Shown: positions 1-64,000 of the stretch, piece after piece
How the letters are laid out: the number at the start of each line of letters is the position of its first letter
Position numbering within the stretch: position 1 is the stretch's first letter
From: an uncultured Gammaproteobacteria bacterium
GTDB lineage: Bacteria > Patescibacteriota > Microgenomatia > PFEM01 > JAPLYW01
Assembly: GCA_965230945.1 (NCBI GenBank)
Contig: OZ246397.1
Span: forward strand, 304,749-368,748
Length of the DNA: 64,000 nucleotides
Direction: 5' to 3'
Notes under the pieces: generated by a model
Databases searched by the model: none
What the model saw: the letters and a program-made list of their open reading frames with translations, nothing else
What the model was told of the DNA's origin: nothing
Program-made: the position numbers and the translations under genes

Positions 1-1089
1 TCACCAAGTCGGTAAAAATTCTTTGACGTTTTCTGGGGTTATTTGAAATCTAGTCCCACCCCTTTTAACTGATAAACTCTTTCCTTGAACAACCATCTTG
101 GCAATTTTACGACAAATACCATTAATAGTTCTCTCTAAAGTTCTTATTCCCGCATCATAGCCTAATGGCCTAACAATTTTTGACCAAACTTCAGATTGAA
201 TCTCAACAATATCTCTACTTAATCCCGCTTCTTGTAAAGCTCTTGGTAAAACATAATCTTTACCAATAACAATTTTTTCCTCGTCAGTATAAGAAGGCAT
301 CTGAATCGGTTCTAGTCTATCCATAACCGCCACGGAAATATTACTGATATTGTTACAAGTGGTAATAAACAAAACTTCAGAAAGATCAAAAGGATAATCA
401 ATAAAATGATCCCTAAAAGCATGATTCTGTTCTGGATCTAATAATTCCAACAAAACACCCATAATACTGGCTCGACCCTCATTGGTCACCCTATCAATTT
501 CGTCGAGAAGGATGACAGGATTTTTAATACCAACCCTTTTTAAAGACTTCATAATTAAGCCCGGCTCGGCATCAGAACGTAATCGAGACTGACCCCGAAG
601 ATCAAGAGGATCTCCCATACCGCCAAAAGGAATACGAGCAAACTTTCTTCCCATCGCTTCGGCAATAGAATAAGCAATAGTCGTCTTTCCTGTTCCTACC
701 AAACCAACAAAACAAAGAATTGGCGCTTTGGTAACTCCTAAATCTTTCTCATCTTCTCTTTTACTTTTTAATTTTAAAACAGCCATGTATTCCAAAATTC
801 TTTCTTTTATCTGTTTAAGACCATAATGATGAATGTCTAGAATCTTTTTCGCATTTTCTAAGTCCAAAATATCTTGGCTCCGCTTCTGCCAAGGTAAAGC
901 AGTAATCCAATCTATATAACGAACCGTTTTCCCATATTCTGTAGAATATTCGCCGTAACGAGCCATTCGTGAAAGACGCTCTACCATTAGAGAGACTTTA
1001 TCTTTTAACTCAGGTGGAAGGATCACAGAGGTAATCTTTTTTTCTAAATCAACAACTTCTTTTAAAAGGCGGGCAGGTTTATTAGGCAT
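1..1089 (-). CDS. lon: ATP-dependent protease Lon, partial. The C-terminal protease domain runs off the window start. The N-terminal LON domain is short.
   Basis: Walker A 'GLVGTGKTT', 'LLDEIDR', 'DPEQNHAF', 'LDRLEPI' align with the Lon AAA+ module. The ORF reaches the window edge. Confidence 0.85.
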   Translation of the reverse strand: MPNKPARLLKEVVDLEKKITSVILPPELKDKVSLMVERLSRMARYGEYSTEYGKTVRYIDWITALPWQKRSQDILDLENAKKILDIHHYGLKQIKERILEYMAVLKLKSKREDEKDLGVTKAPILCFVGLVGTGKTTIAYSIAEAMGRKFARIPFGGMGDPLDLRGQSRLRSDAEPGLIMKSLKRVGIKNPVILLDEIDRVTNEGRASIMGVLLELLDPEQNHAFRDHFIDYPFDLSEVLFITTCNNISNISVAVMDRLEPIQMPSYTDEEKIVIGKDYVLPRALQEAGLSRDIVEIQSEVWSKIVRPLGYDAGIRTLERTINGICRKIAKMVVQGKSLSVKRGGTRFQITPENVKEFLPTW

Positions 1090-1130
1090 TTCTAACTTAG
1101 ATTAACAAAAAAGAGGGGGTTAAAACAAGA

Positions 1131-3272
1131 CTAACGATATTTTCTACCCGAAAATTTCTTTTCCTTATGATGAGGTTTTTCCCCTTTACTAGATTCATCA
1201 AAAAGCATGGAAAGGTTAATTCTTCCCAAGTCGTCAATTTCAACAACTTTGACCTTCACCTTTTGACCTATCTTAACGATATCTTCTGGATTATCTACAT
1301 ATTCAGATGACATCTTAGAAACATGAACTAGACCATCTTTACCTGGTAAAAACTCAACAAAAGCCCCAAAAGGCTGAATTCTTCTAACAATTCCTTCATC
1401 AAAAACTTCACCCACTTTAACTTCCCTTACTAAACCCTTAATCCAGGTAATTGCCTTTTCTACTGCTTCTCTATCAGGAGCAGAAACATTAACTGTCCCA
1501 TCATCTTCAACATCAACCCCGGCACCAGTTTCGGCAATAATATTTTTAATGGTTCTACCGCCAGGACCAATTACATCTCCAATCTTTTCTGTCGGGATAT
1601 GCAAAACCTCAATCTTAGGCGCATATTTAGAAACCTGAGCCCTAGATTTAGGTAAAGCTTTTATCATTCTTTCTAAAATAAAAAATCTGCCCTCTTTGGC
1701 CTGTTTTAAAATCTCATCTACTACTAACAGGGTTAAGTCAGTAGTCTTGACATCCATCTGAATGGCAGTTATGCCTTCTTTTGTGCCGGTTACCTTAAAA
1801 TCCATATCTCCATTAAAATCTTCCAAACCCGTGATATCTGAAAGAATTACTCTCTTACCTCCCTTGCTAATCGTGCCCATAGCAATCCCAGAAACAGGAG
1901 CTTTAATAGGAACACCAGCATCCATTAAAGAAAGGGCTGAACCGCAAGTAGAAGCCATGGAAGTAGAACCATTAGAAGACATAATTTCGGAAACAACACA
2001 AATGGTGTAAGGAAATTTCTCTTCTGAAGGAAGAACAGGTTTTATAGCTCTTTCAGCTAAAGCTCCGTGGCCAATTTCTCTTCTCGAAGGAAAACCAACA
2101 CGACCAGTTTCACCTATGGAAAAAGGCGGCATATAATAATGATGAATATAACGCTTGCTTTCTTCCCCCTCCATGCTTTCAATTAGCTGCTCCAATGCGG
2201 AAGAACCTAATGTCGTCACCGTTAAAGCCTGGGTATTCCCTCGTTTAAACATGGCTGAACCATGAGTTCGCGGCAAAATACCAATCTCAATATCAATCGG
2301 CCTAATTTCATCTAATTTTCTCCCATCTGGTCGTTTTCCTTTTTCTAAAATCTGGTTTCTAATAAACTCTTTTATTAACTTATCAAAAATTTTACTAATC
2401 TTTTCTCTTTTTTGCTCATATTTCTCTGATAGGGCAATTTCCAACTCTTTACGCATAACGCCTGCATTCTCTTTACTAACAACTAAATCAACAATCTCTT
2501 TTAGTTTATCCTTAATCTCCTTCTTAACCTCAGCCATCAATTGAGAATCAATTTTATCAACTTCAAACTTTTGTTTTTTAAGACCAACTTCTTTCCGCAG
2601 GTCTTCAATTAGCTTGGTAACTTTGTTTATTCCCTTTTGGGCAAAATCAATCGCTTTTAGGATTGTTTCTTCAGGGATCTCCTTGGCCCCTCCTTCAAAC
2701 ATGATTAAAGCCCTATCAGTAGCTGAAACTATCAAATCTAACTCCGAATATTCTAAGTCTTGATAAGTAGGATTAACAACAAAAGCGTCATGACCATTTT
2801 TAGGCACAAAACCTACCCTTACTGAACCAACTGGCCCCTCCCAGGGAATATCAGAAATATGCAAGGCCGCTGAAGCAGCGCACAAGGCTGGGATGTCTGG
2901 ATCATTTTCCGCATCTACAGACAAAACCGTAATTGTCACTTGGACTTCTCCTTTGTAGTCTTCTGGGAAAAGAGGCCTAATAGAACGATCTATTAGCCTG
3001 GCTGTCAAAGTAGCTTCCTCAGAGGGACGGCCTTCTCTTTTTACCCAACGAGAACCCTTGATGCGACCGCCAGCATAAAGTCTTTCCACAAAATTAACCT
3101 GCAGGGGAAAATAGCCTAAATCTTCTTTAGGAGCAGAATCTACCACCGTAGCTAAAACCATGGTATCTCCGTAACGAGCCAAGACAGCACTGGCAGCCTG
3201 ACTAGCCAAACGACCAACTTCCAAAGTTAGTGTTTTACCACCAATTTCAACTGATTTTTCAACAATTTTCAT
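1131..3272 (-). CDS. pnp: polynucleotide phosphorylase (PNPase)
   Basis: 713 aa with two RNase PH-like domains plus KH and S1 at the C-terminus. Sits downstream of rpsO as in the canonical rpsO-pnp operon. Confidence 0.95.
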
Positions 3273-3556
3273 TTATTTAAGCTTAATTCTCCTATCACTC
3301 TCTTGTATCTTACTTCGTCTTTCTTAAGAAGATAAGCTAGAAGCCTCCTCCGCTTAGAAACCATAGATAGTAACCCGCGCCGAGAATGGACATCCTTTTT
3401 ATGCTCCTTGAGATGATCTGTTAAATTCTTGACTTTGTGAGTTAAAAGAGCGATTTGGACTTCTGGAGAACCGGTATCACCCTTTGTCTGAGCAAACTTT
3501 TTGATAATCTTCTGTTTTTCATCTACACTTAAAGACATTGGCTGATATTCTAACAA
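3269..3556 (-). CDS. rpsO: 30S ribosomal protein S15
   Basis: 95 aa, S15-like '[14 protein letters not shown]...[16 protein letters not shown]...'. 4-bp overlap with pnp. Confidence 0.95.
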
Positions 3557-4431
3557 AAAGAGGTCTAATTAACAAGAGGATGAAAGAGATAACTCTAAAA
3601 GCACCAGCAAAAATAAACCTGGGTCTTTCTATTTTAAAGAAACTTTCTCCTGGCTACCATGAAGTAAAATTTATTTTCCAGCAAGTTTCTCTGTTCGACC
3701 GTATCCATCTTAAAGAAATTAAAGAAGATAAAATCAAGATCTTCTGCAATGATAAAAAGGTCCCCCTAAACAAGATCAACACCGTCTATCAAGCAGCCTT
3801 ACTTGTTAAAAGGAAAATGAAAATTAAAAAAGGGATCGAAATTATAATTGATAAAAAAATCCCTGTGGCAGCTGGTTTAGGAGGCGGTAGCTCTGACGCC
3901 GCCCAAACATTGCTCGGTTTAAATAAAATCTGGAATTTAGGCCTTAATACGACTGACTTAATTAAATTAGGCCTTAAAATCGGTATGGATGTTTGTTATC
4001 AGCTTGTTGGGGGAACAAAACTAGCTACTCACTTAGGTGAAAAAATCAAACCCTTACCTAACCTACCTCAATTACATCTTGTTTTAACTAATCCCAACCA
4101 AGAAGTTTCTACTAGATGGGCTTATGAAAACGTTGATTATAGCCAAATTGGCAAAAAACAACTCAAGGAACTAACCAAAGCCATTAAGAAAAAAGATGTC
4201 AAGAAAATTGCTTTAAATCTTCACAACGACTTTGAATTTTGGGTTCCTAATTTTTATCCGGTTATCCTAAAAATCAAAGACAAAATGTTTTCCAACGGAG
4301 CTTTGGGAGCAATAATGAGCGGTTCAGGTCCAACTGTCTTTGGTGTTTTTAAAAACAAACCCACGGCCTTAAAGGCTTACACGGCTCTAAAAAAGGACTT
4401 TCCTAAAACCTACCTTGTCAAAACCCTTTAA
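3538..4431 (+). CDS. ispE: 4-diphosphocytidyl-2-C-methyl-D-erythritol kinase-like GHMP kinase. The real start is probably the internal Met near 3580.
   Basis: 'APAKINLGL' N-terminal motif and '[14 protein letters not shown]' GHMP ATP-binding motif. Confidence 0.75.
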
Positions 4432-5288
4432 ATACGAGTATTACCTTTGTAAATTTTAGGTTTTAGCCAATCAGAAGAGGGTTTTTCAGAAAAGCCGTGC
4501 TTTTTTGTTAAAATTTTCTTTTGCTTTGCCCTCTTTTCTTCGATAACAACTACCTCTCTTTGTATTTTTCGGCCACCAGACCGCAAACAGAAAGCTATGG
4601 CCTCAAAAGTAGTTGCCGTTGATTTATTCAAGGAAAAATTGGCGGTCGCCTGTCTGATACCTAGTAAAAGATTACCAGCAATGTCTTCATCAACAGGCAA
4701 TTTCAAAGAAGCCAAAAGCAAGGCTATAAATTCACCATAGGAAGCCATCTGAGAATTAACAAAATTAATCTTGCCAAATTGTTTATTGTCTGGATTAATA
4801 TCAAGATTAATAACCTTTCCTTTATCAAAAAGTTCTCTGTTCTCAAAATAAACTTTATCTAAGTCCTCCAAACTAGCGGCTCCGACAACAAAAACCGCTT
4901 CAGCTGCATTACCGGTATAGGAATAGATGATCTTCTCCGGAGAAAAAGCTGGGTAACCTTCTTTACTTTGAATAATTAAAGTAAATTTTTTATCTTCGGT
5001 ATTATACCTGACTTTTTCGATTGACTCATCAAGGTCAAAAGAGGCCATAAAATCTCTGCCAGTCATTTTTTCTTTAACCTTATCCACACCTACTAAAGAA
5101 GAAAAATCTACAATCATTGGTTGAGAACAAACAATAGAAACTTTTTTACCAGATTTTTGCAGGGAAAGAAAGAGAGATAGGGCGGCTGCCACCTTATCCT
5201 GATTTAAATTTTTTGGAAGAACAATAGCAAAACTTTGAGCAGAGGCTAAGGCTTCCTCAAGCGGAGTGAAATCATAAGAATCTTTCAT
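4428..5288 (-). CDS. DHH/DHHA1-like (NrnA-like) protein with degenerate catalytic motifs
   Basis: Sits in the slot downstream of infB where rbfA/nrnA usually lie. The N-terminal 'PKNLNQDKVAAALSL' resembles DHH motif I, but the Asp/His residues are replaced. C-terminal 'SGGR' sits where the DHHA1 GGGH motif would be. Confidence 0.4.
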   Translation of the reverse strand: MKDSYDFTPLEEALASAQSFAIVLPKNLNQDKVAAALSLFLSLQKSGKKVSIVCSQPMIVDFSSLVGVDKVKEKMTGRDFMASFDLDESIEKVRYNTEDKKFTLIIQSKEGYPAFSPEKIIYSYTGNAAEAVFVVGAASLEDLDKVYFENRELFDKGKVINLDINPDNKQFGKINFVNSQMASYGEFIALLLASLKLPVDEDIAGNLLLGIRQATANFSLNKSTATTFEAIAFCLRSGGRKIQREVVVIEEKRAKQKKILTKKHGFSEKPSSDWLKPKIYKGNTRI

Positions 5289-5290
5289 TT

Positions 5291-6802
5291 TCAGGCTTGA
5301 GATTTACGATAAGATACTAACACATCGCCAATTTCAAAGTCAAGCTGGGGAGAAAAAACAACTCCAAATTCTTCTCCCTGCTTTAGTAGGGTAGCTTCCT
5401 CTTTACCTTTTCTCATTGTCTTAATACGGACATCACCTAAAACTTCATCCTTTCTCAAGAGGTGAATTTTATCGTCCTTTTTAATTTGTCCCTCAAGTAC
5501 CTTACAACCAGCTACATTTTCTTTCATCTCAAAGCGAGCCAAAATTTCGGCTTTACCTAAAATTTCTTCATCAATGGTAGGTTCAAGAATTTTCAGGACC
5601 TTCTTCCCAACTTCTTCCAGCAATTCATAAATAACTTGAAAAGTGGAAACCTTGACCTTTTCTGCAACCGCTAATTTTTTAACTTGAGTAGGAACTTTAA
5701 CATTAAAAGCTATCACCTCTGCTGAACTACTAGCGGCTAATAAAACATCAGATTCATTAACCTCACCCACACCTGCTTTCAAAAGCTGACAATTTTCAGG
5801 CAGATTATTCTTAATTGCCTCCAGCGTTCCCAAGACATCAGCCTTAAGGATTAAGTTTAATCGTTCTTCTTCCTCTTGTTCTTTTTTTTCTTTGCTATCT
5901 GGTTTTTTTAAAGAAGTCTCTTTCTTTTCTAGCTTCTTTTTCTCAAAATTCTCCCTGCTTATTCTTTCTACTTTCTCACCCACTAGAGGAACTTTCTTAA
6001 AACCTAAGATTTCCACTGGCTGACTTACCAAGGCTTCTTTAACAGATTGGCCTCTATCATCAAATATGGCTTTGATTTTGCCGTAAACTCGACCTACTCT
6101 AATCTCATCACCAATTTCTAAACTACCATCACGAATTAAAACGGTGGCCAATGGCCCCCGGTGAGCATCTAATTTCGATTCTAAAACAACTGCTTTTAGT
6201 GGATTAGAGGCCTTGCCTTTAAGCTCCATCATCTCTCCTAAAAGAAGAATCATCTCCAAAAGGTCTTTTATCCCTTGGCCTGTTTTAGCGGAGACAGGTA
6301 CCAAAACAATCTTGCCCCCGTATTCTTCAATTGAAATACCATTTTCTGCAAGATTTTTCTTTGCTTGCTCAATTTTTACCTCAGGGAGATCAATTTTGTT
6401 TAAAGCCACTAAGTAGTTTAAACCTACTTCGTTAATATATTTTAAACTTTCTTTTGTTTGCGGTTTAACTCCATCATTGGCAGCAACTACCAAAATCGCT
6501 AAATCAGCAATTTTAGCTCCCCGAGATCTCATTTCATTAAAAGCAGCATGACCTGGGGTATCCACAAAGGTAATCTCCCTAGCCGGCTTATCTTTCTCTG
6601 TCCCCACTCTTACTTGATAGGCAACAATATGTTGAGTAATACCACCATGTTCTTTTCTGGCTAGATCAATTTCTTTAATTTTTGAAAGAAGAGTTGTTTT
6701 ACCGTGGTCAATATGACCCAGAATAACGACAACTGGAGCTCGACCCATTTTGCCTGAAGCAGATGAAGATTTTAAACCTTTTTTGGTTGTCGTTTTTTTC
6801 AT
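5291..6802 (-). CDS. infB: translation initiation factor IF-2, compact form
   Basis: G domain 'GHIDHGKTTLL', 'DTPGH', 'NKID'. 503 aa. Follows nusA. Confidence 0.95.
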   Translation of the reverse strand: MKKTTTKKGLKSSSASGKMGRAPVVVILGHIDHGKTTLLSKIKEIDLARKEHGGITQHIVAYQVRVGTEKDKPAREITFVDTPGHAAFNEMRSRGAKIADLAILVVAANDGVKPQTKESLKYINEVGLNYLVALNKIDLPEVKIEQAKKNLAENGISIEEYGGKIVLVPVSAKTGQGIKDLLEMILLLGEMMELKGKASNPLKAVVLESKLDAHRGPLATVLIRDGSLEIGDEIRVGRVYGKIKAIFDDRGQSVKEALVSQPVEILGFKKVPLVGEKVERISRENFEKKKLEKKETSLKKPDSKEKKEQEEEERLNLILKADVLGTLEAIKNNLPENCQLLKAGVGEVNESDVLLAASSSAEVIAFNVKVPTQVKKLAVAEKVKVSTFQVIYELLEEVGKKVLKILEPTIDEEILGKAEILARFEMKENVAGCKVLEGQIKKDDKIHLLRKDEVLGDVRIKTMRKGKEEATLLKQGEEFGVVFSPQLDFEIGDVLVSYRKSQA

Positions 6803-6839
6803 AATTTACTTTTACTTCCAATTGATAACTCATACCAAT

Positions 6840-7937
6840 TTACTCTTTTTTCTTAGAACTCTTATCGGTCTTTTTATCTTTTTTCTTCTTATCTTTACTC
6901 TTTTTTACCTTTTTTACCTTCTCTTTCTTTTCTTTTTTTAATTTGCTTTTCTTTCTTTCCTGCTTTTTCACGGCAGTTTTCTGTTCATTAATATCAATCT
7001 TATAACCAGTCAATCTTACTGCCAATCTCACATTTTGCCCTTCCTTACCAATGGCCAAAGAAAGCTGATCTTCAGGCAGGGAAACAATAGCGGTTTTACC
7101 TTTTTCATTCACCTTTACCTTAATATTCTCGGCCGGAGACAAAGCCGCTATAATAAATTTTTCTATATCTTCGCTGTATTGAATAACATCAATCTTTTCT
7201 CCACCAAGCTCATTAATTACTGCCTGAACTCTAACTCCTTTTTGGCCTACACAAGAACCAACAGGATCAACCCCAGCTTGAGTAGAAAAAACAGCTACCT
7301 TGGAACGATTGCCGGCTTCCCGAGAAATTTCTTTTATCTTAACCGCCCCAGAAGCTAATTCAGGCACTTCTCGCTTAAAGAGACCTTCTACCAGCTCTTT
7401 ATCTGCTCTGGAAACTATTACTTGCTGGCCTTTGCCAATTTCTTCAATGCCTTTAATATAAAAGGTAAGTCTTTGGCCAATGTTGTAATTTTCTGAAGAA
7501 ACCTGTTCGATTTTTGGCATAACGGCTTCGGTACGATCAACATCAACAATAATATTAGGACCATCAAAACGAATAATGCGACCATTAACCAGACTGCCAA
7601 TTCTCTTAGAGTACTCTTCTAAAACAGAAGATTTTTCTGCCTCTCTAATTTTTTGAATCAAAACCTGTTTAGCTACCTGAGCGGCAATGCGGCCAAAATC
7701 CGGCGGAGTAACTTCCTTTTTACCGTCTTTTAAGGAGAAGATGTGAGTTTCACCTGTTTCCTGATTAATCTCCACTTCATATTCTATCTCTTCTTCAGCA
7801 CCATAGTCACGACGATAGGCGGCCAATAAGGCCTCCTTAATAGAGTCGATGACTACCTCTACCTCAATACCATGTTCAGCACAAATCTGATTTAAGGCTG
7901 AGGCAAATTCGGTTCTTGCTTTTTTAATAGCTGCCAT
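6840..7937 (-). CDS. nusA: transcription termination/antitermination factor NusA with a lysine-rich C-terminal tail
   Basis: NusA N-terminal domain, S1 and two KH regions ('GAVKIKEISREAGNRSKVAV', 'GVDPVGSCVGQKGVRVQAV'). C-terminal K-rich tail. Confidence 0.95.
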   Translation of the reverse strand: MAAIKKARTEFASALNQICAEHGIEVEVVIDSIKEALLAAYRRDYGAEEEIEYEVEINQETGETHIFSLKDGKKEVTPPDFGRIAAQVAKQVLIQKIREAEKSSVLEEYSKRIGSLVNGRIIRFDGPNIIVDVDRTEAVMPKIEQVSSENYNIGQRLTFYIKGIEEIGKGQQVIVSRADKELVEGLFKREVPELASGAVKIKEISREAGNRSKVAVFSTQAGVDPVGSCVGQKGVRVQAVINELGGEKIDVIQYSEDIEKFIIAALSPAENIKVKVNEKGKTAIVSLPEDQLSLAIGKEGQNVRLAVRLTGYKIDINEQKTAVKKQERKKSKLKKEKKEKVKKVKKSKDKKKKDKKTDKSSKKKE

Positions 7938-7954
7938 TCTTTTCTTCCTTATCT

Positions 7955-7975
7955 AAAAAGGTGGGGATCCCCACC
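7955..7975 (-). terminator. Leader hairpin/attenuator candidate. A perfect 16-bp palindrome GGTGGGGATCCCCACC followed, on the minus strand, by TTTTT, about 20 nt upstream of the nusA start.
   Basis: Seen directly in the sequence. A sigma70-like promoter (minus strand -35 TTGACT at 8029-8034, -10 TAAAAT at 8006-8011) lies just upstream, which would put the hairpin in the nusA leader. Confidence 0.5.
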
Positions 7976-8005
7976 TCTAATAATTCACAAATCTAATCTA
8001 GAAGA

Positions 8006-8034
8006 ATTTTAGCAAGAAGGAGTAAAAAAGTCAA
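8006..8034 (-). promoter_or_regulatory. sigma70-like promoter candidate for nusA-infB (TTGACT-17-TAAAAT on the minus strand)
   Basis: Hexamers and spacing read off the sequence. No experimental support. Confidence 0.35.
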
Positions 8035-8088
8035 TCAAAATTAACCGAGTGATCTTTTTATTTTCCCCAAAACGAAAGTATATAATTT

Positions 8089-8122
8089 AGCTCCCCATCG
8101 TGGACGATGTTCGGACTAGTTT
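8089..8122. repeat. Copy A of a 34-bp direct repeat, agctccccatcgtggaCgatgttcggactagttt. It overlaps the stop codon of the HD-domain gene.
   Basis: Second copy at 9397-9436 with one mismatch (C/T). Both lie immediately 3' of minus-strand genes. Confidence 0.8.
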
Positions 8123-8694
8123 ATTTCTCGCTCTCTTTTAGCTAGTTCTTTGTTAAAAATGATTCTTGCTGTCTTTGTATAAAATTTATTTCCTTTCCTA
8201 ACATCATAATTCTCCTTAGGAGTTATCTCATACTGCCCTACATCTTCATAAAAAGGCTCCTTAAAGGTGTCAGATAAAGTATCTGCATCAATGAGCAATC
8301 TTTTGTTTAAATTTCGAGGATTTTTAAACTTATGAGCCAGCATGACACCAATTATTTCTTTTATTTTAGCCTTATCGTATTTAAGGCTACTCAAAATCTC
8401 TTTAGCGATTGGCGGACAATATTTTAGGTGTAATTCTAAGGCTTTCTTAGCCTTGGATCCTCTCATTATCTTTTGCAAGCTTAACGGAACTTTAGACCAA
8501 CCCGTATCATGTAAAATAGCCGCAGGTATCAAAATATCTTCATCGCCTCTTTCTTTTTTCAGCAACATCTCCATACTCTTAACCACCCATTTAGTATGCT
8601 TAACAAAATCTTTCTTTTTTCCTTTCTTTAAAAATAGGGTTGCTTTCCGAAGCATTTCAACATAAATTCTTTTCATATCTCCCAATTCTAACAT
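8116..8694 (-). CDS. HD-domain phosphohydrolase
   Basis: 'IPAAILHDTGW' HD motif. 192 aa. Confidence 0.8.
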   Translation of the reverse strand: MLELGDMKRIYVEMLRKATLFLKKGKKKDFVKHTKWVVKSMEMLLKKERGDEDILIPAAILHDTGWSKVPLSLQKIMRGSKAKKALELHLKYCPPIAKEILSSLKYDKAKIKEIIGVMLAHKFKNPRNLNKRLLIDADTLSDTFKEPFYEDVGQYEITPKENYDVRKGNKFYTKTARIIFNKELAKREREIN

Positions 8695-8702
8695 AGAAAA
8701 AC

Positions 8703-8725
8703 AAAAAAGCCGCCTTTAAGCAGCT
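8703..8725 (-). terminator. Rho-independent terminator candidate on the minus strand, downstream of the AAK-like gene
   Basis: agccgc-N6-gcagct stem, 5/6 bp paired, followed on the minus strand by a T-run. Shares the 20-mer aaaaaagccgcctttaagc with the groEL terminator. Confidence 0.45.
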
Positions 8726-8837
8726 CTCTTAAAAAAGAAGTCAAGAATTAATTAGGTTGACAAAGAAAACTTGTAATTTTTGCAAAGTCTTTCTCTACAA
8801 CCTGATTAATTAGATATCGTCCTTAGGCGACAATTGA

Positions 8838-9305
8838 TTAAGCTTTAAATTCCACCACTTGTACTTTTGGATAGGGCGCAAAGAATTTCTTTTTTTTGGC
8901 AGCTCTCTGGCAAGTGGTAACAATATATAAAACATCAAAGCCATGATAAGCGGCGAGTACAAACTGGTCGCCGTTGACATGACAAAGAACACTACCAATA
9001 TCAAGTACAGGAATAATAACAGTTACGTGTGTTCCTATCTCGTTTAAGCGATCTTGAATTTCTGCTTGATTCTTTTCCAATATATCGCGCGCTAACTGTC
9101 TTTCTTTGAAGCTACTTGCCTCGCGACCCAACGGTCCGAAATCATCCACGGGTAAATCTGCCTTCGTAAACGCTTCATTGATTTGTGTTCCTCCTCCGAC
9201 ACACACTACCACAAAATACCTTTGACTTAACTTTTTAATCCATTGGAGCACATCATTATTAAACATGTCGCCAGAAACCTTCACCAGACAATTTTTTCTT
9301 GACAT
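8838..9305 (-). CDS. truncated amino-acid-kinase (AAK) fold-like protein
   Basis: 'LVKVSGDMF' and 'VVVCVGGG' resemble the AAK N-terminal motifs, and the C-terminal 'VNGDQFVLAAYHGFDVLYIVT' resembles the AAK C-lobe. Only 155 aa, so the middle of the fold is missing. Local GC by hand count is about 44%, against about 35% in the flanks. Confidence 0.5.
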   Translation of the reverse strand: MSRKNCLVKVSGDMFNNDVLQWIKKLSQRYFVVVCVGGGTQINEAFTKADLPVDDFGPLGREASSFKERQLARDILEKNQAEIQDRLNEIGTHVTVIIPVLDIGSVLCHVNGDQFVLAAYHGFDVLYIVTTCQRAAKKKKFFAPYPKVQVVEFKA

Positions 9306-9396
9306 TATCTTTTTTCCTTTCTCTAGTGGTAGATTTATTTTAACATAATAAAAAAGCCTTAAAATAGGACCTTAGGAAGAAAAATCAGATGTCTGG

Positions 9397-9436
9397 AAGC
9401 TAGCTCCCCATCGTGGATGATGTTCGGACTAGTTTG
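9397..9436. repeat. Copy B of the 34-bp direct repeat, ending 3 nt before the stop codon of the HIT gene
   Basis: gctagctccccatcgtggaTgatgttcggactagtttgg. See copy A. Confidence 0.8.
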
Positions 9437-9439
9437 GCC

Positions 9440-9892
9440 TTACAATTTAATTTTCAGATTGGCAATTAGCTCTTTTTTCTCTCCTGATTTTGATTCGTAG
9501 CGTATCTTTTTGTCAAAAATGTCTTTAATAGTTTGCCAATCTGTTTGTTTCTTTAGTGGATAAATATGGAAATGAAAGTGGGAAACTAAACCTCCGGTTT
9601 TTAATACCACCGATTTGTCAACCCGCAGAACCTCAAGAAGAGCTTTTTCTGTTCTATGAAATATTCCTGAAAAATACTTGAAGTCTTCAGTCGATAATTC
9701 AGAAGCATTTTCAAAGTGCTCTTTCCAAACAACTAGAGTGTGGCCTTTTACGGCCCAGTCCATATCAAGCATTACCAAAACTTTATCATCTTCATAAATC
9801 ATGTCTTCGGCAGTTTTCTTCTCGGCAATAATTTTACAAAAGATACAGCTGCTCATCAGCTTTATTATACCAAACCAAAAAAGCCCTATCAA
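9440..9892 (-). CDS. HIT-family (histidine triad) nucleotide hydrolase. The start is probably an internal Met.
   Basis: 'CIFCKII' N-terminal motif and 'SHFHFHIYP' histidine triad. Confidence 0.85.
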   Translation of the reverse strand: MIGLFWFGIIKLMSSCIFCKIIAEKKTAEDMIYEDDKVLVMLDMDWAVKGHTLVVWKEHFENASELSTEDFKYFSGIFHRTEKALLEVLRVDKSVVLKTGGLVSHFHFHIYPLKKQTDWQTIKDIFDKKIRYESKSGEKKELIANLKIKL

Positions 9893-9902
9893 AAGGGCTT
9901 TT
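9875..9902 (-). terminator. Rho-independent terminator downstream of dnaJ (aagccct-atcaaa-agggctt, flanked by A/T runs, so it could act in both directions)
   Basis: 7-bp perfect stem seen in the sequence, followed on the minus strand by TTTTTTGG. Confidence 0.6.
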
Positions 9903-10001
9903 AAAAATCATTGCTCCGTCGGTAGGACTCGAACTTCTTCCCTTTTTTATTTTGGGATTTTTGGGATTTAAGAAACAAACTTAAAAGACAGCTTTACGTA
10001 C

Positions 10002-10865
10002 CTATAATTCCAACTTTCTTATTGCTTCTTTTTGGGTTCGTGTAAGCTTTTCAGGAATCTTAACCAAAAGGCGAACATATTGGTCACCACGACCAAAACC
10101 GTGGAGTCGCCTGATTCCTCGACCAGCTAAACGAACCATGGTTCCGGGTTGGGTTCCGGCCCGAACACGCAGTTTTAAATTGCCATCAATGGTTGATACT
10201 TCAATGACACCACCTAAAATGGCCATTAATAAAGAAATTTCTTTATTAACAAAAACATCAGCTCCATCTCTTTGAAAAGTCTTATCCGGTTTAACATCAA
10301 TGGTGATGTAAAAATCAGGAAATTTAATTCTTGAGCCATCATCAACCCCTGGAGGAATGTTAATCTTGCGCTTTTTACCCATAATGACAAATTCTTTCTC
10401 ACAACCTTTAGCGGCCTCCATAAAAGATAAGGTCAAACCATAACGGGGTATTCTGCTTGCTTGCCTGAAAGGCGAAGCACCACCAAAAAACTGTTCGAAT
10501 ATTTCAAAAGGGTCAGAAAAGCCGCCAAAATCAAAACCACCAGCTTGGTCAGTACTAGTATAAGTATAGGTAAAAGGCCCTTGTTTATAGGCTCCTGAAG
10601 CAGCCCCACCAAAAGGGCCACCAGCATATTCACCTCCAGGACTAAAAGCAGCATGGCCAAATTGATCATAAGCTTCTTTCTTTTTAGGGTTGGATAAAAT
10701 CTCGTAGGCCTCGTTAATCTCTTTAAACTTATCACTGGCTTCTTTTGACTTATTGCGATCTGGGTGCCATTCTAAAGCTAGCTTCCGATAAGCTTTCTTA
10801 ATATCTGCCGCGGAAGCACTTTTAGAAGTTCCTAAGATATCGTAATAATCTCTTTTTGTCGGCAT
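10002..10865 (-). CDS. dnaJ: DnaJ-family co-chaperone lacking the Cys-rich zinc-finger domain (class B/CbpA-like)
   Basis: J domain 'YYDILG...HPDRN', a G/F-rich region, then a C-terminal substrate-binding domain. No CXXCXGXG repeats. Confidence 0.9.
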
Positions 10866-10930
10866 AATTTATTTTAGCAAAATTTAAGGCCGCTTACGCG
10901 ACCCTAAACTTTTAATTTTAATTTTCTAAT

Positions 10931-12847
10931 TTATTCAACAACCTCTCCTTCCTCTGCTTTCTCTTTATCCTTACTCTTATCGTCTTTTTCTTCCTTTTTT
11001 CCAGAAGCTCTTTCTTTTGGTTGTTCTTCTTTATTTGGAGCCTGCTGTTGCCGATACATAGCTTCTCCAATTTTTTGAAGATTATCAGAAAGCTCTTTAG
11101 AAGCTTTCTCTAATTCTTCTTTCGAAGAATCTTCTTTAGCTAAAACTTCTTTTAGTTTTTTGATTTCTTTCTCAACCTTTTCTTTGTCTTCTTTCTTAAC
11201 CTTATCACCAGCATCCTTTAGGGTCTTTTCAGCCGTGAAGACCAGATTATCAGCTTGGTTCTTAGCTTCAACCGTTTCTTTCTTTTTCTTATCTTCCTCG
11301 GTATATTTCTCAGCCTCAGCTCGAGCCGTTTTAACTTCTTCATCAGAAAGGCCAACAACTCCTTTAATGGTGATTTTTTGCTCTTTATTGGTAGCCTTAT
11401 CTTGAGCTTTAACAGTTAAAATACCGTTGGCATCAATATCAAAGTGAACCTCAATCTGGGGTACACCTCTTGGCGCTGGCGGGATTCCATCGAGAAAAAA
11501 ACGACCTAATGATTTGTTGTCAGCGGCCATCGGCCGTTCTCCTTGCAAAACATTAATTTCTACCTGTGTCTGATTGGCAGCCGCCGTAGAAAAGATCTGA
11601 GACTTGGAAGCAGGAATGGTCGTATTCCTCTCAATCAAAGGAGTACGAACCCCTCCTAAAGTCTCAATGCCCAAGGTTAGGGGAGTGACATCAAGAAGCA
11701 AGACATCTTTAACTTCACCGCCTAAGACACCACCTTGAATGGCCGCTCCCACAGCTACTACTTCATCCGGATTAACGGAACGGTTGGGAGTTTTACCAAA
11801 AATGTCTTTGACTATTTGAACAATCTTTGGCATCCGCGTCATGCCACCCACCAAGATAACCTCATCCACATCAGCGGCCTTAATCTTGGCATCCTTTAAA
11901 CAAAGTTCAACCGGCTTTTTAGTTTCTTGAATTAAATCAGAAACAAGTTGTTCCAACTTAGACCTACTAAGCTTCATAGAAAGATGCAGCGGTTGGCCAC
12001 CCTTACCCTGAGTAATATAGGGCTGGTTGATATCTGTCTCTTGAGCCGATGAAAGCTCAATTTTAGCCTTTTCAGCGGCATCACGAACTCTTTGCAAAGC
12101 CTGTTTGTCCTCCCTTAAATCAACTCCATTTTCTTTTTTAAATTCGTCGGCAATCCAATCAACAATTTTTTCATCAAAGTCATCTCCACCAAGATCGGTA
12201 TTCCCATTGGTAGCTTTGACTTCAAAAACACCATCACCAATCTCTAAAATGGAGATATCAAAAGTACCTCCGCCTAAATCATAAACGGCAATCGTTTCCC
12301 CGCCTTTCTTCTCTAAACCATAGGCTAAAGAAGCAGCTGTCGGCTCATTAATAATGCGTTCTACTTTCAAACCAGCAATTTCACCGGCTTGTTTGGTAGC
12401 CTGACGTTGGGCATCATCAAAGTAAGCTGGAACAGTAATTACCGCCCTCTCTATCTTTTCACCTAAAAAGGCTTCCGCATCTGCCTTGCATTTGCCTAAA
12501 ATTTTGGCAGAAATTTCCTGAGGAGTACATGTTTTACCGCCAGCTTCTACCACAACCATGCTTTCTTTACCTTCTTTAATCTTGTAGGCCACCATTTTCT
12601 GAGTTTTTTTAACTTCCTCATCAGAAAATCTACGACCCATTAATCTTTTTACTGAATAAATAGTATTTTCAGGGTTAAGAACCATCTGTCTCTTAGCCAC
12701 TTCACCGACTAAATTCTTAATTGGCTCTACAGCTGAAGGAATAATATTTTTACCTTCGGCTGAAGGAATTACCTTAGGTTTACCAGCCTCCATAACGGCC
12801 ACACAAGAATTAGTTGTTCCTAAATCGATACCAATAATTTTTGACAT
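10931..12847 (-). CDS. dnaK: molecular chaperone DnaK (Hsp70)
   Basis: '[14 protein letters not shown]', 'DLGGGTFD', '[11 protein letters not shown]'. 638 aa. Confidence 0.97.
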
Positions 12848-12861
12848 ATTTTTCTCCTTTT

Positions 12862-13302
12862 TTATCTGCCTCCGCCAACTTTTACCTTGGCAGGACGGAT
12901 AATTTTATTATTTAATAAATAACCTTTTAAAATAACTTCTAAAACCTTATTTTTGGACCCCTTGACCATTTCCGTAACTTCCATTAAATTAGGATTAAAA
13001 TCTTCATTTAAAGCTTCAATCTCCTCAACTCCTTCGGCTTCTAAAATTTCTTTAAAACGATTAATTGTCAAAGTTAAGCCCTCGTCTTTAAGATGGCTTT
13101 CACAACGTTGTAAATCATCTAAAATACTTAACAGTTTTACTAATAATTGAGCCTTAGAAAATTTAACGAATTCTCTTTTTTCTTTCTCTACTCTTTTTTC
13201 CAGATTAGCATAATCGGCTAAGGCTCTTTTCCATTTATTGTCTAACTCAATGAGCTGTTTTTCAAAAAGTAAGTTTTGTTTCCTGGGACCTTTCTTGATC
13301 AT
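12862..13302 (-). CDS. grpE: nucleotide exchange factor GrpE
   Basis: Sits between hrcA and dnaK. Coiled-coil N-terminus plus a C-terminal beta domain. 146 aa. Confidence 0.85.
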
Positions 13303-14033
13303 TACAAATTACCTGCTAATTCCTCGATCAACTTGGCAAAATAACGAACAGTAGGCACCACCGAGGAGTAATTTAAGCGATTAGAACCTATTACCCCCAA
13401 AGAACCAGACTTCTTATCATCAGCTCCAAAGTTAACAAAAACCATACCACAAGGTTCTAAATAATCATAACCTAACTCATCACCAAAAAGAAAGTGTACC
13501 GAACCCTCATCAAATGATTTTTCAAACAAACGATGTATCTGATCAACCTCATCCAGCATTGAAAGGATGGTTTTAGTAACATCAATATCAAAAAATTCTG
13601 GCATGTTTAAAATATTAGCATAGCCAGCATGATAAATTTCACCATCTTTAGTACTGGCTACTGCTAAAGTTCTTGTTTGCTTAGCCAAGGCTTTGACTGC
13701 CTCTCTCATTAAATGATCAAAATCAAAGCGGGAATCCCAAATTTTTTCTCGAGCCGCCACCTCATCAACTACAGAAAGTTTTTTTTCTTCCATTAAGTGA
13801 TTAATGTAAAAGCGAAAGGCGTCTTTGGTGGGAATTCTTCCCGAAGAAGTATGGGGTTGCTTTAAATAGCCAGTCTTAATTAATCTGGCCATCTCATTTC
13901 TAATGGTGGCTGGCGAAACTCCTAACTCATACTTTTTCTCCAAAACTTCAGAACCAACTGGTTCACCGGCTTCAATATATTCTTCAATGACGGCCTTTAA
14001 AATTTTAGTTTGTCGCTCAGTTAATTCTACCAT
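13302..14033 (-). CDS. hrcA: heat-inducible transcription repressor HrcA, short form
   Basis: Winged-helix N-terminus 'ILKAVIEEYIEAGEPVGSEVL...SPATIRNEMARL'. First gene of the hrcA-grpE-dnaK-dnaJ operon. Confidence 0.9.
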   Translation of the reverse strand: MVELTERQTKILKAVIEEYIEAGEPVGSEVLEKKYELGVSPATIRNEMARLIKTGYLKQPHTSSGRIPTKDAFRFYINHLMEEKKLSVVDEVAAREKIWDSRFDFDHLMREAVKALAKQTRTLAVASTKDGEIYHAGYANILNMPEFFDIDVTKTILSMLDEVDQIHRLFEKSFDEGSVHFLFGDELGYDYLEPCGMVFVNFGADDKKSGSLGVIGSNRLNYSSVVPTVRYFAKLIEELAGNL

Positions 14034-14066
14034 TTTTTCTAAAATCAGCTTCAGATCAAGACTAAT

Positions 14067-14093
14067 TTAGCACTTTTATAACATAACTGCTAA
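14067..14093. promoter_or_regulatory. CIRCE-like inverted repeat upstream of hrcA: TTAGCACTT-N9-AACTGCTAA
   Basis: The CIRCE consensus is TTAGCACTC-N9-GAGTGCTAA. The left half matches 8/9 and the right half 6/9. It lies 34 nt upstream of the hrcA start. Confidence 0.65.
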
Positions 14094-14118
14094 AAGCTGT
14101 CAAGAGTTAATTAATAAA

Positions 14119-15003
14119 TCAAGTAAAACTTATAATATCTTCATCTTTGAGAATCTGATTAAGACTCGCTTCTTGGCCAGGAAAACGAGCCGAAGGTCCC
14201 CATAAAAATATTTTGTTAACTCTTTTATCTTTTGGAAAAACTTTCCCAAAGACATCTTTTATCATCTGTCTTTTTTTTAAAATCAGTGGTTTCTCAAAAT
14301 CAAGCTTACCCCCCTTAGGCCTTAAATAAATACGCATTAAGTTTAATCTTTGCCAGACTGCTTTCTTAAGTTCTTGAAGACCAATATCTCTTTGGGCGCT
14401 AATGAAAAACTTCTCTTTTAAATTTTTAGGAGGCAATCCTTTTAACAAGTCTATTTTATTTATTACCGTTAGAATGGGTAGTTTATCTACACCTGTCTTT
14501 TGTATATCTCCCAACAAAGACTCAATTCTACCTTGAGATCTGATATCAACTACTAAAATTAATAAGTCGGCTATACGACTGGCCGCAAGAACCTCCTTCC
14601 CTTTTCCTGAACCTAGAACCGCTCCTTTAACAATGCCTGGTAAATCAAAAATCTGAATTAAGGCTCCTTTATACTTAAGCATGCCCGGAATTACCGTTAA
14701 GGTAGTAAAAGGCCAAGGTTTAATACGGGCTTGGGCATTGGTTAACTTTTTAAGCAGAGTCGATTTCCCTACTGAAGGTGGTCCAATAAAGACAACAGTG
14801 GCATCGCCCTCTTTTTTAGGAATAAAACCAAAACGACTACCTTTTTTTCCTAGCCTTCTCTCTTTATCTTTAAGTTTGGCTATTTTTGCTTTTAAGTGTC
14901 CAATATGATGTTCTGTTCCTTTATAATAAGGAGTCTTTCTAATTTCTTCCTCTAAAAGAGCAATTTTGGCATCAATATCTTCGTTTAAATTAGAACGGCT
15001 CAT
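14119..15003 (-). CDS. DRG-family (Rbg1/Drg-like) GTPase with a C-terminal TGS domain
   Basis: The N-terminal helix 'TEHHIGHLKAKIAKLK' matches the DRG signature 'ATEyHLGlLKAKLAkLR'. G1 'GPPSVGKST', G3 'DLPG', G4 'NKID'. C-terminal TGS-like 'MRIYLRPKGG'. Confidence 0.75.
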   Translation of the reverse strand: MSRSNLNEDIDAKIALLEEEIRKTPYYKGTEHHIGHLKAKIAKLKDKERRLGKKGSRFGFIPKKEGDATVVFIGPPSVGKSTLLKKLTNAQARIKPWPFTTLTVIPGMLKYKGALIQIFDLPGIVKGAVLGSGKGKEVLAASRIADLLILVVDIRSQGRIESLLGDIQKTGVDKLPILTVINKIDLLKGLPPKNLKEKFFISAQRDIGLQELKKAVWQRLNLMRIYLRPKGGKLDFEKPLILKKRQMIKDVFGKVFPKDKRVNKIFLWGPSARFPGQEASLNQILKDEDIISFT

Positions 15004-16709
15004 GATTCAGGGGGCGGCGTAATTGTTTCCGGTAGTCTTTTAATCTTTTTAAAGCGAACTATCATTTTCTTTAAAATAGCAATTTCTTCAATTCCAAAAA
15101 GCCAACTTAAGAAAAGGTAACTGGCAACTCCAAGCAAGCCAACAAAAGCTGTCAGAAGAATGAGGTTCAAGGTATAACGAGTATCTAAAACAAATAGTTC
15201 AAAGCTGATAGGTAACTTTAGCCCCACCCATCTAAGGAAAGAAAGATTCTTATCCCAAACTGAGCGGTCAAGAACTTTAAGGAAGAAGAAAACCAAACTA
15301 CCAGACAGAAAAGAAGCCAAGGTGACTTTAAAAAAAGTCAAAAAGATTTTTCCTTTTTCTAAAATAGGCAGTCTTTTAGAAAGTAAAATAAACAAGGTCG
15401 TCGCTTGAATAAAAGAGGCTAAAGAAAAGGCCAAGGCCAAAGTCCAAACATTAAGTTTTAAAACAATGATAAAAATTACTCCTAAACAAATATTAATCAA
15501 AATGCCAACAATAGAAACTTTAACTGGTGTCTTCGTATCATGAAGAGCCCAAAAAGCTCTCGTTAAAGGATAAATTAGACCCTGAGCTAAAATACCTAAA
15601 CCAAAAGCAGAAAGGGTATGACCGGTTTGAACCGTTGATTCCCAGGTAAAGCGAGCGGCTCCAAAAACAAGCCTGACAATGGGAATCCTTAGAACTGTCA
15701 GAAAAACAGCCGCCGGAAGAATTAAAAAAAAGACCTGTTTGAGTAAAGAAGCCAAAGTCTGGCTAAACTCTTTTAAATTATTACGAGCTGATTGATAAGA
15801 AAGCGAAGGCAAAGAAGCCTTGGCAATACTGATGCCAAAAAGACCAATAGGTAACAAGGCTAGGGAATTGGCAAAAGTATAATAGGTATAAGAGGCGACA
15901 GATACCAAAGAAGCTAAGAAAAGTTCTGTGATCTTGCCTAGCTGAAAAGAAGATAATTCTACTATTCTAGGCAAAGCTAAACGACCAATCTCCCTGACTC
16001 CTGGATGCCTTAAATTTAAGGCTAATTTCGGTCGGAAGCCCAACCAAAAAGCCACAGGTAATTGAATTAAGAAATGTAAGAAGGCTCCGGCCACGGCACC
16101 AATAACTGGAGCATAAATACCAAAATGAGCTGAAAGAAAAACGGCCCCTAAAATGATGCCAAGATTGTAAAGAATAGGAGCCAAGGCTGGCACCAAAAAC
16201 CTTTGTAAGGATTCCAAAATGCTGGTTAAAAAATAACTGAGAACAAAAAAACCTTGAGCTAAAAGTAAAATTCTGGAGAGACTGGCTATTTGAGCTGTTT
16301 CTTGAAAACTAAATCCTGGAGCAATAAGTCGATAGATCGGTTTAGCGGTCATAAAAATAACAATTGCCAAAGCCATAAAAATTAAAAAAGTGAAGTTAAG
16401 GCAAGTAGAAGCCACATTCCACGCTTCTTGCTTCTTACCCCTTGAGATATAAGAAGTAAAAGTGGGGATAAAGGCAGAAGAAAAAGTCCCAAAAACCAGA
16501 ATCTCAAAAATTGTCTCTGGAATCCTAAAGGCAGCAAAATAAAGAGATAAAGTTTCCACTGAAAAGAAATGAGCCAAAACACGGTTACGAACCAGACCCA
16601 AAAAACGAGAAGCGGCAATGGTAACCATAATAATGAGAGCCGCAGATAAAATCGTCTTCTGGCGTCTAGTAAAAACTTTAGATCCGCGCTGAAGTAAATT
16701 TCTAAACAT
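15000..16709 (-). CDS. murJ: lipid II flippase MurJ/MviN
   Basis: 569 aa polytopic protein. The N-terminus 'LGLVRNRVLAHFFSVETLSLYFAAFRIPE' is typical of MurJ. Confidence 0.85.
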   Translation of the reverse strand: MFRNLLQRGSKVFTRRQKTILSAALIIMVTIAASRFLGLVRNRVLAHFFSVETLSLYFAAFRIPETIFEILVFGTFSSAFIPTFTSYISRGKKQEAWNVASTCLNFTFLIFMALAIVIFMTAKPIYRLIAPGFSFQETAQIASLSRILLLAQGFFVLSYFLTSILESLQRFLVPALAPILYNLGIILGAVFLSAHFGIYAPVIGAVAGAFLHFLIQLPVAFWLGFRPKLALNLRHPGVREIGRLALPRIVELSSFQLGKITELFLASLVSVASYTYYTFANSLALLPIGLFGISIAKASLPSLSYQSARNNLKEFSQTLASLLKQVFFLILPAAVFLTVLRIPIVRLVFGAARFTWESTVQTGHTLSAFGLGILAQGLIYPLTRAFWALHDTKTPVKVSIVGILINICLGVIFIIVLKLNVWTLALAFSLASFIQATTLFILLSKRLPILEKGKIFLTFFKVTLASFLSGSLVFFFLKVLDRSVWDKNLSFLRWVGLKLPISFELFVLDTRYTLNLILLTAFVGLLGVASYLFLSWLFGIEEIAILKKMIVRFKKIKRLPETITPPPES

Positions 16710-16743
16710 TGTTTCTAAAAGACCTTTTTGCTATACTTTAATT

Positions 16744-16763
16744 AATTGTACTAATTGTACAAT
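16744..16763. promoter_or_regulatory. Tandem TAATTGTAC x2 containing the palindrome TTGTACAA, in the divergent murJ/rpsT intergenic region. Candidate operator.
   Basis: Seen directly in the sequence. About 35 nt upstream of rpsT. Confidence 0.3.
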
Positions 16764-16797
16764 GCTTTTTTATCGATTGTAAATTAGCTTTTAAAAG

Positions 16798-17043
16798 ATG
16801 CCAATTACTAAATCAGCCAAAAAAGCTCTTCGTAAGGATAAAAGAAGAGCTCAGGTTAACAGAAAAATAAAGGATCGTGTTAAAGCTGCCTTAAAGAAAA
16901 CGCGTAAAAACCCTAACAAGAAAAACCTAAGGGAGGTTTTTAGTTTTCTTGATCGAGCCGCTAAAAAGAAAGTTATCCACAAAAATAGAGCCAATCGTCT
17001 GAAATCAAGGCTGCTTGATCTAGCTAAAAAGAAGAAAAGCTAA
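16798..17043 (+). CDS. rpsT: 30S ribosomal protein S20
   Basis: 81 aa basic protein, 'ITKSAKKALRKDKRRAQVNR'. Confidence 0.9.
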   Translation: MPITKSAKKALRKDKRRAQVNRKIKDRVKAALKKTRKNPNKKNLREVFSFLDRAAKKKVIHKNRANRLKSRLLDLAKKKKS

Positions 17044-17049
17044 TTCCTC

Positions 17050-17079
17050 TTTACAAAACTTGCCTTCCTCAACTATACT
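17050..17079 (+). promoter_or_regulatory. sigma70-like promoter candidate for the pilN-like operon (TTTACA-18-TATACT)
   Basis: Hexamers read off the sequence only. Confidence 0.25.
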
Positions 17080-17098
17080 TGAATAAACCAGGGTTTTT

Positions 17099-17656
17099 AT
17101 GGCTGTCCAAACAAAAGCTCCTAAAACAAAAATCGAGTTTATTCCTCAAGAAGATTGGGAAAGAACAAGTTTCGGTAAATTCCTAAAATGGCTCTTAAAT
17201 ATTGGTCGCTGGATTATCATCGTTACTGAACTGATAGTCATTATTGCTTTCATCTCCAGATTCAAATTAGACCGAGATTTAACCAATCTTAACGAAGAAA
17301 TCAAGCAGAAGCAGGCCATTGTCGCCTCATCCTCTGACTTTGAAGAAGAGTTTCTCTTCTTGCAAAAAAGACTTTCTACCATTGAAGGCTTAAGAAAAAC
17401 TCAAATTGAAGCCAATAAAGTAATCGATATCTTTGCCCAATTAACACCCGTTGGTGTTAAGATTTCCAATCTCACTCTAGCTGCCAAAGAAATCAATCTT
17501 ATCGCCACAGCTAACTCAGAATTTACCTTTGCTACCTTCTTAAAAAATCTTAAAAATTCTTCACAAATCAAAGATGTCTCTATCTCCAATGTCAATATCA
17601 GTGAGGAATTCGGCTTAGGAATTAGTTTTAATGTTAAAGCAAAAATTAAAACCTAA
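17099..17656 (+). CDS. pilN: PilN-like type IV pilus assembly protein
   Basis: Short cytoplasmic N-terminus, a single TM, then a periplasmic coiled-coil region. 185 aa. Adjacent to a PilO-like gene. Confidence 0.55.
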   Translation: MAVQTKAPKTKIEFIPQEDWERTSFGKFLKWLLNIGRWIIIVTELIVIIAFISRFKLDRDLTNLNEEIKQKQAIVASSSDFEEEFLFLQKRLSTIEGLRKTQIEANKVIDIFAQLTPVGVKISNLTLAAKEINLIATANSEFTFATFLKNLKNSSQIKDVSISNVNISEEFGLGISFNVKAKIKT

Positions 17657-17661
17657 AAACT

Positions 17662-18282
17662 ATGGTTGATCTTAATCGACAGATTGATTCCCATCGCTAT
17701 CATCGTTACTTCGTTGATCTGGGCAATTTTTATAAAACCAAAAAGTCCAAAGTTTATACTGGTATTATCATTTCCCTTTTAACGATTATCTTTTTCATCA
17801 TCTTTGCGATTAAACCAACCTTAGTAACCATCGCCCAATTAATCAGGCAGGTCAAAGATCAAAAAACGGTTGTCACCGCCTTGGAGAAAAAAACTAATAA
17901 CTTATCTCAAGCCCAGACCAACTATCTTAATATTGAATCCAGGCTCTTTTTGGTAGATGAGGCTTTGCCCACAACTGCCGAAATTAATTCTTTAGTCAAA
18001 CAATTTGAAATCCTTAGTAGAAAATCCGGCATCAGCATTGAAAGCTTCCGCATCAATGAAGCTACTTTGAATACCTCTAAATCAAAAAAGAGCCAAAAAC
18101 AACCAGTCAGCTTTAACCTAACTATCTCTGGTAATTACGAAAGTTTAAAAACCTTCATTGATTCCTTAAATGATTTAAGAAGGATTATCACTGTTGAAAG
18201 TTTTGTCTTTCAAGTAGGGCGGGGTGAGGATGACATTTTAGCCTTAAATATCAATGGCCAAGCTTGGTTTTTAGCAAAATAA
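17662..18282 (+). CDS. pilO: PilO-like type IV pilus assembly protein
   Basis: N-terminal TM, coiled-coil, and a C-terminal alpha/beta region. 206 aa. Confidence 0.55.
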   Translation: MVDLNRQIDSHRYHRYFVDLGNFYKTKKSKVYTGIIISLLTIIFFIIFAIKPTLVTIAQLIRQVKDQKTVVTALEKKTNNLSQAQTNYLNIESRLFLVDEALPTTAEINSLVKQFEILSRKSGISIESFRINEATLNTSKSKKSQKQPVSFNLTISGNYESLKTFIDSLNDLRRIITVESFVFQVGRGEDDILALNINGQAWFLAK

Positions 18283-18283
18283 T

Positions 18284-18655
18284 ATGAATCAACAAAAATT
18301 TCAACTAGGAAAAAAAGCTTTGTTTTTAACAATTCTTAGTTTTATTACTGTCTTTACCTGGGTTGGCTTTGAAGTCTATCAGGCTAGTAGTAAAACTACC
18401 ATTACCAAAGTAACCAAAAAACAAATGGCTCCCATTAATCCCAATATTAAGACCAAGATCATTGAAAGAATTGATGAGAGCCTTTCCTTTTCTCAAGAAG
18501 AAATGGACATTATTCCTGTCAGCGAAGCAACAGCTACTCCTACAGTAGAATTAAGCGAAGAGCCAACAGAAACAACTCCCTCAGCAGAAGCAACTGAAGA
18601 AGAAAGCGCAACTGGTAGTAGTCAAGCAACAGAAGAAAATGATACTCTAGAATAA
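18284..18655 (+). CDS. small membrane-anchored protein with an acidic T/E/S-rich C-terminal tail
   Basis: N-terminal TM 'ALFLTILSFITVFTWVGF', then a low-complexity acidic tail. Confidence 0.5.
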   Translation: MNQQKFQLGKKALFLTILSFITVFTWVGFEVYQASSKTTITKVTKKQMAPINPNIKTKIIERIDESLSFSQEEMDIIPVSEATATPTVELSEEPTETTPSAEATEEESATGSSQATEENDTLE

Positions 18656-18691
18656 ATAAACTTTTAATCTGCTCTGGGCGGACTGTTCGTT

Positions 18692-20065
18692 ATGAAAAAA
18701 ATTCGTCGTCTACCAACAATTGTCGGCATTATTCTCGTTTTGGGAGCTATTGTTAGCGGTGTTTTTTTAATTAAGCAAGGTCCCAGTCTTTTTCTAAGGG
18801 CCGCTCCGGAGATTACCCCTGCCCAAATAAAAATCACTAATGTCAACGGTAGTAGTTTTGCAGTTTCTTGGATTACTGATGAAAAAACCACCGGCTTTGT
18901 AAAATATGGTCTGGAGCAAAAAGTTTCTTTTACTGCAACTGATGATCGCGACCAACTTTCTGGAAAAACAGAAAGTTTTTTAACCCACCATGTAACAGTC
19001 AAAAATCTAAAACCTAACACCAGCTACTTCTTTAAAATTGGCTCTGGTGGCAAAATTTTTGATAACAATGGCCAGGCTTATCAGATAAAAACTGCTCCGG
19101 CCTTTTCAGGTTCCCCGCCTCCTAATGATGTCGCTTACGGTACTGTAGTGGATCAAAACAGCAATCCAGTTGAGGGGGCTATCGTTTATCTTTCCTTAGC
19201 CAATGCCAATCCTACTTCCACCCTCAGTAAATCTTCAGGAAGTTGGGTAATCCCTTTAAATTTAATCCGCTCGGCTGATCTTTCCTCTTATGCCAACTAT
19301 GATAAAGAGGCTTCAATTGAAGAAATTTTTATTCAGGCTGGCTCCTTAGGAACGGCTGCGGTAGTAGCCACCACTAAAAATGACAGTCCCATGCCTAAGA
19401 TTATTCTGGGGCAAAACTTTGACTTTAGACAAATCGCTGAGGAAAAATCAACGACACCAGAAAAAGAACAAGAATCTAGCCAAGAAGCAACGGCTACCAG
19501 TAAATTTAGCCTCAATGAAACAACTACGCCATCAGCCTCTACCATCTCAGCTAAACTCGATATCATCAATCCCGAAGAAAATGAAGAGCTCAACTCTCAA
19601 AAACCACAAATTTTGGGAACTGGACCAGTGAATAAAACCCTTACCATTACCATACAATCTCCAGCCACTTATTCAGGCACAGTTAAAGTAGACAATCAAG
19701 GTAATTGGAGCTGGATCCCGCCTGAAAACCTAGAACCAGGTGAACATACCGTTACTGCCAGCTATACTGATGAAAATGGCCAAGAACAAAAAATTTCCAA
19801 AACCTTCATCGTTCTGGCTTCAGGAACCAGCTCCCTGCCGGCGATGACTGCTTCTCCCTCAGCAGAGACATCGCCTTCTGCCGAAGCTTCTCCTTCACCA
19901 ACACCAACCATAGCTACTGATAGCAGTCGCACTTCTATGCCTTCAACCAGTGAGGGCGTACCAACTTCTGGTTACTTGACACCAACCTTTACGGTCTTCA
20001 TAATAGGAATCAGTTTAATTTTCATGGCATTATTTCTAAGAAAACTTAATGGACGATCTGCCTAA
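18692..20065 (+). CDS. cell-surface protein with an N-terminal signal anchor, an FN3/purple-acid-phosphatase-N-like domain, an S/T/P-rich stalk, and a C-terminal 'VPTSGYLTPTF'+TM+'RKLNGRSA' anchor
   Basis: 'SFAVSWITDEKTTGFVKYG...HHVTVKNLKPNTSYFFKIG' is FN3-like. The C-terminus has an LPXTG-like VPTSG motif followed by a hydrophobic helix and a basic tail. Confidence 0.7.
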   Translation: MKKIRRLPTIVGIILVLGAIVSGVFLIKQGPSLFLRAAPEITPAQIKITNVNGSSFAVSWITDEKTTGFVKYGLEQKVSFTATDDRDQLSGKTESFLTHHVTVKNLKPNTSYFFKIGSGGKIFDNNGQAYQIKTAPAFSGSPPPNDVAYGTVVDQNSNPVEGAIVYLSLANANPTSTLSKSSGSWVIPLNLIRSADLSSYANYDKEASIEEIFIQAGSLGTAAVVATTKNDSPMPKIILGQNFDFRQIAEEKSTTPEKEQESSQEATATSKFSLNETTTPSASTISAKLDIINPEENEELNSQKPQILGTGPVNKTLTITIQSPATYSGTVKVDNQGNWSWIPPENLEPGEHTVTASYTDENGQEQKISKTFIVLASGTSSLPAMTASPSAETSPSAEASPSPTPTIATDSSRTSMPSTSEGVPTSGYLTPTFTVFIIGISLIFMALFLRKLNGRSA

Positions 20066-20744
20066 AACTGACCATGATCAAGATCAAAATACAAAAGAAA
20101 AACCTATTGAGATTGGCTCTTTCGATCAAAAATCTCCCCTTTCTCAAACTCAAAGCAGTTCAATAGAACCGCCAAAAGCAATGCCACCTCTCCCAGAAAC
20201 CGATGAAAAACCATCTGAAGTAAAAATAATAGGAGAACCAGAAGTAAAACAGACGGCACCAGAAGTAACCAATATTACTACCTCACCTCCTGAAAATAAG
20301 AACAAAAAACTTAAAAATATTTCCGCCATTATAGGCTTGCTTATCATTATCATTGCCCTACCTTTAAGTCTTTTGTTAGTTAAACAAAGGCAAGAAATTA
20401 GGAAAAAGGCTGAAGCTCCTGGCCTAAGTGGAAGCATTTCTTTTTGCGGTATTACCATTAGTCCAACTGGACAGTCTTTTAGTAATGGCACTTATACTTT
20501 CACTTATTCAATTACCGGAAGTGGTCATACTGTAAAAGTTCATACTTATGGTTGTGCTTGTGTAGAGGGAGCAAGAGGAAGTTGCGGTACTAATTCTGGA
20601 AAATGTAAAGGTAATAGCTTCACTACCCAAACCCCTTATAGCGGAAGCATTACCGCCCCTAAAATTGGAGATGATTGTGGAACTTATCAAGCTGATGTCT
20701 ATGTCGTCTCTGTAGATGGGAATACAGCCTGTCACAATAACTAA
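20049..20744 (+). CDS. Cys-rich secreted/anchored protein. It has a TM followed by 'VKQRQEIRKKAEA', paralogous to the N-terminus of the next gene. The start is uncertain.
   Basis: TM 'ISAIIGLLIIIIALPLSLLLV' plus the shared post-TM motif. About 8 Cys in the C-terminal 100 aa. Confidence 0.6.
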   Translation: MDDLPKTDHDQDQNTKEKPIEIGSFDQKSPLSQTQSSSIEPPKAMPPLPETDEKPSEVKIIGEPEVKQTAPEVTNITTSPPENKNKKLKNISAIIGLLIIIIALPLSLLLVKQRQEIRKKAEAPGLSGSISFCGITISPTGQSFSNGTYTFTYSITGSGHTVKVHTYGCACVEGARGSCGTNSGKCKGNSFTTQTPYSGSITAPKIGDDCGTYQADVYVVSVDGNTACHNN

Positions 20745-21871
20745 TGAATAAACTTAAATTTAGCAAGTCAACTATTTTTACCCTTTTAGGCATCCTTGTT
20801 ATTGTTGCTTCTATTCCAATGGCAGTAATCTTGGTCAACCAAAGGCAAGAAATTAGAAAAGAAGCGGCTCAATCATGCGGAAGCTGGTGTGCCTCTAAAG
20901 TTGGCCATGCAGATTATCCGTGGTGTATTTGTAATGCGGACAGAAGCCCAAAGTCTGGCTATACAGAAGCTGGTAGAACGACAACCTCAGACTGTACCCG
21001 TTCTTGTGTGGCCTATCGAGAGAAAAGTTCTCCACCACCATCTCAGCCAACAGCTACACCAACACCAAAGTCAAGCGGTCCATCTTGCGGCAGTTGGTGT
21101 GCTTCAAGGGTCGGTCATGCAGATTATCCGTGGTGTATTTGTAATGCGGACAGAAGCCCAAAGTCTGGCTATACAGAAGCTGGTAGAACGACAACCTCAG
21201 ACTGTACCCGTTCTTGTGTTGCTTATAAACAATCTACATCTGCTCCTACTCCAACCCCCTCTGGCCAAAACTGTGGTGGTTGGTGTGCTTCAAAAGTCGG
21301 TCATGCAGATTATCCTTGGTGTATTTGTAATGCCGATAGAAGTCCTGCCTCAGGCTATACAGAAGCTGGTAGAACGACAACCTCAGACTGTACCCGTTCT
21401 TGTGTGGCCTATTCTTCTACCCAAGATGCCGCCGGTGCCGCAGGACATCCAGTTTGGGGACTCTATCAAACCGGTAAAACCTGCTCTGTTACTTCTACAC
21501 CTACCCCGACACCTACTAGAGGAACTACACCTACCCCGACACCTACTAGAGGAACTACACCTACCCCGACACCTACTGGGACCGTTACTCCTACTCCTAC
21601 ACTAACGATCACACCAACCCCAACTCCAACTAGTACAGTAACTCCTACCCCCACAGCCACTGTGACCCCAACTGGTACGATCACACCAACCCCAACTGGT
21701 ACGATCACACCAACCCCAACTGGTACGATCACACCAACCCCTACCCCAACCACAATAGCTGCAGCTACTCCAAGCGCAGAACTACCTGAGGCTGGCTTTA
21801 CCCTTCCTACTTTTGGAGCTATCATCGGTGGTATTCTATTAATAATCACTTCACTGATCTTCATTCTCTAA
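20744..21871 (+). CDS. surface protein with three tandem 6-Cys modules, a PT-repeat linker, and a C-terminal 'LPEAGFTLPTF'+TM anchor
   Basis: Signal anchor, then 'VNQRQEIRKEAAQ', then the module 'CGSWCAS[KR]VGHADYPWCICNADRSP.SGYTEAGRTTTSDCTRSCVAY' three times, then (TPTP)n, then LPEAG and a hydrophobic tail. Confidence 0.8.
   Translation: MNKLKFSKSTIFTLLGILVIVASIPMAVILVNQRQEIRKEAAQSCGSWCASKVGHADYPWCICNADRSPKSGYTEAGRTTTSDCTRSCVAYREKSSPPPSQPTATPTPKSSGPSCGSWCASRVGHADYPWCICNADRSPKSGYTEAGRTTTSDCTRSCVAYKQSTSAPTPTPSGQNCGGWCASKVGHADYPWCICNADRSPASGYTEAGRTTTSDCTRSCVAYSSTQDAAGAAGHPVWGLYQTGKTCSVTSTPTPTPTRGTTPTPTPTRGTTPTPTPTGTVTPTPTLTITPTPTPTSTVTPTPTATVTPTGTITPTPTGTITPTPTGTITPTPTPTTIAAATPSAELPEAGFTLPTFGAIIGGILLIITSLIFIL
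20873..21412 (+). repeat. Tandem intragenic DNA repeats. Three units of about 210, 186 and 144 bp. Units 1 and 2 share about 105 bp of perfect identity, and the last 60 bp of all three units are identical.
   Basis: Aligned by eye. Further 30-bp x3 (21497-21586) and 24-bp x3 (21671-21742) repeats encode the PT linker. Confidence 0.85.
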
Positions 21872-21892
21872 AGACTGTGGTAAAATCACTTT

Positions 21893-23134
21893 ATGAAAGT
21901 CGCTATTATTGGTGGTGGACCTACTGGCTTAATTATTGGTTTGAGAGTTAGTCAAAAAGGGCATCAGATAACCGTTTTTGAAAAAGGAAAAAAGATCGGC
22001 GGTTTAAGTAAAACTTTTAAAAGAAAAGACTGGCAATGGCCAGTTGAACAATTTTATCATCATCTTTTTTCTTCTGATAAAACCGCTAAAAAAGTTATCT
22101 CTCAGTTAGGATTAAAAGATAAACTCTTTTATTCACAACCCAAAACTTCTATTTTCAAAAATCATCAATTTCTAAGGCTTGATTCTCCCTTATCTGTTTT
22201 GAAATTTCCCTACTTCTCTTTCTTAGAAAAGGTAAGATTTGGTCTAGTTACTCTTTATCTTAAATTGAGTAATAATTTTCTCACTTTTGAAAAAATCCCG
22301 GCTGTTAAGTGGTTAAAAAAAGCTTATGGGAAAAAAGTCTATCAATTTTTATGGGAACCTCTTTTAAAATCAAAATTTCCTTTCAAAACTAGCCAAATAT
22401 CCCTCTCTTGGTTTTGGGCTAGAATTAAAGTAAGAGGCTCAAACCTTGGCTATCTTAAAGGAGGCTTTCAGGTTTTAACCGATAAGTTAGAAAAAAAGAT
22501 AAAAGAAAATGGTGGCCAAATACTAACCAATCACGAAATCAAAAGCTTTAAAAATTTAAAAAACTTTGACAAAATTATTTTCACCACTCCCATTTCTATA
22601 TTTTTAAAAATAGCCAAAAACAAACTCCCTAAAAGCTACCAAGAGCAGCTCAAAAAACTAAAAATGCTAGGTGCTCTTAGTCTAATTCTCGTCTCAAAAG
22701 AAAAATTTCTGAAAGATGGCACCTATTGGCTAAATATCAATGAAAAAAATTATCCTTTCGTTGCCGTAGTTGAACATACCAACTTTATCCCCTCAAAACA
22801 CTACAATAAAAATAAAATTCTTTATATTGGCGGTTATTATCCTCAAAATCATCCCTTTTTTAAAATGAACAAAGAGCAAATCTTAAAAGAATTCTTACCT
22901 TACCTTAAAAAAATCAATCCCCAATTTAATCTAAAAGCAATAATCGATTCTTACTTTTTCACTGATCTCAATACACAACCCTTAAGAATAGTTAACTATC
23001 TTCAATTAATGCCTTCTTCTAAAACACCCATTAAAAACACCTTTTTGGCCAACATGCAGTTAGTCTATCCTTATGATCGAGGCACTAACTATGCTTTTCA
23101 ATTAGGAATTAAAATTGCCAATGAAGTGGAATAA
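21893..23134 (+). CDS. FAD-dependent oxidoreductase (amine-oxidase / UDP-galactopyranose-mutase-like Rossmann type)
   Basis: N-terminal 'KVAIIGGGPTGLIIGL...VFEKGKKIGGL' dinucleotide-binding motif. 413 aa. Confidence 0.75.
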   Translation: MKVAIIGGGPTGLIIGLRVSQKGHQITVFEKGKKIGGLSKTFKRKDWQWPVEQFYHHLFSSDKTAKKVISQLGLKDKLFYSQPKTSIFKNHQFLRLDSPLSVLKFPYFSFLEKVRFGLVTLYLKLSNNFLTFEKIPAVKWLKKAYGKKVYQFLWEPLLKSKFPFKTSQISLSWFWARIKVRGSNLGYLKGGFQVLTDKLEKKIKENGGQILTNHEIKSFKNLKNFDKIIFTTPISIFLKIAKNKLPKSYQEQLKKLKMLGALSLILVSKEKFLKDGTYWLNINEKNYPFVAVVEHTNFIPSKHYNKNKILYIGGYYPQNHPFFKMNKEQILKEFLPYLKKINPQFNLKAIIDSYFFTDLNTQPLRIVNYLQLMPSSKTPIKNTFLANMQLVYPYDRGTNYAFQLGIKIANEVE

Positions 23135-24758
23135 AAAAATAATTTTCATCTTTTCTTTATTGGGTATTATCCTTTTAGGGGGGTTTTTACGCTTCTACAA
23201 TCTCAATTGGGATCAAGGTCACTTCTTTCATCCTGATGAAAGAAACATTGCTAACGCTGTTTCCAAAATTAGATTTTTTCATCAATTAAATCCTCAGTTC
23301 TTTGCCTACGGCAGCTTACCTATCTATCTCTATAGAGTTACAGGAGATATTTTAGTCGCTTTGACTAAAAACCAAGATTGGGTCTTAGAATGGCCCAATA
23401 TTAACATTATCGGCAGAAGCTTTTCGGCCCTTTTTTCTAGCCTATCTTTAATTTTGGTCTTCTTTTTAACTAAAAAAATATTTAATAAAAAAGTGGCTAT
23501 TTTGGCTACTTTTTTTACTGCCTTTTGTCCTTCCCTTATCCAAACGGCTCACTTCAGTGTAACCGAAAGTCTACTTGTCTTCTGGTTGCTTTTAATAAGC
23601 CTTCTTTCTTTAAAGATTGCCGATAAGGCAAGCTATAAAAATTATCTGGTGACAGGTTTTATTTGGGGACTAGCTTTAGCCACTAAGATCTCCGCCCTTT
23701 CCTTTGCTATCATTCCCTTAACCGCTCATCTTCTTTTCCATTTTAGAAAAATAAAAAACTATTTAAAACTTCTTGTCGGTTTTACCGTTGCTTTTCTAAC
23801 CTTTGCCTTTTTATCACCTTATACCTTCCTAGCCAAAGAAAAATTTTTGGAATCAATGAGATACGAAAGTGGTATTGTTTGGGGAACACTAAAAGTAGTT
23901 TATGTCCTACAGTTTGAAAAAACCTTACCCTATCTTTTTCAAATCAAAAACTTGCTTTGGCAAATGGGACCAACAGCTTTCTTGGGAATCCTGGGTCTTC
24001 TTGTCCTTTTAGTAATCGCCTTTAAAAAGAAAGAGAAAAAGATTTTTATTCTTCTTTCTTTTCCTATCGCTTACTTTCTCTATGCCGGGCTTTGGTACAC
24101 TAAATTCATCCGCTATATGATTCCCTTACTTCCTTTTTTAGCCATTGGTCTTGCCTGGCTAATTTACAAGATTCGTTTAAAAACTAAAATCTTTGGCAAT
24201 TTTTTAATCATTTTATGTCTCCTTACCAACCTTCTTTGGGCCTTAGCTTTTTTTTCTATCTATAGTAAAGAACAAACAAGAATAACGGCTTCAAAATGGG
24301 TTTACCAAAATATTAAAAAAGGGGATTACATTCTTAACGAACATTGGGATGACGGGCTACCCTTAAATCTTGACTCAAATCATCCCTCTAATTACAAAAT
24401 TGAACAATTAACCATCTATGAAGCCGACAATCAACAAAAACTTAACTACTATGCTGAAAAACTAGACCAAGCTAACTATCTCATCATTAACAGTCGCCGC
24501 CTCTACGGCACTTTAATGTTTTTACCAGAAAAATATCCATTAACCTCTAAATATTACCAACTGCTTTTTGAAAACAAACTAGGCTATAATAAAGTAGCTG
24601 AATTTACCTCCTATCCATCAATTTTAGGAATCGTAATTAATGATGATAAAAGTGAAGAAAGCTTCCAGGTTTATGATCACCCAAAAGTTATGATTTTTGA
24701 AAACAAAAAGATTTTTAACCAAAAGCAGTTTGAAGAGATTTTAAACATTTATGATTAA
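23115..24758 (+). CDS. GT-C fold membrane glycosyltransferase (ArnT/PMT-like, GT39/GT83 family)
   Basis: Polytopic. An 'HPDER' acidic motif sits in the first extracytoplasmic loop ('FFHPDERNIANAV'). Confidence 0.75.
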   Translation: MPMKWNKKIIFIFSLLGIILLGGFLRFYNLNWDQGHFFHPDERNIANAVSKIRFFHQLNPQFFAYGSLPIYLYRVTGDILVALTKNQDWVLEWPNINIIGRSFSALFSSLSLILVFFLTKKIFNKKVAILATFFTAFCPSLIQTAHFSVTESLLVFWLLLISLLSLKIADKASYKNYLVTGFIWGLALATKISALSFAIIPLTAHLLFHFRKIKNYLKLLVGFTVAFLTFAFLSPYTFLAKEKFLESMRYESGIVWGTLKVVYVLQFEKTLPYLFQIKNLLWQMGPTAFLGILGLLVLLVIAFKKKEKKIFILLSFPIAYFLYAGLWYTKFIRYMIPLLPFLAIGLAWLIYKIRLKTKIFGNFLIILCLLTNLLWALAFFSIYSKEQTRITASKWVYQNIKKGDYILNEHWDDGLPLNLDSNHPSNYKIEQLTIYEADNQQKLNYYAEKLDQANYLIINSRRLYGTLMFLPEKYPLTSKYYQLLFENKLGYNKVAEFTSYPSILGIVINDDKSEESFQVYDHPKVMIFENKKIFNQKQFEEILNIYD

Positions 24759-26778
24759 CGATCTTACCTACATTTTTAGTTGGTGGTTTTTATTTTTTGC
24801 TCTTGGTATTCTCTTTTTACCTTTAAATTACTTCTTCTTTAAAAAATTCTTTGACCATGGCTATATCTTCAGTAAAATATTAGCCCTCTTACTTATTAGC
24901 TACACTAGTTGGCTTTTAGCTAGCTTAAAAATCCTTCCTTTTAGCCAAATAAGCATTTTGGGGATCATTATTCTTTGGGGACTGATTAACCTTTTTATCA
25001 AAAAACTCAGCAAATTAAATATCAAGTCCTTGATTAAAAAGAATTGGAAAATCTTTTTACTTGAAGAGCTTCTTTTCATCTTTTGTCTGCTTGCTTGGTC
25101 TTTTGTCCGCGGTTTCCAGCCTAATATCCATGGTTTGGAAAAACTCATGGACTATGGCTTTGTTAATACCATCCTCCGTTCTAGCTTCTTTCCTCCTTTA
25201 GATATGTGGTTTTCAGGAGAAACCATTAACTATTACTACTTTGGTCATCTCATAACTGCTCTTTTAACTAAAATTACTAAAATTGACTCTGCCATTACCT
25301 ATAACCTCATGATCGCCAGCCTTTTTGCCTTTATCTTTACGGCCGTCTTTTCTTTAGCTGGTAACTTAACTTCTTTTTTTCTAAAAGAAAAAAGAATAAA
25401 GAATAAATTAAAATTTATCTTGTTAGGTGGCTTTTTAGCTGCCTTTTTCCTTAGCTTAGGAGGCAACTTACACCCTTTTTACTGGCTTGTAAAAGAAGGT
25501 ACCTTTGTCGGTTATTGGTACCCCGATGCCACCCGTTTTATTGTGGAAAAATTTGGGGCGGCTGATAATACCATTCATGAATTCCCTCTTTATAGTTTTG
25601 TGGTCGCTGACCTTCACAGCCATCTTTTAAACCTGCCTTTTGTCCTTCTTTTTATCGGCCTCTTAATAAGGCTTTTTTATCTAAAAATTATCAAACTAGC
25701 TGATTCCGTCTTTTACGGCTTTTTGCTGGGAATAATGTATATAACTAATCCCTGGGATCTACCAATTTATTTTCTTCTTTTATCTCTGGTTGTTTTTTAT
25801 CATTATTATCTAAACTTCAACTTAAGTTTTAAAACATTTCTTAAGACTTTCTTATTCTCTCTTAGCGTATTTTTACTAGCCATCATTTTTCCCTTGCCTT
25901 TCCATCTTCAATTTAACCCCATTGCCAATAAAATTGCCTTGGTTGACTTTAATTCTCCCCCATGGATGCTTTTGGTTCTATGGGGCTTACCGCTTTTTAT
26001 AAGCTTAAGCTTTCTACTAATTTTAAAAACAAACAAGATGAAATTAAGTAAAACTGATTCTTTTATCTTAACTTTACTTGGCGTCAGTTGGTTTCTAATT
26101 ATTGTTCCCGAGATTATTTACCTTAAAGATATCTACATTCATTCTTATCAACGAGCCAATACCATGTTTAAACTTACCTATCAGTCTTTTGTTATGTTCT
26201 CCTTATCAACCGGCTTCATTTTCTTAAGAATTTTCCTTCTTAAAAGCAAAAAGATAAAAATACTGCTTCTTCTTTTAAGCCTACCCTTTATCTTTTCTGT
26301 CTCTGTCTATCCTTACTTTGCTATCAAGTCTTTTTATGGTTTCCAAAATTACAAAGGTCTTTATGGTTTAAACCAGCTTAAGAATTTTTATCCAGACGAC
26401 TATCAAGGAATTCTATGGCTAAGAGAAAATATTAAAGGCCAACCAGTAATTGTCGAAGCTGTGGGTGAAAGTTACACTGACTTTGCCAGGGTTTCAGCTA
26501 ATACAGGTCTGCCTACCATCTTAGGCTGGCGAGTTCATGAATGGCTTTGGCGAGGTTCCTTTGACGAACCTGGCAAGAGAACTGAAGAAGTCAAAGAAAT
26601 TTATGAAAATAATGACATTGAGAAAACCCAAAAGCTTCTAGAAAAACATCAGGTTAGTCTAATTTTTATAGGCAGTTTAGAAAGAAAACAATATCTTAAT
26701 CTAAAAGAGGAAAAGTTCAGCAAACTAGGGAAGTCTATTTTCTCTTCTGGACAAACCAAGATTTACAAGATTGACTAA
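24751..26778 (+). CDS. large polytopic membrane protein, putative GT-C-type glycosyltransferase/polymerase
   Basis: 675 aa with more than 12 predicted TMs. Conserved 'HEFPLYSFVVADLHSHLLNLPF' loop. Confidence 0.6.
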   Translation: MINDLTYIFSWWFLFFALGILFLPLNYFFFKKFFDHGYIFSKILALLLISYTSWLLASLKILPFSQISILGIIILWGLINLFIKKLSKLNIKSLIKKNWKIFLLEELLFIFCLLAWSFVRGFQPNIHGLEKLMDYGFVNTILRSSFFPPLDMWFSGETINYYYFGHLITALLTKITKIDSAITYNLMIASLFAFIFTAVFSLAGNLTSFFLKEKRIKNKLKFILLGGFLAAFFLSLGGNLHPFYWLVKEGTFVGYWYPDATRFIVEKFGAADNTIHEFPLYSFVVADLHSHLLNLPFVLLFIGLLIRLFYLKIIKLADSVFYGFLLGIMYITNPWDLPIYFLLLSLVVFYHYYLNFNLSFKTFLKTFLFSLSVFLLAIIFPLPFHLQFNPIANKIALVDFNSPPWMLLVLWGLPLFISLSFLLILKTNKMKLSKTDSFILTLLGVSWFLIIVPEIIYLKDIYIHSYQRANTMFKLTYQSFVMFSLSTGFIFLRIFLLKSKKIKILLLLLSLPFIFSVSVYPYFAIKSFYGFQNYKGLYGLNQLKNFYPDDYQGILWLRENIKGQPVIVEAVGESYTDFARVSANTGLPTILGWRVHEWLWRGSFDEPGKRTEEVKEIYENNDIEKTQKLLEKHQVSLIFIGSLERKQYLNLKEEKFSKLGKSIFSSGQTKIYKID

Positions 26779-27707
26779 TCTCTCAAGAGATTTTGAACAT
26801 GCTGATGCACTTCTTGCCAATCACCTGATTCGGGAATCAAAACCCACTGGTTATCATATTTTTCTCTAGAAGGAGGCGGATTAATTAAATAACCGTCATT
26901 TAAAACTTCTGTTTTTATCTTGCTCTTTTTAATCTTCAAGCCTACCTTCAGTAAATCATCATATTTACTTGAGGAAATATCAGTTTTGATATTTTCATTA
27001 ACCAATTTAATTAATTGATTTAAACGACTGTAGCTAAAAACCACTTGAGGATTAAAAAGTCTTTTTTTAATAGCTAAAAGTAATCTTTGTTGTCGTTGAG
27101 AACGAGCAAAGTCAGTACCTTCGTCGCCTTCAGCATTTCTAGAACGAACATATTTTAAGGCTCTTTGGCCATCCATCCATTGTTTTCCAGCTTCAAAATG
27201 GATATCTTGGTAACGGCAATTAAATTCTGGATCTCCATCACATAAATCATCTTCTTTGCCAACAATCGGATAGCGATAGTCATCAAAAGAGCGTTCTACA
27301 TCTACTTCAATTCCATCCAGAAGATCAACCATTTTGGTAAAAACATCGAAATCAACAAGGAGGCTATAGTCTATTTTTTGGCCTAGAATATTACTGACAA
27401 CACTTTTAGTTTCATCCATACCCTCGTAATGATAGACACTATTTAATTTCGTTCTTAATGAGGGCACCCAAATATCCCGAGGCAAAGAAAGCAATAAACT
27501 CTTACCGCTTTCATTTTCTATAGAAAAAAAGATAATCGTATCGGTTAAATCATTACCAGTATGATTTTCACCAGCCATCCCTAAAACCAAGATGTTGGTT
27601 CGTCCTGATGGTGGTTTTAAAAGATAATAACCACCAACAATTAAAGAGCCAATAATTAAAAAGCTAATTCCTAACCAAAAAAGTAATTTTTTCCAACGAT
27701 TGTTCAT
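26775..27707 (-). CDS. LytR-CpsA-Psr (LCP) family cell-envelope polymer transferase
   Basis: N-terminal TM, then 'ILVLGMAG...DTIIF...LSLPRDIWV' LCP signature. Confidence 0.85.
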   Translation of the reverse strand: MNNRWKKLLFWLGISFLIIGSLIVGGYYLLKPPSGRTNILVLGMAGENHTGNDLTDTIIFFSIENESGKSLLLSLPRDIWVPSLRTKLNSVYHYEGMDETKSVVSNILGQKIDYSLLVDFDVFTKMVDLLDGIEVDVERSFDDYRYPIVGKEDDLCDGDPEFNCRYQDIHFEAGKQWMDGQRALKYVRSRNAEGDEGTDFARSQRQQRLLLAIKKRLFNPQVVFSYSRLNQLIKLVNENIKTDISSSKYDDLLKVGLKIKKSKIKTEVLNDGYLINPPPSREKYDNQWVLIPESGDWQEVHQHVQNLLRD

Positions 27708-27721
27708 GATAAAATGGAGCA

Positions 27722-29557
27722 GTGCCCCAAAAAAATAATATAGCTAGTATTTTATCTCAACTTAACCCTGCCCAGCAAGAAGCAGTCTCTTATGGCCAAG
27801 GGCCATTGCTTATCTTAGCCGGCCCAGGATCAGGAAAAACTAGAACTCTTACCTATAGAGCCGCCTATTTAATTCAAGAGGAAAAGGTTAAACCAGAAAA
27901 TATTCTTCTTTTAACTTTTACCAATAAAGCCGCCCTGGAGATGAAAAACAGACTAAAGAAGATTCTTCAACAAGACAAAATTCCTTTTGCCGGAACCTTT
28001 CATAGTTTTTGTGCTCAAATCTTAAGAATAAACGGAAAATATCTAAAGATTCCTCCTAATTATCTTATTTATGATAAATCAGATCAGTTGGAGACGATCA
28101 AAATGGTCTTAAAAAAACTTGACCTTTCTATAAGTCAATTCAAACCAAGTTCTGTATCCACCAGCATTTCTCAAGCCAAAAACGAACTTATCTCCGCTTT
28201 AGAATATCCGCAATACGCCCAAGGACATTGGCAAGAAACAGTCGCCAGAATCTATCTTAAATATCAACAATTTCTCAAAGAATACCAGGCTTTAGATTTT
28301 GATGATCTTCTTTTGGAAACCGTTCGTCTTTTTAGAAAAGAAAAAGAGGTTTTAGAAAGATATCAAAACAAATATCATTGGTTTTTAATCGACGAATATC
28401 AAGATACCAACCAAGCCCAATATATTCTCACCAAACTCCTAACCAAAAAATGGCGTAATTTAAATGCCGTCGGTGATGCCAGCCAAGCCATCTATGGCTG
28501 GCGAGGAGCCAACTATCGTAACCTACTGAACCTCAAGGATGATTTCTCCGATTTAAAAGTTATCAACTTAGAACGTAATTACCGCTCTACCGAAACCATC
28601 CTTGAAGCGGCTAATAGCGTTATCAAGCAAAATACTACTCATCCCGTCTTAAATCTTTGGACAGAAAAAAAAGGTGGCCAGAAAATATCCCTTTTTCAAG
28701 CCAAAAACGAACATCAAGAAGCAGATTTCATTATCGAGAAAGTTAAAAATTATCTTTTAGAAAACAAAACTTTACCTTCTCAAGGATTTGCTGTTCTTTA
28801 CCGAACCAACGCTCAATCAAGAATTATCGAAGAATCTTTTCTACACCACAGTATTCCCTATACCCTCGTCGGCGGAGTAAGGTTCTACGAAAGAAAAGAG
28901 ATCAAAGACTGTTTAGCCTATCTAAGATTGATAGCCAACTCGCAAGATAAGCTTTCTCTTAAAAGAACCGAGAAATTAGGTAAAAGGAAACTTAAAAAAT
29001 TCTTTAGTTTTCTGGAAAAAAAGAAAAAAAGCAAGAAAGAATTAACAACCCTTCAATGGCTAGATGGGATTTTAGAAAGCACTAAATATTTAGAGCAGTT
29101 TAATGAAGACAATCCTCAAGAATTAAGCCGCATAGAAAACGTTAGAGAACTTCGTTCTGTCGCCGAAGAATTTCCCGATCTTCGTCAATTCTTGGAAAAT
29201 GTTGCCTTAATCCAAGAAGAATATACACCTCAAGGTAAGGCCCGCTTTAAAGAAGATTCAGAAGAAAAAATTACCTTGATGACGGCTCATGCCGCTAAAG
29301 GAACAGAATTCTCTGTTGTCTTTATGATTGGTATGGAGGAAGGTCTTTTCCCCCATGCCCGTTCACTAACAGAAAAAGATGAGATTGAAGAAGAAAGAAG
29401 GCTATGTTATGTAGCCATGACCAGAGCCAAAGATAAACTCTATATTTCCTACACTCAAAAACGCTTCTATTTTGGCGAAAGCTCTGTCAATCAGCTTTCC
29501 CGTTTTATCAACGACATCCCGCCTCACCTTCTCGATGTGTTAAAATTAAACGCATGA
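27722..29557 (+). CDS. uvrD: UvrD/PcrA/Rep-family ATP-dependent DNA helicase
   Basis: 'LNPAQQEAV', Walker A 'GPGSGKTRTL', 'LIDEYQDTN', 'YRS', and the later helicase motifs. Confidence 0.9.
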   Translation: MPQKNNIASILSQLNPAQQEAVSYGQGPLLILAGPGSGKTRTLTYRAAYLIQEEKVKPENILLLTFTNKAALEMKNRLKKILQQDKIPFAGTFHSFCAQILRINGKYLKIPPNYLIYDKSDQLETIKMVLKKLDLSISQFKPSSVSTSISQAKNELISALEYPQYAQGHWQETVARIYLKYQQFLKEYQALDFDDLLLETVRLFRKEKEVLERYQNKYHWFLIDEYQDTNQAQYILTKLLTKKWRNLNAVGDASQAIYGWRGANYRNLLNLKDDFSDLKVINLERNYRSTETILEAANSVIKQNTTHPVLNLWTEKKGGQKISLFQAKNEHQEADFIIEKVKNYLLENKTLPSQGFAVLYRTNAQSRIIEESFLHHSIPYTLVGGVRFYERKEIKDCLAYLRLIANSQDKLSLKRTEKLGKRKLKKFFSFLEKKKKSKKELTTLQWLDGILESTKYLEQFNEDNPQELSRIENVRELRSVAEEFPDLRQFLENVALIQEEYTPQGKARFKEDSEEKITLMTAHAAKGTEFSVVFMIGMEEGLFPHARSLTEKDEIEEERRLCYVAMTRAKDKLYISYTQKRFYFGESSVNQLSRFINDIPPHLLDVLKLNA

Positions 29558-30564
29558 AGATTCAGGAAGTTCCAGTAAAGGAAAAAGATAAATTCAATTC
29601 CTTGGTTACTCATCCACTACAATCCTGGCCATGGGGAAAATTTAGAAAAAAAACAGGTATTAAAGTTATCCGCCTAGGTCTCTATAAAAACAAAAATCTC
29701 CAAGAAGCCTACCAAATATTCGTTCATCCCCTGCCTAAATTACCATACACCATTCTCTATTTTCCCAAAGGACCTAAGCCTAGCAAAACCATGCTCCAGG
29801 CTTTAAAAAAGATTGGGCAAAAAGAAAAGGCGATTATGGTCAAAATGGAACCTAATGTTAAAAATGATGAAAAAATAAAAAAATTCTTGCTGGCTAATGG
29901 TTGCCAAGCAGGCAGGCCACTTTTTACCAAGTTTACTTTCCATCTTGATTTAAAACAGAAAGAGGAAGAAATTCTGCAAAAGATGAAGCCTAAAACAAGA
30001 TATAATATCCGCTTAGCGCAAAGACACGGCGTCGAAATTGAAGAAGATAATTCTGCTCGAGCCTTTAAAACCTATTTAAAACTAACCAAAGAGACAATGA
30101 AGAGACAAGGCTTTTACGCTCATAGTCCTCAATACCATCAAAAAATGTGGGCGGAAATGAGTCAGGCAAAGATTGCTCATCTCTTTTTAGCCAAATATCA
30201 AAAAGAAATCCTAGGTGCCTATATCTTCTTCATCTTTAACAATGTCCTTTATTATCCTTATGGCGCTTCAAGTAGAAAATACAAAAAAGTCATGCCTCTC
30301 TATGCTCTTTTCTGGGAGGCGATTAAATTCGGACAAAAAATGAACTGTCATACCTTTGACATGTGGGGTAGTCCAGGACCTCAAGTAAGCCCCAAAGATG
30401 CTTACTTTGGTTTTCATCGCTTTAAGGAAGGTTTTGGCGGAGAATTAATAGAATTTATAGGTACCTATGACCTAGTCATCAACCCTCTTCTCTATCCACT
30501 TTTCAATTTCACTAATACGATCCGTTGGCAATTTTTACGCCTAAAATCAACTATTACTTTTTAA
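29554..30564 (+). CDS. FemAB/FemX-family aminoacyl-tRNA-dependent peptidoglycan peptidyltransferase-like protein
   Basis: C-terminal 'YYPYGASS...RFKEGFGGELIEFIGTYD' matches the FemAB C-terminal region. ATGA overlap with the helicase gene. Confidence 0.7.
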   Translation: MKIQEVPVKEKDKFNSLVTHPLQSWPWGKFRKKTGIKVIRLGLYKNKNLQEAYQIFVHPLPKLPYTILYFPKGPKPSKTMLQALKKIGQKEKAIMVKMEPNVKNDEKIKKFLLANGCQAGRPLFTKFTFHLDLKQKEEEILQKMKPKTRYNIRLAQRHGVEIEEDNSARAFKTYLKLTKETMKRQGFYAHSPQYHQKMWAEMSQAKIAHLFLAKYQKEILGAYIFFIFNNVLYYPYGASSRKYKKVMPLYALFWEAIKFGQKMNCHTFDMWGSPGPQVSPKDAYFGFHRFKEGFGGELIEFIGTYDLVINPLLYPLFNFTNTIRWQFLRLKSTITF

Positions 30565-31405
30565 CTCGATCAACTCTTCCTAAAAGTGTTCCTACTTGCT
30601 CACCTTTGGCAAATTTCAGAATAACATCTTTTTCATAACCGGCAATTCCAACACGTAATTTACATTTAGCACATCGTAATGCTTCTCGCAGTTTTACTAT
30701 CATCCCTCCGATGCCGTTTCCACTGGAAGTACCTTCAATAAAATTAATTAAATTTTTCTCTCTATTCCATATGTTAATTTCCTCATATAGCTCTGCCTTT
30801 GAGTCAATCTTCGGATCAGCTGTATAAATTCCTCCTTCATCAGTCAAAAAAAGAATTGCATTGGCCCCAATCTTTAAAGCAGTCATTTTGGCCAAACGGT
30901 CATTTTCACTAATTCTTTTTTCCATAAGCGCTATTTCCTTATCTGAAACGGGATCATTTTCATTAATAATAGGAATCTGCCCAATTTTTAAAAGATCAAA
31001 GATGCACTGGATAACTTCATTCCTTTCCCTTTCATTAGACCAATTGGTAAAAGTCAGTAGAAATTGCCCTGCTGTTTTTTTAAACTTTCGGAAACCTTCT
31101 GTCCATCTCTTCATCAGGAGCGGTTGGCCTATGGCTGCTAAAACCTGCTTATCGACACTGTTTGTATTTAATCCAAATTCTTCCAGTTTTTCTCTTCCTG
31201 CTTTTATAGCTCCGGAACTCACCACTATCAATTCCACTCCTTGTTTTTGAAGCTTCACAAGTTGTCTTGCATAATCATTGAAGATTTTCTGGTCTAGCTT
31301 CTTTTTACCATTTTGAAGACTACATAAATTCTCTGTTCCACATTTAACCACTAACCGTCGCGGTAAAATTCGCTTTTTATTTCCTTTTGTCTTAGTTCGA
31401 GACAT
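30554..31405 (-). CDS. proB: glutamate 5-kinase (AAK domain only, no PUA)
   Basis: 'LVVKCGT', 'VVSSGAIKAGRE', 'IPIINENDPVS', 'LTDEGGIYTADP', 'GNGIGGMIVKL' follow the ProB motif order. Confidence 0.8.
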   Translation of the reverse strand: MSRTKTKGNKKRILPRRLVVKCGTENLCSLQNGKKKLDQKIFNDYARQLVKLQKQGVELIVVSSGAIKAGREKLEEFGLNTNSVDKQVLAAIGQPLLMKRWTEGFRKFKKTAGQFLLTFTNWSNERERNEVIQCIFDLLKIGQIPIINENDPVSDKEIALMEKRISENDRLAKMTALKIGANAILFLTDEGGIYTADPKIDSKAELYEEINIWNREKNLINFIEGTSSGNGIGGMIVKLREALRCAKCKLRVGIAGYEKDVILKFAKGEQVGTLLGRVDRVKK

Positions 31406-31443
31406 GATGAAATTATATCAAAAGCCTACATTCCTTCCAAATG

Positions 31444-34317
31444 TTACTGCCATGCTTCACAAATCAACTTATAATCACAGAAATCACATAAAGGACTTGG
31501 TTTAGGTTCAAAATCACTCTTGGCTATTTCCTGAGCCTTTTTAATAATCTCTTTTCTCACTTCCTGAAGCTGTTTACTAGTCCTTTTGGTGGAGATTTTT
31601 TTACCAGAATCTAAAAAGTAAAAAGTCAAGGTCACTTCTCGTGGATTTTTATTGTAAATACCTTTATCCTGGGCTGCCAAAGCATAAACGGTCATCTGTA
31701 AAGATTTATCAACTTCCTTTTGTTCTAATGAACGACCCGTTTTGTAGTCAATAATCTCTATTTTATCTTTGCCAATCTTATCAACGCGATCTATCTTACC
31801 GCCAACTTTTAGATCAGGACTGGCCTTAATAATGAAAGACTGTTCTAAAGATTCAATGACCACTTTCTTATCCAGATTTTTATAAAAGTTAGCTAACATC
31901 CTCTGAGCCGCTCGTTTACCTTCTTTCTCATGAGCCTTATCAGTATAACCCAAGGATGACCAATTTCTATCTAACAAAGATAAAAGATCTTTCTCTTTTA
32001 ATTTCTGTTTACCCTTAATCCCCTGAAGGAAATCTCTTAATGTTCGGTGAATTGTATTACCAAGGCTCTGGGGTGCCGAAGGAGCGACCGGTATTCTCTG
32101 TAGATAGCGATAACGATACTGCAAAGGACAATTATTAAAAGTATCTAATTGAGAATAAGAAAGATAATTAATCACTGGCCTCTGTTTCTCTTCAACTCTT
32201 TCTTTTTCTTGAGACTTGTAGTCAAAAATTGAAAGCTGATCAGTATCTTTAACAATTTCTTTTCTGATGGCTTTCTCACCTAGGGCCTCAACGACAAAAG
32301 GTGAAATCTTTTTCTCTCTTTTAGCTTCACCATAATAATTAGATAAAGAAAAAATTAATCTATCTCTCGCCCTGGTCATGGCCACATAAAAAAGACGCCG
32401 TTCTTCTTGTTGGTGATAATCGCCGGAAGGCAAAATCTCTTTAATCAGCTGTTCGGGAATAGGAATCTGTTCTCTTCTTTCCCTAGTAGGAAAACGGGCT
32501 GAAACCAAATTAACCAAAAAGACAACGGGGAACTCGAGACCTTTAGAAGAATGAACGGTTAAAATATTAACTCTATTCTCTTCAGACCAATCAAAATTAT
32601 TAGCCAAAGGAGATTCTCCTAATCTCATTGAGAGATTAATCCAATCAACAACCGCCTGGACAGTAGCATCTTCATGATCAACTTCATAGGTACGTAGCCT
32701 ATCAAAAAACTTGGCGATATTCTGGGCTATTTTTTCTTCCTGAAGGCTTTTGTATTCAGCCAGCTTTTTTAAAAGACCAGTATCTTGTAAAAAGTAATAA
32801 AGAATCTGCCCGGCTGTTTCCTTATTTAAAAGACCTAAATGGCGGTGAACTATTTTAACAAAGGCATTAATCTGCTCTTTAGTTTTCGGCGAAACAAAAA
32901 TTTTATCTACTTCTTCACATGCTTCAAATAAAGAAAGATTCTGTTTTCTAGCAAAATTATTAATGGCCGCCAAGTCACGGGGAAAAATATTAAAATAATC
33001 CATTGACAGAATCTTAAACAAAGCAACATTATCTTCAAAATTATAAAGAAGTTTAAGATAGGCAATCAGATCCTTAACTTCTGCCTGACGAAAAAGTTGT
33101 CCAGGCCCTAAAAACTGGTAAGGGATACCATGACGAGCAAATGCCCGCGTAAAAGGCCCAGCATGATTATTAGCTCTTACCAAAATGGCAAAATCAGAAT
33201 ACTTATACTTCTTACTAAGTTCCTCAATCTTTAAGGCGACTTTTTCTGATTCATTTTCCACTCGATCAGTATAAAGAAGCTCAATCGGGGATTGCTTAAC
33301 CTGACGGACAGCGATAAGGTGTTTGTCAATTTTTTCCTTAACTTCTAGCCTATCTGGATTATTGTTTTGGATTAACTGGTAAGCATGATCAAGAATTAAC
33401 TGTGAAGAACGATAATTCTCTTTGAGAACAACTATTTTTGCCTTAGGAAAACTTTCTTTAAATTGAATGACATTGGAAATGGCTGCTCCACGCCAGCGGT
33501 AGATTGATTGGTCATCATCAGCACAAACGGTAATATTCTGTTTCTTGCCCGCCAGAAGAACAGCCAATTGGTTTTGAGCATAGTTGGTATCTTGGAATTC
33601 ATCAACAAGAATATAATTAAATTGCTTTTGATATTGCTGTAAGATGTTTTTTCTTCTCCGAAAAAGTTCTAAAGTTTTGGCAATTAAGTCAGCAAAATCA
33701 AAAAGTCCTTCTTTGGCCTTCAGTTCTTCATAGGCCTGGTAAGCTAAGGCTAATTCTTGAAGTTTATCCATCTCTTGTTTTTCTTCTTTAGTTAGTTTCC
33801 TTTTCTTTTCTTTTTTGACCCAACTTAAATATTCAGCCGAAGAAACATCTTCATCTTTTAATCTGGAAAAATGCTGCAGCATACCGGCAATAAACTTGGT
33901 GGGATTACCTAGAGGACGAAAATATTTTAGTTTAAACTTAAAAAGATTCTTGGTTAAAAATTGAATCGTTTCTGCCTCAGCCATCAATTTATAATCAGGA
34001 TTGAGGCCAATATGAATTCCTTCCTGTCGTAAAACCCGGTCACAAAAAGAATGAAAGGTAGAAATCCACATATCGATATAGCCATAGGGTAAGGCCAGAT
34101 CAACTCTCTCTTCCATCTCCCTGGCCGCTTTGTCAGTAAAAGTCAAAGCCAAAATTTCGGTTGTTTTGGCTTTCTTAGAAGTGATTAAGTATTTTATTCT
34201 CTCGGTGATAACCGTTGTCTTACCTGTTCCGGCTCCGGCAATAATCAACAAAGGCCCATCACCATAAGAAATAGCTTCTTTTTGAGCCTTGTTTAACTTT
34301 TTCTGATTCTTAGGCAT
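31444..34317 (-). CDS. UvrD-like helicase fused to a C-terminal PD-(D/E)XK nuclease with a Cys4 Fe-S motif (AddA/AdnB/Cas4-like)
   Basis: N-terminal 'LIIAGAGTGKTT', 'LVDEFQDTN'. C-terminal 'NNCPLQYRY...C-x2-C-x5-C (CDFCDYKLIC)'. Confidence 0.85.
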   Translation of the reverse strand: MPKNQKKLNKAQKEAISYGDGPLLIIAGAGTGKTTVITERIKYLITSKKAKTTEILALTFTDKAAREMEERVDLALPYGYIDMWISTFHSFCDRVLRQEGIHIGLNPDYKLMAEAETIQFLTKNLFKFKLKYFRPLGNPTKFIAGMLQHFSRLKDEDVSSAEYLSWVKKEKKRKLTKEEKQEMDKLQELALAYQAYEELKAKEGLFDFADLIAKTLELFRRRKNILQQYQKQFNYILVDEFQDTNYAQNQLAVLLAGKKQNITVCADDDQSIYRWRGAAISNVIQFKESFPKAKIVVLKENYRSSQLILDHAYQLIQNNNPDRLEVKEKIDKHLIAVRQVKQSPIELLYTDRVENESEKVALKIEELSKKYKYSDFAILVRANNHAGPFTRAFARHGIPYQFLGPGQLFRQAEVKDLIAYLKLLYNFEDNVALFKILSMDYFNIFPRDLAAINNFARKQNLSLFEACEEVDKIFVSPKTKEQINAFVKIVHRHLGLLNKETAGQILYYFLQDTGLLKKLAEYKSLQEEKIAQNIAKFFDRLRTYEVDHEDATVQAVVDWINLSMRLGESPLANNFDWSEENRVNILTVHSSKGLEFPVVFLVNLVSARFPTRERREQIPIPEQLIKEILPSGDYHQQEERRLFYVAMTRARDRLIFSLSNYYGEAKREKKISPFVVEALGEKAIRKEIVKDTDQLSIFDYKSQEKERVEEKQRPVINYLSYSQLDTFNNCPLQYRYRYLQRIPVAPSAPQSLGNTIHRTLRDFLQGIKGKQKLKEKDLLSLLDRNWSSLGYTDKAHEKEGKRAAQRMLANFYKNLDKKVVIESLEQSFIIKASPDLKVGGKIDRVDKIGKDKIEIIDYKTGRSLEQKEVDKSLQMTVYALAAQDKGIYNKNPREVTLTFYFLDSGKKISTKRTSKQLQEVRKEIIKKAQEIAKSDFEPKPSPLCDFCDYKLICEAWQ

Positions 34318-34323
34318 TTTCGA

Positions 34324-35292
34324 CTACTTTATCTTTTTAACTTCCTTTTTGACGCCCTCGCCCAAAGACTGAGTTGAAGAAAGCTTCTGTCCAAGCTGGG
34401 TAAAACCAGAAGCAACATTATGCATTTGATTATAGGCATTTTGTAAATGACGGGATAAAAGAGAAAGGTTTTCTTCAACTTTATTGTAATCTTTATGAAT
34501 AGCCCTAATGGCTGCTAAAATCTGTTGAGCTCTTTTTTCGATCTTTTGACCTTCAAAACTCATCAAAATGGCTCGTAAGTAAGCATAAAAGGTCGTCGGT
34601 GAAACTGGCAAAACTCTTTTCTTGCTGCTGTACTCAAAAAGCTCGGCATTATTGACAATTTCATAATAAACAGTTTCTGAAGGCAGATACATTAAAGCGT
34701 AATCGATTGTGCCCTCTTCAGTGAGAATGTATTTGGAAGCAATATCATTGATATGTTTTTTGACATCTTTAACAAATTCCTTTTCGGCTGCTTTTTTCTC
34801 ATGATCGCTTTGGGCATCCATTAGACGACGGAAATTTTCCATAGGAAATTTAGAATCAACCGGAATAATACCGGCTGAGGTCTTAATAGCCGCATCAACC
34901 TTGACTCCTGACTTAAAACTATACTGCAGGAAAAAGGAACTTTTAGGTAACATCTGGGCTAGCAACTCCCTTAAGACTTGCTCACCAATGTTACCACGCA
35001 ACTTAGGAGAACGTAAAAACTCTTGAATATCCTTCATCCCTCGACCAATTTCAGACATCTCGCCAATATTTCTCTGTACCTGACTAATAACTCTAGCGGC
35101 GTTATCCAATCTTTCGTTAATTGACTGAGACATTACCTGACTTGATCTCTGTTGACTCTTCAACCATTCTTTTAAAGTTTCGTCTGGTTTAGCCATTTCT
35201 TTAATCTCGGCAATTTTTTTTAAAATGAAAAAAATACCTACTCCCAAAACAAGAGCCAATAGAGCAAAAAGAAGATAAAGTTCACGAATCAT
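34324..35292 (-). CDS. rmuC: DNA recombination protein RmuC
   Basis: N-terminal TM and coiled-coil, then a C-terminal RmuC domain 'RGNIGEQVLRELL...IIPVDSKFP...ALMYLPSE'. Confidence 0.85.
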   Translation of the reverse strand: MIRELYLLFALLALVLGVGIFFILKKIAEIKEMAKPDETLKEWLKSQQRSSQVMSQSINERLDNAARVISQVQRNIGEMSEIGRGMKDIQEFLRSPKLRGNIGEQVLRELLAQMLPKSSFFLQYSFKSGVKVDAAIKTSAGIIPVDSKFPMENFRRLMDAQSDHEKKAAEKEFVKDVKKHINDIASKYILTEEGTIDYALMYLPSETVYYEIVNNAELFEYSSKKRVLPVSPTTFYAYLRAILMSFEGQKIEKRAQQILAAIRAIHKDYNKVEENLSLLSRHLQNAYNQMHNVASGFTQLGQKLSSTQSLGEGVKKEVKKIK

Positions 35293-35333
35293 GGCGATTT
35301 TAATTATAACATCAGTTGTTATACAATTGAACC

Positions 35334-35675
35334 ATGAGGAAACAGCTGAAAACTAAAATAAAACGCCGCAAAAACTTCCTGCCTCCTTTAATCTTAGCCA
35401 TTATCTTTTGGGGAATCTGGGTTTGGTTTGTTTACTCTTTTCCCCCCGACAACAACCTTCTTATTTTTATCTTTTATATTCTTCTTTTCTTGGCTGCCTT
35501 TTTCACCATGGCTCTTGTTTTTGCTAATAGCAAAATGGGGGTTACCACCGCCATCTGGTTTATCTTTATCCTTGTCTTCCGTTACTTTAAAATCAGTAAT
35601 CTTTTGAATCTTTCCTTGTTAACCGTTATCTCTTTTCTTCTCCTCATCTACTTTAGTAGAAAAATAAATAATTGA
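35334..35675 (+). CDS. small polytopic membrane protein, hypothetical
   Basis: 113 aa, 3-4 hydrophobic helices. Confidence 0.45.
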   Translation: MRKQLKTKIKRRKNFLPPLILAIIFWGIWVWFVYSFPPDNNLLIFIFYILLFLAAFFTMALVFANSKMGVTTAIWFIFILVFRYFKISNLLNLSLLTVISFLLLIYFSRKINN

Positions 35676-35693
35676 CAAAATCATTTCTTGGTG

Positions 35694-35764
35694 ATTTAAT
35701 TAAATAAACAAATCAAAACTGCACGATAATTTTTCCTCTGTCCGATTTAATCAATTAAACAAAT
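35694..35764. promoter_or_regulatory. Two copies of a 20-mer, GATTTAATTAAATAAACAAA at 35694-35713 and GATTTAATCAATTAAACAAA at 35745-35764, upstream of and overlapping the start of the TrpR-like gene. Candidate operator pair.
   Basis: 17/20 identical, 51 bp apart. A TTGACA-like hexamer sits at about 35674. Confidence 0.4.
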
Positions 35765-36128
35765 GCAGATTTCTAAAAAGAAGCTGCCGCCACAAGTCAA
35801 AAAACAAATTTATGACCTTCTCCATAGAGTTATCGCCGATATTAGGAACCCTCAAGAAGTCAAAGAGTTTCTAGAAAGTTTTTTAGGTGATAATGAAAAG
35901 GAGGCTATTTCCCGCAGATTAGGCATTGCCCATCTTTTAAACAAGGGCAAAACCTACGCCTATATTAAAGACTATTTAGCTGTTTCCAGTACCACCGTCG
36001 CTTCCATCGCCAGAGAAATAAAAAAAGAAAAAGGATTTACAGTAGCTTTTAAAAAGATTTATGCTGATGAATGGGCTGACAAATGGGCCAAAAAAATAAC
36101 AGAGGTCTTCAAGAAAAGTAAAAAATAA
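35763..36128 (+). CDS. TrpR-related YerC/YecD-family DNA-binding protein
   Basis: 'EKEAISRRLGIAHLLNKGKTYAYIKDYLAVSSTTVASIAREI' matches the YerC/YecD HTH region. Confidence 0.75.
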   Translation: MQISKKKLPPQVKKQIYDLLHRVIADIRNPQEVKEFLESFLGDNEKEAISRRLGIAHLLNKGKTYAYIKDYLAVSSTTVASIAREIKKEKGFTVAFKKIYADEWADKWAKKITEVFKKSKK

Positions 36129-36210
36129 GCTTTCCCATAGTGTTTTCCGAATCTTAGAAATTTTTAAAAATAATTAAGGAGTTTTACCAAAAAATAATAG
36201 AATCAAAGAT

Positions 36211-36492
36211 ATGATAATTAAGAAAAAAGTACAACAAAAATATTTTCAGGCTGTAGAAGATGGGAGAAAGCGCTTTGAAGTCAGATTGGCAGACTTTAAA
36301 AGTAAAGCAGGAGATATTCTTATTTTAGAAGAGCAAGAAGAAAAAACTAAAAAATTAACTGGTAGGAAAATTAAGTGTGAAGTTTTGTATATCTTCAATA
36401 CAAAAGATATAAAGAAGTTTTATAAGAAAGAAGATTTAGATAAATACGGACTTGTAGTTCTGGCCATAAGAAGAAAATATAAACACCAGTAA
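36211..36492 (+). CDS. ASCH/DUF3850-like small protein
   Basis: 'KYFQAVEDGRKRFEVRLAD...GDILILEE' matches the DUF3850 pattern. Confidence 0.6.
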   Translation: MIIKKKVQQKYFQAVEDGRKRFEVRLADFKSKAGDILILEEQEEKTKKLTGRKIKCEVLYIFNTKDIKKFYKKEDLDKYGLVVLAIRRKYKHQ

Positions 36493-36507
36493 TAGCTTCT
36501 TAAAATT

Positions 36508-36536
36508 CTCTTTCTCCTTCAAAAAGAGCCTTTTTT
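36508..36536 (+). terminator. weak AT-rich hairpin plus T-run after the DUF3850 gene
   Basis: ctcttt-N8-aaagag, then ccTTTTTT. Confidence 0.3.
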
Positions 36537-36549
36537 AGTTTAAAATATA

Positions 36550-37977
36550 GTGGCTATGAACAAAAAGTTTTATATTACCACTGCTATTGATTATGTGAAT
36601 GACACCATTCATATCGGCCATATTTTTCAAAAATTAGTAGCCGATGTTTTGGCGCGCTATTTTCGTCAAAAATTAGGTAAAGAAAACGTTTTTTTTCTAA
36701 CAGGAACTGATGAATACGGGCAAAAAGCAGAAAAAGTAGCCCAACAATCTAAAATCTCAACTAAAGAATTTGTTGATAAAATCTCAAAATCAGATCAAAG
36801 GCAGCAAGATTCATTAAAAATTTCCTATGATAGATTTATCCGTACGACTGATAAAGACCATCAAAGAGTTGTCCAAGAAATTTGGAAGCGGGTCGAAAAA
36901 AATGGAGATATCTACCTGGGGGAATATACTGGTTTGTATTGTGAAGGCTGTGAAGCTTATTACACAGATAAGGATTTAATCGATTGTCACTGCCCGTTTC
37001 ATCCTGATCAGCAAATTAAAAAAGTCACCGAAAAAAATTATTTTTTCCGCTGGTCAAAATATAAAAATTTCTTGATTGATTATCTTCAAAACAATCCTCA
37101 TTTTGTCATCCCTGAAGTAAGAAAAAACGAACTTCTTGAATTTGCTAAAGATATCAAAGATATCCCTATCTCACGTGCTAATTTTAAGTGGGGCATCCCT
37201 GTTCCCAATAATCCTTCTCAAGTAATTTATGTCTGGTTTGATGCTCTCATTAATTACCTAACCGGCGTTGGCTTTCTTGAAAACAAAAGTCTATTTAAAA
37301 AATTCTGGCCGGCTGATATTCATATTTTGGGAAAAGATAATGCCCGCTGGCATGCGTTGCTTTGGCCAGCTATGCTCAAGTCTGCTGGGGTTAAAGAATT
37401 GCCCAAAACAATTCTTATTAATGGCTTTTTAACTCTAAACAACCAAAAAATCAGTAAGTCAGCTGGGAATATTATACGCCCAACTGATTGGGTAAAAAAA
37501 TATGGCAACGATGCTACCAGATATTATCTTTTAAGATATACCAGTATTATTAAAGACAGCGATGTCTCGGGAGATAAACTGCGCCAGGCCTATAATGCCG
37601 ATCTTGCTAATGGCCTAGGTAATCTTGCTGCCCGCATCGCTAAACTTTGCGAAAGGTCATCTTTTGAATTTAATAAATATCATGCAGTCATAACTGAAAG
37701 ATACAAAAAAGGTTTAGAAGAATTCAAATTTGATAAGGTTATTAAAACTATCTGGGAAGAAATTCGCAGTCTAGATCGTTATTTAGATAAAAAAGCTCCT
37801 TGGAAAATTAAAGAAAAAGAAGAATTAAAAACTGTCCTGCAGAAAGCTATTAATAGCCTCAGACAAATAGCCTATGACTTACAACCTTTTCTACCTGAAA
37901 CTTCAGATAAAATCCAAAAGCAATTCAAGGGTCCTAAAATTAAATCAGGTAAACCACTCTTTCCAAGGCTTAACTAA
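36550..37977 (+). CDS. metG: methionyl-tRNA synthetase, compact form without the C-terminal tRNA-binding extension
   Basis: HIGH motif 'TIHIGHIFQ', 'KISKS' (KMSKS), and a Zn-knuckle 'CEGCEAYY...CHCPFH'. Confidence 0.9.
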   Translation: MAMNKKFYITTAIDYVNDTIHIGHIFQKLVADVLARYFRQKLGKENVFFLTGTDEYGQKAEKVAQQSKISTKEFVDKISKSDQRQQDSLKISYDRFIRTTDKDHQRVVQEIWKRVEKNGDIYLGEYTGLYCEGCEAYYTDKDLIDCHCPFHPDQQIKKVTEKNYFFRWSKYKNFLIDYLQNNPHFVIPEVRKNELLEFAKDIKDIPISRANFKWGIPVPNNPSQVIYVWFDALINYLTGVGFLENKSLFKKFWPADIHILGKDNARWHALLWPAMLKSAGVKELPKTILINGFLTLNNQKISKSAGNIIRPTDWVKKYGNDATRYYLLRYTSIIKDSDVSGDKLRQAYNADLANGLGNLAARIAKLCERSSFEFNKYHAVITERYKKGLEEFKFDKVIKTIWEEIRSLDRYLDKKAPWKIKEKEELKTVLQKAINSLRQIAYDLQPFLPETSDKIQKQFKGPKIKSGKPLFPRLN

Positions 37978-38768
37978 TGTTAATTGATACCCACGCTCAC
38001 CTAGATTTCTCTCAATTTGATAATGACAGAGAGAAGATTATAAAAGAAACTAAAAGCTTAGGTATAAAAGTCATCAATGTTGGTTCTCATAGACAAGCTT
38101 GTCTAGATTCGGTCAATCTCGCTGAAAAACACAAAAATATCTATGCGGCTGTTGGCATTCATCCTCACGATACCGAAGATGTCAAAGATATAAATAAACT
38201 GATTGATTTCTTAGAAAAACTTAGCAGAGAACCTAAAGTGATCGCCATTGGTGAATGCGGCTTAGATTATCATCCTTTTGATCAAGGAAAATTTAGAAAA
38301 GATTTAAATTTAGATATTAAAAACAAACAAAAAGAAGTCTTTAAGGCTCAATTTGAATTAGCTCAGAAACTTAAACTTCCAATCATTATTCACAACCGCG
38401 ATTCTCACCAAGATCTTTTAAAGATTATTAAAGATTTCAAAGGTAGGGGTGTTATCCATTGCTTTTCTGGTGACAAAATCTTTTTAAAAAAGGTTTTAAA
38501 TCTAGGTTTTTATATTGGTTTTGACGGCAATATCACTTTTAAAAACGCCAAAAACCTACAAGAAATAGTTAAACTTACTCCTCTAGAAAAAATTTTAATA
38601 GAAACTGATTGTCCATTTTTAGCACCCGAACCTTTCCGTGGTTTGAGAAACGAACCTAAAAATGTTAAAATAGTGGCTGAATTTATTGGGGAATTAAAGC
38701 AGATCTCTTTCAGTAAGGTTGCCCAAACAACAACCCAAAATGCTAAAAATCTTTTTAAAATCAAATAA
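37977..38768 (+). CDS. tatD: TatD-family metal-dependent DNase/hydrolase
   Basis: 'LIDTHAHLDF', 'IGECGLDY', 'IHNRD'. 263 aa. Confidence 0.9.
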   Translation: MLIDTHAHLDFSQFDNDREKIIKETKSLGIKVINVGSHRQACLDSVNLAEKHKNIYAAVGIHPHDTEDVKDINKLIDFLEKLSREPKVIAIGECGLDYHPFDQGKFRKDLNLDIKNKQKEVFKAQFELAQKLKLPIIIHNRDSHQDLLKIIKDFKGRGVIHCFSGDKIFLKKVLNLGFYIGFDGNITFKNAKNLQEIVKLTPLEKILIETDCPFLAPEPFRGLRNEPKNVKIVAEFIGELKQISFSKVAQTTTQNAKNLFKIK

Positions 38769-40276
38769 TGAAGAAAGCTGAACAAATAAACTACAGAAAA
38801 CAAAGACTTTTGGAAATGCTGCCAGGAAGCATCACCTGGCTGGTCATTCTTTTCCCTATTTGGGGCGCTTTTTTCATTCCTCGAATTGTCGCTTACTTCA
38901 CCATTGCCTTTTTGGTCTTTTGGCTTTATCGTTCTTTCCAAAGCGGTATCTTAGGTATTAGAGGTTATATTAAAATTCGCCGCAGTGAACAAACTGACTG
39001 GAAAGAAAAGTATTTAAAAGAAAAAGATAAAAATTCTTTAAGCTGGAATCAAATAAAACATGTTGTCATCATTCCCAATCTCAATGAAACAATAGAAGTC
39101 ATCTCTAAAACCTTAAAAAACTTAAGTCAACAAAAAGATATTAATAAAAACCAGCTCATCGTTGTTTTAGCCATGGAAGGAAGAGCGGCTGATTCAGACC
39201 AGAGAGCCAAAGAATTACTGCAAAAGTTTAAAGATAAATTTGGCAAACTGGAAGCCATCATCCACCCAGATGGAATTATAGGTGAAGTTAAAGGCAAGGC
39301 TTCTAATGAAGCTTGGGCCGCCAAAAAAATCAAAAAGATAGTTGTTAATCAAGAAGGTTATGATATTAATAAAATCACCATCACCAGCTGTGATGCTGAT
39401 GCTCATATTCACCTTAAGTACTTCTCAACTCTGACTTATCAATTCGCCATCAATAAAAACCGTTACCTGCGTTTTTGGCAATCACCCATCTGTTGGCACA
39501 ATAATTTTTGGAAAGTTCCTGCCTTTGTCAGAATCATCGGTACTTTAAGCAATGTTGGCTATCTAGCCAACATTCAAGAACCAGACGGGTTGTTTTTTAA
39601 CTACTCAACCTACTCAACTTCACTAAAACTTCTCGACGAGGTTGGCTATTGGGATACTGATATTATTCCTGAAGATTGGCATATCTTTTTACAGTCCTTT
39701 TTCCATAAAAAAGGCCTTGTTGAAGTTGAACCTATTTTCTTACCCACAAGTATTGATGCTCCAGAGGGTAAAACTCATTTTGCCGCCTTAAAAAACCGCT
39801 ATGAACAATGCAAGCGACACGCTTGGGGAGCAACAGACATCCCTTACGCCATCAACAAAGCCATGCGACACAAAGAAATTCCTTTTTTAATTAGATTTTT
39901 TCGTGTCTACAAGGTTATTGAAAGCCACATCCTCTGGGCCACCAACTGGTTTTTATTAACCTTAGGTGCCTGGGTACCAGCTTTAATCAACCCCTTCTTT
40001 AAGCAAACTGCTCTTGGTTACAACCTACCTAAAGTAGCCCAGTGGGTCTTAAATATCTGTCTCCTGTTTTTGATTATCATGATTGTCGTCGATCGAGCCA
40101 TGCGTCCCAAGCCACCCAAGAAAGAAGTTCGTCGCGGATTTGGCTTTTTGGAAATTATCCAATGGCTTTTAATGCCTATTGCCGCTCTATTTATGGCTGT
40201 CCTCCCTGCTATTGATTCTCAAACCAGATTAATGCTTGGTAAAAGATTAGAATACCACGTCACTAAAAAGATCTAA
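38768..40276 (+). CDS. membrane-embedded GT2-family glycosyltransferase
   Basis: N-terminal TMs, a GT-A core 'VVIIPNLNETIEV...ITSCDADAH', then a C-terminal TM bundle. Confidence 0.7.
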   Translation: MKKAEQINYRKQRLLEMLPGSITWLVILFPIWGAFFIPRIVAYFTIAFLVFWLYRSFQSGILGIRGYIKIRRSEQTDWKEKYLKEKDKNSLSWNQIKHVVIIPNLNETIEVISKTLKNLSQQKDINKNQLIVVLAMEGRAADSDQRAKELLQKFKDKFGKLEAIIHPDGIIGEVKGKASNEAWAAKKIKKIVVNQEGYDINKITITSCDADAHIHLKYFSTLTYQFAINKNRYLRFWQSPICWHNNFWKVPAFVRIIGTLSNVGYLANIQEPDGLFFNYSTYSTSLKLLDEVGYWDTDIIPEDWHIFLQSFFHKKGLVEVEPIFLPTSIDAPEGKTHFAALKNRYEQCKRHAWGATDIPYAINKAMRHKEIPFLIRFFRVYKVIESHILWATNWFLLTLGAWVPALINPFFKQTALGYNLPKVAQWVLNICLLFLIIMIVVDRAMRPKPPKKEVRRGFGFLEIIQWLLMPIAALFMAVLPAIDSQTRLMLGKRLEYHVTKKI

Positions 40277-40340
40277 GTTACATTTCTTAATTCTTTTTGA
40301 GGGGTTCTTAATTTGCTATACTATTTGCTATACTTGAAAT

Positions 40341-41627
40341 ATGAATCAGTTTACCACCAGCCTCTGGGGGGACGAGGCTTGGGCTGCTACTTTAGCCGTT
40401 AAACCCATTTCCCAAATTATAAAAATTGTTGCCACGGATACTTCTCCGCCTTTTTACTACCTTCTCCTTCATGGATGGATGAAAATCTTTGGGTCTTCAG
40501 AGATAGCCATAAGGAGTCTTTCCTTTTTGTTCTTTCTTGGCACAGTACTGACTGTCTATCTCATTGCCCGATATCTCTGGGGGAGAAAAACTGGTATTTT
40601 AGCTGCCCTTTTGGCCTTTACTAATCCTTTTCTCTTTACTTACGCTTTTGAGGGAAGAATGTATTCACTTTTAGTCCTAACCTCTACCTTATCCATCTAC
40701 TTTTTCTTAAAGAAAAATCGGCTTGGATTTATTTTAGCAACCGCCGCTGCCTTGTATACCCATCATTTCTCTCTCTTCATCGTTATTTTTGAGGGGCTCT
40801 GGGTAATTAAAGAAAATCGGGGAAAGAATTTTAAACAAATTATAAAAAACCTTTCAGATTTTTTTATTATTGGTCTTTTATATCTCCCCTGGTTTTATCC
40901 CCTTTACTACCAAACATCACTAGTTGGCAGTGGTTTTTGGTTGGGCAAGCCGACTTTTGAGGTATTCAAAGACACCATTCACAACTTTTTAGTAGGTTCC
41001 GGGAAAGAGATTTCTCGTCAATTAGCCTACTGGATAATATTTGCCGTCTTACTTTTACGAAAGTGGACTAAGGAAAAAGAAAAATGGGTCTTCCTTTTAG
41101 GCTGGTTTTTTACTCCCCTAATTTTAACTTTTATCATTTCTCGATTTTTTCAACCAATCTTTTACGACCGCTATATGTTAATGGCTATTCCAGCAGCTTC
41201 AGTTTTAATCGCCTCCAATAGAAGAAAACTTTCTTTTATCTTTATCTTTATGGTTATCTTTTTTTTAGCAACAGTTAATCACGCTTACTTTTTCCATCCC
41301 GTCAAAAGGCCGTTTAGGGAACTCGCGGTCTTCATTAAAAAAGAGGCAAGAGAAATACCACTTGTTAACTATAACGCTGCTGCTCATCATCTTTGGGAAT
41401 CAAAATATTATGACCTTCAGGCACCAATCTATTCCCCCCAACCACTTCCTTTCTATACGGGAACAGCCTTAATGGAGGAAGGCGATATAATTAAAAAAAT
41501 ACCGGATGTAAAAGAAATCGGAGTGATAACCAGCGCCCCAATTGAAGAAACAAACATCCCTGGCTATCATCTGATGAAAGCCCAAAAATTTGGCCAGCTC
41601 TCATTTATGTGGATGGGAAAAGATTAA
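40341..41627 (+). CDS. GT-C fold glycosyltransferase (GT39/ArnT-like)
   Basis: 'SLWGDEAWAATLA...SPPFYYLLLHGWMKIFG' N-terminal loop. Polytopic. Confidence 0.7.
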   Translation: MNQFTTSLWGDEAWAATLAVKPISQIIKIVATDTSPPFYYLLLHGWMKIFGSSEIAIRSLSFLFFLGTVLTVYLIARYLWGRKTGILAALLAFTNPFLFTYAFEGRMYSLLVLTSTLSIYFFLKKNRLGFILATAAALYTHHFSLFIVIFEGLWVIKENRGKNFKQIIKNLSDFFIIGLLYLPWFYPLYYQTSLVGSGFWLGKPTFEVFKDTIHNFLVGSGKEISRQLAYWIIFAVLLLRKWTKEKEKWVFLLGWFFTPLILTFIISRFFQPIFYDRYMLMAIPAASVLIASNRRKLSFIFIFMVIFFLATVNHAYFFHPVKRPFRELAVFIKKEAREIPLVNYNAAAHHLWESKYYDLQAPIYSPQPLPFYTGTALMEEGDIIKKIPDVKEIGVITSAPIEETNIPGYHLMKAQKFGQLSFMWMGKD

Positions 41628-43116
41628 AATGAAAAAATTATTTTCTTCACACTGGGTTTTTTTATTATTAGGGTTCGTCTTTCTTCTGCGTCTTCCTTTA
41701 CTATTCGAGCCCTTTACTTACGCTGATGAAGGCATTTATTTAACTTTAGGTCAGGCGGTAAGAAAAGGTTTAGTTCTTTATCGAGATATTCATGATAATA
41801 AGCCACCTATGCTCTATTTAACAGCCGCTATTACCGGTAGTTTTCCTGTTTACCGAGCAATCCATTTTCTTTGGAGCTTTGCTACGATATTTATTTTTTA
41901 TAAACTAAGCCAAATTGTATTTCTAAAAAACAGGAAGGCGGTTATCATCTCCACTAGTACCTTCGCCATCCTTACCAGCCTTCATACTTTCGAGGGAAAT
42001 ATTGCCAATGCGGAAAATTTTATGCTCCTTCCGACTCTCATAGCTTTCTTTCTTATTTTTAAGTTTATTAACAAACCAGCGAGCAATCAAAAATTCCTCA
42101 AATGTTGGTTCTTGATAGGCATCCTTCTTTCTCTGGCAGTTCTTTTTAAGGTACCGGCTATCTTCGACTTTTTCGCTGCTTTGATCTTTATTTTTCTAAT
42201 TTTCCTTGATCAAAAACAAAAAAACTATTTATTATTCCCATCATTACTCATCGGCTTTCTTCTACCCATTTTAATCACTGCTCTCTATTTTGCTTACAAA
42301 AACGCTTTAAGTCAGTATCTTACGGCTGCTTTTCTTCAAAATCTTCCCTATCTTTCTTCTTGGGGAGGAGGTAGTCCAAAAATAGGAGAACTGCCAATAC
42401 TACTTTTAAGCCGGGTAGCTATGGTTTTTTTGCTTATTATCTTTCTTTTTATTTTCCGAAAAAAAATTTGCTTAAATATTAAATTTATTCTTCTCTGGTT
42501 TTCCTTTTCTCTTTTTGCCGCTCTTTTATCTTCACGTCCTTATCCTCATTATTTAATTCAAGTCCTTCCTTCTTTTTCCTTGGCTTTTGGTTTTTGGACC
42601 CTGACTAAAGCAAAAACCTTGCTTAAGCTCATCCCCACTTCTTTAACATTGATCTTTATTTTGACTTTTGCAAGTTTTCGCTTTTGGTACTACCCCAACC
42701 TTCCCTATCTAGCCAACTTTTACCAGTTCGCAGTTGGAATAAAATCTCGCCAAGATTACCTCAATTATTTCGGTGGCCAAACAAAAAGCCTTTATGAAAC
42801 GGCTAGTTTTATTAAAAACCATACCGATAAAAAAGAAAAAATCTTTATCTGGGGAACCCAACCATCTCTTTACAGCTTAACTAATCGCTTGCCTGTAGGC
42901 CGCTATACCGTCGCCTATCATATCATCGACTTTGACGGTTATAGGGAAACGATGCTAGCTTTGACAAACAAACCACCGCGCTGGATCATTGTTACCCCTG
43001 ATGAGAAAAAATCATTCCCACAACTAGAAAATTTATTAGACTATGACTACACTCTCTATAAAAAGATCGGTGAGAATAAAATCTTCTATCGTATCCCAAA
43101 GATCTCCCGATTATGA
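41590..43116 (+). CDS. GT-C fold glycosyltransferase (PMT_2/ArnT-like). The likely start is the Met at about 41629.
   Basis: 'YADEGIYLTLGQAVRKGLVLYRDIHDNKPPMLY' is the typical PMT_2 N-terminal loop. Confidence 0.7.
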   Translation: MASSHLCGWEKIKMKKLFSSHWVFLLLGFVFLLRLPLLFEPFTYADEGIYLTLGQAVRKGLVLYRDIHDNKPPMLYLTAAITGSFPVYRAIHFLWSFATIFIFYKLSQIVFLKNRKAVIISTSTFAILTSLHTFEGNIANAENFMLLPTLIAFFLIFKFINKPASNQKFLKCWFLIGILLSLAVLFKVPAIFDFFAALIFIFLIFLDQKQKNYLLFPSLLIGFLLPILITALYFAYKNALSQYLTAAFLQNLPYLSSWGGGSPKIGELPILLLSRVAMVFLLIIFLFIFRKKICLNIKFILLWFSFSLFAALLSSRPYPHYLIQVLPSFSLAFGFWTLTKAKTLLKLIPTSLTLIFILTFASFRFWYYPNLPYLANFYQFAVGIKSRQDYLNYFGGQTKSLYETASFIKNHTDKKEKIFIWGTQPSLYSLTNRLPVGRYTVAYHIIDFDGYRETMLALTNKPPRWIIVTPDEKKSFPQLENLLDYDYTLYKKIGENKIFYRIPKISRL

Positions 43117-43128
43117 TAGAATAGTTAC

Positions 43129-43500
43129 GTGCGCGCCCCAATTATCAAAACATTAAGATTAATCCCCTCAACGGAAAACAAGAGCTTAAGAAAGTTTCTA
43201 AAACTGGCTTTTATCATTATCCTCGCTGAAATCTTAATCATCCTTTTTTCTTTATCCTTCCTGCCGCCTCAAGTCCCTCTTTTTTATTCCCGTCCTTGGG
43301 GTGGAGAACAACTGGTTCATCCTTTGTATCTTTTCATCATTCCTTTGGCAAACCTCCTCGTTCTTATCCTCAATTCAGTCTTAATTTCCTTTATCCCTAA
43401 AAAAGATAGTCTCATTAGGCAAATCCTGACCATCGGCGTTTTGATTTTCAATTCTTTATCATTAATTACCTTAATACAAATTATTAGATTGGTTATTTGA
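43129..43500 (+). CDS. small membrane protein, hypothetical
   Basis: 123 aa, hydrophobic. 4-bp overlap with the next gene. Confidence 0.4.
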   Translation: MRAPIIKTLRLIPSTENKSLRKFLKLAFIIILAEILIILFSLSFLPPQVPLFYSRPWGGEQLVHPLYLFIIPLANLLVLILNSVLISFIPKKDSLIRQILTIGVLIFNSLSLITLIQIIRLVI

Positions 43501-44567
43501 TGGATTTTCTTACTAAAAACTTAATCATCTATCCTTTAGCTGTCGCTTTTTTTATTTCCTTAATATTTACTCCCTTAACCATCAAATTGGCCTGGAAATT
43601 GGGCTTAATTGATGACCCTCAAAAAAGAAAACACCCGGCCAAATTACATAAAAAAGCCATTCCTAGAGCTGGCGTTATTCCTATTTGGGTAGCTCTTATC
43701 ATCACTAGTCTCATTTTTCTGCCTCCTGACAGATACCTTTTAGGCATCTTAGGCGGAGCTAGTCTTTTACTTATCTTAGGCATTCTTGACGATAAATATG
43801 ATCTTAATCCTTATTTAAGATTAATTGGCTGCCTTTTAGCTGCCAGCTTGGCTGTTTTTTCCGGAGTTAAAATCTTTTTCATTACCAATCCTTTAGGCGG
43901 TGATATTATTCACTTTGTTCAACCCATGGCTATCATTTTGGCTATCTTATGGATCAGCTTTTTGGCCAACATCACCAACTGGTCGTCTGGCTTTGACGGC
44001 CAATTACCGGGCATTGTCGTCATTGCCGCTTTAACAATTGGCTTTCTAAGTTTCCGTTTTTCCGCTGATATTACTCAATGGCCAGTAACTATTCTTGCTG
44101 CCATCACCGCCGGGGCCTTTTTAGGCTTTTTACCTTACAACTTCTTCCCGCAAAAAATCATGCCTGGCTATGGCGGTGGCACCTTAGCTGGATTTATGCT
44201 GGCCACCTTAGCTATTCTTTCGACCACCAAAATCGGTACTTTGCTTGTCGTTTTAGGTATTCCTTTCATTGATGCCTTGTATTCCATCACCAGAAGAACT
44301 ATAACTGGCCGTTCACCAGTATGGGGCGATCGCGGTCATCTTCATCATAAGCTTTTAGACGAATGGCATTGGGGGAAAAGAAAAACCGCCCTTTTTTATT
44401 GGCTCATTACCGCCTTGCTGGGTATTTTAGCTTTAAATTTGCGAAGTATCCAGAAATTCTATACAATCGTTATGTTAGTAGTCATTATTGGTAGTTTGCT
44501 TTTATGGTTCAATTTTTTCTCAACCTATTTAAATCGACCAGGCCGAGACAAACCCTCAAAAACCTAA
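43497..44567 (+). CDS. GT4-family polyprenyl-phosphate sugar-1-phosphate transferase (MraY/WecA-like)
   Basis: 'LGILDDKYDLNP', 'ITNWSSGFDGQLPGI', 'NFFPQKIMPGYGGGTLAGF'. About 10 TMs. Confidence 0.8.
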   Translation: MMDFLTKNLIIYPLAVAFFISLIFTPLTIKLAWKLGLIDDPQKRKHPAKLHKKAIPRAGVIPIWVALIITSLIFLPPDRYLLGILGGASLLLILGILDDKYDLNPYLRLIGCLLAASLAVFSGVKIFFITNPLGGDIIHFVQPMAIILAILWISFLANITNWSSGFDGQLPGIVVIAALTIGFLSFRFSADITQWPVTILAAITAGAFLGFLPYNFFPQKIMPGYGGGTLAGFMLATLAILSTTKIGTLLVVLGIPFIDALYSITRRTITGRSPVWGDRGHLHHKLLDEWHWGKRKTALFYWLITALLGILALNLRSIQKFYTIVMLVVIIGSLLLWFNFFSTYLNRPGRDKPSKT

Positions 44568-45445
44568 GTATTTTTGCCCCTTTGGTCTTCTCAGGCAGTC
44601 TTTTTATAGCTAAAAGCTTTTGGATTACAGCTTTGGCTGTTTTCATCTTCACCATCATGACCTCCTCTATTTACCTGATCAACGACATTATTGATTTACC
44701 TAAAGATCGTCTTCATCCTATTAAAAAGAAAAGGCCTATTGCCTCAGGTAAATTGCCTATCCCCGTCGCTTTGTTTATTGCCATTTTTGGTGTCTTCCTT
44801 TCTTTATCTCTATCTTTTTCACTAGGTTTTTTCTTCTTTTTAACCTTACTTATCTATTTTATTTTGCAAATCAGCTATACCTTTTGGCTAAAAAACATCA
44901 TTGTCTTAGATATTCTCATCATTGCCAGTGGTTTTATTCTCAGAGTTTATGCCGGTGCTTTTGCCATTAACGTCCATATGAACGTTTGGTTTTTGCTTTG
45001 TGTCATCTCCCTTTCTTTATTTCTAGCTGCTGGTAAAAGAAGAGCCGAATTGGCGGTGTTGCAAAAAAGAGCCCCTAATCATCGCCGTACACTAACTTTC
45101 TACACCAACGATCTCTTAGATGCTTATCTGGCCATGTTTGCCAACGGAACTTGGCTGGTTTACGCCCTGTTTACCTTTTTTGCCCCTCAGCCAATTATCA
45201 TTAAAAAAACTTCACTCATATTACTCAACCTCCCCTTAACCTTAGCCGGCATCAACAAGTGGTTGATGATTACCATCCCTTTTGTTATTTATGGCATTAT
45301 GAGATATATGAATATCGTTTATCAGGGCCAAAAAGCCGAATCTCCAGAAAAGGTACTTCTCTCAGATAAACCTCTTTTGATTACGGTTGTCTTGTGGGGA
45401 ATCTTGGTCGTTACCATCCTTTATGGTATTAACCCTGGTCTCTAA
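44504..45445 (+). CDS. UbiA-family prenyltransferase, decaprenyl-phosphate 5-phosphoribosyltransferase (DPPR synthase)-like
   Basis: 'RPRQTLKNLSIFAPLVFSG' N-terminus and 'NDIIDLPKDRLHP' Asp-rich motif. Confidence 0.7.
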   Translation: MVQFFLNLFKSTRPRQTLKNLSIFAPLVFSGSLFIAKSFWITALAVFIFTIMTSSIYLINDIIDLPKDRLHPIKKKRPIASGKLPIPVALFIAIFGVFLSLSLSFSLGFFFFLTLLIYFILQISYTFWLKNIIVLDILIIASGFILRVYAGAFAINVHMNVWFLLCVISLSLFLAAGKRRAELAVLQKRAPNHRRTLTFYTNDLLDAYLAMFANGTWLVYALFTFFAPQPIIIKKTSLILLNLPLTLAGINKWLMITIPFVIYGIMRYMNIVYQGQKAESPEKVLLSDKPLLITVVLWGILVVTILYGINPGL

Positions 45446-45465
45446 ACAAAAAAGCAAGAAAGGAG

Positions 45466-45813
45466 GTGAAAAAAATGAACTGGAAAAAAGCTATTGGCTT
45501 TGGTGTTATCCTTTGGGTTTTGATGTTTACCATTGTTTCCTTCTTTATTGCCTTTAATATTTACAGGTTTGCCTGGATGCAAGTCGTAACAGCTATCATC
45601 AGCGGAGTTATCGCTTTTGTCTTAGCTGGTTATGTTAAACCCAAAAAGATCGTTAGTGCTTTAAATTATGGTCTAGTCTGGGTAGCCGTTGGATTAATCT
45701 TAGATGCCATCGTAACCATGAAGTTTAACGCCGCCATCTTTGCCTCTTGGCCTTTGTGGTTAGGCTATGCCTTAGTTCTTGTTGCCCCAATAATAAGGGT
45801 TAAAAAGAAGTAA
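45466..45813 (+). CDS. small 4-TM membrane protein, possibly a GtrA-like flippase subunit
   Basis: 115 aa with four hydrophobic helices. Located at the end of the glycan cluster. Confidence 0.4.
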   Translation: MKKMNWKKAIGFGVILWVLMFTIVSFFIAFNIYRFAWMQVVTAIISGVIAFVLAGYVKPKKIVSALNYGLVWVAVGLILDAIVTMKFNAAIFASWPLWLGYALVLVAPIIRVKKK

Positions 45814-45814
45814 A

Positions 45815-46903
45815 CTAGGTGCCGAACTTAAATTCAACCACCTCGCCATCAACCAGAGGGTAATCTTTCCCCATTGTTTTAACTTTCCCTAACCTGCGCG
45901 CTTCATCCCAACCTCCACACTTAACAAAATCTTCAAAAGAAATAATATCTGCTTTTATAAAATTCTTTTCAAAATCAGTATGAATCACCCCAGCCGCCTG
46001 AGAAGCTAAAGTGTCTCTTTTAATCGTCCAGGCACGTACTTCTTTACCACCTGTGGTAGTGAAAAAAGAAATCAAATCCAATAATTGATAGCTTTTTTTG
46101 ATTAAACGATTTAATCCCGTATCTTCCAACCTATATTGCTTAAGATAATCTTTCTGTTCTTGCTCATCCAAGGCTAAAATTTCGTTTTCTAACTTAGCAC
46201 AAAAAACTAAAAAATTACCCCCACCAACAATTTTCTCAGCCTCCTTTTTTACCTTATCCAAATTCTCAAGCTGCTTTTCAGAAATATTAAAAACATAAAG
46301 CACGGGTTTTAAAGTCAATAAATTCAAAGAGGCGATAAAATTTTTTTCCTCATTAGATAAACCAGCATCTGAAGCCAAAACTCCGTCATTTAACTTCTGC
46401 TTTAGCTTTTTAACAACTTCAAACCTTAATTTTTCCTCTTTACCTGTTTCTAACCTTGGCTCCTTTTGCTTTTCCAAAGCAGCCAAGTCAGCTAAAAGAA
46501 GTTCTGATTCAACCGTTTTTATATCTGACAACGGATTAATCTCACCTATATGAGCTACATTTTCATCTTCAAACATACGCACTAAATGAACAATAGCCGC
46601 CGCCTCTCTGATATGAGATAAAAACTGATTGCCCAAGCCTTCTCCTTTAGAAGCACCCTTTACTAAGCCAGCAATATCATAAAATTCAACGACAGCAGGA
46701 ACTATTTTTTCAATACCTGTAACCTTAGATAAACTACTCAATCTTTCGTCTGGAACTTCAACCACACCTACATTAGATTCAATAGTACAAAAGGGGTAGC
46801 TAGCAACATCAGCCACCTGCTTTTTTAAGAGAGCATTAAACAAAGTAGACTTACCTACATTAGGCAAACCAACAATTCCAATAGAAAGCTTCATAAGAAC
46901 CAA
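45815..46903 (-). CDS. ychF: ribosome-binding ATPase YchF/Ola1
   Basis: 'IGIVGLPNVGKSTLFNAL' and a C-terminal TGS domain. Confidence 0.9.
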   Translation of the reverse strand: MVLMKLSIGIVGLPNVGKSTLFNALLKKQVADVASYPFCTIESNVGVVEVPDERLSSLSKVTGIEKIVPAVVEFYDIAGLVKGASKGEGLGNQFLSHIREAAAIVHLVRMFEDENVAHIGEINPLSDIKTVESELLLADLAALEKQKEPRLETGKEEKLRFEVVKKLKQKLNDGVLASDAGLSNEEKNFIASLNLLTLKPVLYVFNISEKQLENLDKVKKEAEKIVGGGNFLVFCAKLENEILALDEQEQKDYLKQYRLEDTGLNRLIKKSYQLLDLISFFTTTGGKEVRAWTIKRDTLASQAAGVIHTDFEKNFIKADIISFEDFVKCGGWDEARRLGKVKTMGKDYPLVDGEVVEFKFGT

Positions 46904-46931
46904 TTATAGCATCAAAGAAGAATTTAAGAAG

Positions 46932-47873
<942 letters not shown>

Positions 47874-47900
47874 GAAAATGGTAGAATAAACCTACACTAG

Positions 47901-47972
47901 GTGCGGTGGCGAAGTGGAAACGCTGTGGTCTGCAAAACCTCGATGCGCGGGTTCGATTCCCGCCCGCACCTC
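47901..47972 (+). tRNA. tRNA-Cys(GCA)
   Basis: Acceptor GGTGCGG/CCGCACC, T-arm GCGGG-TTCGATT-CCCGC, anticodon loop CTGCAAA. Manual fold, D-arm slightly irregular. CCA is not encoded. Confidence 0.8.
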
Positions 47973-48016
47973 AAAAACTTGACTTTCTAGGTTATTTTTG
48001 GTATCATACAACACAG

Positions 48017-48042
48017 TCCTCCTCTATTAGGAGGATTTTTTT
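48017..48042 (+). terminator. Rho-independent terminator after tRNA-Cys: TCCTCCT-ctatt-AGGAGGA followed by TTTTTTT
   Basis: Perfect 7-bp stem plus a T-run, seen directly. Confidence 0.65.
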
Positions 48043-48064
48043 ATGGGGTTAATTAGCCCCTATT

Positions 48065-48619
48065 ATGAAATACAAATTAATCAAGAGGTTTTTACGTGAG
48101 TTTTTCGAGAAAAAAACTATTCGCAAAATTTTTGGATTAAACTTAGCCGCCGTCGTTTTATTCACCGGCTTTCTTAGCACGCCTATTTCCGCTTTTAAAC
48201 AGAACCCTGATCAAGAAATAGTTTCTTTAACTGCCGAAGTAGTTACTTTAACTACGGAAAATTCTGTCAGGGCGCCTTTAGACATTTTTGCCGTTACCCA
48301 AGGTTATTCTGTTTTTCACCGTGGTGTTGACTTAAACGAAGTTTTAGGCGCGCCTGTCTATCCTCTTATGGATGGTAGAGTTGCGGCTGTTTTCTATAGC
48401 CGCTTTTCCTATGGAAACCGCGTCATTATTGACCATGGTTCTGGATTTAAATCATTATATGCTCACTTAGCCAATATCACCGTAGCCAAGGGTGATGAAG
48501 TTGATAAAAATACTGTTTTAGGTACCGTTGGTTCTACTGGTTGGTCCACCGGTTCTCACCTTCATTTAGAGGTATACCATAATGGGAGAACTTTTAACCC
48601 CCTGACCATTCTTAAATAA
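48065..48619 (+). CDS. M23-family (LytM-like) peptidoglycan metalloendopeptidase
   Basis: 'HRGVDL', 'GNRVIIDHG', 'YAHL', 'GSTGWSTGSHLHLEV'. Confidence 0.85.
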   Translation: MKYKLIKRFLREFFEKKTIRKIFGLNLAAVVLFTGFLSTPISAFKQNPDQEIVSLTAEVVTLTTENSVRAPLDIFAVTQGYSVFHRGVDLNEVLGAPVYPLMDGRVAAVFYSRFSYGNRVIIDHGSGFKSLYAHLANITVAKGDEVDKNTVLGTVGSTGWSTGSHLHLEVYHNGRTFNPLTILK

Positions 48620-48651
48620 TTCCGTTAGGTAACTTTCTCATTTTTGGCAAT

Positions 48652-48680
48652 AAAAAAGCCGCCTTTAAGCGGATTAAAAA
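48652..48680 (-). terminator. Terminator candidate between the convergent M23 and groEL genes (short GC stem flanked by A/T runs)
   Basis: ccgc-N6-gcgg with AAAAAA upstream on the plus strand and TTTTTT upstream on the minus strand. Same 20-mer as at 8701. Confidence 0.4.
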
Positions 48681-48696
48681 GTTATTTCTTTTTTTC

Positions 48697-50382
48697 TTAC
48701 ATTCCCATCATCCCACCTGGCGTTGGGGCTTTCTCTTCATCAGTTTTTAAATCTGTAATTAAACCTTCAGTAGTAAGAATCATCATGGCCACAGAGACAG
48801 CATTTTGAAGAGCGATTCGAGTTACCTTAACTGGGTCAATAATCCCAGCTTTAATCATATCGACATATTCTAAATTCATAACATCATAACCTATGCCCCT
48901 TGGCTTGTTCTTTATCTCTTCTATAACAGCATCACCATTTTGGCCTGCGTTTTGAACGATAAGCCTCATTGGGGCTAATAAAGCTTCTTTCAATACATTA
49001 AGACCGGCAACTTCGTCACCCTCGGCAGAAATCTCATCGGGTGTTTTTTCTTCAGTTGTTTTGTCCTTTTCACCAACACCCTCTAAGAGTTTATTGTTTA
49101 AAGTCTTAGACGCTTCAAGTAATACTACTCCACCTCCAGGAACGATACCTTCTTCAATGGCGGCTTTAGTAGCAGCCACAGCATCTTTAACTCTTTCTTG
49201 CTTCTCTTTCATTTCCGTTTCCGTAGCCGCTCCTACTTCAATGACAGCTACTCCACCTGAAAGTTTAGCCAATCTTTCCTCTAATTTTTCTTTGTCAAAA
49301 TCAGACGTAGTCCTTTCAATTTCCGCCTTTATTTGTTTAATCCTGCCTTTAATTTGAGCTTTAATCCCTTTACCGCCGACAATAACAGTATTATCTTTAT
49401 CAGTAGTAATGCGGTCGGCTTGACCTAGATCTTCAATTTCAATGTCTTCAAGCTTACGACCAAGATCCTGAGAAATAACCGTTCCCCCAGTTAAAATGGC
49501 GATATCTTCTAACATCTCTTTTCTACGATCACCAAAGCCAGGCGCTTCTACCGCTAAAACATTGAAAGTTCCTCTTAATTTATTAACTACCAAGGTAGCT
49601 AAGGCTTCTGCTTCAACTTCATCAGCAATAATAACTAAGTTCTTGGAAACTTTAACTAATTTCTCTAAAAATGGCAGTAACTCTTGAATGGAAGAAATCT
49701 TTTTATCAGTTAAAAGAATGTAGGGATTCTCAATGTTGGCTTCCATACTGTCAGAATTGGTAACAAAGTAAGGAGAAATATAACCCTTATCAAACTCCAT
49801 TCCCTCTTTGTAATCAATTACCAGCTCCAAACCCTTCCCTTCCTCAACTGTCACTACCCCATCTGGACCAACCTTTTTAATTGCTTTGGCAATTTTTGCC
49901 CCAATTTCGGCATTTTGGGCAGAAATGGTGGCTACCTGAGTAATTTTTCTGGAGTCATTTTTAATAGGCTTTGCCTGGCCCTTAATCGATTTAACAACCC
50001 AATCAACCGCTTTCTTAATTCCTTGGTTTAAAACCATCGGGCTAGCAGGGACTGGTTCTCTATTAAGCATTTTCATTCCTTCATCAACAATTGCTTGTGC
50101 TAAAATGGTCGCTGTACTTGTCCCATCGCCGGTAATATCATTTGTTTTCTCAGCGGCTTCTTTAACAAGTTGAGCCCCCATGTTCTCAAAAGGATCTTCC
50201 AGCTCAATTTCCTTAGCGACGCTAACGCCATCATGAACGACAGATGGAGCTCCCCATTTTTTATCTAGAGCCACGTTTCTGCCTTTAGGACCTAAGGTTG
50301 TCCCTACTGCCTTAGCCACAGCATCAACACCCTTTTTTAATTTTTCTCTTGCTTCAGCAGAATATTTAAATTGTTTTGGCAT
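48697..50382 (-). CDS. groL: chaperonin GroEL
   Basis: 561 aa with a C-terminal GGM tail 'GGMMGM'. '[12 protein letters not shown]'. Confidence 0.97.
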
Positions 50383-50388
50383 AAGTTC

Positions 50389-50706
50389 TTATTTAATAAT
50401 GGCTAAAACATCTTCAAATTTAACAAAGATAAATTCTTTACCTGAAGTTCCAAACTTAACCTCATCGCCGCCCCACTTTTTGTAAATAACCATGTCGCCA
50501 ACTTTAAACTCAGGGACTACCCTTTGGCCATTTTTATAAATAGGTTTACCAATCGATATAATCTTTCCCTTTTGTGATTTTTCGTCATGAGTATCAGGTA
50601 AAACAATACCGGTAGCGGTTTTTTTCTCCATGGCTACCGGTTCAATCAAAACGTAACCAGCTAACGGTTTAATTTTAGATATAGAGCTATTTGATTCTTT
50701 CTTCAT
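50389..50706 (-). CDS. groS: co-chaperonin GroES
   Basis: 105 aa, 'IKPLAGYVLIEP...GIVLPD'. Confidence 0.9.
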   Translation of the reverse strand: MKKESNSSISKIKPLAGYVLIEPVAMEKKTATGIVLPDTHDEKSQKGKIISIGKPIYKNGQRVVPEFKVGDMVIYKKWGGDEVKFGTSGKEFIFVKFEDVLAIIK

Positions 50707-50737
50707 CTTTAATTGGTAAATTTGAAGTTTAAAAAAG

Positions 50738-50764
50738 TTATCACTTAAAGATAACTTTTGCTAT
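50738..50764. promoter_or_regulatory. Degenerate CIRCE-like element upstream of groES, TTATCACTT-N9-TTTTGCTAT, containing the perfect inverted repeat AGTTATC-N7-GATAACT
   Basis: Shares the left half TTAkCACTT and the right-half core TGCTA with the hrcA-proximal element. 32 nt upstream of the groES start. Confidence 0.45.
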
Positions 50765-50787
50765 TTTAACAATCGCTTATTTTATTG

Positions 50788-51390
50788 TCAAGAAGCATCA
50801 CTTAGCCAACTGAAACTCTCTACAAGATTTAAGAAAACTCCATTAGAGAAAACCTCTTCTCTCTGTCCTCGAACAATAGATGTACTAATAATAAGAATAA
50901 GTTCGCCTTTCCTAAAGGCAAAACCTCCTTTACCGGTAGGCTCTAAAGCAGCCTTGGGGATAAAAAACTTAATTATTTCGTAATTGTTTATTCTTGCTTT
51001 TTGAGTCCAACTAACTCCTCCTTCAAAATCCTTAAAATAACCACGCAAGAAACTCTCTAAAGAAATCGTCAGTGGTTGACTGTAAAGATCAACAAAATAA
51101 TTCACCTTAGTAGGATTAAGGGTTATTTGGTAAAGATGCTCCTGAGAGGGTGTAATTTTTTCTTCTAGAGGTAAATCCCAAAAGGCTGGATAAGAAAAGG
51201 AAAAACCATACTCTTGATTAGTGTAGTTAGTAAATTTAACTACCGCTGTTGGCGTAGGACTAATTTCCATCTCTAGCTGATTCTCAATCTTACTATCAAA
51301 AGATCTAAAGCCTCTTTTAATTGAAAAAAATACCAGAAAGGTAACTAGAGCTAGGATAAAGATGATAATGACAACAAATCTTTTATTCAT
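50788..51390 (-). CDS. secreted or signal-anchored hypothetical protein
   Basis: N-terminal TM, then a 180-aa domain of unknown function. Confidence 0.5.
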   Translation of the reverse strand: MNKRFVVIIIFILALVTFLVFFSIKRGFRSFDSKIENQLEMEISPTPTAVVKFTNYTNQEYGFSFSYPAFWDLPLEEKITPSQEHLYQITLNPTKVNYFVDLYSQPLTISLESFLRGYFKDFEGGVSWTQKARINNYEIIKFFIPKAALEPTGKGGFAFRKGELILIISTSIVRGQREEVFSNGVFLNLVESFSWLSDAS

Positions 51391-51395
51391 CTGGG

Positions 51396-52145
51396 TTATT
51401 CTAAAAAAGTTAAAAGAGTCATTAAGCCGATTCCCAAAAGTAAACCTAAAAGCTGAAGAGCTGATTTAGAAATATTATTTTCCTTTTTAAGTTCGGGAAT
51501 AAGATCAGCAGAAGCAATGTAAATAAAACCACCAGCAGTAAAGGGAATAATCAAAGGGATTATTCCTATAAATTTAGAACCTAAAATTAAAGCCAAAACA
51601 ACTCCCAAAACGGCTGTTAAGGCAGAAAGAAAATTAAAAAAGAGGGCTTTCTTCTTAGAAAAACCACCGTAAATCAAAACACCAAAGTCGCCAATTTCTT
51701 GAGGAATTTCATGAAGAACCACGGCAACAGTGGTGGCTATTCCTAAAGGAAAACTTACCAAAAATCCTGCGGCAATAACGACCCCATCAATAAAATTATG
51801 AAAAGCATCACCTACCAAATTCATAAAGACTAAAGGATGAGGATGTTGCTTAGTCGTAAGAATATGACAATGACGCCAGAGAATAAACTTTTCTAAAATA
51901 AAAAAGAATAAAACACCAACTAAAATTGAAAGAGAAAAGCTAAAACTTATTCCCAGTTCTTTTATGGCTTCAGGAATAAGATGAATAAAAGCACCTCCTA
52001 AAAGCCCTCCCACAGCAAAGCTAACCAAAAAAAACAATATTTTTTGAAGAAGCTGTTTTTTAACAGCCAAGAAGAAAAGACCGATAAAGGCAATTAAGCT
52101 AACAATAAAAACACTTAAAATGGAAGCTAACCAAACACTCGTCAT
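51396..52145 (-). CDS. ZIP-family metal cation transporter (ZupT-like)
   Basis: 'HNFIDGVVIAA', 'HEIPQEIGDFGVL'. 8 TMs. Confidence 0.85.
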   Translation of the reverse strand: MTSVWLASILSVFIVSLIAFIGLFFLAVKKQLLQKILFFLVSFAVGGLLGGAFIHLIPEAIKELGISFSFSLSILVGVLFFFILEKFILWRHCHILTTKQHPHPLVFMNLVGDAFHNFIDGVVIAAGFLVSFPLGIATTVAVVLHEIPQEIGDFGVLIYGGFSKKKALFFNFLSALTAVLGVVLALILGSKFIGIIPLIIPFTAGGFIYIASADLIPELKKENNISKSALQLLGLLLGIGLMTLLTFLE

Positions 52146-52324
52146 TTAATCTTTAACCTTTCTAGTCTTTTTTTGTATTCTAACATAGTCTTTTGAGAAC
52201 AATCCTGAGGATGAAACAAAACTCGTCCTTCCTCCACAACCTCAGTAGTACGACGAGGAGCCATGTACTTTTTTTGTAGCTGGTAAGCTAGTTTTTCCAG
52301 TTGCCTAAGAATCTTTCTACCCAT
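52142..52324 (-). CDS. small basic hypothetical protein. ATGA-coupled to the ZIP gene and overlaps the end of the nucleotidyltransferase gene by 37 nt.
   Basis: The ORF exists, but there is no recognisable motif. Confidence 0.3.
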   Translation of the reverse strand: MGRKILRQLEKLAYQLQKKYMAPRRTTEVVEEGRVLFHPQDCSQKTMLEYKKRLERLKIK

Positions 52325-52932
52325 TGGTTTTGTTTTAGTAATTTTTGATAAAGGTTATCTTTTTGCCAAAGAGGTTTCAGCTGTAAAATCTCATGAGCTG
52401 AAAATAAATTCTGCTCTTTTTTAGGAATTTTTAAATGATTCTCATCCAAGAACATATTCAAGCAAATTTTATCTTTAACCTGGGTCTCTTTAGGATGACG
52501 CCTCTTGCCTGAAATCTCAATGAGGACAACGACCAGAAAACGACTCAACCATAAACGACCTCTAGCGGTGACAACCAAAAAATCAATATCGTCGTCTTGA
52601 TTAGCATTACCCATAGCCAAATTGCCGGTAACCGCCACCATCTTTAGAAAAGGAACTATTTTTAAAATATGAGCTATTTTTTGGGCTACTCTTAATTTTT
52701 TTTGGCAATACTTCTCTTTGTTTCGCCTGGTTTTGATAATCTTTTGCCTGCCTTTGAGAAAAAAATAATCTCCTTTATGGCCAATTTGTCCTTTTTCAAT
52801 ATCCCTCAAAGAAAAGTTTCTTTTTTGAGGAGTAATTAAAAACTTTTTTAATTGCTCAAAGGTAAGAGGATAATCGAAAACATCAGCATAAACTACCGTC
52901 TTTAAAATACTTTTCTGCAGGGTATCCATCAT
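52288..52932 (-). CDS. Pol-beta-superfamily nucleotidyltransferase-domain protein
   Basis: 'VAVTGNLAMGNANQDDDIDFLVV' fits hG[GS]x9-13Dh[DE]h. 214 aa with N- and C-terminal extensions of unknown function. Confidence 0.6.
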   Translation of the reverse strand: MMDTLQKSILKTVVYADVFDYPLTFEQLKKFLITPQKRNFSLRDIEKGQIGHKGDYFFLKGRQKIIKTRRNKEKYCQKKLRVAQKIAHILKIVPFLKMVAVTGNLAMGNANQDDDIDFLVVTARGRLWLSRFLVVVLIEISGKRRHPKETQVKDKICLNMFLDENHLKIPKKEQNLFSAHEILQLKPLWQKDNLYQKLLKQNQWVERFLGNWKN

Positions 52933-52937
52933 TTAAA

Positions 52938-54863
52938 CTACCTAACCGTATAGCTACCAATCCCATATTGAGAAAGAAGTTGGCTAACTCCCTGAGCAGT
53001 GGTGCTTAACATCTCCGTAGCAGAAGTACCCGAATTAACACCATTAACGGCATCTTCAAAATACTTAATCATGCGGTCATTAAGACCATTATCAAAAGTT
53101 CGAGAACAAAGATACCAGGTTTTAGCTTTATTGGCTTGATTTACAAAAGGGGCTACCATAGCATTACTGACCGACAAGCCAGCCATATCCATTCTCGGAT
53201 AAGGCTCACCAAATAAACGCACTTGAGATTGAGTTTGGTAAAGCTTCTGGAGGCTTTCTTTAGAAGACAAAAACTTTAAAAACTCCCAGGCTTGTTTAGA
53301 ATTTTGGCTTCTCTTAGCTACCCCTTCTACCCAAAAAGAGGCCCAGTTAATTTCCGTATCAGGCAATTGAGGGACAGCCACAACCTTAAATTTTAAATTA
53401 GGATTGATGTTTTTAATCTCAAAAACATCCCAGGAATAACCAAAAAACATGGCTACTTTACCGGTAGCAAAGGCAAGAGTAGAGGCAGGTAAGGTTCCAT
53501 TCCAAACATTATCTGTTTTATTAAAAATGGTGTAATAAGTGAGGGCGTCTGCGGCTAACTGACTGGTAGGATTGGCGAGATTAACCCCATTTTGTAACAT
53601 CATCAAGCCCAAAATATCCGGCCAATGTTCAACATTAGCAGTTGTCCCTAGAGCTACGCCGGCTGTCTGAATTCTCCCTCCTTCATCATAAGTAGTCAGA
53701 TCAATGGCTATTTGCCGTAGCTGATCCCAAGAAGTCGGCGGAGTTTTACCTCCAGCCTGAAAAATATCCTCATTATAAAACAAAGCCAGGGTATCTATAC
53801 CTAAAGGCAACCCTAAAAAGGAAGTTTCTGAACGAAGGTTATTTTTGACCACCGGAAAGTAAGTATTTTCAAAACTGGCCGCGCTCATAACTTCAGAAGG
53901 AACAGGACTAAGTTCATTTTTCAACATCGGCACCCAGGTAATATGAAAACGGAAAACATCAGGACCTTCGTTACGAGCTAAGGCTGATTGGAGTCTTTCT
54001 CGATATTCTCTAGGTGATTGTTGAAGATAGTTGATTTTTACCTGGGGGTTTTTCTTCTCCCATTCACTAATAATTCCCTTCATGACCGTTTCTGGTTCCC
54101 AAAGGCCCCAGTAGGTTAAACTTACCTCTTTGGGTTTTTGAAAACGAGGTAAGACCAGTTTAAAAATAGCCAAACCACCTAAAACCAAAAGCGCCAAAAC
54201 TAGTAAAAAGGGTAAGACTTTTTTTAATCCCCCTTTGGAACCTTGCTCAGCAGTCAATTCAGCCATGACTGCCTGCTTTGCAGAATCATCAACTGGCAAT
54301 GATGAACTTGCTAAAGGAGCCGCCATTGCTTCTTTAACTGGAACCCCTTTTTCTGGTAAGGGTTCTGCCCTCTCCCAGGGTGGTGATAAAGGTTTTGATT
54401 CTTCTTTAAAATGTACCTTCTCCACCTTAGGCTGAACTGTCCCTTGCCAAGGAGGAGATACGGCCTTTTGGGAAGGAGCAAAAGGTTTGCTAGAGCCTAA
54501 GTTCTCCCCAGATCCAAAGCCCTTTTTAAATGCCGTTGTTGACTGACCTTGAAAAGAAGAAGGTTGTTGGCTGCTAGTTGAAAAAGATTTTTTAAAACCA
54601 GGAGGTGTTGGTTTCAATGCGGGTTGAGTTGGACTTTGCCAGGAAGGCTTCGGCCTTGCATCTGCAGGAGTAAATAAGGGCCCTTTTTTATTAAATCCTT
54701 TGCTACTAAAATCAGGCTTGTTAAAAGAGGGCTTATTAAAAGAACTGCTAGGAAATTGCGGTCGAAAACCACTCTGGCTCCCTGGAACAGTACCAGTTGG
54801 TTTTTTTAAAGAAGGATTTAAACTTTGACCTTTTAAAGAAGATTGCTTTTCATCAGGCATCAT
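52938..54863 (-). CDS. Membrane-anchored ABC-type extracellular solute-binding protein (SBP_bac_1-like) with an N-terminal S/P/K-rich disordered region of about 215 aa
   Basis: Disordered region, then a TM, then 'LTYWGLWEPE...INYLQQSPREYRERL...' sugar-type SBP fold. No permease or ATPase genes nearby. Confidence 0.75.
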   Translation of the reverse strand: MMPDEKQSSLKGQSLNPSLKKPTGTVPGSQSGFRPQFPSSSFNKPSFNKPDFSSKGFNKKGPLFTPADARPKPSWQSPTQPALKPTPPGFKKSFSTSSQQPSSFQGQSTTAFKKGFGSGENLGSSKPFAPSQKAVSPPWQGTVQPKVEKVHFKEESKPLSPPWERAEPLPEKGVPVKEAMAAPLASSSLPVDDSAKQAVMAELTAEQGSKGGLKKVLPFLLVLALLVLGGLAIFKLVLPRFQKPKEVSLTYWGLWEPETVMKGIISEWEKKNPQVKINYLQQSPREYRERLQSALARNEGPDVFRFHITWVPMLKNELSPVPSEVMSAASFENTYFPVVKNNLRSETSFLGLPLGIDTLALFYNEDIFQAGGKTPPTSWDQLRQIAIDLTTYDEGGRIQTAGVALGTTANVEHWPDILGLMMLQNGVNLANPTSQLAADALTYYTIFNKTDNVWNGTLPASTLAFATGKVAMFFGYSWDVFEIKNINPNLKFKVVAVPQLPDTEINWASFWVEGVAKRSQNSKQAWEFLKFLSSKESLQKLYQTQSQVRLFGEPYPRMDMAGLSVSNAMVAPFVNQANKAKTWYLCSRTFDNGLNDRMIKYFEDAVNGVNSGTSATEMLSTTAQGVSQLLSQYGIGSYTVR

Positions 54864-56671
54864 CTAATGTTATCATAGACAAGATGAATAAAAAAGTTCA
54901 AGGGACAAAAAAAGAACTAAAGAAAGCCATTTTAAAATGGCTTTTGACCAGTCTTTTTACTCTTTTGCTTTTGTTTTTTATTGTCTATCATCTAGCTTAT
55001 CTAAAAAAGATTTATCCAGGGGTAAGCATCGCTTATCAACCAGTAGGTAATAAAACTATCAGCGAAGCCTCAATTGTTTTAAATAATTACTTGGCTGAAA
55101 AGAAACCTGCCAAGCTATACTTTTTTTCTGAAACTGAACAAGAATGGGAAGCTAATCTTGAAGAATTAAACTTTTTTTATGATGTCGGTTTGAGTGTCGA
55201 AAAAGCTTATCAGATTGGCCGCAGTACCCAACCCCTCAAGGATCTTCAAGTCAAAACCAAAAGCTGGTTTAAAGCAACCAACATTGGTCTAGAATACTCA
55301 CTTGATCAAAATCTTTTAGAAAGCAAAGTGGCTACTATTGCCGGCCAGATTTTTATTCCTGCCATTGAACCAACCATCAAGATCGTCGAAGCTACTCCGG
55401 CTGGTCAAACTTCAAGAATTTCCATTGAACAAGGCAAAAACGGCCAAGAACTAGATAAAAGAAAACTCATGGCTTTAATTAATCAACAAATTGCTCAAGT
55501 TGATTTTCAATCAATTAACCTACCGGTAATTCATATCTCCCCAATTTTAACTGAAGAACAAATTGAAAATACTCGTTTTAGGGCCGAAAAATTTTTAAAT
55601 AAGAAACTCCTTTTAAAAACTAAAGAGAACAGTTGGCAACTCGAAGAAAAAGAATTAATCGAACTTTTATCTTTTAGCAACGGTTTTAATCAAGACAAAA
55701 TTGCTGATTGGGCTAAAAATTTAGCCTCAGTCGTCAACCGCCTTCCCCAAAACGCTACCTTTCGTTTTTCAGAAGGCAAAGTCATTGAATTTAAACCGGC
55801 CCAGGAAGGTAAAAAACTAGAAGAGAAAAAAACTATTGATTTCATCGCTCAAGCTTTAGCTCAACTTGAAGAAGAAGAAAGCCAAGTCAATATCAATCTT
55901 CCAGTAATCACCAGCCAACCAGCCATTAAAACAGCCGATGTTAATAGCTTGGGTATCAAAGAACTTGTTGGTAAGGGCACTTCTTACTTTAGAGGATCAA
56001 TCACTTCCAGGATTCATAATATCAAACTTGCTTCTTCAAAGCTAAACGGCCTTTTGATTCCTCCTGGAGAAATCTTTTCTTTTAATCAAGCTTTGGGAGA
56101 AGTTTCTCTATCTACTGGTTATAAAGAAGCCTACATTATTAGGGATGGCCGCACTGTTTTAGGTGACGGAGGTGGCGTTTGCCAGGTTTCTACCACCTTA
56201 TTTAGAGCCGCTTTAGATGCTGGCCTGCCCATCGTCGAACGCAAGGCTCATGCTTATCGTGTCTCTTATTACGAACAAAACTCACCCGTAGGTCTGGATG
56301 CAACTGTCTTTAGTCCCACCGCCGATTTAAAAATTAAAAATGACACCCCTGTTCATCTTCTTATCCAAACTTCCGTTGACAACCAAAACTACCGCTTGGT
56401 TTTTAAGCTTTATGGCGCCCATGACGGCCGCAGTGTAAATATCTCTAAGTCTCGGATATGGGATCAGTCTCCTCCTCCTCCAGATTTATATCAAGACGAT
56501 CCCAGCCTGCCGACAGGACAAATTAAGCAAATCGATTGGAAATCATGGGGAGCCAAAGTTGCCTTTGATTACAAGGTAGAACGCTTTGGTGAGATTTTAC
56601 AAAAGCAAACTTTTTACTCCAATTTTCGACCTTGGCAGGCTATCTATCTAAGAGGAACCGGACCCCATTAA
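54797..56671 (+). CDS. VanW-domain protein with an N-terminal TM. The probable start is the Met at about 54884.
   Basis: C-terminal 'GGGVCQVSTTLFRAALDAGLPIVERKAHAY' is the VanW signature. Confidence 0.8.
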   Translation: MVFLKKDLNFDLLKKIAFHQASSNVIIDKMNKKVQGTKKELKKAILKWLLTSLFTLLLLFFIVYHLAYLKKIYPGVSIAYQPVGNKTISEASIVLNNYLAEKKPAKLYFFSETEQEWEANLEELNFFYDVGLSVEKAYQIGRSTQPLKDLQVKTKSWFKATNIGLEYSLDQNLLESKVATIAGQIFIPAIEPTIKIVEATPAGQTSRISIEQGKNGQELDKRKLMALINQQIAQVDFQSINLPVIHISPILTEEQIENTRFRAEKFLNKKLLLKTKENSWQLEEKELIELLSFSNGFNQDKIADWAKNLASVVNRLPQNATFRFSEGKVIEFKPAQEGKKLEEKKTIDFIAQALAQLEEEESQVNINLPVITSQPAIKTADVNSLGIKELVGKGTSYFRGSITSRIHNIKLASSKLNGLLIPPGEIFSFNQALGEVSLSTGYKEAYIIRDGRTVLGDGGGVCQVSTTLFRAALDAGLPIVERKAHAYRVSYYEQNSPVGLDATVFSPTADLKIKNDTPVHLLIQTSVDNQNYRLVFKLYGAHDGRSVNISKSRIWDQSPPPPDLYQDDPSLPTGQIKQIDWKSWGAKVAFDYKVERFGEILQKQTFYSNFRPWQAIYLRGTGPH

Positions 56672-56672
56672 A

Positions 56673-57695
56673 ATGAAGATTCTAGGTATTGAGACCAGCT
56701 GTGACGAAACTGCAGCCGCCCTAATCCAAGACGGCCAAAAGATGATCAACAATGTTGTCGCTTCCTCTGTTAATCTACATAAAAAAACTGGCGGGATTAT
56801 CCCTGAAGTAGCTGCCAGAGAACAACTAAAATATATTATCCCTGTTATTGAACAAGCCTTAGGAAAAAGGATTAATAGAAAACAGCCATCCATTGATGCC
56901 TTGGCAGTAACCGTTGGTCCAGGATTAATTGGCAGTCTTCTAATAGGCGTCGAAACAGCCAAAACCTTAGCCTATCTTTGGCAAAAACCCATCGTTTCTG
57001 TAAACCATCTTCAAGCTCATCTTTACGCTAACTTTTTAGAACAAAAAGCGCCTTCTTTCCCCGCCCTAGGACTAGTCGTCTCCGGCGGTCATACTGATTT
57101 GGTTCTAATAAAAAGCCATCAAGAAATTAAATGGCTGGGTGGTACCAGAGATGATGCCGCTGGTGAATGTTTTGATAAATGCGCTCGTCTCCTTGGTCTT
57201 GGCTATCCAGGCGGTCCAGCCATCAGCGGAGAAGCTAAAGATTTTAAGAAAGAAAAATCAAGCATCAGCTTACCAAGACCAATGCTGAAAACTAATGACT
57301 TTGATTTTTCCTTTTCTGGTTTAAAAACAGCCGTCCTAAGTAAGGTTAATAACCTTAAAGAAAAAAATCAATTTAATCAGCAAATTATTAAAGAGTTTGC
57401 TTTTGAAATCCAAGAAGCCATTGTTGATGTTTTAATAGAAAAAGCTTTTAAGGCTAGCCAAAAATATGAGATTAAAGCCTTACTTTTAGCCGGCGGAGTA
57501 ACCGCCAATCCCCGTCTAAGGGAAAAAATAAAGAACAAACTAGGTAAAAACTATCCTTTATTTATCCCGCCAGCAAATCTCTGCACTGATAATGCTGCCT
57601 CCATTGCTGCCTGTGCCTATTTTAACTTTCAACCTCAACCTTGGCCTAAAATCCAAGCCGACTCTAGCTTGGAAATTGAAGAAATGATAAAATAA
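56673..57695 (+). CDS. tsaD: tRNA N6-adenosine threonylcarbamoyltransferase TsaD (Kae1/Gcp)
   Basis: 'ILGIETSCDETAAAL', 'HLQAHL', 'VSGGHT'. Confidence 0.9.
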   Translation: MKILGIETSCDETAAALIQDGQKMINNVVASSVNLHKKTGGIIPEVAAREQLKYIIPVIEQALGKRINRKQPSIDALAVTVGPGLIGSLLIGVETAKTLAYLWQKPIVSVNHLQAHLYANFLEQKAPSFPALGLVVSGGHTDLVLIKSHQEIKWLGGTRDDAAGECFDKCARLLGLGYPGGPAISGEAKDFKKEKSSISLPRPMLKTNDFDFSFSGLKTAVLSKVNNLKEKNQFNQQIIKEFAFEIQEAIVDVLIEKAFKASQKYEIKALLLAGGVTANPRLREKIKNKLGKNYPLFIPPANLCTDNAASIAACAYFNFQPQPWPKIQADSSLEIEEMIK

Positions 57696-57703
57696 CCTCC
57701 AAG

Positions 57704-59719
57704 ATGGAAAAAACCTATCAGCCTCAAAAAACTGAAAAAAAAATTTATCGCCTTTGGGAAAAGAAAGATTATTTTAAACCCCAAGAAGGGATAAAAGGCA
57801 AAAAACCTTTTGTCATCACTCTCCCACCTCCTAATGTTACCGGTAAACTTCATCTGGGTCAGGCCATGTATGTCTTGGAAGATATTATGGTTCGTTACCA
57901 CCGTATGCTCGGTGAACCAACTCTCTGGCTGCCTGGTTTTGACCATGCCTCTATTATTGTCGAGCATTTGGTCGTTAAAGAACTTAAAAAAGAAGGTAAA
58001 AGTAAGAAAGAACTCGGTAGAGAAAAATTCTTAAAGGAAGCTCAAAAATTTGCCTTAGACTCAAAAAAGACCATCAAAAACCAACTTAAATCAATGGGTT
58101 TTTCTTTAGACTGGTCAAAAGAAGCCTACACCTTAGATGAGGAAAGATCAGAAGCCGTCAAAGAGGCCTTCAAAAGGCTTTCCGAAAAAGGCCTTATCTA
58201 CCAGGGGGAAAGAATCATTAATTGGTGTTCCCGATGCCAAACAGCTCTCTCTGATTTGGAGAACGATTATCAGGAAGAAAAAGGTCAACTTTATTATATG
58301 AAATATGGCCCTTTTACTTTAGCGACCACTCGCCCAGAAACTAAATTTGGTGATACCGCTGTTGCCATTCATCCCAAAGATAAACGTTATCAAAAATGGA
58401 TTGGTAAAGAATTTACTTATCAATCTTTAGTTGGACCAAAAAAAATGAAGGTCATTGCTGATGAAGCAGTTGACCCTCAATTTGGCACCGGCGTCGTCAA
58501 AGTTACGCCTGGTCATGATCCCAATGACTTTGAAATCGGCCAAAGACACCACTTAAAAACTATTAATGTTATTGACCAAAAAGGACGTTTAACTAAAATA
58601 GCCGGCAGATTTGCTGGCTTAACTGTTGCTGAAGCTAGAAAAAGAGTCGTCGCTGGATTAAAGGAGAAAGGAGACTTAGTTAAAACTGAAGAGATTACTC
58701 ACGCCGTTGGCCACTGTCAACGTTGTGGCATGACGACTGAACCTTTAGTCTCCAAACAATGGTTCATTAAAACTAAACCTTTAGCCAAAGAGGCCATCAA
58801 GGCTGTTAAAGAAGGGAAAATTAAAATTATTCCTAAAAGATTTGAAAAGATTTACTTTAACTGGCTGGAAAATATTCATGATTGGTGTATCTCTCGTCAG
58901 TTATGGTGGGGTCATCCAATACCAATTAAGGGAGAAAGTGATGTTTTAGACACTTGGTTTTCTTCCGGACTTTGGTCCTTTTCAACCTTAGGTTGGCCTA
59001 AAAAAACTCAAGACTATCAAAATTTCTATCCGACGACAACGAGAGAAACGGGATATGATATCCTCTTTTTCTGGGTCGCCAGAGAAATTATGCTTGGTCT
59101 ATTTTTAACTAAAAAAGTTCCTTACAAAACCGTCTATCTACATGGTCTAGTTAGAGATAAACATGGACAAAAAATGAGTAAAAGCAAAGGTAATGTTTTG
59201 GATCCCTTGAACCTAACTAAAAAGCATGGTACTGATGCTCTTAGAATGGCTCTAGTGGTTGGTAATCCCCCGGGAAATGATATTTCTGTAGCCGAAGAAA
59301 AAATTAAGGCCTACAGAAATTTTGCCAATAAAGTTTGGAATGCCTCCCGTTTTATCCTCGATAGAACCAAAGCCAAAAAAGCAAAATCTAATCATCCTGA
59401 TGACCAAAAACTAGAAAAGGCAATTCAAAAAACCATCAAAAAGGTCAATGGCTTTATGGAGCGCTATCGTTTTGATCTGGCCGCGGATGAAGTTTACCAT
59501 TTCTTCTGGCATACCTTTTGCGATAAATATATTGAACAAAGTAAAGATCGTTTTAAAAAAGCACAAGGAACTCTAACTGAAAGCCTGAAGGCCCTTCTAA
59601 AACTCCTCCATCCCTTCATGCCTTTTATAACAGAAGAAATTTGGCAAATCGGTAAAGAAAAGCAACCCCAATTCTTTAAAGAGAAAGCTGCTATCACCGC
59701 AAAATGGCCCAAAGAATAA
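57704..59719 (+). CDS. valS: valyl-tRNA synthetase, compact form (reduced editing domain, no C-terminal coiled coil)
   Basis: 'PPPNVTGKLHLGQA' (HIGH-class), 'TTRPETKFGDTAVAIHPKDKRY', 'KMSKSKGN'. Confidence 0.9.
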   Translation: MEKTYQPQKTEKKIYRLWEKKDYFKPQEGIKGKKPFVITLPPPNVTGKLHLGQAMYVLEDIMVRYHRMLGEPTLWLPGFDHASIIVEHLVVKELKKEGKSKKELGREKFLKEAQKFALDSKKTIKNQLKSMGFSLDWSKEAYTLDEERSEAVKEAFKRLSEKGLIYQGERIINWCSRCQTALSDLENDYQEEKGQLYYMKYGPFTLATTRPETKFGDTAVAIHPKDKRYQKWIGKEFTYQSLVGPKKMKVIADEAVDPQFGTGVVKVTPGHDPNDFEIGQRHHLKTINVIDQKGRLTKIAGRFAGLTVAEARKRVVAGLKEKGDLVKTEEITHAVGHCQRCGMTTEPLVSKQWFIKTKPLAKEAIKAVKEGKIKIIPKRFEKIYFNWLENIHDWCISRQLWWGHPIPIKGESDVLDTWFSSGLWSFSTLGWPKKTQDYQNFYPTTTRETGYDILFFWVAREIMLGLFLTKKVPYKTVYLHGLVRDKHGQKMSKSKGNVLDPLNLTKKHGTDALRMALVVGNPPGNDISVAEEKIKAYRNFANKVWNASRFILDRTKAKKAKSNHPDDQKLEKAIQKTIKKVNGFMERYRFDLAADEVYHFFWHTFCDKYIEQSKDRFKKAQGTLTESLKALLKLLHPFMPFITEEIWQIGKEKQPQFFKEKAAITAKWPKE

Positions 59720-60234
59720 AGATTAAAAAATTTTTTCTCTCTAAGAAATTTCTGAGTTTTAAAAAAGGGACTTATCGATGGATTGGGCCTATTGGGGTAA
59801 GTTTAATCTTCATTCTCATTCTCCTTTCTTTGTTTCTACCTAAAAATAATCTTCAGCTTTTAAAAGAAAAGCTTCTAAAAAATAGCTATCATTTAGAAAA
59901 TAAGCTTAAATTAAGTAAGGCTCTTTTAGAAAGCAATCAATTTAAAACGGCCGGAGAAATTCTTAAAAGCATCCCTTTAACCGAAGATATAAAAACAAGC
60001 CAGCTTTGGCAGGAAAAACATTATTCAGATCCTGAAGACATAAGACAATTAATAAAAATATGGGGAGGAATTACTAAGGATAAGCCTCATTACCGCGACG
60101 GCTATCTTCAATTGGCCATTCTCCATTACAAAATTAAGGAAAAGGAAAAAGCAAGGGGAAATCTGCAAAAAGCTTTAGAAATTGATCCCAATTTTGAACT
60201 GAGCAATAAATTAAAGGAGATTATTTTCCCTTAG
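59704..60234 (+). CDS. membrane-anchored TPR-repeat protein
   Basis: N-terminal TM, then TPR-like helices. Confidence 0.55.
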   Translation: MAQRIKIKKFFLSKKFLSFKKGTYRWIGPIGVSLIFILILLSLFLPKNNLQLLKEKLLKNSYHLENKLKLSKALLESNQFKTAGEILKSIPLTEDIKTSQLWQEKHYSDPEDIRQLIKIWGGITKDKPHYRDGYLQLAILHYKIKEKEKARGNLQKALEIDPNFELSNKLKEIIFP

Positions 60235-60973
60235 ATTTTTCCTGTTTTTGTTCTTCTTGAAGTGACTCCTTAGTTTTCTCCTCCTGAGGCTCCTTCTCTT
60301 CCTCTTTACCTTCTTTTTTCTCCTCCTCTATCCGCTCTTCGCCTTCCTCTGTCACTTCTTCACCCTCCTCTTTTTCCTCTACTGGAGCTACTTCCTCTTC
60401 CTTAGCTGGAGGCTCGATCTTAGCTAAAATCTGCGAAGTATCAGTTAAGGGTCTAACACCTTCGGCTAATTTAACATCAGCTAGTGTAACTGCATCGTCA
60501 ATTTGTTCTAAGCTGGAAATATTTAGCTCTATCTTTTCTGGAAGATCAGCGGGTAAAGCTTCGACCTCAATTTCACTTAAAGGCTGAATTAGAATACCGA
60601 CTTTACCTTTAACGGCTGCTGATTCTCCTACCAATTCTACCGGAATTTTAGCCGTCACTTTTTCTTTTAAGTCTACTTGGTAGAAATCTGCATGGAGGGG
60701 TTCATCACTTACCGAATGATATTGAATATTATGAATTAAAACCGGTCTTACCTTATCTTCTCCCTTAACTTTTAACTCCACCAATCCTGTTTCTCCGACT
60801 CCTTTAAGTATTGGCAGAAATGATTTTAAATCCACTTGCACAGCCAATGATTTAATTTCCTTGCCATAAATATTGGCTGGTAAAATACCCTCCTGACGCA
60901 AAAGCTTAACCTTGTGGCCAATCACTTTTCTCTTTTCAACATTAAGTTTAATTTTATCTTTTTTCGTCAACAT
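60221..60973 (-). CDS. rplY: 50S ribosomal protein L25/general stress protein Ctc with an acidic C-terminal tail
   Basis: 'KLNVEKRKVIGHKVKLLRQEGILPANIYG' is the L25 N-terminal domain. Ctc-type extension. Confidence 0.85.
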   Translation of the reverse strand: MLTKKDKIKLNVEKRKVIGHKVKLLRQEGILPANIYGKEIKSLAVQVDLKSFLPILKGVGETGLVELKVKGEDKVRPVLIHNIQYHSVSDEPLHADFYQVDLKEKVTAKIPVELVGESAAVKGKVGILIQPLSEIEVEALPADLPEKIELNISSLEQIDDAVTLADVKLAEGVRPLTDTSQILAKIEPPAKEEEVAPVEEKEEGEEVTEEGEERIEEEKKEGKEEEKEPQEEKTKESLQEEQKQEKSKGK

Positions 60974-60987
60974 AGATTAGTATCTTA

Positions 60988-63498
60988 TCATCTAACTAAA
61001 TTAATTTCAAATAGTAAATCTTGGTTAAATTGGGGATGAAAAAGAAGACCATCAGTAGTTTGGCTAAAATCCATCGATGAAAACGCTTGTCTATCAGAGG
61101 GTGGCATAAACCAAAGACTGAAAAATTCGTCCTTAATTCCTGGCTGCTTTTGCAGGAAAAACAAATAGCGATTAACTTTTTTACCCAACTTCTCTTTTAA
61201 TCGATAAACTACTTCTAAAGAACGACTTTCCTGAATGGGCACTTCAACGAGAAAACCAAAAATTTGTCTTTCGTGTTCCTCCATCCTTTCTATTTCTTCA
61301 ACCTCCTGAATTTCACCGCTGCTGGGGTTTTTAATATTTACGGAAACCAGTTCTGCTTCTAAGGGAGCATAAATCCTAAGATAGCTTTTGTATCTACCAG
61401 CCGGAAAAGCTTCTGATTGAGAATCGTTACGATAATCAAGCTGTAAAGTCGATTCAACTAAACCATCATCTTGAACCCTTATCTGATGGGACAAGCTTCT
61501 TTTAAGAAAATAATTAGCCTTGTTAATGCCAACGTTAGCTTCTGAAATCAAAAGATAATCAACGAAACAACCTTCTTCTTTTAAACAATTAACATTTTTA
61601 ATACCTCCATCCCAGCCGAGCTCCTGAATAATGGCCGTGGCTTTTGGATTATCCAACCAAATGAGAAAATCTTTAGCAATTAAGCCAGGGTAAACATTCT
61701 TAGCTAAAGTGAATAAAGTTTTTTGATCACTTTCTTTAAGTTTCTCAAACAAAACTCGAGCTACTCCACCTAAAAAATCTTGCTTTTGGGTAGAGCCTGG
61801 AAAGAAATTTATTTCTGAATAATATTCGGCTCTGTCAAAGAAATTATCGGCATTAATTTTTTCTTGATAATCTGGAAGTTGAATTTCGCCAGTAGCCTGA
61901 AGCACTTTTTGAGCTAAGAAAAGATTAATTCCCAAAACTCCATCAACGCTTCTACCCGTCTCTTTTTCAAAAAACCAACTAGCTTTTATGGCCGAGCTAG
62001 GAAAATCAATGTCCCAATTAGAATCGCGTAAATACCAACCGGCTTCTCCCAAATATTTTTTAAGGTCTTCGGGTGGTTCAACGTGGCCTTTTAACTGACC
62101 ATCAGCCACATAAACATCATGAACTTCAAAATCAGTTAACTGTCCCTCATTAAAAGTCAAAATTCCATAGGAACCAATAAAGCCGCCTGTTGGCCTTAAC
62201 TCGCTGCTGTTTTGAAAAAGCACCAAATAGGTCTGCTTTTTGTCCAAACCAATTAACTCTGGCAAGAGTTCAATTCCTTTTCTAGCCTGAAGAAGTAAAT
62301 TTCTTACCCTGGCCACCTCTTTGATACTTCCTTCATTAGAAAATTGTCCTTCTACTAAGGAAAGGCGATTAAAGCTTTTCTCAAGATCTAATTTGATCTC
62401 CACAATTAAATCTCTCACATTAGCTGGTTCTTTTTGAAAAACAGCCTTTGCCAAAACACTGGCTCTATCAGCAGCTTTGATAAGGCTATTAATCCCCTCA
62501 GCGGCCGTCTTCCCCAAGAAAAATAAATTATTTATCCGACCGGCTTTGCTTTCGCTTACAAACTCAAAAATCCGACTCAATTGAACTGACTGCTGCTGTC
62601 CTTTTTTAAAAAAGTCCTGAGCCGTAGCTGCTTTTTTACCAGCACTAGTCAGATTACCTTCCAAAACTAAAGTCTGGGCTTGTTTAAGATAACGACTCCC
62701 CAAAAGCCCGTAAAAAGCCAAGGAAGTAAAAGGATAACTGATCAACAAAAACAAGAGAACAACAAGTAAAAGCCGCCAATACTTCATTGATACCCTTATT
62801 GATACCCTTCTAGAAGGCGAAGCTTGTTCTTCTTCTTTTGTTCTTTTAAATATCTCCCTTAAAGGGAAAGGTTTTTTAAATAAAGACTCTTTAACGACTA
62901 GTTTTTCCTTTTCAAAATATTCTTCAACTTGATTAAGTCCTCTTTTTAAACTTACCTTTGGCTTCCATCCTAATCTCTTATCTTCTTCCATTAAAGAAAA
63001 AGTTTGTTTGGCTGTTCCTCCGCCAAACATGGCCTTAAGTAAACCATAAATAAAATCTGAGACAAAAAGTGGTTGGATACCAAAACCTTGGTAACTCTTC
63101 TTAAGATGCTGATAATCTTCTTCCGGCATCCCCGGGCCATAAACATGAGAGAAACGGACCAACCTGACATCTTTTTTCTTCTCTTGAGAGTATTTGAAAA
63201 TTTTGTTTTCCAATAAGCTTTGATTTGAGGAAAATCCTAAAGCGAACAAAAATTTTGTTCCTTCGTCTGGCAAATCTAAAAGTTTTTTTATCTGCGGGAA
63301 ATCTTGACTAAAACAAAAAATGTAATCAAAAGTTTTAAATTCTTCTTTACTTATCTGGTCGCTAAAGAACTCCACCTGACAACCATACATCAACAAAGCC
63401 TTTTTTAAAAACGAGTCAACAAAATCCTTGGTTTTAACAATTAAAGCGACGGGTTTTTCTTTTGTTTCTTTAAGTTTGTGAAAAACTGTTTCATCCAT
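60988..63498 (-). CDS. Large membrane protein with a cytoplasmic degenerate NAD-epimerase-like N-domain, one TM, and an extracellular DUF4012-like domain
   Basis: 'VRFSHVYGPGM' is epimerase-like but there is no GxxGxxG. TM 'LLLVVLLFLLISYPFTSLAFYGLL'. 'PTGGFIGSYGIL' resembles DUF4012. Confidence 0.65.
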   Translation of the reverse strand: MDETVFHKLKETKEKPVALIVKTKDFVDSFLKKALLMYGCQVEFFSDQISKEEFKTFDYIFCFSQDFPQIKKLLDLPDEGTKFLFALGFSSNQSLLENKIFKYSQEKKKDVRLVRFSHVYGPGMPEEDYQHLKKSYQGFGIQPLFVSDFIYGLLKAMFGGGTAKQTFSLMEEDKRLGWKPKVSLKRGLNQVEEYFEKEKLVVKESLFKKPFPLREIFKRTKEEEQASPSRRVSIRVSMKYWRLLLVVLLFLLISYPFTSLAFYGLLGSRYLKQAQTLVLEGNLTSAGKKAATAQDFFKKGQQQSVQLSRIFEFVSESKAGRINNLFFLGKTAAEGINSLIKAADRASVLAKAVFQKEPANVRDLIVEIKLDLEKSFNRLSLVEGQFSNEGSIKEVARVRNLLLQARKGIELLPELIGLDKKQTYLVLFQNSSELRPTGGFIGSYGILTFNEGQLTDFEVHDVYVADGQLKGHVEPPEDLKKYLGEAGWYLRDSNWDIDFPSSAIKASWFFEKETGRSVDGVLGINLFLAQKVLQATGEIQLPDYQEKINADNFFDRAEYYSEINFFPGSTQKQDFLGGVARVLFEKLKESDQKTLFTLAKNVYPGLIAKDFLIWLDNPKATAIIQELGWDGGIKNVNCLKEEGCFVDYLLISEANVGINKANYFLKRSLSHQIRVQDDGLVESTLQLDYRNDSQSEAFPAGRYKSYLRIYAPLEAELVSVNIKNPSSGEIQEVEEIERMEEHERQIFGFLVEVPIQESRSLEVVYRLKEKLGKKVNRYLFFLQKQPGIKDEFFSLWFMPPSDRQAFSSMDFSQTTDGLLFHPQFNQDLLFEINLVR

Positions 63499-63521
63499 CT
63501 TAAATTAATGACGTGAAATAA

Positions 63522-63947
63522 CTAAGAAATATTTTTGTCTAATGTTTGGTTAACTAATAAATCCGCTTCCTTGTTCATTTGACGAGAGATAAAACGATAG
63601 AAAAAATTAGCACCAATCTCTCTTTCCAATCCCCTTACCTGAATAATTAAATCAACTAACTTCGCGTCTTTAATTTTATAAAAACCATTTAACTGACTAA
63701 CAACTAATTTTGAATCGAGAAAAAAAATGAAATCAGCCTCTGTTTTTTTAAAATCTTTCCTAAGCCATTTTAAGGCTTCAATGACTCCTGAATATTCGGC
63801 TATATTATTGGTCGTTTGACCAAGAAACTTTCCAAAGCTTTTTATCTTCTTTTTGTGCTTATCTTTAATAACGACACCAATTGCCCCTAGTCCAGGATTG
63901 CCCCTTGATCCCCCATCCGTAAAAATAAAAAAAGTTTCTTTAGCCAT
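63522..63947 (-). CDS. rnhA: ribonuclease HI
   Basis: 'IFTDGGSRGNPG', 'TNNIAEYSGVIEAL', and a C-terminal Asp. Confidence 0.9.
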   Translation of the reverse strand: MAKETFFIFTDGGSRGNPGLGAIGVVIKDKHKKKIKSFGKFLGQTTNNIAEYSGVIEALKWLRKDFKKTEADFIFFLDSKLVVSQLNGFYKIKDAKLVDLIIQVRGLEREIGANFFYRFISRQMNKEADLLVNQTLDKNIS

Positions 63948-64000
63948 TTTAGAAAATTTTTCCTTTCTCTTTAATTAATTGGAGTAGTGTTTTTGGAAAA

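Follow-up and report, generated by a model that had tools for sequence, protein, structure and literature searches.

The question raised by this locus is why one 34-bp sequence (AGCTCCCCATCGTGGAYGATGTTCGGACTAGTTT) occurs twice in the same orientation in the dnaJ-nusA interval of a 64-kb window, i.e., the whole stretch of DNA analysed here. The copies span 8089-8122 (copy A) and 9402-9435 (copy B) of the + strand, are separated by a gap of 1279 bp (1313 bp from start to start), and differ by a single mismatch (C/T at position 17), as the earlier note had described; their similarity is lost sharply at either end. No match to the pair was obtained in 100 dinucleotide-preserving shuffles, and no third copy was detected in the window, either by a Hamming scan allowing up to 12 mismatches or by the family profile. 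The presence of two copies only in the window would agree with a chance match or with a purely local duplication limited to this genome, but this reading, to which we assign practically no probability, is already refuted: zero copies are expected by chance, and an identical 34-mer is shared by a contig that bears the label Saccharibacteria and by dozens of metagenome contigs whose flanks are unrelated. A target-site duplication was also ruled out, because many copies have unrelated flanks. When the repeat was previously regarded as a duplicated target or attachment site, the attachment-site idea went in the right direction, but not the idea of a one-off duplication produced by the insertion of the AAK-like gene, since the core of the repeat recurs at least 84 times.

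This core reads AGTCCGAACATCGTCCACGATGGGGAGC on the gene-sense strand. Exact-pattern scans located it in 4 CPR genomes and 39 metagenome contigs, and profile and regex searches gave 84 core copies in 42 loci, which represent 76 distinct contexts. The search for further copies that the earlier note had called for has therefore returned at least 84 of them, mostly from metagenome contigs of Microgenomates/Shapirobacteria, and Gracilibacteria, Peregrinibacteria, and Peribacteria have a variant of the core. Microgenomates and Gracilibacteria/Peregrinibacteria have almost the same 22 nt in its left part, the conservation of the core being in part an ascertainment effect, because the loci were gathered by exact core match. 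A 2-nt indel distinguishes the two core types, which, together with the location of the repeat after stop codons, rules out a coding role. The collection of viral contigs yielded 0 matches to the core.

The placement of the copies is regular. None of the 42 loci has copies on both strands (the sequences collected, relatives included, are designated here by L numbers), the arrays contain up to 6 core copies spaced 342-1702 bp apart, and contigs of 446, 101, and 81 kb have one exact core match each. A sense ORF ends no more than 150 nt upstream of the core for 73 of 87 copies, and the TAG inside the site is the stop codon of 14 of these 73 adjacent ORFs, which belong to 58 unrelated families including Fic, UDG, NUDIX, GNAT, HD, HIT, Vsr, and DUFs. 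In 33 of the 76 contexts there is a TAAATT box 8-10 nt upstream of the core that resembles the 5' flank of tRNA-Asn in L029. The trailers that follow the cores, i.e., the left ends of the units, are heterogeneous, and in 14 of the 76 contexts the trailer is promoter-like and has no terminator. The long arrays of L053 and L058 contain many genes without a recognisable core. This distribution does not support the REP-like element suggested in the earlier note: each contig has its copies clustered in a single co-oriented array, and the remaining 62 kb of the window have no copy.

The array of the window, encoded on the - strand, consists of two units (HIT gene; 155-aa gene plus HD gene) located between dnaJ and nusA and headed by a truncated tRNA-Asn. 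The 3' remnant of this tRNA (9912-9934; GTTCGAGTCCTACCGACGGAGCA) comprises the T-loop, the 3' strands of the T-stem and of the acceptor stem, and G73, and 20 of its 23 positions are identical to those of the tRNA-Asn(GTT) genes that head the arrays of L039, L043, and L045; no complete tRNA was found at the head of the window array, which has the 3' remnant alone. An intrinsic terminator (9879-9902) lies directly 3' of the remnant, in the position of the trailer terminator of genuine tRNA-Asn genes. A promoter-like site (9864-9892; TTGATA-17-TATAAT, preceded by TG) is located upstream of the first cassette gene, which encodes a HIT-family hydrolase (9440-9856; 138 aa from the ATG called in L049). 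The TAA of this gene (9440-9442) is placed 4 nt from the 34-mer of element B, rather than the 3 nt formerly reported. The core of element B (9403-9430; AGTCCGAACATCATCCACGATGGGGAGC) contains a G-to-A change in the inner stem, also present in L048 at 4579, and is followed by a degenerate T1 trailer (9320-9402; TAGCTTCAGAA plus a terminator hairpin) with an insertion of ~20 nt. The trailer gives way to the promoter of the 155-aa gene (ATTATGTTAAAATAAATCTA), a region conserved also in L039.

The second cassette gene (8838-9305) had been taken for a truncated AAK-like gene with a GC content above that of its flanks, a description that has not stood in any of its parts. The 155-aa ORF has no match in Pfam and its family is not assigned. 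It is not truncated, because its homologue in the tRNA-Asn array of L039, which is preceded by a decayed core and shares 76% nucleotide identity including the promoter region, is a full-length 155-aa ORF. Its GC content (0.43 at maximum) does not differ from the values of nusA and dnaJ (0.40-0.44) and is therefore not anomalous. The HD gene and the terminator that were placed inside the bracketed segment are indeed there: a terminator-like site (8702-8731), considered an intrinsic terminator, separates the 155-aa gene from the third cassette gene (8116-8694), which encodes an HD-domain protein of 192 aa (Pfam HD, E 9e-6) and takes its stop codon from element A. The TAG (8116-8118) overlaps the 5' edge of this element and lies inside copy A, in agreement with the overlap first described. 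Element A (core at 8090-8117; profile match 8069-8124, E 1e-15) is the last, nusA-proximal site of the window array.

Immediately after the array, the nusA promoter (8006-8034 of the - strand; TTGACT-17-TAAAAT, preceded by TG) constitutes the conserved chromosomal flank. The nusA promoter (TTGACTTCAAGG...GTTAAAAT) is found in the same position, after a variable interval, in L034, L053, L055, and L058, and a conserved or decaying core adjoins it in L034, L058, and L053. The comparison of synteny in relatives, as had been recommended, revealed a clear break: the dnaJ-nusA interval is hypervariable, with a different gene content in L034, L051, L053, L055, L057, and L058. Measured against the refuting condition set in the earlier note (no further copies and no synteny break), the many additional copies and this break speak for mobility.

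The arrays are anchored to tRNA genes. A tRNA-Asn(GTT) gene lies directly upstream of the array and on the same strand in L029, L039, L043, and L045, and tRNA-Gly(TCC) has this location in the variant arrays of L001 and L037; the arrays begin after rpoD and then tRNA-Asn, or after tRNA-Gly. The last 5-7 nt of the site match the 3' end of the tRNA of that locus, i.e., GGAGC for Asn, GGGGAGC for the L029-type Asn, and GCTCCA for Gly, and beyond these nucleotides the core bears no relation to this tRNA. With another partner tRNA the core also has another 3' end (GGGGAGC versus GGAGCTCCA), and the left 22 nt are constant across phyla. Junctions are shared as well: in L043 the tRNA-Asn ending in ...CCGGAGC is followed by AACGGTTTTTAGCTTCAATTTTGG, and in L048 a core ending in ...GGGGAGC is followed by the same 42 nt; in L037, GCTCCAAGCTCTTATTAAGGGCTT is common to the end of tRNA-Gly and the end of the element. 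All four kinds of trailers of tRNA-Asn are also found after cores. Only 5-7 nt are shared on the left of the junction, a length insufficient for recombination of the RecA type.

The gain or loss of units takes place exactly at the cores. The units F2 and F4 are adjacent in L021, and L047 has the order F2, F18, u3, F4; likewise, F5 is followed by the flank in L018 and L026, and L040 contains F5, a 549-bp unit, and then the flank. One SNP in the L021/L047 comparison puts the crossover inside the T1 trailer, and therefore ordinary homologous recombination accounts for part of the shuffling at least.

On the gene-sense strand the core folds as GUCC, unpaired GAA, CAUCG, a variable tip, CGAUG, unpaired G, and GGA(G)C. 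This fold, with an outer stem, an inner stem (CAUCG/CGAUG), the unpaired GAA and G, and a bulged G, presents the two-stem layout of attC-type sites. The hairpin base CATCG...CGATG is kept with at least four kinds of tips (4 nt, a 30-nt T-arm-like sequence, a ~26-nt ACACT..AGTGT hairpin, and 57 nt). No base-pair covariation was detected in the core hairpin, where one double change was observed and shuffled controls gave the same, and in divergent cores CGATG is replaced by CGAGG, CTAGG, or TGAGG without a compensating change. The core hairpin does not have the U-run of an intrinsic terminator; the T1 trailer contains a separate hairpin, a strong intrinsic terminator, which copy A lacks and of which copy B has a degenerate version. 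The former statement that no U-run follows the hairpin, so that this is not a classical terminator, is right for the copies of the window; the family consensus, however, has a strong intrinsic terminator ~12 nt further on. Together, core and T1 trailer amount to up to ~70 nt of near identity between units.

Concerning a resemblance to RNA genes, ARAGORN predicted neither a tRNA nor a tmRNA at the copies, whether of the short or of the long type, and Rfam searches of the window region and the long-variant loci (at gathering thresholds and at E<=10) returned no family for the element and no RF00005 cloverleaf. The long variant is similar to the portion of a tRNA that extends between the anticodon stem and the T-arm, and matches a phage tRNA-Lys at 23 of 25 positions; when it was compared by BLAST with phages and plasmids, this 25-nt similarity was the only one found in phages, and plasmids gave nothing. 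The 3' end of the core and the acceptor end of tRNA-Asn are alike at 14 of 17 positions.

The earlier note saw no integrase or transposase, and none is visible to us in the window. Tyrosine and serine recombinase motifs were absent from all the collected loci and the window in a non-exhaustive regex search, the tyrosine-recombinase box II motif being absent from every locus, and no recombinase was recognised among the cassette or flanking ORFs inspected by regex and among the Pfam matches listed; these two approaches do not make the search exhaustive. The units, of 0.35-1.7 kb, carry one small non-recombinase ORF each, and hence no integrase of their own. The GIY-YIG genes that adjoin tRNA-Asn in L029 and L045 were ruled out as the mobilising nuclease, a role that is inconsistent with the data because these genes are absent in L039 and L043. 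A dif/Xer-like site seems improbable as well, the conserved XerD arm (TTATGTTAAAT) being absent from the core.

Our preferred explanation, which we hold with an even degree of confidence, is that the 34-mer is an attC-like attachment or boundary site of small, mostly single-gene, tRNA-targeted cassettes in CPR bacteria. The cassettes would pile up in a single orientation downstream of a tRNA gene, the probable target being tRNA-Asn(GTT) in Microgenomates/Shapirobacteria and tRNA-Gly(TCC) in Gracilibacteria and Peribacteria. Each cassette would begin immediately after a core and finish where the following core ends, and would consist of a trailer (terminator or promoter), usually one ORF, and this second core. 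A putative trans-acting recombinase would join the cassette at the ...GGAGC end, using as left partner the tRNA 3' end or an existing core, and new cassettes would enter while older ones would be displaced downstream, as in the attC x attI reaction of an integron. Homologous recombination between near-identical cores and trailers would also delete or swap units. Because neither a recombinase nor covariation was found, we only infer site-specific recombination, the exact crossover point, and a dedicated enzyme, on the basis of the observed family, its placement and co-orientation, the tRNA anchoring, the shared junctions, the gain and loss of units, and the variable hairpin tip. More tentatively, these arrays may represent a gene-capture system of CPR bacteria (Microgenomates, Gracilibacteria, Peregrinibacteria, and Peribacteria), analogous but unrelated to integrons, in which a non-IntI recombinase encoded elsewhere would insert single-gene cassettes, each with a ~30-nt folded site that mimics a tRNA 3' end, at the 3' extremity of the tRNA gene, creating the main hypervariable locus of these tiny genomes. 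We have found no description of the element in the literature on integrons or attC in Patescibacteria, on CPR cassettes, or on tRNA-linked islands in Patescibacteria.

CALINs are clusters of attC sites without an integrase; IntI, attI, and Pc are needed for a complete integron, but not for a CALIN. The arrays described here are similar to integron and CALIN arrays in having co-oriented, mostly single-ORF cassettes with a very diverse cargo. As with attC, each cassette has a single site located at the ORF 3' end, often over the stop codon, with an imperfect hairpin (outer stem, unpaired centre, inner stem, bulges, and a tip of variable length) and the junction at its outer edge, and the pattern is consistent with insertion at a proximal primary site, as in integrons. 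However, motif searches found no IntI, there is no attI, and the 3' terminus of a tRNA gene serves here as primary site. The attC consensus R''/R' (RYYYAAC...GTTRRRY) is also absent, and the core ends in ...GGAGC instead of having a G/TT crossover; after the ACTAG edge the + strand is variable (AGTTGGGT, AGTTACTC, AGTCTAGA, AGCTGGGT) and only some of these sequences fit GTTRRRY. Furthermore, the core, of only 28-34 nt, is near-identical from one phylum to another, whereas the conservation of attC sites concerns their structure and not their sequence, and, in contrast to integron cassettes, many of these cassettes have their own promoter or terminator.

REP/BIME elements and MITEs are likewise short palindromic repeats at gene 3' ends and in intergenic DNA, but the core is not dispersed, forming one fully co-oriented array in each of the contigs analysed, and, unlike MITEs, it has neither terminal inverted repeats nor target-site duplications. 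The core may also be compared with the ends of HUH single-strand transposons (IS200/IS605 and PATEs; IS91 and Helitron 3' ends), with a subterminal hairpin a few nucleotides before a fixed ...GGAGC; such elements presumably insert beside a short matching target in a fixed orientation, which could yield tandem co-oriented arrays. In contrast to these elements, no TnpA or Rep gene was seen here, and the left ends are heterogeneous and have no conserved hairpin.

The tycheposons of Prochlorococcus (10.1101/2020.12.28.424599) and the ssrA islands of Dehalococcoides (PMC3146451) share with our arrays the streamlined hosts, a variable island immediately downstream of a tRNA gene, repeats akin to the tRNA 3' end, and tandem units of which the older ones are apparently pushed inward. 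Tycheposons and ssrA islands, however, consist of elements of several kb that encode a tyrosine or serine recombinase of their own and have repeats that are exact partial copies, of ~20-48 nt, of the island tRNA. In contrast, the units studied here contain about one gene and no recombinase was seen in them, and the repeat shares its last 5-7 nt with the tRNA, having otherwise its own conserved sequence, so that the core is not an exact partial tRNA copy of ~20-50 nt.

The lack of a detected recombinase, the ~70 nt of near identity provided by core plus T1 trailer between units, the L021/L047 crossover within the trailer, and the terminators and promoters included in the repeated flanks would fit another explanation, namely that core and trailer are a passive portable homology and 3'-UTR hairpin/terminator module, with RecA-type homologous recombination and natural transformation acting between 30-100-nt repeats to exchange, delete, and duplicate the cassettes, without any dedicated recombinase. 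We consider this unlikely, because it leaves unexplained why the same cassette start is found after a tRNA 3' end or a core with 5-7 nt shared on the left, why the core 3' end tracks the partner tRNA across phyla, and why the 22-nt left part is near-invariant between Microgenomates and Gracilibacteria/Peregrinibacteria. It seems less probable still that the site acts as RNA, either as a tRNA-derived, acceptor-like 3' UTR hairpin or as a small RNA with the TAAATT promoter box and a terminator, involved in RNase P/Z-type processing or in stabilisation of mRNA 3' ends and spread by travelling with accessory genes. Such a role does not predict the restriction to hypervariable tRNA-anchored arrays nor the gain and loss of units at cores, and it is at odds with the lack of covariation, the stems decayed without compensation, the negative results of ARAGORN and Rfam, and the promoter-like trailers, instead of terminators, after 14 of the 76 cores; on its side are the location of the site, always sense to the upstream ORF and often overlapping the stop codon, the strong intrinsic terminators of the T1 trailers, the TAAATT box in 33 of 76 contexts that resembles the 5' flank of tRNA-Asn in L029, and the likenesses of the long variant to phage tRNA-Lys (23/25) and of the 3' end to the acceptor end of tRNA-Asn (14/17).

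The position of the arrays next to tRNA genes, the partial tRNA-Asn of the window, and the tRNA-like pieces of the core might also suggest that the cores are inert partial-tRNA att scars left at the tRNA gene by successive integrase-carrying islands that have since decayed to single genes, as could be imagined from the tycheposons and the Dehalococcoides ssrA islands. Successive integration with the older elements pushed inward is the model described for tycheposons (10.1101/2020.12.28.424599), and the terminal cores beside nusA are decaying in L053 and L058. We find this origin quite improbable, since the spacing of 0.35-1.7 kb would need dozens of independent islands, each reduced by decay to roughly a single intact gene, the regex motif search revealed no fragments of an integrase, and beyond 5-7 nt the repeat is not copied from the local tRNA. 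The identical 28-mer beside 58 unrelated gene families in many samples fits current use better.

CPR bacteria have genomes of ~1 Mb with few recognisable mobile elements, and no cultured genetics is available for them. Their genomes contain many horizontally acquired genes (PMC12455944). A tRNA-anchored cassette site would provide a concrete mechanism and a searchable marker for this accessory gene pool, and it would show where the variable locus sits in each genome. The 28-nt core could be used as a bait for the recombinase, through phylogenetic profiling or binding assays. If the enzyme were new, integron-like gene capture would have been invented twice independently, and the enzyme might become a tool for site-specific integration. 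If the site were only an RNA or homology module, it would still be the most widespread conserved non-coding element found linking these CPR phyla.

The 34-mer AGCTCCCCATCGTGGAYGATGTTCGGACTAGTTT occurs twice on the plus strand, at 8089-8122 (copy A) and 9402-9435 (copy B), and the copies differ by a single mismatch, as the earlier note had described. Such a pair is not expected by chance (0 matches in 100 shuffles), and the likeness between the copies breaks off sharply at either end. No third copy was found in the window with up to 12 mismatches allowed, nor by a family-profile search. The stop codon of the HD gene does overlap copy A, which contains its TAG; copy B ends just before the HIT stop codon, at a distance of 4 nt and not 3. 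The 155-aa ORF between the copies had been taken for a truncated AAK-like gene of raised GC content. It has no Pfam match and a full-length homologue exists elsewhere, so that the reading as a truncated kinase does not hold; at 0.43, its GC content is the same as in nusA and dnaJ.

When one genome per species was scanned for the exact pattern, four CPR genomes proved to carry the motif. The identical 34-mer is present on a contig labelled Saccharibacteria, and a variant (AGTCCGAACATCCTCCACGATGGAGCTCCA, gene-sense strand) occurs in Peribacteria, Gracilibacteria, and Peregrinibacteria. Five high-GC matches, whose flanks had no similarity, were discarded as chance. Metagenomes contributed 39 contigs, of which 12 carry two or three copies in the same orientation, and viral contigs contributed none. 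The profile built from these copies retrieved many more, often diverged, with up to six per locus (six each in L045 and L048, five in L026). A stricter definition gives 84 copies at 42 loci, in 76 distinct sequence contexts, and at none of these loci do copies lie on both strands. The REP-like reading that had been suggested is not supported: the 446-, 101-, and 81-kb contigs hold one exact match apiece. The searchable literature yielded no earlier account of the element.

On the gene-sense strand the conserved core reads AGTCCGAACATCG-TCCA-CGATGGGGAGC, usually preceded by AACT, giving AAC TAG. A sense ORF ends within 150 nt upstream of 73 of the 87 copies, and for 14 of those ORFs the TAG at the core edge is the stop codon. 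The 73 ORFs represent 58 unrelated families. Their Pfam matches include Fic, UDG, NUDIX, GNAT, HD, HIT, Vsr, and the metallo-beta-lactamase fold, and the 25 families listed comprise neither an integrase nor a transposase. In about a third of the copies the AAC is preceded, at a distance of 6 nt, by a TTGCCTAAATTT box, which often directly follows the terminator of the upstream gene. The sequence after GGAGC belongs to recurrent trailers: T1 (TAGCTTCAGAA, then a strong intrinsic terminator), T2 (a TTGACT...TATTAT promoter-like pair), T3 (CATCTTTCGCCAAGG), and rarer ones. The fold of the core has GUCC/GGA-C as its outer stem, in which one G is bulged, then GAA/G unpaired, and CAUCG/CGAUG as its inner stem. 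The tip of the inner stem takes at least four forms: TCCA (63 of the 76 contexts), a 30-nt insert resembling a tRNA T-arm and acceptor strand, an ACACT..AGTGT hairpin of about 26 nt, and a 57-nt insert. This kept stem base with a changing tip is the sole structural support for the hairpin. Covariation is absent, and diverged copies disrupt the 3' strand of the stem with no compensating change.

In every locus reaching far enough upstream, the array starts directly 3' of a tRNA gene on the same strand. This is tRNA-Asn(GTT) in L029, L039, L043, and L045, with rpoD just upstream in all four and dnaG before rpoD in L029 and L043; tRNA-Gly(TCC) heads the variant-type arrays L001 and L037. The 3' end of the core resembles the end of the heading tRNA: GGGGAGC matches CCGGAGC or GGGGGAGC of tRNA-Asn, and the variant end GGAGCTCCA matches CCCGCTCCA of tRNA-Gly. 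What follows the tRNA end and what follows the core end are interchangeable. After tRNA-Asn, L043 continues with AACGGTTTTTAGCTTCAATTTTGG... and then a NUDIX cassette; L048 has the same 42 nt and NUDIX cassette but after a core, with two more cassettes upstream. The tRNA-Gly and element ends of L037 have 24 nt (GCTCCAAGCTCTTATTAAGGGCTT) in common, and each of the four kinds of tRNA-Asn trailer seen has counterparts after cores. Only 5-7 nt to the left of the junction are common to tRNA and core, which speaks for a site-specific joining event at ...GGAGC| and against homologous recombination. By sequence likeness, both the long variant and the core's right half seem to derive from tRNA: 23 of 25 positions agree with a phage tRNA-Lys (anticodon stem to T-loop), and 14 of 17 with the tRNA-Asn 3' end. 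Partial-tRNA att sequences are the probable origin of the site.

In L029 (8290-8589) and L045 (4578-4952) the heading tRNA-Asn directly adjoins a small gene for a GIY-YIG nuclease (Pfam E 1e-17), which follows the tRNA in one locus and precedes it in the other; L039 and L043 have no such gene there. The Peribacteria array region L001 has two paralogous 250-aa ORFs (166-918 and 4779-5531; MELHF(L/I)G(A/T)AHNDPEAYNRT...), one directly upstream of a core, and the Gracilibacteria contig L037 has an ORF related to them (3699-4385).

All genes of the window locus are on the minus strand, in the order dnaK, dnaJ, HIT, 155-aa ORF, HD, nusA, and infB. Directly after dnaJ lies a tRNA-Asn 3' fragment (GTTCGAGTCCTACCGACGGAGCA; 9912-9934, minus), running from the T-loop to the 3' end (discriminator) and identical to the array-heading tRNA-Asn at 20 of 23 positions; its 5' part is absent, and neither ARAGORN nor Rfam calls a tRNA there. 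A terminator (9879-9902, minus) and a promoter (9864-9892, minus) follow, then HIT, core B and its degenerate T1 trailer, the 155-aa gene behind a promoter of its own, a terminator, HD, core A, and the nusA promoter. The tRNA-Asn array of L039 also holds the 155-aa cassette, with the same promoter and a decayed core before it.

Judged by NusA homologues, the window belongs to Candidatus Shapirobacteria (Microgenomates). The synteny comparison proposed in the earlier note did reveal a break: in relatives of 77-85% NusA identity the dnaJ-nusA gene content is wholly different, and everything downstream of nusA is syntenic. The interval holds a 4.7-kb gene set including a kinase in L034, HicAB, SNase, and others in L053, five other genes in L055, helicase and ATP-grasp genes in L051 and L057, and about 10 kb of small ORFs in L058. 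An intact or decaying core stands just ahead of the nusA promoter in L034, L058, and L053. The window layout and this comparison therefore show that the window carries a short, orphan form of the array with a truncated head tRNA.

Further features were observed in these relatives. Within the L034 interval (1461-4517), the Ser/Thr protein kinase (Pfam E 7e-33) is adjoined on the same strand by two ORFs (390 and 280 aa) without Pfam match, and another such 280-aa ORF lies upstream on the opposite strand; together they could be a defence-type module. In L053 (7362-7835), HicB-HicA toxin-antitoxin genes and a gene with an SNase domain lie within the variable array. L057 has a LAGLIDADG_2 homing-endonuclease ORF (10974-11942) between Lon-like AAA and UDG genes that are side by side in the other relatives. 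A GC-rich hairpin with a U-run, GAGGTGGGG(n3-4)CCCACCTTTT, is situated downstream of the nusA promoter and ahead of the start codon (window 7948-7975, minus strand) and is kept in all Shapirobacteria relatives examined (L034 5275-5305, L053 ~9960-9990, L055 ~9950-9985, L057, L058, and L059). It resembles a leader terminator or attenuator for nusA-infB; Rfam gives only weak rimP-leader-like matches nearby. Between this hairpin and the start codon, L058 has a tandem duplication of about 50 nt (~9870-9995; AATAAGAACCTGTCGAAACGACAGAACCTTGTTTCTCG twice).

Clustering of inter-core units by blastn found the same unit with differing neighbours. Using family labels, L021 is F2|F4 and L047 is F2|F18|1136-bp unit|F4; L018 and L026 are F5|flank and L040 is F5|549-bp unit|flank; and the last unit before the conserved flank F1 differs in four contigs. 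A homology and 3'-UTR module that RecA shuffles is an unlikely explanation of the element, even if the least improbable of the rivals. One SNP sets the L021/L047 crossover within the T1 trailer, and therefore ordinary homologous recombination between repeats also occurs; the tRNA-core junctions, with their 5-7 common nt, point the other way. An RNA-level tRNA-like processing element appears somewhat less probable still, and we consider it improbable that the cores are inert scars of decayed islands.

Among known systems, integron attC arrays are the nearest in architecture, but the core arrays show no IntI, attI, or GTTRRRY. Tracts built up at tRNA genes, e.g., tycheposons, are the nearest in concept, but no integrase is seen in the units here and their repeat does not duplicate part of the local tRNA. 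In agreement with the earlier note, which saw no integrase or transposase, no recombinase was identified by motif regex or among the Pfam matches listed; thus, we infer the recombination, its crossover point, and a trans-acting enzyme. Altogether, the data fit a cassette system in which each cassette would carry one folded site at the 3' end of its gene, the tRNA 3' end would be the primary insertion point, and units with very diverse cargo would build up in a single orientation and turn over at the sites.

What the first reader, a model, noticed from the sequence alone, without database searches (positions are those of the whole stretch)
18692..21871. Three adjacent surface-protein genes with shared sorting-like termini
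Three consecutive plus-strand genes follow the pilN/pilO-like pair. They encode secreted or anchored proteins whose termini look paralogous even though their middles differ.

Genes 2 and 3 both have a TM helix followed at once by a 13-aa motif (VKQRQEIRKKAEA and VNQRQEIRKEAAQ). The DNA shares the 17-mer caaaggcaagaaattag. Gene 1 has a weaker version, LIKQGPSLFLRAAPE.

Genes 1 and 3 both end with [LV]P-x-[AS]-G-[FY]-x-x-PTF followed by a hydrophobic helix (VPTSGYLTPTF... and LPEAGFTLPTF...). That is an LPXTG-like sortase signal variant. Gene 1 also keeps a basic tail.

Shared processing signals on different passenger domains would point to a dedicated export and anchoring route for a family of adhesin-like proteins, perhaps linked to the pilus genes. 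I do not recognise the post-TM QRQEIRK motif as a described signal.
Basis: seen in the sequence. Interest (0 to 1): 0.75.

Follow-up and report, generated by a model that had tools for sequence, protein, structure and literature searches.

The report
Shared export and anchoring signals, CPR surface proteins
Three neighbouring surface-protein genes of an uncultured ultra-small (CPR/Patescibacteria) bacterium carry a near-invariant, undescribed N-terminal export leader, and two of them also carry a sortase-like C-terminal anchor signal; both signals recur on many unrelated secreted proteins of this lineage.

Summary
Genes g1 (18692-20065), g2 (20049-20744) and g3 (20744-21871) exist as described and the motifs occur nowhere else in the window.

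They are not a local duplication. They are the variable end of an operon, rpsT-pilN-pilO-orfX-g1-g2-g3-flavoprotein-PMT-like glycosyltransferase. This operon is conserved in more than 36 Microgenomates genomes.

The post-TM "QRQEIRK.A" element belongs to a roughly 35-residue leader, K..[IL]LG[LI]L...AS[IL]P.AV.LVKQRQEIRK.A.
- An exhaustive profile search found it in 217 protein clusters.
- Their passengers are unrelated: cohesin, GH5 with dockerin, Ig-like and Cys-rich modules.
- It lies at the N-terminus in half of the top hits. In the other half it follows a proline-rich cytoplasmic extension.
- No Pfam or NCBIfam model and no paper in the searched library covers it.

The C-terminal signal is LPXTG-like and comes in two classes.
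- g1: [VI]Px[SPT]G, helix, basic tail.
- g3: LPxAG..PT[FW]G, helix, no basic tail.
- Relatives carry canonical LPETG or LPVTG in the same tail context, and one relative passes TIGR01167.

No sortase gene was found in the window or in any fetched locus. Its presence rests on published Microgenomates surveys.

Verdict: lineage-specific variants of known kinds of signal. The leader is the more novel part, and its mechanism is unresolved.

The parts
17099..17656 (+). pilN-like gene, the first gene of the conserved operon after rpsT
   Evidence: Pfam PilN, 4.8e-9. The N-terminus IEFIPQED corresponds to INLLP in relatives. Synteny is conserved in 36 loci.
17662..18282 (+). pilO-like gene
   Evidence: Pfam PilO, 9.2e-17.
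18284..18655 (+). orfX: a small bitopic membrane protein with an acidic Ser/Thr/Glu-rich tail. It is conserved between pilO and g1.
   Evidence: ORF. Present in all syntenic loci. No Pfam hit.
18692..20065 (+). g1: a conserved stalk-like surface protein. It has an N-terminal helix, three beta-sandwich domains (FN3/Pur_ac_phosph_N, CarboxypepD_reg-like, Big_13) and a C-terminal sorting signal.
   Evidence: Pfam. 498 homologues, 49-95% identical among the 120 best. AF2 mean pLDDT 75.9, with helices at 9-33 and 431-453. Foldseek finds tandem FN3 and adhesin extender domains.
18692..18811 (+). g1 N-terminal leader variant: MKKIRRLPTIVGIILVLGAIVSGVFLIKQGPSLFLRAAPE
   Evidence: Conserved as RR[LI]PT[IL]..LIkQG..lFLRA.PE in 120 orthologues. 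Same register as the QRQEIRK leader.
19928..20065 (+). g1 C-terminal signal, class 1: R.SMPST..G-VPTSG-YLTPTF, a hydrophobic helix, then the basic tail RKLNGRSA. The pentapeptide is at 19958-19972.
   Evidence: Position 1 is V or I in 107 of 117. Position 4 is S 76, P 26, T 9. G is invariant. 111 of 117 have K/R in the last 10 aa.
20049..20744 (+). g2: a type-II bitopic protein with a disordered Pro-rich cytoplasmic extension (aa 1-87), the leader helix and an Ig-like Cys-containing ectodomain (aa 130-222). It has no C-terminal signal.
   Evidence: Orthologues conserve the M[DN][DN]LP start and a PIEIGSL motif. AF2 gives a helix at 92-119 and a beta-sandwich with pLDDT>90. No significant PDB match.
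20310..20417 (+). g2 leader: KLKNISAIIGLLIIIIALPLSLLLVKQRQEIRKKAEA. The 13-aa motif is at 20379-20417.
20744..21871 (+). g3: leader, then three copies of a roughly 65-aa six-Cys module, a Thr/Pro-rich stalk and a C-terminal signal.
   Evidence: Repeats D1 and D2. Positional orthologues have different Cys-rich passengers.
20744..20872 (+). g3 leader: MNKLKFSKSTIFTLLGILVIVASIPMAVILVNQRQEIRKEAAQ. The motif is at 20831-20869.
21782..21871 (+). g3 C-terminal signal, class 2: LPEAG-FTLPTFG, a hydrophobic helix, then stop, with no basic tail.
   Evidence: LPxAG is the commonest form. 28 of 30 class-2 tails lack K/R. The tail gives a weak match to the tail of NF053819, a sortase-dependent protein family (E=0.085).
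21893..26778 (+). Conserved downstream neighbours, given as context: an amine-oxidase-like flavoprotein, a PMT/PMT_2 family glycosyltransferase and a DUF2298 membrane protein.
   Evidence: The same order is seen in L002, L003 and L040.

Best explanation
g1, g2 and g3 are cell-surface proteins encoded at the variable end of a conserved Microgenomates operon (rpsT-pilN-pilO-orfX-g1-g2-g3-...).

Shown:
- g2 and g3 begin their membrane-crossing segment with a lineage-specific leader cassette. This is a 21-residue hydrophobic helix ending [IL]P.AV.LV. It continues without a break into a short charged helix, KQRQEIRK.A.
- The same cassette sits on at least 217 protein clusters with unrelated extracellular passengers.
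- g1 carries a same-register variant of this cassette.
- g1 and g3 also carry a C-terminal tripartite signal that is homologous in layout to LPXTG cell-wall sorting signals.

Inferred:
- The leader works as a Sec-type signal peptide or signal anchor that puts the passenger outside the cell. In g2-type proteins it is uncleaved, or at least anchoring. In N-terminal contexts it may be cleaved shortly after the invariant Ala.
- A sortase cuts the C-terminal signal between position 4 and Gly of [LVI]Px[TSA]G and attaches the protein to the wall.
- The Thr/Pro-rich stalk spans the wall. It may be O-glycosylated by the adjacent PMT-family enzyme.
- g2 has no C-terminal signal and stays N-terminally anchored, with its proline-rich tail in the cytoplasm.

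The two signals are independent modules that recombine freely with passenger domains.
For: Synteny and orthology:
-.

Leader distribution:
- An exhaustive hmmsearch found 217 clusters at E<=1e-3 and 28 at E<=1e-10.
- Logo from the top 150 hits: Q0 96%, R1 86%, Q2 100%, E3 89%, I4 80%, R5 98%, K6 84%, A8 99%, L-3 97%, P-8 86%. Conservation collapses after A8/A9.
- 75 of the 150 have the leader at the N-terminus. The other 75 have it after a Pro-rich extension.

Leader passengers:
- Cohesin (P0184, P0208), GH5 with dockerin (P0188), Big_13 (P0248).
- A GH, a cohesin protein and an FN3 protein outside the operon in L009 and L014.

Structure:
- AF2 models g2 residues 92-119 as one helix running through QRQEIRK, followed by a folded ectodomain.

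C-terminal signal on non-operon proteins:
- ELPEAGIPTPTFF (a cohesin protein, L009) and ELPETGILTPTFF (L017).
- LPETG, LPVTG and xPVSG among the leader-bearing clusters.

Model scores:
- TIGR01167 gives 22.7 bits for the tail of a relative (cut-off 15.9), 15.8 for the LPETG tail and 13.3 for the LPEAG cohesin tail.
- Pfam Gram_pos_anchor gives 20.0 bits, equal to its cut-off.
- No PEP-, PGF- or VPDSG-CTERM model hits.
- g1's pentapeptide lies in a disordered stretch just before helix 431-453.

Literature:
- A complete Microgenomates genome encodes a sortase (PMC7143001).

Module shuffling:
- P0139 has a g2-type ectodomain in a g3 frame.
- g2 and g3 are fused in L019 and L025.
Against: - No sortase gene was found in the 64-kb window or in about 45 related loci. 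Its presence in this genome is unverified.
- The tails of g1 and g3 themselves score below the TIGR01167 and PF00746 thresholds. g1's tail gets no hit at all.
- g3-class tails lack the positively charged tail that canonical sorting signals need: 28 of 30 have none.
- g1-class pentapeptides often have Pro at position 4, as in VPEPG and IPKPG (26 of 117). Pro is an unlikely residue before a sortase cleavage site.
- The invariant part of the leader does not fit the signal peptidase I -3/-1 rule. If A8 is -1, then -3 is Lys.
- Half of the leaders are internal, behind conserved cytoplasmic domains. That is atypical for cleaved signal peptides.
- Other exported proteins in the window lack the leader, for example the LCP protein, the PEGA/SH3 protein and the M23 peptidase. 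A classical signal peptide also occurs in the lineage (L017 5289). So the leader is a subclass, not the default signal, and this hints at some added function.
Confidence: 0.6

Rival explanations
1. The C-terminal helices are plain membrane anchors. The conserved [LVI]PxxG...PTF segment is a juxtamembrane structural or interaction motif, and no transpeptidase processes it.
For: - No sortase was found nearby.
- g3-class tails have no basic retention tail.
- Pro occupies position 4 in many g1 orthologues.
- Conservation extends well beyond a pentapeptide: R.SMPST..GVP..G.LTPTF in g1 and PT[FW]G in class 2.
- The window's tails are below the LPXTG model cut-offs.
Against: - The same tail context carries canonical LPETG or LPVTG in relatives.
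- One relative passes TIGR01167.
- The layout of a T/P-rich stalk, a pentapeptide, 5-7 residues and a helix at the extreme C-terminus is that of sorting signals.
- Sortase is reported to be near ubiquitous in Microgenomates.
Confidence: 0.22
2. The QRQEIRK leader is a dedicated sorting or processing signal, comparable in role to YSIRK, the lipobox or prepilin signals. An unknown CPR-specific factor or protease would read it, possibly one coupled to the PilN/PilO platform. The invariant Ala would mark a non-canonical cleavage site.
For: - The motif is almost invariant across unrelated passengers, and conservation stops sharply after A8/A9.
- It does not fit the signal peptidase I -3/-1 rule.
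- Only a subset of exported proteins carries it.
- g2 and g3, which carry it, are fixed next to pilN/pilO in more than 36 genomes.
- The architecture of a helix plus a beta-domain gives a weak Foldseek match to an archaeal type IV pilin (8fk7, E=0.014).
- No known model covers the motif.
Against: - No candidate enzyme was identified.
- Many carriers are ordinary exoenzymes or cohesins with no pilus link.
- No prepilin-type G/A-F...E motif is present.
- The pilin match is not significant.
- Conservation could reflect a constraint on membrane insertion or topology in this lineage.
Confidence: 0.2
3. The C-terminal signal is an exosortase/archaeosortase-type signal, a 'PTF-CTERM' analogous to PGF-, PEP- or VPDSG-CTERM. 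The residues at the helix boundary would be the recognised element.
For: - PT[FWIL] sits exactly at the start of the helix, as PGF or PEP does.
- Some g1 orthologues read VPEPG or VPDSG.
- A Thr-rich stalk precedes it, as in PGF-CTERM glycoproteins (my own knowledge of Haft et al. 2012).
Against: - No NCBIfam PEP-, PGF- or VPDSG-CTERM model hits any tail even at E<=10. The LPXTG models do hit relatives.
- More distant orthologues lose PTF but keep xP[VI][ST]G (L035-L038).
- No EpsH-family gene was seen.
Confidence: 0.07
4. The shared termini reflect only a recent local duplication or gene conversion among the three genes, with no signal function.
For: g2 and g3 share a 17-mer and a 35-nt stretch at 83% identity.
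Against: - DNA similarity is confined to the motif codons, in an AT-rich genome with few codon choices.
- The leader occurs in 217 clusters and the tail on unrelated proteins in many genomes.
- The positional orthologues have been separate genes across the order.
Confidence: 0.01

Closest known systems
LPXTG cell-wall sorting signal and sortase (TIGR01167, PF00746). This includes the LPXAG variants of Staphylococcus aureus surface proteins, which I cite from my own knowledge.
   Same: - Position at the extreme C-terminus.
- A pentapeptide with invariant Pro2 and Gly5, followed by a 5-7 residue spacer and a hydrophobic helix.
- A preceding Thr/Pro-rich wall-spanning stalk and an N-terminal export signal.
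- Canonical LPETG or LPVTG in some relatives, one of which passes the model cut-off.
   Different: - Position 4 is Ala (g3 class) or Ser/Pro (g1 class) rather than Thr. Position 1 is Val or Ile in g1.
- A conserved PT[FW]G follows the pentapeptide.
- The g3 class has no basic tail.
- The window's own tails are sub-threshold.
- The cognate sortase was not located.
Signal peptides with conserved motifs: YSIRK-G/S (PF04650), KxYKxGKxW (TIGR03715) and the ESPR of autotransporters (PF13018).
   Same: A strongly conserved sequence motif lies inside an otherwise generic export signal and is shared by non-homologous surface proteins of one lineage.
   Different: - Those motifs lie in the n-region, before the hydrophobic core. 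QRQEIRK.A lies after it.
- The hydrophobic core here is of TM length (21 aa).
- Half of the carriers have the element internally, behind a cytoplasmic domain.
- None of those models hit.
PilMNOP(Q) alignment subcomplex of type IV pili
   Same: pilN and pilO homologues come first, followed by further bitopic envelope proteins in one tight operon.
   Different: - No pilM, pilP or secretin homologue was recognised here.
- The genes that follow are FN3/Ig-like, Cys-rich and wall-anchor-type proteins.
- A functional link to pili is inferred from synteny only.
PGF-CTERM, PEP-CTERM and VPDSG-CTERM (archaeosortase/exosortase signals)
   Same: A short motif at the start of a C-terminal helix, preceded by a Thr-rich stalk.
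   Different: No model hit. The motif differs, there is no basic tail in class 2, and no EpsH-family enzyme was seen.

Membership tests
LPXTG sortase sorting signal | LPXTG-type pentapeptide near the C-terminus | tested here: inconclusive
   g3 has LPEAG and g1 has VPTSG. Pro2 and Gly5 are invariant but Thr4 is replaced. Relatives carry LPETG or LPVTG in the same context.
LPXTG sortase sorting signal | Hydrophobic segment directly after the pentapeptide, at the extreme C-terminus | tested here: met
   Helix 431-453 in the g1 AF2 model. Hydropathy scan for g1 and g3.
LPXTG sortase sorting signal | Positively charged tail after the hydrophobic segment | tested here: not met
   Met for g1 (RKLNGRSA; 111 of 117 orthologues). 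Not met for g3: it ends ...SLIFIL, and 28 of 30 class-2 tails have no K/R.
LPXTG sortase sorting signal | Score above the curated cut-off of TIGR01167 or PF00746 | tested here: not met
   g1's tail gets no hit. g3's tail matches only the tail of NF053819 (E=0.085). Relatives score 22.7 bits (pass), 15.8 and 13.3 against a cut-off of 15.9.
LPXTG sortase sorting signal | Cognate sortase encoded in the genome | not testable with these tools
   None in the 64-kb window or in about 45 related loci. The literature reports sortase as near ubiquitous in Microgenomates.
Sec-type signal peptide or signal anchor | Basic n-region followed by a hydrophobic core, placing the passenger outside the cell | tested here: met
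   A K/R-rich stretch precedes a 21-residue hydrophobic core. The passengers are extracellular domain types: cohesin, GH5 with dockerin, Ig-like.
Sec-type signal peptide or signal anchor | Signal peptidase I site, with small residues at -3 and -1 soon after the core | tested here: inconclusive
   The invariant A8 would have Lys at -3. AxA-like sites occur at variable distances downstream, for example AAPA|T in cohesins and AEA|P in g2. No SignalP run or proteomic data were available.
PEP-CTERM / PGF-CTERM / VPDSG-CTERM | Match to the NCBIfam sorting-domain models, and an EpsH-family enzyme | tested here: not met
   No such model hits at E<=10. No EpsH-like gene among the annotated neighbours.
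Type IV (pre)pilin | Class III signal: a short basic leader, G/A, then a hydrophobic residue, with Glu at +5 | tested here: not met
   Absent from the N-termini of g1, g2 and g3. Only a weak fold match to 8fk7 (E=0.014).

The most novel reading that the evidence does not exclude
The near-invariant post-membrane motif LVKQRQEIRK.A may be a new class of dedicated protein-sorting or processing signal in CPR bacteria. A so-far unidentified receptor or protease would read it and cleave at, or just after, the invariant Ala despite Lys at -3.

The two classes of C-terminal signal would then be handled by different enzymes or have different fates. These classes are [VI]PxSG with a basic tail and LPxAG..PTFG without one.

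Together they would form a CPR-specific surface-display system whose core members sit in the pilN/pilO operon.
Probability: 0.2. Interest if true: 0.8.

Novelty: new variant of a known kind. Interest (0 to 1): 0.55.

Why it matters
CPR/Patescibacteria are thought to live attached to host cells, and their surface proteins are almost entirely uncharacterised.

- The leader is a recognisable sequence tag of roughly 35 residues. Together with the variant sortase-like tail, it gives a simple way to list part of the surface proteome of a large uncultured lineage. That proteome includes cohesin- and dockerin-bearing proteins and glycoside hydrolases.
- Sequence-invariant elements inside export signals have historically pointed to dedicated machinery. 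Tat, the lipobox, YSIRK, prepilin signals and PEP-CTERM are examples. A new one is therefore a concrete, testable lead.
- The data also define sortase-motif variants (LPxAG, [VI]PxSG, xPVSG) for a phylum-level group in which no sortase substrates have been described.

Tried and rejected
- Word-indexed protein searches with short leader profiles returned only 2-4 short fragments, although leader proteins are in the collection. They say nothing about breadth. The exhaustive search was used instead.
A 35-aa alignment was too short for the word-indexed search.
- Sortase hunt. None found a sortase. These loci cover mostly the same genomic region, so absence there says little about the genome.
- NCBIfam and Pfam scans of the full proteins and of the isolated leaders and tails found no model for the leader and no exosortase-type C-terminal model.
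- A literature search for the motif string and for CPR sortase substrates found nothing relevant.
- The 2026 'Pam pilus' preprint describes a different CPR operon, next to ATP synthase genes and using chaperone-usher-like donor-strand exchange. I rejected it as the explanation.
- Fold searches of g1 and g2 gave only generic FN3 or Ig-like matches.
- The promoter and terminator scan was uninformative.
- The shared 17-mer is not good evidence for gene conversion. Similarity is limited to 35 nt of motif codons in an AT-rich genome.

Full report
**1. What is in the window**

The region holds a tight run of plus-strand genes.

| Gene | Coordinates |
|---|---|
| rpsT | 16798-17043 |
| pilN-like | 17099-17656 |
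| pilO-like | 17662-18282 |
| orfX, small bitopic ORF | 18284-18655 |
| g1 | 18692-20065 |
| g2 | 20049-20744 (overlaps g1 by 17 nt) |
| g3 | 20744-21871 (overlaps g2 by 1 nt) |

- Pfam confirms PilN and PilO. In g1 it finds Pur_ac_phosph_N/fn3 (aa 43-134), CarboxypepD_reg (150-189) and Big_13 (296-370). It finds nothing for g2 and g3.
The 17-mer occurs only at 20385 and 20840. In a six-frame scan of the whole window, both motif types occur only in these genes.
- The window is AT-rich, about 37% GC.
- The closest named homologues come from Candidatus Shapirobacteria and Woesebacteria, that is Microgenomates within the CPR/Patescibacteria.
- The same sequence is on a JGI metagenome contig.

**2. 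The three genes are conserved positional orthologues, not a local duplication**

- g1 has 498 detected homologues. The best 120 are 49-95% identical and of similar length.
- A scan of one genome per GTDB species found 36 loci. They are titled Shapirobacteria, Beckwithbacteria, Blackburnbacteria, Woesebacteria or 'Patescibacteria group'. Some MAG titles are evidently placeholder names.
- Across these loci, and in L002, L003, L040 and L041, the gene order recurs: rpsT, pilN, pilO, orfX, g1, g2, g3, amine-oxidase-like flavoprotein, PMT-family glycosyltransferase, DUF2298.
- g1 is well conserved. The passenger domains of g2 and g3 differ between genomes.
- The two genes are sometimes fused (L019 11337, L025 2952, L023 11316) or duplicated (L012).
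- P0139 carries a g2-type ectodomain in a g3-type frame, with a short N-terminus and an LPEAG tail. The signals and the passengers therefore behave as separable modules.

**3. The N-terminal element**

In related loci the segment after the first hydrophobic helix reads [ST][IL]P.A[VI].L[VT][KQ]QRQ[ED][IT]RK.A. It appears in three settings:
- in g2 orthologues of many genomes;
- in g3 orthologues of the window's near relatives only; more distant g3 orthologues have KLYQ....P[IV]APTAP instead;
- on proteins outside the operon: a glycoside hydrolase and a cohesin protein in L009, an FN3 protein in L014 and a further protein in L021.

A 39-position profile of the g2 and g3 leaders was searched with HMMER against all 1.84 billion cluster representatives.
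- It found 217 clusters at E<=1e-3 and 28 at E<=1e-10.
- In the best 150 hits the logo is K..[IL]..[IL]LG[LI]L.[IL].AS[IL]P.AV.LVKQRQEIRK[EK]AA.

| Position | Residue | Frequency |
|---|---|---|
| -8 | P | 86% |
| -3 | L | 97% |
| 0 | Q | 96% |
| 1 | R | 86% |
| 2 | Q | 100% |
| 3 | E | 89% |
| 4 | I | 80% |
| 5 | R | 98% |
| 6 | K | 84% |
| 8 | A | 99% |

- After position 8/9 conservation disappears. These percentages come from the top hits of a profile search, so they overstate the conservation of the wider family.
- Half of the leaders start within the first 45 residues or so. The other half lie 45-160 residues in, behind a disordered proline-rich extension.
- In g2 orthologues this extension keeps a conserved M[DN][DN]LP start and a PIEIGSL motif. 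It is therefore translated and functional, and the helix acts as a type-II anchor there.
- The passengers are unrelated to each other: cohesin domains, a GH5 cellulase with a dockerin, Big_13 Ig-like domains, several Cys-rich modules and a recurrent, unannotated C-terminal domain of about 90 aa.
- The named members are 'Patescibacteria group bacterium'.
- AlphaFold2 models g2 residues 92-119 as one helix running through QRQEIRK. A short coil and a confident Ig-like sandwich (130-222) follow. The sandwich has no significant PDB match.
- No Pfam or NCBIfam model matches the leader, either in the full proteins or as an isolated peptide. No paper in the searched library contains the motif string.
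- g1's LIKQGPSLFLRAA is in the same register (K-1, Q0, hydrophobic +4, A8, A9). It is conserved in its own form in all g1 orthologues.

**4. How the leader most likely works**

- Shown: it sits on proteins whose domains are extracellular types. It has a basic n-region and a 21-residue hydrophobic core. It occurs both at the N-terminus and internally.
- Inferred: it is a Sec-type signal peptide or signal anchor that gives an N-in, C-out topology.
- Whether it is cleaved is open, for four reasons.
  - The sharp end of conservation at A8/A9, and the start of folded domains 5-10 residues later, suggest a processing site. An example is RKKAAPATTLSLSP in cohesins.
  - A8 would have Lys at -3, which does not fit signal peptidase I.
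  - AxA-like sites occur only at variable distances downstream.
  - Internal leaders behind conserved cytoplasmic domains argue for an uncleaved anchor, at least in g2.
- Other exported proteins in the window lack the motif: the LCP protein, the PEGA/SH3 protein and the M23 peptidase. A classical signal peptide is also seen in the lineage (L017 5289).
- The leader is thus a subclass of export signal. This keeps open a dedicated function, to which I give about 0.2.

**5. The C-terminal element**

Two classes emerge.

| | Class 1 (g1 and orthologues) | Class 2 (g3 and many other proteins) |
|---|---|---|
| Layout | R.SMPST..G-[VI]Px[S/P/T]G-.LTPTF, helix, basic tail | LPxAG, or xPVSG, MPEAG, LPSSG, followed by ..PT[FWIL]G, helix, stop |
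| Pentapeptide | Position 1 V/I in 107 of 117; position 4 S 76, P 26, T 9 | LPxAG commonest |
| K/R in last 10 aa | 111 of 117 | 2 of 30 |

- The same tail occurs on non-operon proteins. Examples are a cohesin protein (ELPEAGIPTPTFF, L009 4093-4902) and a small protein with a classical signal peptide and canonical LPETG (ELPETGILTPTFF, L017 5289-5564).
- Among the 150 leader-bearing clusters, 36 have such a tail. These include LPETG (P0248) and LPVTG (P0233).
- More distant operon orthologues keep xP[VI][ST]G but lose PTF (L035-L038).
- Model scores for isolated tails:
  - TIGR01167 scores one relative at 22.7 bits (cut-off 15.9), the LPETG tail at 15.8 and the LPEAG cohesin tail at 13.3.
  - Pfam Gram_pos_anchor reaches its cut-off of 20.0 for one relative.
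  - g3's own tail matches only the tail of a sortase-dependent family (NF053819, E=0.085), and g1's tail matches nothing.
  - No PEP-, PGF- or VPDSG-CTERM model hits.
- In the g1 AF2 model the pentapeptide lies in a disordered Ser/Thr/Pro stretch just before helix 431-453.

**6. Sortase**

- No sortase was found in the window or in the roughly 45 fetched loci. These loci mostly sample the same genomic neighbourhood.
- The published CPR protein-family survey reports a sortase family in more than half of CPR genomes and 'near ubiquitous in Microgenomates' (PMC6744442). A complete Microgenomates genome also encodes one (PMC7143001).
- I therefore infer, but did not show, that a sortase processes these tails.
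- Points against this inference:
  - class 2 has no basic tail;
  - class 1 has frequent Pro at position 4;
  - the window's own sequences score below the model thresholds.
- The main rival is an unprocessed membrane anchor with a conserved juxtamembrane motif (about 0.22). An exosortase-type 'PTF-CTERM' reading is less likely (about 0.07).

**7. Comparison with what is known**

- The tail works like, and is probably a divergent member of, the LPXTG sorting-signal family. Formal membership is not established for g1 and g3, because the thresholds and, for g3, the basic tail are not met.
- The leader resembles in concept the motif-bearing signal peptides (YSIRK-G/S, KxYKxGKxW, ESPR). Its motif, however, lies after the hydrophobic core rather than before it, and it matches none of those models.
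- The link to type IV pilus genes rests on conserved synteny with pilN and pilO only. No prepilin-type signal is present.
- The recently described CPR 'Pam' pilus operon is a different locus.

**8. Verdict**

The termini are shared, modular signals, and the C-terminal one is sortase-like. A dedicated route and a cognate enzyme are not demonstrated.
- The C-terminal signal is a lineage-specific variant of a known kind.
- The leader is an undescribed, unusually invariant element of an export signal with a wide distribution in one CPR group. It is the part that deserves follow-up.

Noticed in passing
window 21893-27707: Directly downstream of g3, in conserved synteny, lie an amine-oxidase-like flavoprotein, a PMT/PMT_2 family glycosyltransferase (23121-24758), a DUF2298 membrane protein (24751-26778) and, on the minus strand, an LCP (LytR_cpsA_psr) gene. 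The long Thr/Pro-rich stalks of g1 and g3 are plausible O-glycosylation substrates.
   Followed up: partly
window 20869-21412 and 21465-21744: g3 contains three tandem copies of a 148-nt unit, 86-92% identical, each encoding a roughly 65-aa six-Cys module (CGSWCASKVGHADYPWCICNADRSP.SGYTEAGRTTTSDCTRSCVAY). It also has 24-30-nt TPTPT repeats. This points to recent internal expansion.
   Followed up: partly
window 20049-20309 (g2 aa 1-87): g2 orthologues keep a disordered Pro-rich cytoplasmic extension with a conserved M[DN][DN]LP start and a PIEIGSL motif. This could be a short linear motif for a cytoplasmic partner. It loosely recalls the IEFIP/INLLP N-terminus of the neighbouring PilN.
   Followed up: no
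P0184, P0208, P0199, P0188; L009 3527-4902; L044: Cohesin-domain proteins and a GH5 cellulase with a type I dockerin carry the leader. These are cellulosome-like modules in Patescibacteria.
   Followed up: partly
L009 1788-6318; L040 6725-11149: The hrcA-murJ gap next to the pilN/pilO operon is empty in the window. In other genomes it holds 4-gene clusters of surface proteins and glycoside hydrolases. It looks like a variable slot for surface-protein genes.
   Followed up: no
P0171, P0166, P0178 and 32 others (C-termini): A domain of about 90 aa ends 35 of the 150 leader-bearing clusters and has no Pfam match. Its sequence is ...DLSTI.VGQTVYFAT.G....QGITKARFRINGG.WQETT....N.FYI.YTIP..GSY.VESMVYNP.LGW[YHK].
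   Followed up: no
L010, L009, L012-L017, L033, L034 (g3 orthologues): In most genomes g3 orthologues carry a different post-helix motif, [KR]LYQ....P[IV]APTAP, instead of QRQEIRK. In L009 the g2 and g3 juxtamembrane segments both deviate from the QRQEIRK consensus (WKLRQTE / IKLYQIG). This hints at a common constraint or partner.
   Followed up: no
record titles of L004-L038: Many GTDB MAG records that hold this Microgenomates operon are titled 'uncultured Gammaproteobacteria/Pseudomonadales bacterium'. These are evidently placeholder or wrong taxonomic labels.
   Followed up: no

What the first reader, a model, noticed from the sequence alone, without database searches (positions are those of the whole stretch)
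20873..21412. Unrecognised 6-Cys module triplicated in tandem, with near-identical DNA between copies
The 375-aa protein carries three tandem copies of a roughly 48-aa module, C-x3-C-x12-C-x1-C-x22-C-x3-C (CGSWCAS[KR]VGHADYPWCICNADRSPxSGYTEAGRTTTSDCTRSCVAY). I cannot assign it to a known cysteine-rich fold.

Copies 1 and 2 share about 105 bp of perfect DNA identity. The last 60 bp of all three copies are identical, encoding GYTEAGRTTTSDCTRSCVAY. So duplication or gene conversion is recent, or the sequence is under strong constraint.

The module is followed by (TPTP)n linkers that are themselves built from 30-bp x3 and 24-bp x3 DNA repeats. Together these give a recombination-prone, possibly phase- or length-variable surface protein. 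The exposed tandem Cys modules may bind a ligand or host surface.
Basis: seen in the sequence. Interest (0 to 1): 0.7.

Follow-up and report, generated by a model that had tools for sequence, protein, structure and literature searches.

The report
Size-variable surface protein with new cysteine module
This is a real gene for a cell-surface protein of a small-genome, uncultivated bacterium whose exposed end carries three tandem copies of a previously undescribed three-disulfide mini-domain, and related strains carry one to at least four copies or entirely different cysteine-rich heads at the same position.

Summary
ORF 20744-21871 (+, 375 aa) carries three in-frame copies of a 49-aa, 6-Cys module (C-x3-C-x11-C-x-C-x20-C-x3-C), followed by perfect 30-bp and 24-bp repeats that encode a Thr/Pro stalk.

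The module matches nothing in Pfam, NCBIfam, PDB sequences or PDB folds. Only about 15-20 protein clusters among billions contain it. AlphaFold2 gives a confident helix plus three-strand model (pLDDT 89).

Differences between copies are almost all synonymous and strongly clustered, which indicates purifying selection plus gene conversion.

Near-identical strains (flanks at least 99.75% identical) carry 1 versus at least 4 modules. More distant relatives keep the N-terminal anchor, stalk and C-terminal LPxAG-like anchor but swap the head for unrelated Cys-rich domains.

The gene always lies in a conserved cluster: pilN, pilO, three envelope proteins, then an oxidase and a PMT-type glycosyltransferase. 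One type IV pilin elsewhere carries the same module.

Best reading: a stalked surface protein of variable valency, probably for binding or adhesion, and linked to type IV pili. Length variation is shown; phase variation is not supported; the ligand is unknown. I class it as a new domain in a known kind of protein, of moderate interest.

The parts
20744..21871 (+). Whole gene: 375-aa stalked surface protein with 19 Cys (18 in the modules plus 1 lone Cys)
   Evidence: ORF list. The exact protein is also found on a 615-kb NCBI contig and on a JGI metagenome contig that is 100% identical over 2927 bp. Homologues sit at the same syntenic position.
20744..20869 (+). N-terminal hydrophobic anchor plus the conserved juxtamembrane motif LVNQRQEIRKEA (aa 1-42)
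   Evidence: This segment is 69-93% identical across loci whose neighbouring genes are only 54-79% identical. The same motif occurs in the upstream 231-aa protein, there behind a roughly 90-aa N-terminal region that I take to be cytoplasmic. Whether it is cleaved is unknown.
20870..21016 (+). 6-Cys module, copy 1 (aa 43-91)
   Evidence: The AF2 model of this sequence has pLDDT 89, with a helix at 3-11 and strands at 19-21, 35-37 and 46-48.
21017..21079 (+). Linker 1 (21 aa, Ser/Pro/Thr-rich, unique sequence)
   Evidence: It differs from linker 2 in both length and sequence, so the copies can be told apart in assembly.
21080..21226 (+). 6-Cys module, copy 2 (aa 113-161)
   Evidence: 93% DNA identity to copy 1 over the 138-bp Cys-to-Ala core (92% over the 148-nt repeat), with 9 synonymous and 1 non-synonymous difference. 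All differences lie outside a 104-bp perfect tract.
21227..21265 (+). Linker 2 (13 aa)
21266..21412 (+). 6-Cys module, copy 3 (aa 175-223). This is the copy closest to the modules of the nearest relatives.
   Evidence: 88% identical to copies 1 and 2, and 86-87% identical to the modules of L004 and L017. Its last 60 bp are identical to copy 1.
21446..21484 (+). Conserved segment HPVWGLYQTGKTC, which carries the single unpaired Cys
   Evidence: It is present in every protein at this position whatever the head type, and it is duplicated in L024/L025. All family members have an odd Cys count. Its function is unexplained.
21485..21778 (+). Thr/Pro-rich stalk (98 aa, 72% Thr+Pro), containing perfect 30-bp (21495-21577) and 24-bp (21665-21741) tandem repeats
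   Evidence: Repeat number differs among homologues L011-L016.
21782..21868 (+). C-terminal sorting-like signal: LPEAGFTLPTF followed by a hydrophobic segment, with no basic tail
   Evidence: The motif [LV]P.[AS]G[FY]..PTF plus a transmembrane segment is shared with the 457-aa neighbour. There is a weak sub-threshold match to a sortase-dependent protein family (E 0.039). The segment is 58-91% conserved across loci.
20049..20744 (+). Upstream partner gene (231 aa). Its stop codon overlaps the target's start codon (TAATG). It has the same anchor motif and 7 Cys that are invariant among five orthologues, in an Ig-like beta-sandwich ectodomain.
18692..20065 (+). 457-aa surface protein with no Cys: fn3-like, CarboxypepD_reg and Big_13 domains, a Ser/Thr/Pro region, then VPTSGYLTPTF plus a transmembrane segment and a basic tail
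17099..18655 (+). pilN (17099-17656), pilO (17662-18282) and a 123-aa bitopic acidic protein (18284-18655) at the head of the same-strand gene cluster
   Evidence: Pfam PilN 4.8e-9 and PilO 9.2e-17. Sequences. The same gene order occurs in 7 loci from related populations: L001-L004, L022, L024 and L026.
21893..26778 (+). Conserved downstream genes: flavin amine-oxidase-like protein (21893-23134), PMT-family glycosyltransferase (23115-24758) and DUF2298 membrane protein (24751-26778)
   Evidence: with synteny. A role in glycosylating the stalk is an inference only.

Best explanation
The gene encodes a stalked cell-envelope protein of a small-genome bacterium, probably from the Candidate Phyla Radiation (Patescibacteria).

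Shown:
- Domain order. The protein has a conserved N-terminal hydrophobic anchor with the LV(N/K)QRQEIRKEA motif. Next come three tandem copies of a roughly 49-aa, six-cysteine mini-domain that belongs to no described family. Then follow a short conserved segment with one extra Cys, a 98-aa Thr/Pro stalk built from perfect in-frame DNA repeats, and a C-terminal LPEAG-like motif plus hydrophobic segment.
- Selection. The module is under strong purifying selection at the protein level.
- Homogenisation. The copies show mosaic identity tracts, which fits gene conversion or unequal crossing-over.
- Variation. Module number (1 to at least 4) and stalk length differ between strains with near-identical flanks. 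More distant relatives have unrelated Cys-rich heads between the same conserved ends.
- Context. The gene always lies directly downstream of pilN-pilO and two other envelope proteins. A type IV pilin in another organism carries one copy of the module.

Inferred:
- The six cysteines form three disulfides that stabilise an extracellular helix/beta mini-fold.
- The stalk, possibly O-glycosylated by the adjacent PMT-type enzyme, holds the heads away from the membrane or wall.
- The heads bind a ligand on another cell or surface. Tandem copies would raise avidity, and recombination would change valency and reach. The module is aromatic-rich and near-neutral in charge, so a glycan or cell-wall ligand is the most plausible target.
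- The protein works alongside the type IV pilus in attachment.
For: Architecture and repeats.

No known family.

Rarity:
- 12 clusters among 5.8 billion.
- 8 representatives among 1.84 billion with a module profile.
- No other GTDB representative genome.
- 15 metagenome loci.
- None in viral contigs.

Fold: AF2 pLDDT 89. In 8-Cys variants the two extra cysteines fall on strands 2 and 3, which are adjacent in the model. That is what a cross-strand disulfide would need.

Selection and conversion:
- pN/pS is 0.03-0.12 between copies and 0.23 pooled.
- Differences are clustered.
- Identity within one protein (88-93%) exceeds identity between proteins (65-87%).

Copy-number polymorphism:
- L004 has 1 module. 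It is 99.75% identical to L008 over 2850 bp and 99.9% identical to L017 over 4204 bp. L008 and L017 together carry at least 4 modules.
- L007, P0002 and L009 carry 1, 2 and 3 modules.

Head swapping with conserved ends.

Synteny with pilN/pilO.

Pilin carrying the module: P0014/L005 has a G|FTMIE prepilin signal and a Pfam N_methyl hit at 27.4 bits against a 21.2-bit cutoff.

Precedents in CPR bacteria: Cys-rich extracellular proteins that vary between strains (PMC4736985); a Pro/Thr repeat surface protein (PMC6851277); type IV pili and a minor pilin with an extra domain that mediate host binding (PMC12206443).
Against: - No binding data exist, and no known binding fold was matched.
- The N-terminal segment has no obvious signal-peptidase site (my reading; no predictor was available). 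If it stays uncleaved, the heads sit next to the membrane rather than at the tip of the stalk.
- The C-terminal signal has Ala where sortase substrates have Thr, and it lacks the basic tail. No sortase gene lies in the 64-kb window.
- No disulfide-forming enzyme was seen in the window.
- Disulfide connectivity could not be read because model coordinates are not returned.
- The taxonomic assignment to the CPR is an inference from the 615-kb contig, 37% GC and gene content.
- The copy number in this particular genome rests on assembly only.
Confidence: 0.55

Rival explanations
1. The protein is a structural or accessory part of the type IV pilus or envelope machinery, for example a wall-spanning tether or alignment partner of PilN/PilO, rather than an adhesin. 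The Cys modules would then act as rigid spacers or pilus-contacting elements.
For: - The position downstream of pilN-pilO is invariant in all related loci.
- No + strand terminator-like site lies between 18682 and 23981.
- The anchor motif and C-terminal segment are more conserved than neighbouring genes, as expected for parts that contact a machine.
- The heads start only 4 residues after the anchor motif.
- A pilin carries the module.
Against: - A core machine part would not be expected to swap its main domain for unrelated folds, or to vary from 1 to at least 4 copies within a population.
- No pilM, pilB, pilC or pilin gene is adjacent in the window.
Confidence: 0.2
2. The protein is a polyprotein precursor or display scaffold for bioactive disulfide-rich peptides, such as defensin-, bacteriocin- or protease-inhibitor-like units, that are released or act on a host cell envelope.
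For: - Near-identical modules in tandem, separated by linkers, resemble multi-copy peptide precursors and tandem inhibitor domains.
- Homologues carry at the same position a module with a beta-defensin-like Cys pattern, C-x6-C-x6-C-x12-C-x7-CC.
- In the model, CxxxC lies in the helix and CxC in a strand, as in cysteine-stabilised alpha/beta peptides.
Against: - The linkers share no processing site and differ in length and sequence.
- Single-module orthologues keep the full stalk and anchor.
- The module is near-neutral in charge (5 K/R, 4 D/E), unlike cationic antimicrobial defensins.
- No peptidase or exporter gene is adjacent.
- Known bacterial defensins are free peptides from other phyla with a different Cys order (PMC11561630).
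Confidence: 0.08
3. The Cys (and His) residues bind metal, for example zinc, copper or iron-sulfur. The modules would then act as extracellular metal-binding or redox units.
For: There are six Cys, invariant in the typical modules, plus a nearly invariant His in 49 residues. CxxxC and CxC are also common metal-binding spacings (general knowledge). Many CPR bacteria live without oxygen.
Against: - The predicted location is outside the membrane.
- AF2 gives a compact fold without metal.
- Extra cysteines appear in pairs at positions that are adjacent in the model.
- The His is replaced or shifted in divergent members P0011, P0014 and L026.
- The C5-C6 spacing varies from 2 to 7 residues.
Confidence: 0.05
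4. The triplication is an assembly artefact, such as a collapsed or expanded repeat, or the ORF is not a real gene.
For: Several metagenome contigs break inside the module array (L006, L008, L017, L018), so these repeats do trouble assemblers. The second assembly that carries the identical gene (L021) may come from the same data.
Against: - The three copies differ at 10-17 positions over the 138-bp core (12-21 over the 148-nt repeat) and have unique linkers of 63 and 39 bp.
- The longest perfect repeat is 104 bp.
- Independent samples give 2-, 3- and at-least-4-module genes.
- pN/pS is well below 1.
Confidence: 0.02

Closest known systems
Gram-positive wall-anchored repeat proteins with variable repeat number (e.g. 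group B streptococcal alpha C/Rib, S. aureus SasG and Sdr proteins); from general knowledge
   Same: The layout is the same: N-terminal export segment, repeated folded domains, a Pro/Thr- or Ser/Asp-rich wall-spanning region, then a C-terminal LPXTG-type motif plus hydrophobic segment. Repeat number also changes by recombination between near-identical DNA repeats.
   Different: - The repeat is a 49-aa disulfide-rich mini-domain rather than an Ig-like domain.
- The sorting motif is LPEAG without a basic tail.
- The N-terminal anchor is unusually conserved and may not be cleaved.
- The host is probably a CPR bacterium, and the gene is linked to pilN-pilO.
Fungal cell-wall adhesins (Als, Flo, Epa); from general knowledge
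   Same: Both have a ligand-binding head, a Ser/Thr-rich O-glycosylated stalk made of intragenic tandem repeats, and a C-terminal anchor. Repeat number varies between strains and alters function.
   Different: There is no homology and the organism is a bacterium. Glycosylation of the stalk is only inferred from the neighbouring PMT-family gene.
Cysteine-stabilised alpha/beta (cis-defensin) peptides, including the bacterial defensins of PMC11561630
   Same: Both are small three-disulfide-sized domains. In the AF2 model CxxxC lies in a helix and CxC in a beta-strand.
   Different: - The Cys order is CxxxC...CxC...CxxxC, not C...CxxxC...C...CxC.
- The CxC strand follows the helix directly.
- The module is near-neutral in charge.
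- It is embedded in tandem in an anchored protein rather than being a free secreted peptide.
Cys-rich, strain-variable extracellular proteins of CPR bacteria (Peregrinibacteria, PMC4736985) and the hypervariable PTD-repeat surface protein of a Gracilibacterium (PMC6851277)
   Same: These are also CPR envelope proteins. They are cysteine-rich or carry Pro/Thr repeats, vary between strains, and were proposed to mediate attachment.
   Different: The Peregrinibacteria proteins are large (about 1,655 aa on average) and show only weak similarity to other Cys-rich repeat proteins. Neither paper describes this module, the copy-number polymorphism, the head swapping or the pilN-pilO linkage.
Minor type IV pilins with added domains that mediate host binding (e.g. 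PilX2 of Nanosynbacter lyticus TM7x, PMC12206443)
   Same: One relative of the module sits inside a bona fide type IV pilin (P0014), and the target gene is linked to pilN-pilO. In CPR bacteria such pilus-borne extra domains are the candidate adhesins.
   Different: The window protein itself has no prepilin signal, so it is not a pilin.

Membership tests
Any curated protein domain family (Pfam-A 2025, NCBIfam 20.0) | Match to a family model at or near its curated threshold | tested here: not met
   The whole protein gave only sub-threshold noise (Ntox47, 15.9 bits against a cutoff of 25). There were no NCBIfam hits. All 16 module instances gave 0 Pfam hits at E<=10.
Cysteine-stabilised alpha/beta (cis-defensin) fold | CxxxC in an alpha-helix and CxC in a beta-strand | tested here: met
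   In the AF2 model (pLDDT 89), helix 3-11 holds C3 and C7 and strand 19-21 holds C19 and C21. This rests on a model only.
Cysteine-stabilised alpha/beta (cis-defensin) fold | Canonical framework C1...C2xxxC3...C4...C5xC6, with the CxC on the last strand (PMC5234102) | tested here: not met
   The sequence has CxxxC, then CxC, then CxxxC. There is no Cys before the helix pair and none between the helix pair and the CxC.
Cysteine-stabilised alpha/beta (cis-defensin) fold | Structural similarity to solved members | tested here: not met
Cysteine-stabilised alpha/beta (cis-defensin) fold | Disulfides Ci-Cj and Ci+4-Cj+2 link the helix to the strand | not testable with these tools
   Model coordinates are not returned, and there is no experimental connectivity.
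Sortase (LPXTG) substrates | LPXTG pentapeptide near the C-terminus | tested here: inconclusive
   The motif is LPEAG here (Ala for Thr), and LPTAG, LPQAG or LPKAG in homologues. There is a weak match to a sortase-dependent family (E 0.039, 14.5 bits against a cutoff of 47).
Sortase (LPXTG) substrates | Hydrophobic segment followed by a positively charged tail | tested here: not met
   The hydrophobic segment is present, but the protein ends ...SLIFIL with no basic residues. The 457-aa neighbour does have an RKLNGRSA tail.
Sortase (LPXTG) substrates | A sortase encoded in the genome | tested here: inconclusive
   No sortase domain was found among the window ORFs scanned, which are most of those of at least 120 aa. 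The rest of the genome is not available.
Type IV pilins | Class III signal (G | F/M-T-L-I-E plus hydrophobic helix) and a Pfam N_methyl match | tested here: not met
   No such motif occurs in the window protein or anywhere in the window. The feature is met for the module-bearing relative P0014/L005.
Contingency (phase-variable) loci | Repeat tract whose unit length is not a multiple of 3, or a promoter repeat, that can switch expression on and off | tested here: not met
   The repeat units are 210/186 bp (module plus linker), 30 bp and 24 bp, all in frame. The variants observed are in-frame length variants.

The most novel reading that the evidence does not exclude
The locus is a cassette-like display system tied to the type IV pilus apparatus of a CPR lineage. 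A constant chassis would consist of the unusually conserved membrane anchor motif, a lone-Cys segment that may form a covalent bond to the 7-Cys Ig-like partner encoded just upstream, a glycosylated stalk and a new C-terminal sorting signal. This chassis would present interchangeable disulfide-rich heads: this new module in 1 to at least 4 copies, a beta-defensin-like module, and others. These heads would determine which host cell the episymbiont recognises or attacks. Head exchange and copy-number change would then drive shifts in host range.
Probability: 0.15. Interest if true: 0.75.

Novelty: new variant of a known kind. Interest (0 to 1): 0.5.

Why it matters
How ultrasmall CPR bacteria recognise and hold on to their hosts is largely unknown, and type IV pili are so far the main experimentally supported factor. 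This locus offers a concrete candidate next to pilN-pilO. Its exposed part is the most variable feature of an otherwise conserved region, both in copy number within a population and in domain identity between species.

It also adds a confidently modelled, very narrowly distributed disulfide-rich mini-domain to the set of bacterial extracellular folds. It further points to two conserved terminal signals that may mark a lineage-specific sorting route.

The practical value is modest, because the organism is uncultivated and no ligand is known.

Tried and rejected
- Pfam and NCBIfam on the whole protein, its termini and all module instances: nothing usable.
- PDB sequence profile search: 0 hits at E<=10.
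- A homologue search with a broader 49-aa module alignment returned nothing, not even known members, so it is uninformative.
- A scan of GTDB representative genomes found only one stretch and no distinct locus (presumably the source genome itself).
- Viral contigs contain no relative of the module.
- The partner protein's ectodomain was modelled in the hope of a functional lead. It is a generic Ig-like beta-sandwich.
- Considered and rejected or down-weighted: Kazal-type or other protease inhibitor, hevein-like or other small carbohydrate-binding module membership (no family match; these remain mechanistic analogies only), the pilin motif of sortase-assembled pili (the Lys in the lone-Cys segment is not conserved), a thioester domain (no CxQ motif), an alternative frame or antisense ORF (20889-21605 +, 21466-21864 -; judged to be by-products of the repeats, because the conserved homologues and pN/pS well below 1 support the 20744-21871 frame), and phase variation.
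Full report
**1. The observation**

ORF 20744-21871 on the + strand encodes 375 aa. A repeat search finds three in-register 148-nt copies that are 92% and 86% identical to the first. In protein terms the modules are aa 43-91, 113-161 and 175-223, or nt 20870-21016, 21080-21226 and 21266-21412.

Copies 1 and 2 share a perfect 104-bp tract. Copies 1 and 3 share their last 60 bp. Copy 2 has two synonymous changes near its end, so all three share 53 bp and an identical peptide.

Tandem Repeats Finder confirms the stalk repeats: 30 bp x 2.8 and 24 bp x 3.2, both perfect. The clustering of differences is far beyond chance. No random placement out of 200,000 reproduced the 104-bp run, and P is about 1.4e-4 for the 60-bp run.

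**2. The gene is real and under selection**

Differences between the window copies are nearly all synonymous: 9 synonymous against 1 non-synonymous for copies 1 and 2, giving pN/pS of 0.03-0.12. Pooled over modules from many loci, pN/pS is 0.23.

Modules within this protein are 88-93% identical in DNA. They are only 65-87% identical to modules from other loci. The C-terminal peptide variant EAGR...TRS is shared by all three copies here but not by relatives.

Old synonymous divergence next to perfect tracts is the signature of concerted evolution by gene conversion or unequal crossing-over, acting on a protein sequence that is conserved.

An identical 2927-bp stretch occurs on a JGI metagenome contig, and the protein is recorded on a 615-kb NCBI contig. 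These may not be independent data.

**3. The module**

The module has no counterpart in Pfam, even at E<=10 for all 16 instances. It also has none in NCBIfam or in PDB sequences.

It is very rare:
- 12 clusters among 5.8 billion proteins.
- 8 representatives among 1.84 billion in an exhaustive profile search, one of them spurious.
- No other GTDB representative genome.
- 15 metagenome loci.
- No viral contigs.

AlphaFold2 on a 16-sequence module alignment gives a confident model: mean pLDDT 89, with a helix at 3-11 and strands at 19-21, 35-37 and 46-48. C3 and C7 lie in the helix, and C19 and C21 lie in the first strand. That recalls the cysteine-stabilised alpha/beta motif.

One piece of independent support for the model comes from the 8-Cys variants (P0011 and P0013 module 1). 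Their two extra cysteines fall at positions 35/36 and 47, on strands 2 and 3, which are neighbours in the model. That is what a cross-strand disulfide would need.

The module is near-neutral in charge (5 K/R, 4 D/E) and rich in aromatics (5 of 49). The most variable columns cluster at positions 28-38, which cover the long loop and strand 2.

**4. The whole protein**

The domain order is:
- an N-terminal hydrophobic segment plus LVNQRQEIRKEA;
- three heads;
- the conserved segment HPVWGLYQTGKTC, which carries a lone Cys;
- a 98-aa stalk that is 72% Thr+Pro;
- LPEAGFTLPTF plus a hydrophobic end.

The C-terminal motif is shared with the 457-aa neighbour (VPTSGYLTPTF plus a transmembrane segment and a basic tail). 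It resembles a sortase signal only loosely. No sortase gene is in the window.

**5. Context**

The gene is the last of six same-strand genes:
- pilN;
- pilO;
- a 123-aa bitopic acidic protein;
- a 457-aa protein with fn3 and Big_13 domains;
- a 231-aa protein whose stop codon overlaps the target's start codon;
- the target.

Downstream come a flavin amine-oxidase-like gene, a PMT-family glycosyltransferase, DUF2298 and an LCP protein. No + strand terminator-like site lies between 18682 and 23981. This order is conserved in seven loci from related populations.

The 231-aa partner has a roughly 90-aa N-terminal region that I take to be cytoplasmic, the same anchor motif, and an ectodomain with 7 Cys that are invariant among five orthologues. 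That ectodomain models as a generic Ig-like beta-sandwich.

**6. Variation between strains**

L004 has one module. It is 99.75% identical over 2850 bp to L008 and 99.9% identical over 4204 bp to L017. Those two contigs come from a sister sample, and each breaks inside a module array. Together they carry at least four modules. Likewise L007, P0002 and L009 carry 1, 2 and 3 modules on closely related backgrounds. The number of stalk units also differs among L011-L016. All of these variants are in frame.

At greater distance, the neighbouring genes are 54-79% identical. The N-terminal 42 aa (69-93%) and C-terminal 32 aa (58-91%) of the target are mostly conserved as well as or better than those neighbours, but the head is replaced:
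- by a divergent version of the module (L026);
- by a paralogue of the partner's Ig-like domain (L024/L025);
- by unrelated Cys-rich segments (L022/L023);
- by an added module with a beta-defensin-like Cys pattern (P0008-P0012).

L004 and L026 are 86-91% identical in DNA on both sides but have no detectable similarity across the head.

**7. Link to type IV pili**

Besides the pilN-pilO synteny, the profile search found one copy of the module inside P0014. The upstream in-frame sequence of that protein reads NNFG|FTMIEILVV. It passes the Pfam N_methyl threshold, and it sits next to another pilin-like ORF.

In cultivated CPR bacteria, type IV pili and a minor pilin with an extra domain mediate host binding (PMC12206443).

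**8. Interpretation**

The shown facts fit a stalked surface protein whose exposed, disulfide-stabilised heads vary in number and kind. Such behaviour is typical of proteins that meet a changing outside partner.

I infer a binding or adhesion role, with avidity set by copy number. I also infer possible O-glycosylation of the stalk by the neighbouring PMT-type enzyme.

Four rivals are less well supported, for the reasons given with each: a pilus-machine accessory, a peptide polyprotein, a metal-binding unit, and an assembly artefact.

Three features remain unexplained:
- the very conserved anchor motif;
- the lone-Cys segment;
- the consistently odd Cys count in this protein and in its partner.

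CPR precedents exist for Cys-rich, strain-variable extracellular proteins and for Pro/Thr repeat surface proteins (PMC4736985, PMC6851277). The kind of protein is therefore known. The domain, the copy-number polymorphism, the head swapping and the pilN-pilO linkage are new details.

Noticed in passing
L003 5502-6464 (P0010); also P0008, P0009, P0011, P0012: Homologues at the same position carry an extra head module with a beta-defensin-like cysteine pattern, C-x6-C-x6-C-x12-C-x7-CC (for example CAKIGGTCRYLSQGCGENNDGFFKPGYCSGPTNRQCC). P0011 has two copies. Pfam gives no hit at E<=0.1. Its structure was not modelled.
   Followed up: partly
L022 8687-9655, L023 2139-3107, L024 8735-9532, L025 1158-1931, L026 4404-5273: The head is swapped at a fixed syntenic position. 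The N-terminal anchor, lone-Cys segment, Thr/Pro stalk and C-terminal signal are kept. The head itself is an unrelated Cys-rich sequence, a paralogue of the upstream 7-Cys Ig-like domain, or a divergent 6-Cys module with a C5-C6 spacing of 7.
   Followed up: yes
window 21446-21484 and 20049-20744: Every protein at this position has an odd number of Cys, because of one Cys in the conserved P-x-W-G-[LR]-[YW]-x-T-x-x-C segment. The translationally coupled upstream partner has 7 Cys that are invariant among five orthologues. An intermolecular disulfide between the two is possible but untested.
   Followed up: partly
window 20744-20869 and 20379-20414: The hydrophobic anchor plus LV(N/K)QRQEIRK(E/K)A motif is shared by two adjacent genes. 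Across related species it is mostly conserved as well as or better than PilO or the oxidase, which is unusual for a signal peptide. It may be a lineage-specific sorting or interaction element.
   Followed up: partly
window 19958-20062 and 21782-21868: The 457-aa protein and the target share the C-terminal motif [LV]P-x-[AS]-G-[FY]-x-x-P-T-F followed by a hydrophobic segment. It is not matched by any NCBIfam sorting-signal model above threshold.
   Followed up: partly
L005 676-1395 (P0014) and L005 296-679: Two adjacent type IV pilin-like genes lie on a 1.7-kb metagenome contig. The second has one copy of the 6-Cys module inserted in its globular part. Its annotated start is too far downstream and misses the G|FTMIE prepilin signal.
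   Followed up: yes
L006, L008, L017, L018 (contig ends): Several metagenome contigs end inside the module array. Multi-module alleles are therefore probably under-represented in assemblies and in protein databases.
   Followed up: partly
P0002, P0005, L009 and L023 (within the stalk): A third Cys-rich module (for example GCNQDCNTDSNCSNDLICSSDHCRNEDCPEEEDCNC) is embedded in the middle of the Thr/Pro stalk of some homologues. No family was assigned.
   Followed up: no
window 19976-20004: The best sigma-70-like match in the region (11 of 12) lies inside the end of the 457-aa gene, just upstream of the 231-aa gene. It could be an internal promoter for the 231-aa gene and the target. This is a consensus match only.
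   Followed up: no
window 38768-45445, 46932-48619, 54797-56671 and 60988-63498: The window is dense in envelope genes:
- a second PMT_2 glycosyltransferase (40341-41627), flanked by two large ORFs with no family (38768-40276, 41590-43116);
- Glycos_transf_4 (43497-44567);
- UbiA (44504-45445);
- a PEGA plus SH3_3 protein (46932-47873);
- an M23 peptidase (48065-48619);
- a VanW-like protein (54797-56671);
- DUF4012 (60988-63498).

   Followed up: no
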